A stretch of 25,764 nt of DNA, from positions 1-25,764 of the forward strand of contig JBFWKV010000001.1 in the NCBI GenBank assembly GCA_050252475.1, in the 5' to 3' direction. The translations under genes and the position numbers were made by a program. Numbering within the stretch: the stretch's first letter is position 1; each line of letters begins with the position of its first letter. The notes under the pieces are model-generated. The model saw only the letters and a program-made list of their open reading frames with translations. It made no database searches and was not told the DNA's origin. Source of the DNA: Candidatus Omnitrophota bacterium (GTDB lineage Bacteria > Omnitrophota > Gorgyraeia > DTHP01). Positions 1 through 25,764 of this stretch are shown piece after piece.

Positions 1-129
1 CATTTGGCGTGCCTGTTCATAATTCCAATTTTGCCCAGGGTTAGCGTTTTCGGCATAAGCTAATATACAACAAACCCTAAATACAAAAGTAAAATATAAA
101 ATTATAGAAACTTTTATTGTACTCCTCAT
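1..129 (-). CDS. Partial CDS (N-terminal 43 aa, cut by the window edge); secreted hypothetical protein
   Basis: Not in the ORF track. ATG at 127-129 reads MRSTIKVSIILYFTFVFRVCCILAYA-ENANPGQNWNYEQARQM, open to the edge. It has a basic n-region, hydrophobic core and A-x-A cleavage site. AAGGAAG lies upstream, overlapping the stop of the 1690-aa ORF. Confidence 0.6.
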   Translation of the reverse strand, partial: MRSTIKVSIILYFTFVFRVCCILAYAENANPGQNWNYEQARQM

Positions 130-148
130 ATATTTAATTATATCTTCC

Positions 149-3100
149 TTACCGGGTACGCTGCAACAAAAATAACTCTCGCGCAGAATATTGTCGTGCA
201 TTATTAAAGAAACCAGGCATAAGCCATAAGCCTATCAGCGGGTTTTCTATGGGGTTAACCATTTCAGCAAACCCTCCCCAGGTCTCAGCACATCTTAAGG
301 CATAACGGCTTAAAACTCTCAAGGTTTTAGAACCCAGATTTAGCACTGAACTTGGTATCAAGTTTCCCAAGGCCTGAGTCTTTAACGAATACCGCATTCC
401 TCCCGGAGACAATTCTTCTTCTATGAGACTTTCCATTGAATAAATATTGAACCAATAACCTAAATTGGGTAAAGGAACATTTCTAAGGAATGGCACTGCC
501 CCTCTTAAACTTGCGTTAATACGCTCACCTAAGTTAAGCAAAGTTCTAACATATCTATCGCCTAAACTTAAAAGATTATTTATGGCCCGCAGAGCAAGCA
601 CACCATACTGCCTTGGATTGGATAACAAAGTGTACCACTTTCCAGGAACATCAAATATATTAAGTAACTTTCGGAAAGGAAGTGACACAAGATTACTTGG
701 TTGTAAATCGAACCTTACACCAAGCTGGGAAGGACTGAAAAGTAATCCAAATAACCAAGAATAGAATAAATTGGTAATAAACGAATCATCAAGGCTATTG
801 AAGAAATCTATAAAATCACCTTGGGCCCCTGCCATCATATATGTAAAAGGAACGAACGAAATCGCCACGTTAACAGCGCCTAAGAAGCTAGCAACAGCAC
901 CTATAACCACCTCTTTGGGAACTGTAATGGTAGGAAGAATTAGTACCTCTGCTGGTAAAATTTCCGCAAGCGCCGTAGTTATGTAAGGAGTAAATGGAAT
1001 TGCTGCGATTCCCGCTGCCATTAAAGCATGCCTCCAAGTAAAGTCAAAATACTTACGCTCAATTGTTAACTGTCCATCTCTGGGAGCCCAATTATCTCCG
1101 GGTTGAGGAAAGGTGAGTCTTTTCAATACCTCGGGATATCTGGGATTTAATCTTTCTACTTCATCATAATAAATATTTAAAATAGATTTTTCATTTTCAG
1201 GTAATTCCCTTTCTAATTTTCCATCACCATCAGGATCTTCCCAATTTTTCAACGCCTCCCTCCCTCTTAGTAAGAGATAGAAATGTATACGCCCCATATC
1301 ATTGCGTTTGTATAGTTCAAAGAGCAAATTGTAAAGATTACCTCTACTTTCCTTATCGATCTCTTCTACAAAATCACCAATAATCATATCAACCCAGCTA
1401 CAAAAACGATCAAAACTAGCCCTTAACGCCTCAGTATCATTAGTCCCCACTTTTATTAGATAATCAGATGGGCTAAGCAGAGCTGGCTTAGGGCTACTTC
1501 CTCTAAAAATTCTTGGTATCCCCAGTCTGTCACTATCGAAAGTAGTCTTATCCTTATAAAATTCTTCAAAATAAGGTTGGGCAAAATCAAGCCACATCTC
1601 CCCTGTTTGGGGATCAAATGTGACAGTAGAATGAACCCGATAAAATTTAGTGCAGTCTATACTAAATAAAGTTCCTTCATCAGGAGAATAAGGACTAGAA
1701 GCATAAGTGGTTGAAGCAATATTAGTTACTATGTCAGCGATATATTCATTAACCGCTCCTACGAAATCCAAAACTCCCGCCATAACACCGTCCCAAACCT
1801 GTAAGAATGTTGAATCTAAACCAGCAAATAATTCGGGATTGTTCCCCTGAAGTTCTTCCATTTTGCTCCTGAACTGTATAATCTGGGCGTAGAGTAAGAT
1901 TTCTTTCATGGACTCTATGACTTGAGTTGTTAAAGGATCTTCTAAAGAAGAATTCTCTGAAATCTCCACTTTTATCCCCGCTTCATTCCCAACATACATG
2001 CCATCCTTAGCAACAGAAGTGCAGATAACTGGAATATCGTTCTTGAGAAAATTCACTATGGATTGGGGATTATCCTCAAATTTAAAATTTGATTTTGTAG
2101 TATCTATCCGAAATTCTCCAATTCTTATCCTCCTACCATCACTTGGATCTCTTTCAATTACATAAATATAATGCTCTCCACCAAGAGTAAAATCTATTTG
2201 CAACTCTACATCAGCTAGGGAGTTAAATATTGTGACTCTTCTTCTGTTTTCACTCGGTTTCTCATACTTAAACAAGGGAGTTCTGAGAGAATAACTACTA
2301 TTATAGACTACAAAACCAGAAACTTCATCCAAATCCTCCACAGAAAACGAACCGGTTTCGATCAGAGCTTTTTTATATTCATCCCAGCTCTTGTACCCTA
2401 TACCATCACTAAGTGGTAATAAAAAGTAGCTTTTAAATTTATAAAATAAACCCCGGTCTTCCTCACTGATGATACCTCCTGTATAAAAGGAACCTGCTTT
2501 TGTATATACATATGGCTTTTCAGTCCCTAAAGGATAAATATACATTGTATTAAGCTTAAAATCAAAAGGGGTGTATGTTCTTTCATATCTTAATCTTTCA
2601 AACGAATCATATCCCTTTTCACTCTGTAAAAAAGGCTCGATATGAGGCCGATATGCACCGTGGGTTGCTTTCTGCAAAACATAGTAAACACCTAACATGA
2701 TCTGAAGATTATCCCTGACATCACCATCAAATTGTAATTTTTTGATTCCCAGAAATTCATCTGCGCCAGAATATTCTTCAATAGATACAAAAGTGCCCCC
2801 GTCGTCTCCTATGGTAACTTTTAATTTGGTTGAAGCAGTTCGTGGTTCGCTTGGATGAATACGAATAATCTCTAGATAATCGCCGGGTTCTACTGTATAA
2901 TCATATCCTTTACGCTCAAGGTCTACCTTGAGAACTTCAAGATAGTTCTTCCACAACTCTTTGAATTGGGCAAGCAAGGTACCCTCTTCTCCTGCACCTA
3001 TGCCTATTGCCTCAAAGACTTCTCGGTATAAAGGGTTAACGTCAATAGTGATTGAACCATCATCGGGCTGTACCAAGTTTTCTATATTTATTCCCATATA

Positions 3101-5221
3101 TGCAGATAATTCTTGCAAGATGGGAATATCATAGTATAATGGTTCTTCTAGCTCATAGTCATATCTAGGGTCTGAAGATCGTCTGAGTGTCAAAAGACGC
3201 TCTAATGCCATACCTTCGCCATTTGTTCCAACCCTCATAAGACCAAGTTTATAAGTTCCTCCTTGGGGTAGTTTAACTTGTTGAAGAGCATCTAGATTAT
3301 CAGGGTCTATCCCGAGCTTGAAAGAGCCTTCAACTTCCTGAAATAAGCAAACATCATATATCTTTAAGGTCTGAAAAGCGTAGGCAAGCTCGGTAGCTAG
3401 GGGTAGTAATTTTACAATCCTTTTTGCAGTGGCACCATTTTCATCCCAGTGTATTTCTATGGCATTAATTTTAGTTAAATCTATTACTCTTGAAATTCCT
3501 GTACCCTCATTTCCCTGAAGTTCAAAATAATCAAATTCCAACCATCCCGAGACTTTTTTTCTTCCCGTCAAGATATCTACAATATAATATTTTTGCAAAT
3601 AATGATATTTTGTTCTTCCTGTAGCGGGGTCAATACCGATTTCATCTTTTGTCATTTCTATGTGGATTCTATCATTCCCGGAATAGGTCGTCTGGAATAC
3701 TGTGGAACCTCTGGTTTCTCTTTCTGTTAGTAATTCTTTACTCCGGGATTCTATTTTACCCTCAAGATCACTCAGTTGGGAATTAATGACACATTCACTA
3801 ACAACCTGCATAAGTTGTTCTCGATCTACTTCATACACCTGTACTTTATCTTCCGTTTCTGTTGTCGTTGTTATTATGGCTTTTTCAGATGAGAGAGTAA
3901 TGTCATAATACTTTCCACCCCCCGCTAAAAATCTGAGATTCCCGCCGTAAGTCCCTAAATAAGACATCAAATGCTCCAAATTAATACCACACATGTATTC
4001 TTTTCTCACTGTCTGAGGTATTTCTATATGTAGACTTGCGATTATAGATGCATTAGACACCGAATATTCAAATATTGTTACATCCTGCCCAAAATATAGA
4101 GGATTAATGGAAGTAGGCGCTACTATAGACAACATTCCTTCACCTAATTTCTTGTAAAATTGGGTATCCAGCATTAATTGCGACGGTTGTTGTAAAGCAT
4201 AAGTAACAAAAAAACCATCCTCAAGATAATTTCCTAATCCCTCTACGGTATAAAGACCTAAAGGATTATTACTTCTATCAAGCAACTGCACATTTAAAAC
4301 TCCTCCCTCTCTACTAACATTTATATTAAAGCCAGTGTTTTTGTCGGGTTCAGCCAAATTTTCTAAATTTACAGAGATAGAATAGTTGTTATCTTCGCTT
4401 CCGCTAAAATCCTTCCATGTAACAAAGGCACGCTTACCAATTCCTGTTATTAATTCAGCACTTACAGAACTTAATCCTTCTCGGATATTATCTGTAGAGC
4501 CATAAATGCACGAAGAATTAAAGCCATCTCCGTTGTCATTTATAAAGAAATACAAAAACATATTTTTTTCTTCATTTGTACCTACTTTTTTAAAAGGGAA
4601 AACATACTGAATTACCCCTCCAAATACCCTCATTTTAACATCATCTTTCAATATGTAACCTTCTCTGAACCATTTGTGGTAATAATCTAATAGACTCAAG
4701 ATGAAAGGTGAATCTTGATTTATATCATATGTAGATAAGATATCTCTTATCCCAAATCCTTTGGGAATATTAATGCGATATATTTTTGTAGGGTCAGGGT
4801 ATCCTATTTGTGCTATCCTATCGTAAGCTATTACTTCTTCTTCCATTCCCTGCCATATAAAAGGCTTTCCTTCGCTATCCATAAGTATATATCCAGCAAA
4901 AGGTGAGACGTCTGGGATTTGTACTAAGTCCCATACGAATAATTCTGGCATTTGCATAGGTAGCATGGAATAAGAAAAATCCTGGCTACTAACCGCAAGA
5001 TAGCCAGGGGCCTGAGATATACCAAAACTACCTTGCTGTTGAGATTGAACTTGTTGATAAGGAGGACCAAGTGGTGGTAATTGCATTCCTTGAGAAGATT
5101 CGGCATAATTACTTCCGGACGAAAAAGCAAATAAACTATTATCAAAACAAATTAAAAAGTTTAAAATAAAAATGGCAAAAAAAACATTCCTTAAATTTTC
5201 TATTTTTCTTATCCCATCCAT
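149..5221 (-). CDS. Large (1690 aa) secreted or membrane-anchored hypothetical protein
   Basis: Long ORF with RBS AGGAGA. N-terminal signal-like segment (VFFAIFILNFLICFDNSLFA), Q/P-rich linker, DPDGDG (DxDxDG) motif at 1220-1237 and several hydrophobic segments in the last ~280 aa. No family recognised. Confidence 0.85.
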   Translation of the reverse strand: MDGIRKIENLRNVFFAIFILNFLICFDNSLFAFSSGSNYAESSQGMQLPPLGPPYQQVQSQQQGSFGISQAPGYLAVSSQDFSYSMLPMQMPELFVWDLVQIPDVSPFAGYILMDSEGKPFIWQGMEEEVIAYDRIAQIGYPDPTKIYRINIPKGFGIRDILSTYDINQDSPFILSLLDYYHKWFREGYILKDDVKMRVFGGVIQYVFPFKKVGTNEEKNMFLYFFINDNGDGFNSSCIYGSTDNIREGLSSVSAELITGIGKRAFVTWKDFSGSEDNNYSISVNLENLAEPDKNTGFNINVSREGGVLNVQLLDRSNNPLGLYTVEGLGNYLEDGFFVTYALQQPSQLMLDTQFYKKLGEGMLSIVAPTSINPLYFGQDVTIFEYSVSNASIIASLHIEIPQTVRKEYMCGINLEHLMSYLGTYGGNLRFLAGGGKYYDITLSSEKAIITTTTETEDKVQVYEVDREQLMQVVSECVINSQLSDLEGKIESRSKELLTERETRGSTVFQTTYSGNDRIHIEMTKDEIGIDPATGRTKYHYLQKYYIVDILTGRKKVSGWLEFDYFELQGNEGTGISRVIDLTKINAIEIHWDENGATAKRIVKLLPLATELAYAFQTLKIYDVCLFQEVEGSFKLGIDPDNLDALQQVKLPQGGTYKLGLMRVGTNGEGMALERLLTLRRSSDPRYDYELEEPLYYDIPILQELSAYMGINIENLVQPDDGSITIDVNPLYREVFEAIGIGAGEEGTLLAQFKELWKNYLEVLKVDLERKGYDYTVEPGDYLEIIRIHPSEPRTASTKLKVTIGDDGGTFVSIEEYSGADEFLGIKKLQFDGDVRDNLQIMLGVYYVLQKATHGAYRPHIEPFLQSEKGYDSFERLRYERTYTPFDFKLNTMYIYPLGTEKPYVYTKAGSFYTGGIISEEDRGLFYKFKSYFLLPLSDGIGYKSWDEYKKALIETGSFSVEDLDEVSGFVVYNSSYSLRTPLFKYEKPSENRRRVTIFNSLADVELQIDFTLGGEHYIYVIERDPSDGRRIRIGEFRIDTTKSNFKFEDNPQSIVNFLKNDIPVICTSVAKDGMYVGNEAGIKVEISENSSLEDPLTTQVIESMKEILLYAQIIQFRSKMEELQGNNPELFAGLDSTFLQVWDGVMAGVLDFVGAVNEYIADIVTNIASTTYASSPYSPDEGTLFSIDCTKFYRVHSTVTFDPQTGEMWLDFAQPYFEEFYKDKTTFDSDRLGIPRIFRGSSPKPALLSPSDYLIKVGTNDTEALRASFDRFCSWVDMIIGDFVEEIDKESRGNLYNLLFELYKRNDMGRIHFYLLLRGREALKNWEDPDGDGKLERELPENEKSILNIYYDEVERLNPRYPEVLKRLTFPQPGDNWAPRDGQLTIERKYFDFTWRHALMAAGIAAIPFTPYITTALAEILPAEVLILPTITVPKEVVIGAVASFLGAVNVAISFVPFTYMMAGAQGDFIDFFNSLDDSFITNLFYSWLFGLLFSPSQLGVRFDLQPSNLVSLPFRKLLNIFDVPGKWYTLLSNPRQYGVLALRAINNLLSLGDRYVRTLLNLGERINASLRGAVPFLRNVPLPNLGYWFNIYSMESLIEEELSPGGMRYSLKTQALGNLIPSSVLNLGSKTLRVLSRYALRCAETWGGFAEMVNPIENPLIGLWLMPGFFNNARQYSARELFLLQRTR

Positions 5222-5254
5222 TTTATCTCCTTTTATTCCCTGCTCAATGAATCA

Positions 5255-5300
5255 GAAGAGGCCACACTGTCGCACGGTTATTGCGACAGTGCAGCTCTTT
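5255..5300. terminator. Intergenic stem-loop (terminator-like or mRNA processing/stability hairpin)
   Basis: Perfect 10-bp inverted repeat CACTGTCGCA (5265-5274) / TGCGACAGTG (5282-5291) with a 7-nt loop, extended by AAGAG/CTCTT. The T-tract is better on the + strand than on the coding strand, so its role is uncertain. Confidence 0.45.
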
Positions 5301-5313
5301 TCTTCCCAATAGA

Positions 5314-5790
5314 TTATAGAGCTTGGTCGATAAATTGCATTATAAAATCTTCTTGCTCCACAGAGCTTGGTAGTTGTAATTCCCTATTCAATTCACTTAT
5401 CAAACTACCCACTCTTGCCTTTACTATCGTTGTACCCAATCCATCCTCCGTCGGAATTTCAAGGTTTGCCACTTGTTCGGGGGTAATACCTTCAAGATCT
5501 TTCCCTGTTATTTCATCTATTGCTTTTCCTGTTAAGCTCGATATGGCATAATTAATTGTTTGTGCAATGCTATCAGCCGGATTTTTTATCACACCTACTC
5601 CTGAGTTATACCTTGCAAGAGCAGCGTCACGAGGAACTGAATTATGAATTGATTCTATTCTACTAGCGGCTATACTATCGTATAAGCTTTCCATAACCTG
5701 TGAACCACTCAATGAAGTAGCTACAGCTTTAGACACCCCAAAACCTACAATAAAACTCACCATCACTATTCCTATCCCTATCTTCTTCAT
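5314..5790 (-). CDS. Small secreted hypothetical protein (158 aa)
   Basis: RBS GGAGGAG. Sec-type signal MKKIGIGIVMVSFIVGFGVSKAVA with A-x-A site. No family recognised. Confidence 0.8.
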   Translation of the reverse strand: MKKIGIGIVMVSFIVGFGVSKAVATSLSGSQVMESLYDSIAASRIESIHNSVPRDAALARYNSGVGVIKNPADSIAQTINYAISSLTGKAIDEITGKDLEGITPEQVANLEIPTEDGLGTTIVKARVGSLISELNRELQLPSSVEQEDFIMQFIDQAL

Positions 5791-5969
5791 CTTCTCCTCC
5801 TTTTTGATTTAATATGCTGAATTTATTTTAACACCCCGAGAACGCCCCGAGGCGAGAAATGAAAGTTTAATTTTGCGTTTTCATTTTTTAATCTTTTCTC
5901 CTCCCCACCTCCTTTTTTATTTTTTCAGCATTAATTCGCTTGGTTAAGCTTCTTATTTACTCCATATTA

Positions 5970-5998
5970 TATATAACACGTTTTCCGTGTTTTGTCAA
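5970..5998 (-). promoter_or_regulatory. Putative sigma70 promoter for the left-hand gene group
   Basis: Minus strand TTGACA-N14-TGT-TATATA (17-bp spacer, extended -10 TG). The spacer contains the inverted repeat AACACG-N5-CGTGTT. Confidence 0.55.
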
Positions 5999-6070
5999 GG
6001 GAGGTTAGTATTTTTTTTATTGGCATTTTTAAGAGAATAATTTTAAATCTGATTTGCTTTTTCTCGCCCA

Positions 6071-7795
6071 TCATAATCCTCCCAGAATCCGTTTGATGCA
6101 GAAAGAAATTAGGGGTGCCGAGGAAATTGTCTTAATTCCTGGAAAAACCGGCAATGTATCCAGAGTGACTAATAATTGAGGAAGCGCTTCTTTATCTTTT
6201 AAAAAATAAAATTCCTCCCGTCCTGAAGAGAATTTTCCCTGCACCACTCCCGCAAAAATCTTCTCAGCATCCGCCCCCAAATTATTTACCAAGTGATATA
6301 CCGCAGATTTTATGGTTCCTCCAGTAGAAGTTTCATCGTCAAGAATAAAAATGTAGTAATCTTTTAATGCGCGGGGAAGAGAAAGTGTTTTCCCGCCTTC
6401 TGTCAGAATCTCACCGCTAATAATAACCTCCGTAGCACTTATCCTTTCTTTATTCAAATAACCAGAAATGACATTCAAACCATAACGCTCTCTCAATACC
6501 TCACCTGCTTCCTGAACATACAAAAATCCTCCATCATCGGGAGAAAGAATAAGCAGGGGTTTCTGGACTTCGTCTTTTCCCTTTAACGCTTCTATTTCTC
6601 GCAATAATCCCTCTGCCAACTGCACAAAACCATTGAGATTGTATACTGATTGGGGAGGAAGAATATCTATGGTTTTTGGGTATCCTTCTTCCTCGCTTAT
6701 CCAGATTTCTGGATTAATTTCAACTAAACCGCTTCTTTTTCCATAATGGACATTTATGGTAAAGTTTTTATCTAAAAGGCAGTTTAATACTTCCAGAAGA
6801 ATATAAGCAGAAACTCCTTCTCCCTCTTTAAATTCTTTATCCTGCCGGCTATAGCCCTGATAGGTATTAATCAGGGAAATGCTATTTACTCCTTTTAGCC
6901 TCAACAGGGAAAGAGTAAGAATTAAAGATAAAATGTTTTCTGAGTTTTCTGTAGAATGAACTATTACAATGTTTTTTCCGCTTAATTTTTCTGGTAAAGA
7001 AACCTTCCAGTGTCCGGGGAAAATCTGTTTTATTTCCAGAAACTGACTTTCTGCCTCTTTTAAGCGAGAAACTGCCCCCTCTACGGTTTCCCTAAAGCGG
7101 GGCTGAAGATAAGCCACATGGTCAATATGGAGAGGTCCTTCTTTCTTCTCTTGCGGAACTATTGAGTTTATAGGAAGAAGATAATACTCACCGCTTTGTT
7201 CAAAGAGAAGAGAAACTTTCTGGGCAAATATCCTAAAGATAGAGACGATTAGATAATCTTCTTCGGAAAAAGGAGTCCAGTTCTTTAGGGTGAGATTAAT
7301 TTCTTTTGCTCCATATTGTTTCAGCGTGCCTAAAGTAAGAAGAATCTTCACAAAATCCTCAGAAGAGTTGAGGGTGGCATAAAAATTGAGGGAAGCATTG
7401 TTTATCTCTTCAGGACTAACCAGACGCAGATAGTATTCGCCATCAGGAAATTGATTATATTCTAATTCAATCTTATTCCCTTCCTCACTTACCAGAAAAA
7501 ACCCTGCTTTTTCCTCGCGAACCCGCCTCAAACCCTCCAAACCGTGTCCACCTCGTAGGTGGCAATCGGGGCCACCTCGTAGGTGGACGGGGTTGGGTGT
7601 TATCAGTTGTATCAGAATGATCGGAATCAGAAGGATCAGAAGAATAAACCGCTGTCCACCTCGTAGGTGGCAATCGGGGACACCTCGTAGGTGGACGGGG
7701 TTGGGTGGTTCGGAGCGGTTAGCAAGTCGGCCAGTAAGGAAAAACAGATTATCTTTTCTCTCCTCTAATCCTGTCAGTAACTGCCTTCTCATCAA
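6071..7795 (-). CDS. prs: Ribose-phosphate pyrophosphokinase (PRPP synthetase)-like protein with leader and duplicated N-terminal domain; start uncertain
   Basis: Motifs FPDGE, YQGYSRQDK, LSPDDGG, NKER and the PRT-type ILDDETSTGGT. Leader FILLILLIPIILIQLIT...GLRRVR. In-frame starts are TTG 7795 / ATG 7792 (overlapping nagB) and TTG 7540. Confidence 0.85.
   Translation of the reverse strand: MMRRQLLTGLEERKDNLFFLTGRLANRSEPPNPVHLRGVPDCHLRGGQRFILLILLIPIILIQLITPNPVHLRGGPDCHLRGGHGLEGLRRVREEKAGFFLVSEEGNKIELEYNQFPDGEYYLRLVSPEEINNASLNFYATLNSSEDFVKILLTLGTLKQYGAKEINLTLKNWTPFSEEDYLIVSIFRIFAQKVSLLFEQSGEYYLLPINSIVPQEKKEGPLHIDHVAYLQPRFRETVEGAVSRLKEAESQFLEIKQIFPGHWKVSLPEKLSGKNIVIVHSTENSENILSLILTLSLLRLKGVNSISLINTYQGYSRQDKEFKEGEGVSAYILLEVLNCLLDKNFTINVHYGKRSGLVEINPEIWISEEEGYPKTIDILPPQSVYNLNGFVQLAEGLLREIEALKGKDEVQKPLLILSPDDGGFLYVQEAGEVLRERYGLNVISGYLNKERISATEVIISGEILTEGGKTLSLPRALKDYYIFILDDETSTGGTIKSAVYHLVNNLGADAEKIFAGVVQGKFSSGREEFYFLKDKEALPQLLVTLDTLPVFPGIKTISSAPLISFCIKRILGGL
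7545..7707. repeat. Two 55-bp direct repeats (7545-7599, 7653-7707), each containing two copies of a hairpin palindrome; REP/BIME-like
   Basis: Unit TGTCCACCTCGTAGGTGGCAATCGGGG[C/A]CACCTCGTAGGTGGACGGGGTTGGGTG, one mismatch between copies, 108-bp period. The core CACCTCGTAGGTGG occurs four times (7549, 7573, 7657, 7681). Much more GC-rich than its surroundings. Confidence 0.95.
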
Positions 7796-8612
7796 GGATA
7801 AAGGTAGTTTGAGGGTGCAATTGGAGAAAAGAAGCAGGACAAGAAAAAGATACCTCTCCCAATAAAGCCCTCTCTACAGGGATTTTCTTTCCCTCTCCGG
7901 AAGCAAGAAGAAATATCTCCCGGCTCTGGAGAATCATATTCAGGCTAATGGTTATAGCCTGAGTAAAATCAACCCCATTGGCTATTTTTGTCTCTTCAGT
8001 TAATTCTACAATTCCAACAAGTCCTTCTGTCTTAAAACCCGGTTCATTAAAAGCAAGATGGCCGTTCCGGCCTATTCCTAAAACTAAAATATCCAGAGCA
8101 CCGATTTCTTTGAGTTCTCTTTCATATCTTTCTCTTTCAGCCTGAATATCCTCAGCATCACCATTTATCCCTAAAAACTTCTTTAAATTGAGCTGATCAG
8201 CTACTGCTTTTCTTATTTGATATTGAAAACTCTCGGGCGAATGTGAACCAGCACCCACATATTCATCAAGCTGTATCAAAATAACTTTTCCCCACACTGG
8301 ATCCAGTCCATATTGAGTTCTCAAGATTTCATATAGTCTCAAGGGAGTATTCCCTGTGGGTAATCCTATCTTTACCTCGCCTTTTTCCTCGGCAATCTGA
8401 TGAATTCTTTCCATAAGGATTTTCGCCATGTTCTGTGACATTTTCTCATAATCAGAATTAATAATTACCTTAACATTGCCGATACTAAAGACTTCGGTTT
8501 CTCTTTCTAATGAGCTCGGTTTTATTCTGCGAAAGAGGAAATTATCGGCAGAAGAAATTGCGGGAAAGAGAAGTAATAAAGCAGAAATTAAAATAATAAA
8601 ATTTCTTTTCAT
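7749..8612 (-). CDS. nagB: Glucosamine-6-phosphate deaminase with N-terminal signal peptide
   Basis: Motifs IGLPTGNTP, LDEYVG, GIGRNGHLAFNEPG and PASFLQLHP; catalytic Asp/His/Glu positions appear intact. Leader MKRNFIILISALLLLFPAISSA-DNFLFRRIK. Confidence 0.93.
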   Translation of the reverse strand: MKRNFIILISALLLLFPAISSADNFLFRRIKPSSLERETEVFSIGNVKVIINSDYEKMSQNMAKILMERIHQIAEEKGEVKIGLPTGNTPLRLYEILRTQYGLDPVWGKVILIQLDEYVGAGSHSPESFQYQIRKAVADQLNLKKFLGINGDAEDIQAERERYERELKEIGALDILVLGIGRNGHLAFNEPGFKTEGLVGIVELTEETKIANGVDFTQAITISLNMILQSREIFLLASGEGKKIPVERALLGEVSFSCPASFLQLHPQTTFILDEKAVTDRIRGEKR

Positions 8613-8672
8613 CTTCCGAGAAGATAAATAAAAATATTTCTCTTCTGCAAAGAAATTAAATTATCCTTGCAT

Positions 8673-10655
8673 TTATGGGCTAGCCTGTTGGAATAATAAC
8701 GCTAAAGCAGTCAGTTTCTCAGGAGTAATTGGTCCTTCTATCTCAAACCTCAATGTATATCTTCCCACATCACTAAGTGCCTTCTGAGTTCCCAAAGCCT
8801 GAAGAGCATTCTGCATTCCGGTGGTAAATTCGGGAATTTTCTCTCCGGGGATAGTTTGCGTACCCGGGTCAGTGGGAACTACAAAAATGAAGAGCCCCGT
8901 ATCATGCCCTTGCATAAAATACTGACGATAAGAATGCTCATATAAGGGACCTATGCCAAAAAGGTCCTGCAAACCTGCCTGGCGTAATGAACTGCGGGCA
9001 GTTTCCCAGACCCGAGCCCTTTCTGGGGTCTCTACAGCATAGGGTAAAACTGCTCCAAAACTCTTACCCAGGACTTCCCGGGAATAAAGGAGGAGTAAAC
9101 TGTATAACTCTGCGGGAGAAAGAGAACTTAAAGTAGAAGAGGCTGATTTAATTATTCCTTTATTTATCCCAAAAGCAATTAAACTGCTTTCTCCATTCTC
9201 ACCCAATAGTGCCATAAATGCTCCATAATCTAAATATACTCCAGGAGCAACCTCAACTCGGTATTTTGTGCGTGCTTTTTCCAGCTCCTCTTCATATGCC
9301 TCCTGAGTAGAAATTCCTCTTTCTTTAATCTCTGAAAGCATTGCCTCTTTCATCTCACGGGTAGCCTTTTTCCCTGCTTCTACCCCTGGCTGGTCAAATG
9401 GTTGAATTCCCATCATAATTCCCGACATTCCCGTAGCAAATTCTAATGCATACAATAAGCCAATTGCCTCTTCTTTACTTCTTACGGTAAACTCCCATAC
9501 GGGAACCCCTTTTTCTATTACCTGTCTCACAAAACCATCGTTAGCATCAGAATCACCTAATTTAATCCGGAAAGCAAAAGTTTCACTGGTATAAACGGAA
9601 GCATCATAATCCCGCTCCATAATCGGTAAAATCCCTCGACCTTTACCCTCTTTATCCACTTTTCCCTGGCTTTCGGCAACCAGTTGCTCAATCCAGGGAC
9701 CAATAGCTTTCAATTCTTCAGGTAAAATAACCCGCATATAAATTCTTCCCTGTTTTTCCATCTCAGCCATAAATTTACCTAAGGCATATTTTGCCTCGGA
9801 TTCCATTGCTTTCTTAGCAGAGGCGAGAATTGCTCTTACATCGTGTCCGGCAAGGGCAGCAGGAAGAAGACCAATGACCGAGAAAATCGTATATCTACCT
9901 CCCACTAAATCAGGATGTTCAAAGATGTTTTCCTGGGGAACATTATTGTTAATTAAAAATTGCATTAAAGGACTGTCTTTCTTAGAGGTAGTGGTGATGG
10001 CAATAAAGTGTTTAGAAGGATCAAGTCCTGCATCTTTGATTTTCTGATAGGCAATCTGGGTAAGCGCCATGGTTTCAGCAGTGGTTCCGGATTTAGAAAT
10101 GGAGATAAAAAGGGTTTTAGAGATATCAATAGCGGATAACACTCTTTGAATATCTTCTTCGTCAAGATTCTCCATAACATGAATCCTTGCATAACCTTCT
10201 TTTGTTCCCAGAATTCCTCTTATTACATCTCCCGGTCTTGAAGAACCACCCATGCCAATAACCACAATATCGGTATATTCTCCTTTGTGTTTTTGAGCAA
10301 ATTCTACAATCTTATCCAGTAATCCTTGAGCATTGTCTATGGGAAGAGTAAGCCAGTGAGTGTCTTTAACACCGTCTGCCTTCTCTCCCCAGATACTTTG
10401 TAATTCTCTCCACATTCCCGCATTGGGATCAATGGGATACTCTCTTTTAAATTTCTCCATTTCTTCCTGAGAAATCTGCCCCTCGTAATTTCTTACCGTA
10501 TACTCAACTGATTTTAACGAAGCTACCCGGCGCAAACTAAGTTCAAAATTTGAAGAGTTCATCTTTTCCCTCCCACTACGAAAAAGAGAAATACCCATTA
10601 GAATAATAAATACCAGCGTGCTTCTATAATACCATAAAATCTTGAATTTTCCCAT
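8673..10655 (-). CDS. pgi: Glucose-6-phosphate isomerase (type found in transaldolase/PGI fusions) with hydrophobic leader
   Basis: Motifs VIGMGGS, ISKSGTTAET, VGGRYTIFS, EQLVAESQGK, PFDQPGVEAGK and C-terminal GPLYEHSYRQ. Leader ends SLRRVA. A second possible start is M32 (10562), with RBS GGGAGG. Confidence 0.9.
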   Translation of the reverse strand: MGKFKILWYYRSTLVFIILMGISLFRSGREKMNSSNFELSLRRVASLKSVEYTVRNYEGQISQEEMEKFKREYPIDPNAGMWRELQSIWGEKADGVKDTHWLTLPIDNAQGLLDKIVEFAQKHKGEYTDIVVIGMGGSSRPGDVIRGILGTKEGYARIHVMENLDEEDIQRVLSAIDISKTLFISISKSGTTAETMALTQIAYQKIKDAGLDPSKHFIAITTTSKKDSPLMQFLINNNVPQENIFEHPDLVGGRYTIFSVIGLLPAALAGHDVRAILASAKKAMESEAKYALGKFMAEMEKQGRIYMRVILPEELKAIGPWIEQLVAESQGKVDKEGKGRGILPIMERDYDASVYTSETFAFRIKLGDSDANDGFVRQVIEKGVPVWEFTVRSKEEAIGLLYALEFATGMSGIMMGIQPFDQPGVEAGKKATREMKEAMLSEIKERGISTQEAYEEELEKARTKYRVEVAPGVYLDYGAFMALLGENGESSLIAFGINKGIIKSASSTLSSLSPAELYSLLLLYSREVLGKSFGAVLPYAVETPERARVWETARSSLRQAGLQDLFGIGPLYEHSYRQYFMQGHDTGLFIFVVPTDPGTQTIPGEKIPEFTTGMQNALQALGTQKALSDVGRYTLRFEIEGPITPEKLTALALLFQQASP

Positions 10656-10703
10656 TTTTCTTCCCCTTTTTCTATTTATTAAAATATTGTTTCTCTATTT
10701 AGA

Positions 10704-10732
10704 GATATCACACAAAATTACTAAATCGTCAA
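10704..10732 (-). promoter_or_regulatory. Weak putative sigma70 promoter upstream of pgi
   Basis: TTGACG-N14-TGT-GATATC; same geometry as the other candidate promoters but with a poor -10. Confidence 0.3.
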
Positions 10733-10793
10733 TATACGGTTCTATAATCGGATTGCTAAATGAAAACTTACAAAATATCTTTTCCCCATTTTC

Positions 10794-12761
10794 TTACCCG
10801 GCCATTCTCACTCTATTTATCCAGGAATCGATAACTTGGTGAAGCTGGTTCAATCTTTCTTTTGCAGCTTCTGCTGATTCATTACTCACCGCCTCGATAT
10901 AAATTCTTAACTTTGGTTCGGTTCCCGAGGCACGCACAAGGAAACTACTTCCATCAGTAAAGATTACTCTTATCCCGTCTTTTACACCGTCAACTTCAGT
11001 AATAATATTTCTAACCACACAACCTTCCCCAAATACTTCTCCTGCTTTGAGATTGCCTAAAACAGAAAGAATTCTCTCTATGGTTTGCCGCGCTTGAATA
11101 CCCTTCACTTCAATTGCCCAACCTGTATTCCGGTAAAATGGATGGAGACCTTCGGGAAGTAAACCGGCCTGTGAACGTGCAAATAGTTCTTTTTCTATTG
11201 CTTCTAATTTTTTAAACACGACTGAATCGGGTCTTACCAGGGGAACAAATCTATCGCCGTCGGAATCCCAGAGTATAATTACCTCCTCTGGAGAATTTCT
11301 ACCCAGTTCCTGATTCCATAAGGCAAGGGCTTGTAAGAAGAGCACTGAAGACATTACTCCATCTTTCTCATAACTGTGGGGCATAATGGCAAAACCATCG
11401 GCAAATTCCGCACCGTATAAAACAACTTTATCCTTACCACCTTCCTGGTCATTGTATTGATGTGCCTTATCGCCAATATATTTAAATCCCACCGCTACAT
11501 CAATTGTTCCTACTCCAAATAAATAATTTATTGCCCTTAGCATATTGGTCGTAGCATGATTTTTTACTGATACACCATTATTTGGTAAAGCTCCTTGAGA
11601 ACGTAATTTATCTAGATAATAATATGCCAGTAATATTGCTATTTCATCTCCTGTAAGCATACGCCACTCGCCACCGCCGGCTAATTTAATGGCTAAATCG
11701 GGACTACCGGGTAAGCGGGGATCCGGTCCTCTTAAACCCGTAAAGTTGGGATCTTCTTGCGCATGTTCATCCACAATCTGATAATCGTAACCGAGGGCTT
11801 TAATTGCCTGGGGACCAAAAACGCGGTTTCCACCGTAAAGGGGATCAAGGGTAATTTTTAGCAAACTCTGCATAGAAGGAGTAACTCGCTCATCCCGGCC
11901 ATGCTCTACAATTGAATTCAAATAGAGAGAATCAAGTTCTTCACCTAAGAAAACCAACAAACCTCTCGCTTTAGCCTCCTCAAGAGGAATAGCTTTTACC
12001 TCTCCGAGGTTGACTGATTTATAAGCATCAGTAATTATCTGGGTAGGCTCAGGCATCAGTTGAGCACCATAAGAAGCAGAAACTTTGATGCCGTTATAGC
12101 CCGTAGGATTGTGACTGGCAGTAATCATCACACCACCTGCAACAGAAAGACGGGGCAAAAGATGGGATACCCAGCCAACATTCTTATCTGAAGAAGACAT
12201 TACTACTTTTATATTATGGGCAGTGAGAATACCTGCAATTAACTCGGCATACTTTCTTGAACCGTCACGTGTATCATAACTAATGAGAAACGGCTTTCCT
12301 TCGGGATTTACCCCCGGCGTAAGAAGATATCTTGCCACTGCCTCGCCTGCTCGCTTTACGGTATACTCGTTTATCCTATTTGGACCAACACCTATCTTAC
12401 CACGCATACCCGCAGTTCCAAATGACAAATCAGTATAAAATGCATCTTTAAGTTCCTCCCAGTTACCACTATCAACCAATTCTTTTATCTGGCGCCAGGA
12501 TTCTCCATAATCATCCTCCAGCCATCTTAAAATATTCTTATAGGTAATTTCTCCGGTGGGGTCAGGAGTGCTATTTAATTTACCCTCATTTTTTGCCAGA
12601 ATAAGAGTTTCTCTTAATTTGTTTTTCAGGATAACTTCGCTATCCTTTATCCTCCTAGCAAGATAATCATAAAGACAACATCCAGATGGATCCAATTGCA
12701 CTCCAGATGAAACAAAAAATAATATCAAAATACTGGTAAGAAATATCTTATTTCTACCCAT
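10794..12761 (-). CDS. pgm: Alpha-D-phosphohexomutase (phosphoglucomutase/phosphomannomutase) with leader and rearranged metal-binding loop
   Basis: Motifs FGTAGMRG, ITASHNP (Ser216), VGFKYIG, EKDG and VRASGTEPKLRIY. The DSDGDR motif is present but lies after domain 3. RBS AGGAGG. Leader ends YLARRIK. Confidence 0.9.
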   Translation of the reverse strand: MGRNKIFLTSILILFFVSSGVQLDPSGCCLYDYLARRIKDSEVILKNKLRETLILAKNEGKLNSTPDPTGEITYKNILRWLEDDYGESWRQIKELVDSGNWEELKDAFYTDLSFGTAGMRGKIGVGPNRINEYTVKRAGEAVARYLLTPGVNPEGKPFLISYDTRDGSRKYAELIAGILTAHNIKVVMSSSDKNVGWVSHLLPRLSVAGGVMITASHNPTGYNGIKVSASYGAQLMPEPTQIITDAYKSVNLGEVKAIPLEEAKARGLLVFLGEELDSLYLNSIVEHGRDERVTPSMQSLLKITLDPLYGGNRVFGPQAIKALGYDYQIVDEHAQEDPNFTGLRGPDPRLPGSPDLAIKLAGGGEWRMLTGDEIAILLAYYYLDKLRSQGALPNNGVSVKNHATTNMLRAINYLFGVGTIDVAVGFKYIGDKAHQYNDQEGGKDKVVLYGAEFADGFAIMPHSYEKDGVMSSVLFLQALALWNQELGRNSPEEVIILWDSDGDRFVPLVRPDSVVFKKLEAIEKELFARSQAGLLPEGLHPFYRNTGWAIEVKGIQARQTIERILSVLGNLKAGEVFGEGCVVRNIITEVDGVKDGIRVIFTDGSSFLVRASGTEPKLRIYIEAVSNESAEAAKERLNQLHQVIDSWINRVRMAG

Positions 12762-12851
12762 AATTAATCCCCCTCCTTTTATGCCTGTAAAAATATATTA
12801 TCTTTTTTTCTCCAATCTTCCCTAATTACTAATTAATCCTTTTTCTTATAA

Positions 12852-12880
12852 AATATAACATCAATTATCTTAATCGTCAA
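12852..12880 (-). promoter_or_regulatory. Putative sigma70 promoter upstream of pgm
   Basis: Minus strand TTGACG-N14-TGT-TATATT, 17-bp spacer, about 90 bp upstream of the start. Confidence 0.6.
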
Positions 12881-12945
12881 GAGGGGGATATCCATTGGAT
12901 TGCACCAACATATTCTAGACCAATCTATTTCTTTATACTAAAGAA

Positions 12946-13869
12946 TTAATCGTTAGGAAGATGGATATAGATATCCGCTCCCATAACCGGATGGTATCCC
13001 AAACTTGAAACCACATCTTCTGCTTTTAGCAGAAATCTTTTATCCTCAAATCCTGCTTGTTTCGTTATCTGTTCAATAACTGTCCAATCGTACTTGCCAA
13101 AAATACGGTAATTTGCTCCTCCCAGAAAAGCAATCTTAAAAGGTGCAAACCTTTCCAGATACTGCCCCAGGTTGAAAAGATGGCTGTAGCCAACAAATAC
13201 CATTATCCTTCCCTCAGGATTACGCATAAGAAAATCAGAAATCTTCTCGCTCAGGAAAAAATCAGAAGTCCGTTCTCCACCATTATGCAGAGCTATCGGT
13301 CTTATTCCATGTTTCTTTACTACCTGAATCAACTCTAAATATTTTTCGGGAGCCCATCCCCAGAAATCTTTTAATATCTGAAGAATCTCTTCCTCCAGAT
13401 GGTAGTTGGCTTCTACTTCATACTCAGGAGTCTCAAAATATCTGTCCAATATCTCCTGTTTATCAGCAGGAAACATCTCTAAACCTAAATATCCGAAACC
13501 CATTTGTTTAAATTCCTCCATATGCTTGATTAGTTCGGTTTTGGCTGAGAGATTGGCAGTGCCTAAAAGGGGATTACCATGCATCTCGCCAAAGATAACC
13601 ACTTGAGTGGACGCAGGTATTATTTTTCTATAGTCCATCTCAAAATTAGCATGAGCAAGGAGTTTTTGCTGAGAAAATCCTTTTATTCTACGATAGATGT
13701 GGTAATATCCATCAAAAGCTTCATCTTTATAATTGGGTGGGAAATTACTCGTTAACCACGTACAAAAAATAACCCATATAAATACCCCTCTCTTTATTAA
13801 CCAAAAAACTTTATTTTTAAAATTAACCTCTTTCTTACTCATAATTTTCTTCTTAGTCTTAACCTTCAT
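12946..13869 (-). CDS. ChaN/EreA/TraB-like fold protein with leader
   Basis: Motif series VIFGEMHG, LGLEMF and VFVGYSHL matches the GExH...LE...GxxH pattern of this superfamily. Leader GVFIWVIFCTWL...HIYRRIK. The start may be M10. Confidence 0.6.
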   Translation of the reverse strand: MKVKTKKKIMSKKEVNFKNKVFWLIKRGVFIWVIFCTWLTSNFPPNYKDEAFDGYYHIYRRIKGFSQQKLLAHANFEMDYRKIIPASTQVVIFGEMHGNPLLGTANLSAKTELIKHMEEFKQMGFGYLGLEMFPADKQEILDRYFETPEYEVEANYHLEEEILQILKDFWGWAPEKYLELIQVVKKHGIRPIALHNGGERTSDFFLSEKISDFLMRNPEGRIMVFVGYSHLFNLGQYLERFAPFKIAFLGGANYRIFGKYDWTVIEQITKQAGFEDKRFLLKAEDVVSSLGYHPVMGADIYIHLPND

Positions 13870-14169
13870 CGTTTTTGTCTTATCTTAAATAAAAAAGAGC
13901 TAATCTTCGCCCCTTGTTGTAATCAGAGTCCTCCCCTTCTACATAAAAGTTAAAAATTTGATGATCTTTCTTAATCGTTCTTCAAGGTCTTTGGGCTTCC
14001 CACTCTCTTAAAATTTCTAAAACCTCTTGATACTTTTCTTTAGGAAACGACAAGCCATAAAATACATATGACACAAACACATCACCATGCCCCGCACCTG
14101 AATAGTGTATGCTATTCAGCATAAGGTAGTTATATTTACCCCTCTTTTTAAACCAATCTTCAGCGTATT

Positions 14170-14939
14170 TTAGGGACTATCCCAGGAAAAGAAAATCGCC
14201 TCCAAAGCCATTTTTAATTGTTGATATACATCCTGGGGTATCTCAATACCTTTATCCTGTTTAAGCCTCTCCCGATAATACAAACAAAGTTCTTTCATCT
14301 CTTCACCGCTTAAATGGGTTAAATCATACTTATTTTTACTCTGTAAAAACTCTTGCTGAAGATTAAAAAATAATCTTCTTCAATCTCTCCGGAGTATACT
14401 GTAGAAGCAAAACTTTCTATAAATCTTCGGTAAGTATCGTAAGCAAAAAACAATCCTTTCTCACCGCCTCCTCCTAATTTCACTAAACCTTGGACATTGG
14501 AGTCATTAATACCTAAATTTACTACTGTGGGAAGAATTCCGGGCATTTTTTCTGGAGGAGCACTGCGCACAGATAAGATTAATGGTTTATCCTCTCCACC
14601 AAATCTTTTGCCAGTTTTTCTTTCTAATTCTTTTATTCCTGCCAACACCCTATTCCAGAGGTAATCACTCACTTTCCCCTCTTTTTTGTATTCCTTAAAT
14701 CCCCTTCTGGTGACCACAAATCCTTCGGGAACCGGAATACCTAATCGCATTAAATTCCCCAAATCTTTAACCTTCTGTCCTACACCGAGATAAGCAGGTA
14801 TGTTTTCCAGAGAAACTATTGTTTCCCCGGAAACTCTTGCCCTTCTAAAAAACTCCCCTTCAACATAGCCATTCGTCAGGGGATAAAATATAAAAGTAGA
14901 AGCCAACCCTAATATAATTTGTTTAATTCCTCGCTTCAC
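14170..14939 (-). pseudogene. ppdK: Frameshifted, truncated pyruvate phosphate dikinase (N-terminal nucleotide-binding part only) with leader
   Basis: GTG start with RBS AAGGAGG. Motifs LGIPVPEGFVVT, PLILSVRS, MPG..TVVNLGIND and FAYDTYRRFI. Homology continues in another frame after the A6 run at 14365-14370 (NLQQEFLQSKNKYDLTHLSGEEMKEL...PQDVYQQLKMALEAIFFSWDSP) to TAA at 14170-14172. Confidence 0.85.
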
Positions 14940-14960
14940 TTTAAATCCTCCTTATACAAT

Positions 14961-14989
14961 TTTTTATCACAGCTTTAAGGTACTGTCAA
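14961..14989 (-). promoter_or_regulatory. Putative sigma70 promoter upstream of the ppdK-like gene
   Basis: TTGACA-N14-TGA-TAAAAA, 17-bp spacer, directly upstream of the RBS; imperfect -10. Confidence 0.4.
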
Positions 14990-15001
14990 GAATCACTGAG
15001 A

Positions 15002-15205
15002 CTACCACTCTATTACGAAAAGAGAATTGACCTCTCTTACCTGATTGGATTTAGACTTTGGGCCGGGCGCAGGAAGGTTTATGGTAAATAAGGTATTATC
15101 TGGGAAATAGCTGGTACTTACCGAGGAACCTCCATCAAGATTTATCGCAGCTTTATTTTTATCATAGATTTTGAATGGGGGACTTGGTTTTCTAACACTT
15201 TTGCT
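15002..15205 (-). pseudogene. Start-less remnant of a phosphodiester glycosidase (NAGPA-family) C-terminus
   Basis: Not in the ORF track. A 67-codon open frame between stops reads ...KAAINLDGGSSVSTSY...NQVREVNSLFVIEW*. AINLDGGxS and the terminal R-x-V-x-x-x-hydrophobic pattern are typical of this family. Confidence 0.55.
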
Positions 15206-15278
15206 TTAAACTCATCTTTAATTTTGATTTTGCTCCCCTTTTGTCAAGTTTTTATTCTATACAAATCGACCCTTTCGC

Positions 15279-16421
15279 TTAATGGGGAGTCAATATTCCT
15301 CCCAAGATTTCTCCAAGCAGCTGGTAAACCACATTCTCAGAAAGAGGCCATGCGTAGTCAGGTTCGAGTGCAATAAAAACAGCCTCAGCCTTTCCATTTG
15401 AGACAACTTCATTAATATATTCTACTAATTTCTTCGCATACAATGGTAATCTATGGCGCTCTACTTGTAAATGCGCCACTTCATCAACACCTTCGTCATC
15501 GTTTATAAAAGGATACCCTACAGAAAACCAGTCAAAGTCAATACTTATAACAATTTTTTCATATTTCCGCAGATTATCATTATCTATAAATGAAATTGGG
15601 AATTTAATTCTATCTATAACTCTTTCAGGTGTAAGATCAGGTTCCGTCGCCGTTTTTAGAATACCGTCTTTATCTTTAAAGATATCCAATGTAATTTCCT
15701 CCTGCTTTAAAGAAAATATGGTTTTTTTCTTCGCCTTGCTTTTTGTATATATTTGGCTGAATAATTCTTGCAGTGCTCCTTCGATACCCCCTTTATAACG
15801 CGTGTCCAAAAACGGATGTTCTTCTGCCCGCAGAAACTCAGGAATCACCCAATGTACGCCGGATACCAGCTTCGCTAATAGAGAGGCTAATACAACACCT
15901 TCACTTGAAACTACAAATTCTTTAGCATCAGCACCTCTTTTTTCCCACGATGGTCTTAGAAAATAAGCGTCGTGATGTGCATCGAAATTAACTAAAGTTG
16001 TATTATCACTCAATAAGCCATTTATCCGAGCATCCATTAATGCTTCGAATAAACCGCTGTGCGTAGCACATATATATATTCTTGGTGAAGTATCAAGCAC
16101 GAGAACTACTGAATAATTATAACCTGGCCACATCATCTTGTTTTCTCCGTAAATATATTCCAAGATATAGGCACTTAACTCTGAAATATCTATACCTTTT
16201 CCTCTAATAAATCTTCCTATGTTTATTTTAACTAATTTCTCCCCAGAGCTTAAAAGTGCATACCCTCTATTGGTGATTAAATTGCCGTCTTTATCTAGAG
16301 AACCTATTATTCGTGTTCTTCGGAAAAATATACAAGCCTGATGTCTTAAGGGAAGAAAAGTAGAGGAAAGACTACTCATTATTGATAAAAAAACATATAA
16401 ATAAGAAATCACCTTCTTCAA
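15279..16421 (-). CDS. UPF0489-like (arginase/deacetylase fold) protein with leader
   Basis: Motifs IYICATH, TLVNFDAHHD and ISIDFDWFS. TTG start with RBS GGAAGG. Leader ends IFFRRTR. Confidence 0.65.
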   Translation of the reverse strand: MKKVISYLYVFLSIMSSLSSTFLPLRHQACIFFRRTRIIGSLDKDGNLITNRGYALLSSGEKLVKINIGRFIRGKGIDISELSAYILEYIYGENKMMWPGYNYSVVLVLDTSPRIYICATHSGLFEALMDARINGLLSDNTTLVNFDAHHDAYFLRPSWEKRGADAKEFVVSSEGVVLASLLAKLVSGVHWVIPEFLRAEEHPFLDTRYKGGIEGALQELFSQIYTKSKAKKKTIFSLKQEEITLDIFKDKDGILKTATEPDLTPERVIDRIKFPISFIDNDNLRKYEKIVISIDFDWFSVGYPFINDDEGVDEVAHLQVERHRLPLYAKKLVEYINEVVSNGKAEAVFIALEPDYAWPLSENVVYQLLGEILGGILTPH

Positions 16422-16511
16422 TTTTTTCCTTCCATGATTATTTAATTATTATTAAAAGTACTAAATAAGCCCGCAAAAATCGTCTTTCTATCTATCTTAT
16501 TATCTTTTAAT

Positions 16512-18026
16512 TTAATTTTCTTTATTAAGAACTTCTTCAAGAACTTCATTAAGGACCGCTGGAAGAAGACTCTCTAAGATAGTTACAGTAAGGCTCTGGG
16601 TTGAAGAATCTAATTGCTCCCATTCATTCACCACAATTTCATCATAGTCAGCACTTCCCCCATATTCTCGGGGAGACTGGCTCGCTCTTACATATGTCTC
16701 TCCCAGCAAAGGCCAATCCTGAGGGTTTCTACCCTGGGCTCTTAATCGATGTTCTATTCTTCCTACCATCTCTCTAATAATAACCTTCATTGCTGTCAGA
16801 AGTAATTGATTTCTTGCAATTTCTCCATATATATCATTCGCTATATCAACAACTCTTTGAAGGTTAAGCGGAGTGCTAAGTTTTGAGTTAACCTTTGTCA
16901 AATCACTTTCTTTCAATAATCCTGTTGATTGTAACCATGTATAAATATCGGAATCCGGATGTAAAATCTTATAACCAATAGCTGCTAATATGGCATTCTT
17001 AACATTTAAGAAAGCTTTATTTTCCTCAGGAGTCAAACCTTCGGGAAAACTAATTAAATTAGGTAGTTCCTGAGCAATAAATTTTTCTATTCCCCCTCTC
17101 AACAATTTCTGAACATCTAACCCTTCAACTTCTTCTTGGTATTCTAAACCGAGTTCCATAATCATCCGCCGTTTAAATTCTTTTATAGAGATAGGAGCAA
17201 TGAAAATAGAAGTTGCTTCGGGGAATAATCTCCTAACATGGTCAAACCATACCCGGTCTCCCTCTAAGATTACAATCTTGCCATTACCTTTTTTGGTAGC
17301 CTCTTCTATTTTTCTGGGATCAAGACCTTGATAATAATCACGCACCGGTTCAACAATTATACCTTCTTCATCGCGCAATCTGAACAATTCCTCCTGAGAC
17401 ACAAACCAGTAATGCACACCGTTAAATTCAGTATAAGCTATAATTCGACCATCTGTTAATATCTGAAATCTTTCTTCTATAGCTGGAATGTCTTGCCGGG
17501 GAGAACCCGCTAATATTACCTTCCAATCAGGAAAAAGCACTTCCTCCAACTCATCTTGTTTTGTCTTGTCCATTGTCAGAATAGCCTCTCTTTGCTCCGG
17601 CGATAATTTATCCAAAAGTTCCTTCATGGAAGAAGGAAGATTACCTTGCTGAGACAAATCAAGATATAGTTTTATCGCGGAATAACGAGGGTCAGAAGAG
17701 GTAAAATTCACTCCTCGCCGTTGCCGAGTAGCATATAATAGAAATCGTTGAAATCTATCAGGATATAATTCCAGCATCCTTTGTTTAATTGTTCCCTGTC
17801 CAACTGCAGAGGGACCGGAATGAACAACAAATTTATGCTGGCTTTCTATACCAGCAATAACCTCGGGAGATAACGCCTCTAAAAGATACTCCAGATAGGC
17901 TGTTCTTGTCCTTCTTAAAGAATCACCAGTGGAAGAACCGCTGATGGAAGAAATGGGTATGGCAATACTAAGAGAAAGAATCAAGAATAAATATAAAATT
18001 ATGTTCCTAAATACCTTCTTCATCAT
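16512..18026 (-). CDS. gmk: Guanylate kinase-like protein with leader, degenerate P-loop and two large insertions
   Basis: Motifs SGPSAVGQGT, ATR..R.G, NGVHYWFVS, ILEGD, IFIAPIS and YDEIVVNE appear in Gmk order. ATGA overlap with the upstream Nudix gene. Leader ends DSLRRTR. Confidence 0.75.
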   Translation of the reverse strand: MMKKVFRNIILYLFLILSLSIAIPISSISGSSTGDSLRRTRTAYLEYLLEALSPEVIAGIESQHKFVVHSGPSAVGQGTIKQRMLELYPDRFQRFLLYATRQRRGVNFTSSDPRYSAIKLYLDLSQQGNLPSSMKELLDKLSPEQREAILTMDKTKQDELEEVLFPDWKVILAGSPRQDIPAIEERFQILTDGRIIAYTEFNGVHYWFVSQEELFRLRDEEGIIVEPVRDYYQGLDPRKIEEATKKGNGKIVILEGDRVWFDHVRRLFPEATSIFIAPISIKEFKRRMIMELGLEYQEEVEGLDVQKLLRGGIEKFIAQELPNLISFPEGLTPEENKAFLNVKNAILAAIGYKILHPDSDIYTWLQSTGLLKESDLTKVNSKLSTPLNLQRVVDIANDIYGEIARNQLLLTAMKVIIREMVGRIEHRLRAQGRNPQDWPLLGETYVRASQSPREYGGSADYDEIVVNEWEQLDSSTQSLTVTILESLLPAVLNEVLEEVLNKEN

Positions 18027-18934
18027 TTACTCCTTTCTTGCACAAACAACCCTTTTAGATATTGCACTACATTATCGTGAGAAAAATACATTACAAGTGC
18101 ACTTGAGTAATCACGGAAACTTACTTTTAAATCATCTAACAGCTCAACAAGCGGTTTAAATGCTATCTCACTTACATCTTCAGGCTTAATTTCATTAAAT
18201 TTACTCAGGAGAACCTTCTTTTCTTCATCTGACACTACATACATAAAAAGTGTTAATCTCTCTGCATTATTAGAAGGGTTATCAGAATAATGAAAATAGA
18301 TATCTCCTACAAACCCATCTTCTTCCACATCATTTCTTCCCACTTTTATAAACTGATTTTCTTCCCCTATCAAGATTAAGTCAGTTCCATCTAATTCTAA
18401 ACCTATTTCTTCTTTGAGTTCCCGTATGATAGCTTCACGGGGTGTTTCTCCCGGAGCAATATGTCCCGACGCAGAGGCTTCCCATCTATTAGGTTCTGCT
18501 ACATGGGGTGCTCTTTTCTGTAGCAATAAATTCCCTTCCTTATCAAATATTAAAATACTTACTGCCAGATGCCAATCTCCCTCTCGATGAATAGCATCTC
18601 TCTGTTTTAATATTCCAGTAGGCCTGGCGGTATCCTTATCCACAACCTCAAAATATTCAGGTATTTCTCTTTCCAACATTAGTTCTCTCAAAATAGATAA
18701 AACTTCACCTGTTCCATAATCACTACCCAATCTTTGATTAATGTATTTTACAACTTCCTCGGTCTTAAATTCTACCGCTGGATTGTTATTTATAAATTCT
18801 TTTATTGCCTCTTTGACCTGCAGATTATAAAAAAATTTAGACCTTCTTAGGGACAATAATAAATTATTTGAAGACACAAGAGGTATTATTAAATTCATGG
18901 ATGCAAAAGCGAATAAAAATATTATTCTACACAT
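18023..18934 (-). CDS. Nudix hydrolase (IDI/YfcD-like subgroup) with leader
   Basis: Full Nudix box GHIAPGETPREAIIRELKEEIGL, preceded by IHREGDWHLAVSILIF and LLLQKRA. It lacks the catalytic Cys of type 1 IDI (EASASGH). Leader ends LSLRRSK. Confidence 0.85.
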   Translation of the reverse strand: MCRIIFLFAFASMNLIIPLVSSNNLLLSLRRSKFFYNLQVKEAIKEFINNNPAVEFKTEEVVKYINQRLGSDYGTGEVLSILRELMLEREIPEYFEVVDKDTARPTGILKQRDAIHREGDWHLAVSILIFDKEGNLLLQKRAPHVAEPNRWEASASGHIAPGETPREAIIRELKEEIGLELDGTDLILIGEENQFIKVGRNDVEEDGFVGDIYFHYSDNPSNNAERLTLFMYVVSDEEKKVLLSKFNEIKPEDVSEIAFKPLVELLDDLKVSFRDYSSALVMYFSHDNVVQYLKGLFVQERSK

Positions 18935-18964
18935 AATATTTTTAATTCATCTTTAATGTATTAC

Positions 18965-20608
18965 TCACCTTGGACTTATCACCGTCAAAAACATAAGTTC
19001 TAAATTATCTTCGCTTTCATTCTTAATTTCGTACCCGGTGATTCTACCAGAAATATCTCCACTAACTTCTGCACCAGCCGGCAATGTGTTTCCATCATTA
19101 TTTAATACAATTACATCTCCTCCATTAAAATTAAGGGTTACCGTCCCACCGCCTTCATAATGGATTATTACCTTCCCTTTGATTTTGGCAATATTATCTT
19201 CACTTAACCACTGAGTTGTTCCTTCTGGCATATTTTTAGGCCAGGGGAAAATACGAATAACCTGGGTATCATCATTCAAAGGAATAAAGGGCATCGTCTC
19301 CGTTGTCTTCCCAGGTTTAACCACCACTATCTGTGCCTGAAGTGGTAATGGATCCTTTTCCACAATTCTACCCTCGGCGTCAAATACCACAAACCCTCCT
19401 GCATCAAGCTCTACAGCCGTAGGTATCCATCCGTGATATTTCTCATAGACCTGAGTATAAATTTCTCCCCAATTACGCACATCTTTTACTGGTTCTTTTC
19501 TTTCCATAATTCCTTTCGGCCCTCCCGTTCCTTTACTAAGTTGTCCTTGGGGATTTTTCAGAGTAAAATCCGCGGTAGGATAATCATTGGGATTTTCAAG
19601 TTGATGGTTTATACCTTCTTTTGTTTGATCATCTATAGGAGCCAGACTTTTATAACCAAAGTTATATTTTTCTGTAGTAGCAGAGTGAATAAGTACATTA
19701 TCTGATAGAAATATAGTTTCTTCTTCAAAGCCTCCATGGTTATGAGCATTTTGGGGTTTATGAGGTCTATTCTCAGCTTCAGTTATGGCTAAACCATAGA
19801 AATTTGCTCTTCCGGTATGAAACGCTATATACTGCCGCATTGTCCCATCATCTCTATACTCAAACCCCATTTCTCCTCCCCGCAAAAATTTCAATGCCCC
19901 AAAGGGAATAACCGCAACCTGAACATTTTTATCTTTAACCATATAAAGCACATTCTCGTCACTAACCGTATAGGCTCTAAGGTATAATTCATAAAGATAC
20001 TTACTTATAAAGGGAATTCCAGAATTTCCTTTAGCTAAGTCTAATAAATCCTTAGATAATGGAAAAGCTTGTTGCATCCTTTCAAAGCGAAGGTGATTCG
20101 CTTGTGGGGTAACATAATCAGCAAAAGTGGGAGCATTGTTTTGTGCGTCTAACATCTGTTTCTGTAATTTTATTAAACCTATCGTTTGAGCATTGCCATC
20201 GCGGTATCCCCTTATTTCTTGAACCAAAGATTTTAAATTAGTATTGTTACTATTTACTAATAGAAAAATCAAAAAATCACTTAATTCCTGTGGTACTCCG
20301 CCGTTCTGTAACCCACTCTGTATTCCGTCAGAGGTTAATTTACCCCCAAGATACCCATCTAGAACACCTGCAAGCAAATCAAATTTTCTATCGCTTCTTT
20401 CACCCGGGTAAGATTCACGAGCTTGTTCAATACGCTGCCAGCTTTGAACAACTTGCGCAAGAAATTCTAACTCAAAAGCTCTTCTAACCCGGCGCAGAGA
20501 GGAAGTTGGGTTAACAACCGGTGTGACTACTAAAGATGGTAATAAGATAAAATAGCAGAGTATTCCGATAAATCCAAATTTAGATATCCATTTTTTTCTT
20601 GTTTTCAT
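18965..20608 (-). CDS. Cupin-domain protein with leader
   Basis: HxH...E cupin metal motif AHNHGGFEEE (19719-19748) and a cupin-like C-terminal barrel (GDVIVL...YEIKNESEDNLELMFLTVISP). RBS AAGGAG. Leader ends SSLRRVR. Substrate unknown. Confidence 0.6.
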   Translation of the reverse strand: MKTRKKWISKFGFIGILCYFILLPSLVVTPVVNPTSSLRRVRRAFELEFLAQVVQSWQRIEQARESYPGERSDRKFDLLAGVLDGYLGGKLTSDGIQSGLQNGGVPQELSDFLIFLLVNSNNTNLKSLVQEIRGYRDGNAQTIGLIKLQKQMLDAQNNAPTFADYVTPQANHLRFERMQQAFPLSKDLLDLAKGNSGIPFISKYLYELYLRAYTVSDENVLYMVKDKNVQVAVIPFGALKFLRGGEMGFEYRDDGTMRQYIAFHTGRANFYGLAITEAENRPHKPQNAHNHGGFEEETIFLSDNVLIHSATTEKYNFGYKSLAPIDDQTKEGINHQLENPNDYPTADFTLKNPQGQLSKGTGGPKGIMERKEPVKDVRNWGEIYTQVYEKYHGWIPTAVELDAGGFVVFDAEGRIVEKDPLPLQAQIVVVKPGKTTETMPFIPLNDDTQVIRIFPWPKNMPEGTTQWLSEDNIAKIKGKVIIHYEGGGTVTLNFNGGDVIVLNNDGNTLPAGAEVSGDISGRITGYEIKNESEDNLELMFLTVISPR

Positions 20609-20612
20609 AAAA

Positions 20613-23600
20613 TCAACTCCTTGCTAATTTAATAAATTCTTTCAATAATTCTGCATCCTCAACAGATAAGCGGTAATCTCGTATCAAATCAGCTACTATA
20701 CTGTCCAATCTTGTCACATTTCTTATGTCATCCATTAATTCATACATTTTTCTCGCCGCATTAACTAAGGCTGTTCTTTCCGGATATTCCGAAATCAAAG
20801 CCTGAGCATAGGCTCTGATTTTAAATGCCTGAATGGCTTGGGCGGTTTCTCTTTCTTTTGCCAATGTAGATTGTTCAATTTTTGCTCTCTCTTGATAAAT
20901 TGCTTTCAGGTATGTATATACGGCATCCTTTGCCAAAGACTCACTACCTCCAAATTTACTTGCCAGTTGTGTTCGCTCCTCCATACTAAGTTTTCCCCAA
21001 ATAGAATCTCTCAGAATAGTTTCCAATTCCGCACTGGGATTGCTTTCAAGTAGTTTATAGAACCTCTCAAATTTGAGTTCTAAACGAAGGGCTCTTGCTT
21101 TTCCAATTCCTAAAATCCTATCCAATTTTTCATCGGCCATGGTCTCTGCAGCCTTAGAAGCGTAAACTTCTTTAAACGCATCTCCAACCAATTTCATTAG
21201 CGGATTTTTCTCAATATTTTCAATAGCCTTGGCTAAACTCTGGGTTGTAGCCTCGGTTAAGAATGCTAAGGTTGGCTGAAACAAGAAAGCATATCCTAAA
21301 GTGGGAGCAAATCCCAATAAAGCCATGGGATTAACGATGGCTAAATCTGCTATGGCAAGAGCTCCAATAATTGGTGAGGGGAGTAATTTTTGATAACTTG
21401 CAGGTATATTCTTAATTTTCTCCATTTCAGATATAATCACCCCTGGCGTTCGAGGAACCATTCTCATCTGCATATCCGCTGTCTTTATCTCTTGATATGC
21501 CCTCCAGTTTATTACACTTTTCAGCCATATAAAGGGAATATAAAGTCCAGTTGACCACCAAAATTCATTCCATGCCCTCTGGGTATCCTCCCAGATAGTT
21601 CGCAGATTATCTGCAGGCTGAAATCCCTCCTCTCTCAAATCTCTTATAATAGGAGCAAGCCACTTACCCAAACCAATTATAGCACCGAAAACTATACCTG
21701 CGCTTATCAAGTTTGATACACCCACCCCCGTAAGCGTATAAAGACTACCAACACTACCTGCTATAAAATAAGAGGCAAGCAAGGTAGCGAAAGCAGGTGG
21801 CATGTATATACTCCTCGCTAAGTTGGTAAGAATTCTCTGTCCCTGGGCACTCAAACGCGGCAAGGGGGTGTATTCTCGACCGGTAAATGCACTATAAATT
21901 CTATAAGGAACACCCCAAAGTATTCTGGGAAGATATTCTTTCAGAAGGGTCTGAATATCTCCCATTGTCCACTCTGTCATTCGGGCAAGAAATTGATATA
22001 ATGTAGCCTTAGGTTCATCCCCCCAGAAAACATCAGTGAGTCCCAATACCGGCACATACAAAGTAGGTCTTTCGTCCTCAGAACGAGCGGTGGGATCGGC
22101 TATCTCTTTTTCTACCAGCATCCTATAATAATCCTCTACCCGTGCTCCCCATTTGCCATACATTATTCCTCCGAATATTCTCCAGTTAGTATATTCACTA
22201 AATCGGAGCATTTCTCTTGCTAAGGTATCTATGCGGGTAAACTGAGAAGTATAGGCATTGGTATTTTTAAGGGCAGGTTGCATAATTACGTATTGTCTAT
22301 TATCCGGATGGGCAAACTTGGCAATCATCTGTCTTATTGTCCCCGTCGGTAAGGTAGTATCTTCATCAATGACAAAAATGTATTTTATTCTTCCTGTTTC
22401 GTCCACTCCCACTATCTGACCACTTTCATCTACAACAATCCCCAACTCCTTAATATTACCCGCAATATAACTAAATAACGGCTCAAAAGGATCTCTTCTT
22501 AAGTCTAAACCAATATAATTACCACGTATAATTTTCCCGCTTTTGTCCCGGATTATCTCTCCATTTAAAGCATCTACCATTATCTGTCCCTCTCCACCGA
22601 TAAAATCAGGAGAACTGGAGATTAACTGAGACCCTTTATAGAGTCTTCCTTCATCAAGGAGATATACAAAAGGAACTTCTTTAAAAGGCTTAGTGTAGGG
22701 ATTGGGTATGCTTTCCAGAATACCAGGATCGGTCTTGGAAGTATAGAGAAACCTTATTATTCCCGCTTCTCTATCTACAATAAACTCATTCTCGCCGGCA
22801 ATTAGGTTTCCATAAGCACCATATAACTTGCCATCTCTTATCTCATAGAGATATTCAAACTTTATTCTATCTTCCGTAATTGGACGACCCCGAGAATCTC
22901 TAATTACATTACCACTACTATCTTTAAGTTCTCTTGTCTTACCATCAATATAGAAGTTGTCGCCAAGAATCCTTATATTTCCTCTCCTATCCCGCGCCCT
23001 CAAATCAGCCCGTGAACCTTCTAAATGAGTTTCCGGCTGATTTAAGGCTTTGTATATAAAGGATAATAAATCATCTATTCTTCCTTCCTTTCTATTATAT
23101 CCTTCTTTAAACTGCCAGTTTCCTTTATTTCTTATAAATAAAAACACATAATTTTCAAGACCGGGATATTTTTGCAAAAGCATGTTGTAGGCATCTATAG
23201 TTTTCTGTCTGAACTCCTCGGTGTCCACATCTATAACTATCGCTTGCTTTATATTGGGGTCTCTTATCTCACCGTTAGCAATCTTTCTCCTTATCGTTTC
23301 GGGATCTTTAAGTTCTTCTTCACTAAACTGCTGTCTTAACCACTGGTCAAGAAGAACACTTTCTGCTAATTGAGAATCTTTTACTACATACATCTGACGC
23401 ACAATCATTCCTTTATGGTCAGCAGGAACTCCTTCTTCTATTATTGATTCAACCTCGGCGGCCCGTTGATGGGGCAAAACCATATCCAGAATGCCTGATA
23501 AGCCAAGTTCTACAATGGGTTTTACATTAACATAGGTAAGGAAACCTAACCAGAGTCTAAATAACAAACTGGAAGGCTCTCCCCCACCTGCCAAGTAAAC

Positions 23601-25529
23601 CCCTGTGGCTAAACCAGCACTCAATATTGTGGAAGCAAGCCTGAATAATGCTGCCCTCCAGTTAAATCCACTGGGTTCAACTCTGGGGGGCAGAGCAGTA
23701 TCAATACTGCTTCTCCGCATATCTCTTACGATATTTAAAGCATTAAAATAAACCTCTTGTATTTCTTCTGCTTCCATCTGCCCCAGAGCAGACTTTGCCA
23801 TTTGTAATTCAATATCCGTTAAGCCAGGAATTAATTCACCCGGCGACCAACCAGTAATTAATGTCATAAAAACCAATGCCTGTCTTACTTTATCTAAATC
23901 ATATCTCTGCCCTGTAAAAAGCTCTTTCACGCGGTCTAAAGCCTGCTCTATAATTGGTTTGACATTCTCATTTCCCACCACTGTTTTCAATTCTTCTAAA
24001 CTTATGGGTGGCGAGGTCTCCACGGGATCAGCGTAGGAAACACTTCCTACAAGTTCCGCCATAGGAACAAGAAGGGCAATATGAGAAACATCTGCAGGAT
24101 TGAATTCTCCATTTAGAAGATAATTGGCAACCTCTCTCAATCTGGTTTCATCTACCTTAGAAAGTAATCCTTTTATATCGCCTTTAGCCTCAGGGTCCAG
24201 CCTTAAAACCATATCCAGCCATATCCATGGTAGAATTTCTTCGTCTGAAAGTGTAATATCTTTTCCACATAATCTACCTATGTCATCCAATACTGTACTG
24301 ACATTTCTAAATGATTCCTCTGCCATTACAACCAATTTCTCTTCTTCGGTTCCAAAAACCTGACTTAAAGAGACTAAATAGGTTGCTAAAGTATCTCTTA
24401 ATGCAGGAGAGCCTACACCTCTGGCATCTAACAACCCTTTGATATTCCTCTGAGACCACTCCACTTTAGCATTCAAGGCAAGATAAAGGACATAATCCTG
24501 ATTGCTGAAATCGGGATTCTCTATCCCTAAATTTACCGCTGCTGCGGTCTGTAATTCACTATTCTTAGAAAGCTCAATCAACGCCACGAGCCTATCCACC
24601 AATTCTGTTCCTTTCAAATCAGTATATAAACCTTCAATGAGCCCAAAAGCTATCCAGGGTATAACATGTGCGGAGCTACTATCTCCGGTAAGTTCTGCTA
24701 CCTTTCTCTCTATGGAAGAGATACCCGAAATCAAATCTGTAAATTTATCTAATACTATTTTCTGTGGACTCTGAAGCCAATTACCCGTCTGAACTAATAC
24801 TCCCAATAATCCTTGATATTTCTCAACTCCCCTTTCACCCAATTTATTCCTCAGAATTTCTTCCATTTTATTCTGAAGCAGGATGAGTCGGGAATATTCT
24901 GCAAGTTCGGCTACCTGAATTGGATTTGTAAAATCTAAACTCCCTACCCCTAAAATTTCTTGGACATCTTGTACCACATTGGGCTGGCTAGCTATATTCA
25001 TAATCTCCTGGAAGTAGTCTTTTATTTCTTGAGGTTGTAAAGTTTTTTCTCTTATGCCTATCTCTACCGCCACTCTTAACCAGGGCAAAATATAGGCAAA
25101 GTCTTCCTCCCCAAATATTCCAACCATTCTTAAACCCGGCATAATCAAATCAACATTCTCTAACACTACCCTCGCATACTCTTTTAACTCTTCCTCCGTA
25201 ATTCCATAAGTGATAGATAATTCGGCTAAGCTATTTGCGAGGGCTTTTACATGAGTGAGTCTAACTGTCTGGGGAAACTTTCCTAAAAATGAAACCAGCT
25301 CAGGGGCAAGCCTATCACCTATTTGTTCTACTTTGGCAATTAAGGAAGCGATTTCTGGATCGTTCTCGCCTGCTTCGGGCAAGCTTACTTCTACGGTTTT
25401 TATTCTTCTTAGCAACTCATAAACAGAAGGATTATAAGTTGAAAAAACACCGGGTACATTAAGCTGGCTCAAAAAGAAAATCTGTATGAGCACTATGTGG
25501 ATTGTTCTCTTTATCCACTTTTTCCCCAT
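20613..25529 (-). CDS. Large membrane glycosyltransferase, GT-A fold, related to cyclic beta-1,2-glucan synthase (Cgs/NdvB) and OpgH, with leader and N-terminal repeats
   Basis: YNRKEG, then KYIFVIDEDTTLP...AHPDNRQY..MQP, YGK, RSEDE and RMTEWTMGDIQ parallel the Cgs motifs WERKRG, YVITLDADT.LP...AHPLN, GKG, LSHD and R..RW.RGDWQ. TM segments flank the GT domain. RBS GAGGGGG. Leader ends ELLRRIK. Confidence 0.75.
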   Translation of the reverse strand: MGKKWIKRTIHIVLIQIFFLSQLNVPGVFSTYNPSVYELLRRIKTVEVSLPEAGENDPEIASLIAKVEQIGDRLAPELVSFLGKFPQTVRLTHVKALANSLAELSITYGITEEELKEYARVVLENVDLIMPGLRMVGIFGEEDFAYILPWLRVAVEIGIREKTLQPQEIKDYFQEIMNIASQPNVVQDVQEILGVGSLDFTNPIQVAELAEYSRLILLQNKMEEILRNKLGERGVEKYQGLLGVLVQTGNWLQSPQKIVLDKFTDLISGISSIERKVAELTGDSSSAHVIPWIAFGLIEGLYTDLKGTELVDRLVALIELSKNSELQTAAAVNLGIENPDFSNQDYVLYLALNAKVEWSQRNIKGLLDARGVGSPALRDTLATYLVSLSQVFGTEEEKLVVMAEESFRNVSTVLDDIGRLCGKDITLSDEEILPWIWLDMVLRLDPEAKGDIKGLLSKVDETRLREVANYLLNGEFNPADVSHIALLVPMAELVGSVSYADPVETSPPISLEELKTVVGNENVKPIIEQALDRVKELFTGQRYDLDKVRQALVFMTLITGWSPGELIPGLTDIELQMAKSALGQMEAEEIQEVYFNALNIVRDMRRSSIDTALPPRVEPSGFNWRAALFRLASTILSAGLATGVYLAGGGEPSSLLFRLWLGFLTYVNVKPIVELGLSGILDMVLPHQRAAEVESIIEEGVPADHKGMIVRQMYVVKDSQLAESVLLDQWLRQQFSEEELKDPETIRRKIANGEIRDPNIKQAIVIDVDTEEFRQKTIDAYNMLLQKYPGLENYVFLFIRNKGNWQFKEGYNRKEGRIDDLLSFIYKALNQPETHLEGSRADLRARDRRGNIRILGDNFYIDGKTRELKDSSGNVIRDSRGRPITEDRIKFEYLYEIRDGKLYGAYGNLIAGENEFIVDREAGIIRFLYTSKTDPGILESIPNPYTKPFKEVPFVYLLDEGRLYKGSQLISSSPDFIGGEGQIMVDALNGEIIRDKSGKIIRGNYIGLDLRRDPFEPLFSYIAGNIKELGIVVDESGQIVGVDETGRIKYIFVIDEDTTLPTGTIRQMIAKFAHPDNRQYVIMQPALKNTNAYTSQFTRIDTLAREMLRFSEYTNWRIFGGIMYGKWGARVEDYYRMLVEKEIADPTARSEDERPTLYVPVLGLTDVFWGDEPKATLYQFLARMTEWTMGDIQTLLKEYLPRILWGVPYRIYSAFTGREYTPLPRLSAQGQRILTNLARSIYMPPAFATLLASYFIAGSVGSLYTLTGVGVSNLISAGIVFGAIIGLGKWLAPIIRDLREEGFQPADNLRTIWEDTQRAWNEFWWSTGLYIPFIWLKSVINWRAYQEIKTADMQMRMVPRTPGVIISEMEKIKNIPASYQKLLPSPIIGALAIADLAIVNPMALLGFAPTLGYAFLFQPTLAFLTEATTQSLAKAIENIEKNPLMKLVGDAFKEVYASKAAETMADEKLDRILGIGKARALRLELKFERFYKLLESNPSAELETILRDSIWGKLSMEERTQLASKFGGSESLAKDAVYTYLKAIYQERAKIEQSTLAKERETAQAIQAFKIRAYAQALISEYPERTALVNAARKMYELMDDIRNVTRLDSIVADLIRDYRLSVEDAELLKEFIKLARS

Positions 25530-25639
25530 AAAATACCCCCTCGGTTTTATATGGTTTATAACAAATCCAATACTAAAACCCTATCTTTAAAGTCCAATTT
25601 TATAAAATCATTCAGGTTCATTTTTTGAATTTTATATTC

Positions 25640-25747
25640 TCCACGACACAGACTTCGCCGAAAATCCCAGAATCCTTGCGCTGCCTCCGGTGACTTCGGC
25701 GGATTCACTTGATTATAATATACCGTGTTACCTTTAACATCCACGAC
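25640..25747. other. GC-rich imperfect stem-loop flanked by 8-bp direct repeats, upstream of the first gene
   Basis: CGCCGAA (25656-25662) / TTCGGCG (25695-25701) stem, extendable to 10 of 12 pairs. TCCACGAC occurs at 25640 and 25740. Confidence 0.4.
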
Positions 25748-25764
25748 GAAAAATGTCTTATCAT

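Follow-up and report, generated by a model that had tools for sequence, protein, structure and literature searches.

The region analysed here, referred to as the window, is a 25,764-nt stretch from an uncultured Candidatus Omnitrophota bacterium with a 1.22-Mb genome (87% complete), in agreement with the lineage named in the first-pass annotation. All genes at 6071-25529 lie on the minus strand and form a same-strand array (Table 1). Based on Pfam and NCBIfam profiles, its members include divergent homologues of PGI, PGM, NagB, PRPP-synthetase (Prs), Gmk and Nudix hydrolases. All family scores fall far under the NCBIfam equivalog cut-offs, and we therefore treat these genes as divergent paralogues.

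Table 1 Features of the array and its downstream neighbours
Feature	Position	Strand	Basis or remark
Downstream neighbours, 158-aa and 1690-aa proteins	149..5790	-	Ordinary signal peptides, RR box absent
Leader-bearing PRPP-synthetase-like protein	6071..7795	-	PF13793, 43.6 bits
55-nt palindromic repeat, two in-frame copies	7545-7599, 7653-7707		Flank h-region of Prs leader
Leader-bearing NagB (GlcN6P deaminase)	7749..8612	-	PF01182, 87.7 bits
Leader-bearing PGI-like protein	8673..10655	-	PF00342, 97.7 bits
Leader-bearing phosphohexomutase (PGM-like)	10794..12761	-	PGM domains I, III and IV above cut-off
Leader-bearing ChaN/Tiki-superfamily protein	12946..13869	-	PF04187, 51.1 bits
Leader-bearing PPDK N-terminal-domain relic, pseudogene	14176..14939	-	tblastn with genome's own PPDK, three-frame translation
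Leader-bearing UPF0489 / arginase-fold protein	15279..16421	-	PF12640, weak
Leader-bearing guanylate-kinase-like protein, 504 aa	16512..18026	-	PF00625, 46.5 bits
Leader-bearing Nudix hydrolase	18023..18934	-	PF00293, 59.2 bits
Leader-bearing 547-aa protein	18965..20608	-	SSLRRVRR; no known family (Pfam, NCBIfam)
Leader-bearing 1638-aa protein, first gene of array	20613..25529	-	RR at aa 41-42

Hydropathy predicts membrane helices in the 1638-aa protein around aa 625-688 and 1240-1416. The protein has no Pfam match and only 7 homologues among 5.8 billion proteins; its AF2 model (mean pLDDT 42) gave no match in a Foldseek search. For the UPF0489-like product, atlas features reached 0.89-0.92 for UPF0489 clusters, and the structural rows were arginase/agmatinase. 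The two downstream neighbours are syntenic in a same-genus genome, and different tagged genes occupy the locus of the array in genome G001. The tagged repertoire thus changes between close relatives, as accessory genes typically do.

A two-part leader marks a subset of proteins

Eleven of the 13 window ORFs of at least 150 aa begin with the same leader, a Sec-type N-terminus followed ~12 residues on (median of 12 aa from the end of the h-region to RR) by an invariant RR-[IV]-[KR] box. In these ORFs the n-region has a median net charge of +3 (minimum +1), reaching +10 in the very basic ChaN-family protein, and the h-region has a median length of 15 aa (range: 10-26). Genome-wide, RRx[KR] occurs no more than 45 aa after an N-terminal hydrophobic segment in 25 of 302 ORFs, compared with 17 of 626 ORFs lacking such a segment and a chance expectation of ~2.6% per 45-aa window. 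Because all six Arg codons occur, selection on RR acts at the protein level. The RR pair is retained in orthologues with 57-65% identity while the neighbouring leader sequence diverges. Among PGI orthologues it persists down to ~55% identity, and clusters of other families in the class conserve it too.

The leader is lineage specific and confined to a subset of ~27 proteins genome-wide. Outside the window it is found on a transaldolase, PLP aminotransferases, FeoA and a radical-SAM enzyme whose CxxxCxxC motif is intact. The four secretins and the S8 peptidases of the genome have signal peptides but lack the RR box. Both copies of the 55-nt repeat, which is dispersed over five other contigs, interrupt the leader of Prs, and the leader of its same-genus orthologue is clean.

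The first-pass annotation described seven sugar-phosphate and nucleotide enzymes, all with leaders. This holds for PGI, PGM, NagB, Prs, the Gmk-like protein and Nudix, but the presumed PPDK is a frameshifted relic. Its ORF (14319-14939) covers just residues 27-154 of the PPDK encoded by this genome and continues in another frame to ~14176, where it meets a stop. The gene is disrupted in three independent assemblies, with the X2 copy carrying a different indel at 14365 and the same stop.

Catalytic signatures of the tagged proteins

Most of the remaining proteins retain the motifs of their families. The PGI-like protein has intact GGRYT and FDQPGVE..K signatures, and the tagged NagB, which matches Bacillus subtilis NagB (2BKV) with 125 bits, keeps the catalytic motifs GIGRNGHLAFNEPG and LDEY. 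An intact Nudix box (G-x5-E-x7-REL-x-EE-x-GL) is present in the tagged Nudix hydrolase, which also matches Nudix modules encoded by a large ORF of genome G266. The tagged PGM retains its phosphoserine loop (TASHNP) and its phosphate loop (SGTEP), and no metal-binding loop was found where the alignment to solved mutases would place it. The tagged Prs resembles archaeal class III enzymes, with intact RQDK and DDETSTGGT motifs and an additional degenerate N-terminal domain; Prs requires ATP, which counts against an extracytoplasmic role. The Gmk-like protein is probably not a kinase: its P-loop reads GPSAVGQGT compared to GPSGVGKGT in 4QRH, replacing the Walker A lysine with glutamine, and it carries large inserts. 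Its gene has no orthologue in the five other genomes of the family. Two of the seven proteins first taken for enzymes, this one and the PPDK relic, are therefore probably not.

The lost lysine and inserts of the Gmk-like protein, the fragmentary PPDK-like gene, the PGM loop and the scores of every member far under equivalog cut-offs would all fit surface or periplasmic pseudoenzyme modules that bind sugar phosphates or nucleotides for adhesion or sensing. We regard this as very improbable, given that catalytic signatures have survived divergence in PGI, NagB, Nudix, Prs and PGM.

Housekeeping copies and phylogeny

Leaderless housekeeping copies, for which the first-pass annotation proposed a search, were found with high scores for Prs (183 bits), Gmk (154 bits) and PGM (148 bits), and PPDK is also present; relatives have a small housekeeping transaldolase. 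In contrast, no leaderless PGI or NagB was found in this genome or in a 96%-complete genome of the same genus, leaving PGI and the NagB/Pgl family represented, among the genes found in this genome, by the tagged copies alone. That annotation had named sole copies of essential enzymes that are shown to be cytoplasmic, with untranslated leaders, as evidence against its own proposal; PGI and NagB match half of this description, being sole copies. The tagged PGI and NagB might simply be the cell's working enzymes, which counts against export.

In line with the long-branch paralogue clades that the first-pass annotation proposed to look for, the tagged PGI forms a clade of its own (SH-aLRT 99) on a stem of 2.5 changes per site; in 5.8 billion proteins, just 24 clusters belong to it. 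The family also contains a leaderless subclade (P0015, P0017 and P0018, the last with stops upstream of its start), which likewise counts against export. According to KO calls in a recent study, most complete Omnitrophota genomes lack PGI, with 67 of 176 having it (10.64898/2026.06.07.730766).

The tagged PGM falls within a clade of PGM modules from giant ORFs (SH-aLRT 100), apart from housekeeping PGMs, which upholds the suggested link to giant multi-domain proteins and makes the cluster an unfused version of their repertoire. In the literature, the domains of giant Omnitrophota proteins include PGI, PGM/PMM, PPDK_N, NUDIX, Radical_SAM and TPR (10.1101/2023.11.21.568195), and their placement is predicted to be extracellular (10.1101/2023.11.21.568195; 10.64898/2026.06.07.730766). 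The families of the array are those that other Omnitrophota fuse into such proteins. The giant proteins ('Archaeovorins', West-Roberts et al. 2023; 'multi-enzyme metabolic clusters') share with the array the phylum, the domain repertoire, including a ROK kinase, and the paradox that enzymes of cytoplasmic type sit behind signal peptides or transmembrane segments. Here, however, every domain has a gene to itself (200-660 aa) and a leader of its own. No internal units of h-region plus RR were found in three giant or large ORFs (28,499 aa, 6,551 aa and >5,314 aa), and the parts of the two studies available do not describe an RR box (10.1101/2023.11.21.568195; 10.64898/2026.06.07.730766).

Anatomy of the leader and the direction of sorting

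The anatomy of the leader resembles that of cleavable Sec signals, and from it we infer export. In 25 of 26 leaders, the stretch that separates the h-region from RR has small residues at -3/-1, and the genome encodes SPase I. Two considerations count against this. In Escherichia coli, basic residues shortly past the Sec cleavage site hinder export, and with the leader also present on a radical-SAM enzyme, FeoA and PLP aminotransferases, active products of Sec export are not expected.

Alternatively, the leader may be an uncleaved anchor that tethers the enzymes beside the cluster's large membrane proteins, where they would face the cytoplasm and work on its ordinary pools, with RR-[IV]-[KR] on the cytoplasmic face as a positive-inside determinant or docking motif. 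We consider this somewhat unlikely. It would suit the cytoplasmic location of all substrates (sugar phosphates, ATP, PRPP and SAM) and of Fe-S/PLP loading, the PGI and NagB found only as tagged copies, the radical-SAM enzyme and FeoA among the tagged proteins, the three basic residues that come after the hydrophobic segment, and the 1638-aa protein, with two predicted helices between its N-terminal and central parts. Nearly half of the giant proteins are read in this manner ('TM-only') in one study (10.64898/2026.06.07.730766). However, tethering requires an N-out/C-in orientation, which is unlikely because the n-regions are always net positive, up to +10 in ChaN. The h-regions are also shorter than typical anchors, the polar linkers with small residues that follow them are like those of cleavable signals, and soluble housekeeping copies of four families coexist with the tagged ones.

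Among known systems, Tat signal peptides are similar in having an invariant Arg-Arg that precedes a hydrophobic residue and, in many cases, Lys, and the tagged cargo includes cofactor enzymes suited to folded export. Unlike in Tat signals, the RR here comes after the hydrophobic segment and no further h-region follows. TatC is present in the genome but need not depend on RR-leader clients, because there is a canonical Tat substrate (TRRTFLK on contig C52). A canonical Tat signal is also found on L070, a PGM-module protein from another Omnitrophota family. Plasmodium PEXEL, oomycete RxLR, CsgA N22 and dibasic propeptide sites are downstream elements that follow Sec/SPase I signals. The RR leader is like these in its tripartite signal peptide, the basic motif within ~10-25 residues and the restriction to a subset of proteins, but its motif has a different sequence.

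Envelope machinery is plentiful for a 1.2-Mb genome, in line with the contact-dependent machinery that the first-pass annotation proposed to look for: T2SS/T4P-type components are abundant, with four secretins, at least eight T2SSE ATPases and a pseudopilin operon on contig C17. Such machinery, T2SS/Tad-like or other, could deliver the tagged proteins as metabolic effectors into the cytoplasm of a prey or host cell, redirecting its sugar-phosphate and nucleotide pools, as the first-pass annotation preferred. We think this improbable. The partner's cytoplasm would supply ATP and cofactors for Prs and the radical-SAM enzyme, and the reduced genome, the variable, decaying repertoire and the many secretins and ATPases are consistent with it, but no injection system was identified or tied to the RR box and the sequences fit periplasmic or surface action equally. 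To our knowledge, T2SS and Tad pili do not deliver proteins into another cell, and we know of no host for this lineage.

Effectors of this kind have precedents. Chlamydia trachomatis secretes the PGM CT295 and glycogen enzymes, with the PGM acting outside the bacterium to make importable Glc6P (PMC9251005, PMC4829429), and microsporidia secrete hexokinases behind signal peptides (PMC6460350). As here, a host-dependent organism with a reduced genome adds an export signal to cytosolic sugar-phosphate enzymes. In Chlamydia, however, the addition is a type 3 secretion signal on a housekeeping enzyme rather than a Sec-like leader on extra paralogues. A UhpT/GlpT-type sugar-phosphate importer was not found in G000 or G001, a further difference from Chlamydia and a point against export.

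A possible extracytoplasmic sugar-phosphate pathway

To say that export is meaningful only into a host cytoplasm goes too far, since an intact core of Nudix, PGM, PGI, NagB and transaldolase requires no ATP. Our preferred reading, held tentatively, is that fast-evolving stand-alone paralogues are exported and that this ATP-independent core processes prey or host sugar phosphates outside the cytoplasm. The leader would bring the proteins to the cytoplasmic membrane and through it, with the RR box as an additional mark, for sorting or maturation, that is limited to this subset. There, the intact core would act on phosphorylated sugars freed from a prey or host cell: Nudix would convert NDP-sugars to sugar-1-phosphates, PGM would convert G1P to G6P and PGI G6P to F6P, while NagB would convert GlcN6P to F6P. 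The tagged transaldolase, encoded elsewhere, would join this core, and flux would be funnelled to fructose-6-phosphate. The cell's own cytoplasm, without another PGI or NagB, would then begin glycolysis at F6P.

Genome context and gene order

The assembly under study (G000) comprises 1.22 Mb in 178 contigs and is 87% complete, with 37% G+C; the window is its contig C1. DNA near-identical to the window is present in landfill and oil-field metagenomes, of which landfill is the probable source of the window itself, and no RNA data are listed among the public runs that contain window-like DNA. All long ORFs of the window are encoded on one strand and separated by short spacers, and a common leader opens 11 of the 13 ORFs that are 150 aa or longer. 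The first protein in transcription order was modeled by AF2 at a mean pLDDT of only 42, with no Foldseek match in the PDB at E ≤ 0.001, and for the second we found no family in Pfam, NCBIfam or Atlas.

Table. Genes of the window in transcription order, and positions of features in the window and in other Omnitrophota contigs.
Feature	Contig	Position	Strand
Gene 1, 1638-aa membrane protein	window		minus
Gene 2, 547-aa protein, family-less	window		minus
Gene 3, Nudix	window		minus
Gene 4, Gmk-like	window		minus
Gene 5, UPF0489/arginase-fold protein	window		minus
Gene 6, relic of PPDK N-terminal part	window		minus
Gene 7, ChaN/Tiki-superfamily protein	window		minus
Gene 8, PGM-like	window		minus
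Gene 9, PGI-like	window		minus
Gene 10, NagB	window		minus
Gene 11, Prs-like	window		minus
Genes 12-13 (after Prs-like), 158-aa and 1690-aa proteins with ordinary signal peptides	window		minus
PPDK alignment, first part	window	14786-14397
PPDK alignment in another frame, then stop	window	14379-14176
1-nt insertion and 1-nt deletion in strain X2	window	13989 and 14365
55-nt palindromic repeat, two in-frame copies	window	7545-7599, 7653-7707
Leader variants RRVH, SVRWTR	G000 C133, C142	1037-2578, 1938-2543
Leader-bearing radical-SAM enzyme, FeoA-domain protein	G000 C147, C142	1657-2604, 1460-1900
S8 peptidases with T2SS/T4P genes	G000 C17, C44	609-12399, 439-6073
Tagged-type transaldolase match with in-frame TGA	G001 C7	50248-51110
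PGM-module protein with Tat-type signal (L070)	G172 C2	434500-442500
Stops and seemingly decayed leader (L055)	GCA_964487065.1, CAZAPE010000019.1	5700-6100

A Sec-like leader followed by an Arg-Arg box

Across 26 leaders, the n-region has a median net charge of +3 (minimum +1, and +10 in the ChaN protein) and is followed by an uncharged, hydrophobic h-region with a median length of 15 aa (range 10-26). A polar linker (median 12 aa), which in 25 of the 26 leaders has small residues at -3/-1 by a crude rule, then leads to an invariant Arg-Arg, Val/Ile, Lys/Arg and often Asp/Glu/Pro. Judged by this anatomy, the leader is a predicted Sec signal, with the features of a Sec-type (SPase I) signal peptide.

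Genome-wide, of the ~1,130 ORFs that reach 100 aa, about 27 encode proteins with the RR box. Among 302 ORFs with a hydrophobic segment at the N-terminus, 25 have the pattern RRx[KR] downstream of it, compared to 17 of 626 controls, and the pattern is threefold enriched at residues 20-40 over the whole genome. Two leader variants (Table) escape simple RRx[KR] patterns, so the tagged set probably exceeds 27. All six Arg codons are in use within the box, which indicates that the constraint acts on the protein and rules out a nucleotide-level cause. The box is retained in twelve PGI orthologues of 55-65% identity whose leaders are otherwise unrecognisable, in the PGI-NagB-Prs cluster of the same genus and in a cluster from another family of the class. 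On a contig from the same family, it marks PGI, an ADH-Pgl/NagB fusion, a GT28-like transferase and a kinase-like protein of the ROK type; these names were read from translations, and those of PGI and the Pgl/NagB portion were checked. The first-pass annotation had considered that the leaders might be untranslated, which is contradicted by open frames that begin with a basic Met-Lys/Arg, and by conservation of both hydrophobicity and RR in orthologues with diverged DNA.

The position of the box rules it out as a Tat signal: in Tat signals RR precedes the h-region, whereas in the tagged leaders it lies 2-24 aa behind it, with no hydrophobic stretch beyond. A Tat translocase is present (TatC on contig C87, 143.5 bits), and a canonical substrate on C52 (TRRTFLK) rules out an orphan TatC with the RR proteins as its clients. 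In another Omnitrophota family, a 1351-aa PGM-module protein (locus L070) carries a canonical Tat-type signal, with RR ahead of the hydrophobic segment and an A-x-A site behind it.

Contact or secretion machinery, which had been named as a correlate of export, is well represented in G000: besides SPase I and TatC, we identified a pseudopilin operon, four secretins and eight or more ATPases of the T2SSE type. The four secretins and the S8 peptidases have signal peptides and lack the RR box, so the box labels only a subset. Two of these subtilisin-like peptidases (662 and 1162 aa) adjoin T2SS/T4P genes, namely an ATPase, a GspF-like and five pseudopilin-like genes. These two peptidases are candidate processing enzymes for a dibasic site.

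Divergent members of known enzyme families

The first-pass annotation described the cargo as exported PGI, PGM, NagB, Prs, PPDK, Gmk-like and Nudix enzymes. All enzyme homologues in the window score above their Pfam cut-offs and far under the NCBIfam equivalog cut-offs (for example, 134 versus 296 for the best Prs model and 168 versus 487 for PGI); on sequence criteria, they are true but strongly diverged family members. The PGI-like protein scores 97.7 bits against PF00342 (cut-off 22) and contains GGRYT and FDQPGVEAGKK. NagB scores 87.7 bits against PF01182 and 158.9 against TIGR00502, under its cut-off of 236.9, and its alignment to 2BKV (125 bits) matches the GIGRNGH.(A/G)FNEPG and LDEY motifs. 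Alignment of the Prs-like protein (PF13793, 43.6 bits) to 1U9Y yields SRQDKEF and LDDETSTGGT, and the box GX5EX7REUXEEXGU is legible in the translation of the Nudix protein (PF00293, 59.2 bits). In the PGM-like protein, domains I, III and IV pass their Pfam cut-offs and domain II reaches 27.8 versus 29.3; the phosphoserine loop TASHNP and the phosphate-binding loop RASGTEP are present, while the candidate for the metal loop DxDxDR, DSDGDR near aa 497-503, falls outside the stretch aligned to solved mutases. Catalytic signatures are preserved in four proteins (PGI, NagB, Nudix and Prs) and partly in PGM. That the cargo serves some non-catalytic binding role seems to us very improbable.

Two of the proposed enzymes did not hold up. 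In place of the ~870-aa, three-domain protein expected of a working PPDK, the match in the window covers just residues 27-238 of the PPDK that G000 encodes elsewhere, split by a frameshift and ending at a stop (Table). The gene is broken in contigs from three independent samples, with a different indel and the same stop in one strain. Relative to the window, strain X2 from an oil metagenome (depth ~28) has an insertion and a deletion inside the relic, which therefore gathers indels between strains. In the Gmk-like protein, the Walker A lysine is replaced by glutamine (GPSAVGQGT versus GPSGVGKGT in 4QRH), which argues against guanylate kinase activity, and none of the family's five other genomes yielded an orthologue. 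Two copies of a GC-rich repeat with the core CCACCTCGTAGGTGG interrupt the Prs leader. This repeat is present on six or more contigs of G000, among them C61, C18, C17, C8 and C104, and looks like a small REP/MITE-like element able to sit within coding sequence. The Prs leader of the same genus is clean and unsplit.

Housekeeping copies and further cargo

Leaderless housekeeping copies were anticipated for the tagged enzymes. We identified high-scoring copies of Prs (C56), Gmk (C55), PGM/PMM (C67) and PPDK (C15 and C104), but a second PGI or NagB was found neither in G000 nor in the 96%-complete genome from the same genus (G001). PGI and NagB are known in this lineage only in tagged form, which bears on metabolic reconstructions that score PGI as absent; a 2026 preprint scores it as present in only 67 of 176 complete Omnitrophota genomes (10.64898/2026.06.07.730766). 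A small housekeeping transaldolase is present in relatives and is a contig-end fragment in G000.

Elsewhere in G000, the leader is carried by a transaldolase, two class I/II aminotransferase-like proteins, a TPR-transglutaminase protein, several family-less proteins, a radical-SAM enzyme with intact CxxxCxxC and a FeoA-domain protein, beside which no FeoB was found on the 3.2-kb contig. In G001, a second, tagged-type transaldolase match is broken by an in-frame stop (Table), another hint that the tagged repertoire is decaying or turning over.

Phylogeny and relationship to giant proteins

As anticipated, tagged PGI forms a long-branch paralogue clade, which is closed and contains 24 sequence clusters from a collection of 5.8 billion proteins. 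Identity is at least 39% within the clade and ~30% outside it, and in the tree a stem of 2.5 changes per site sets the clade apart from other PGIs, among them PGIs from other Omnitrophota. One subclade of this tagged-type family (P0015, P0017 and P0018) starts without the leader, possibly through natural leader loss. Upstream of P0018, locus L055 contains stops and a seemingly decayed hydrophobic leader in another frame, and the adjoining 1155-aa gene retains an RR leader.

The suggested link to large multi-domain proteins was confirmed for PGM. Tagged PGM clusters with PGM modules from very large ORFs (SH-aLRT 100), including one of 28,499 aa in the Omnitrophota genome G006 and others in G123, G266, G265, G268, G103 and G099, and apart from the ~475-aa housekeeping PGMs, among them that of G000. 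By BLAST, the Gmk-like and Nudix proteins also match modules of large ORFs. The tagged window genes, which encode 206-1638 aa, are not themselves giants (single ORFs of >10,000 aa). Nor are giants strings of leader-plus-module units, as judged from three ORFs: in that of G006 we counted 5-7 hydrophobic segments and not one RRx[KR], compared to about 3 expected, and no RRx[KR] was found after hydrophobic segments in those of G123 and G266.

According to West-Roberts et al. (10.1101/2023.11.21.568195), giants contain PGI, PGM/PMM, TIM, FBPase, FBA, PPDK_N, NUDIX, Radical_SAM and TPR domains and are mostly predicted to be extracellular, with some placements remarked to be unlikely. Giants with signal peptides carry a sugar-metabolism module of PGM, ROK kinase and radical SAM, as stated in the 2026 preprint (10.64898/2026.06.07.730766). 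Because the tagged cargo corresponds to this published repertoire, the window is best seen as the same set of domains in unfused form. Cytoplasmic enzymes behind export signals are thus already known as the giant-protein paradox; we found no description of the stand-alone, RR-boxed form in the literature searched.

Where the enzymes may work

Our tentative preference is that the exported core funnels hexose-phosphates of a partner cell to fructose-6-phosphate (F6P) outside the cytoplasm. Nudix would convert NDP-sugars to sugar-1-phosphates, PGM and PGI would carry G1P through G6P to F6P, NagB would convert GlcN6P to F6P, and transaldolase could yield F6P as well. The intact cargo core is thus ATP-independent, with all its routes leading to F6P, and a lysed or tapped partner cell would supply the hexose-phosphates. 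A cytoplasm seemingly without PGI and NagB makes such funnelling a coherent reading. There is a parallel in Chlamydia, which secretes its own PGM and so makes importable Glc6P (PMC9251005). Effectors of the Chlamydia type use type 3 secretion, whereas the window leaders are Sec-like.

Several observations speak against an exported core. Radical SAM, FeoA and Prs would be senseless in the periplasm, the first two are also hard to square with Sec export, the leader is lost in a subclade of tagged-type PGIs, and no sugar-phosphate importer of the UhpT/GlpT family was found in G000 or G001. A search for the ATP/ADP translocase PF03219 likewise gave no match, but its control was silent everywhere too. 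A membrane-tethered array facing the cytoplasm would solve the substrate and cofactor problem, but clashes with the charge distribution of the leaders, whose basic N-terminus, most extreme in ChaN, speaks against an N-out anchor; we consider it rather unlikely. Delivery into a host cytoplasm, the destination first proposed, would reconcile substrates and cofactors with leader charge alike, yet there is no machinery to point to, and we think it improbable.

Implications for Omnitrophota

Abundant and ultra-small, Omnitrophota are bacteria that are thought to live at the expense of other cells, and the predicted outside location of the glycolytic and nucleotide-enzyme domains of their giants has been called implausible. 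The cluster presents this giant-protein problem in small pieces, as eleven ordinary-size genes with one short, defined leader each. Because such leaders can be fused to reporters, mutated and expressed, the side of the membrane on which this metabolism takes place becomes directly testable, where the giants made the question intractable. It is conceivable, if a long shot, that the RR box acts as a second-step sorting signal of a kind not yet described, one that routes sugar-phosphate, nucleotide and even Fe-S enzymes into a prey cell or into an extracytoplasmic space fed by prey. If so, some of the small cell's central metabolism would take place beyond its cytoplasm, and the giant 'Archaeovorins' would represent this exported metabolism in fused form.
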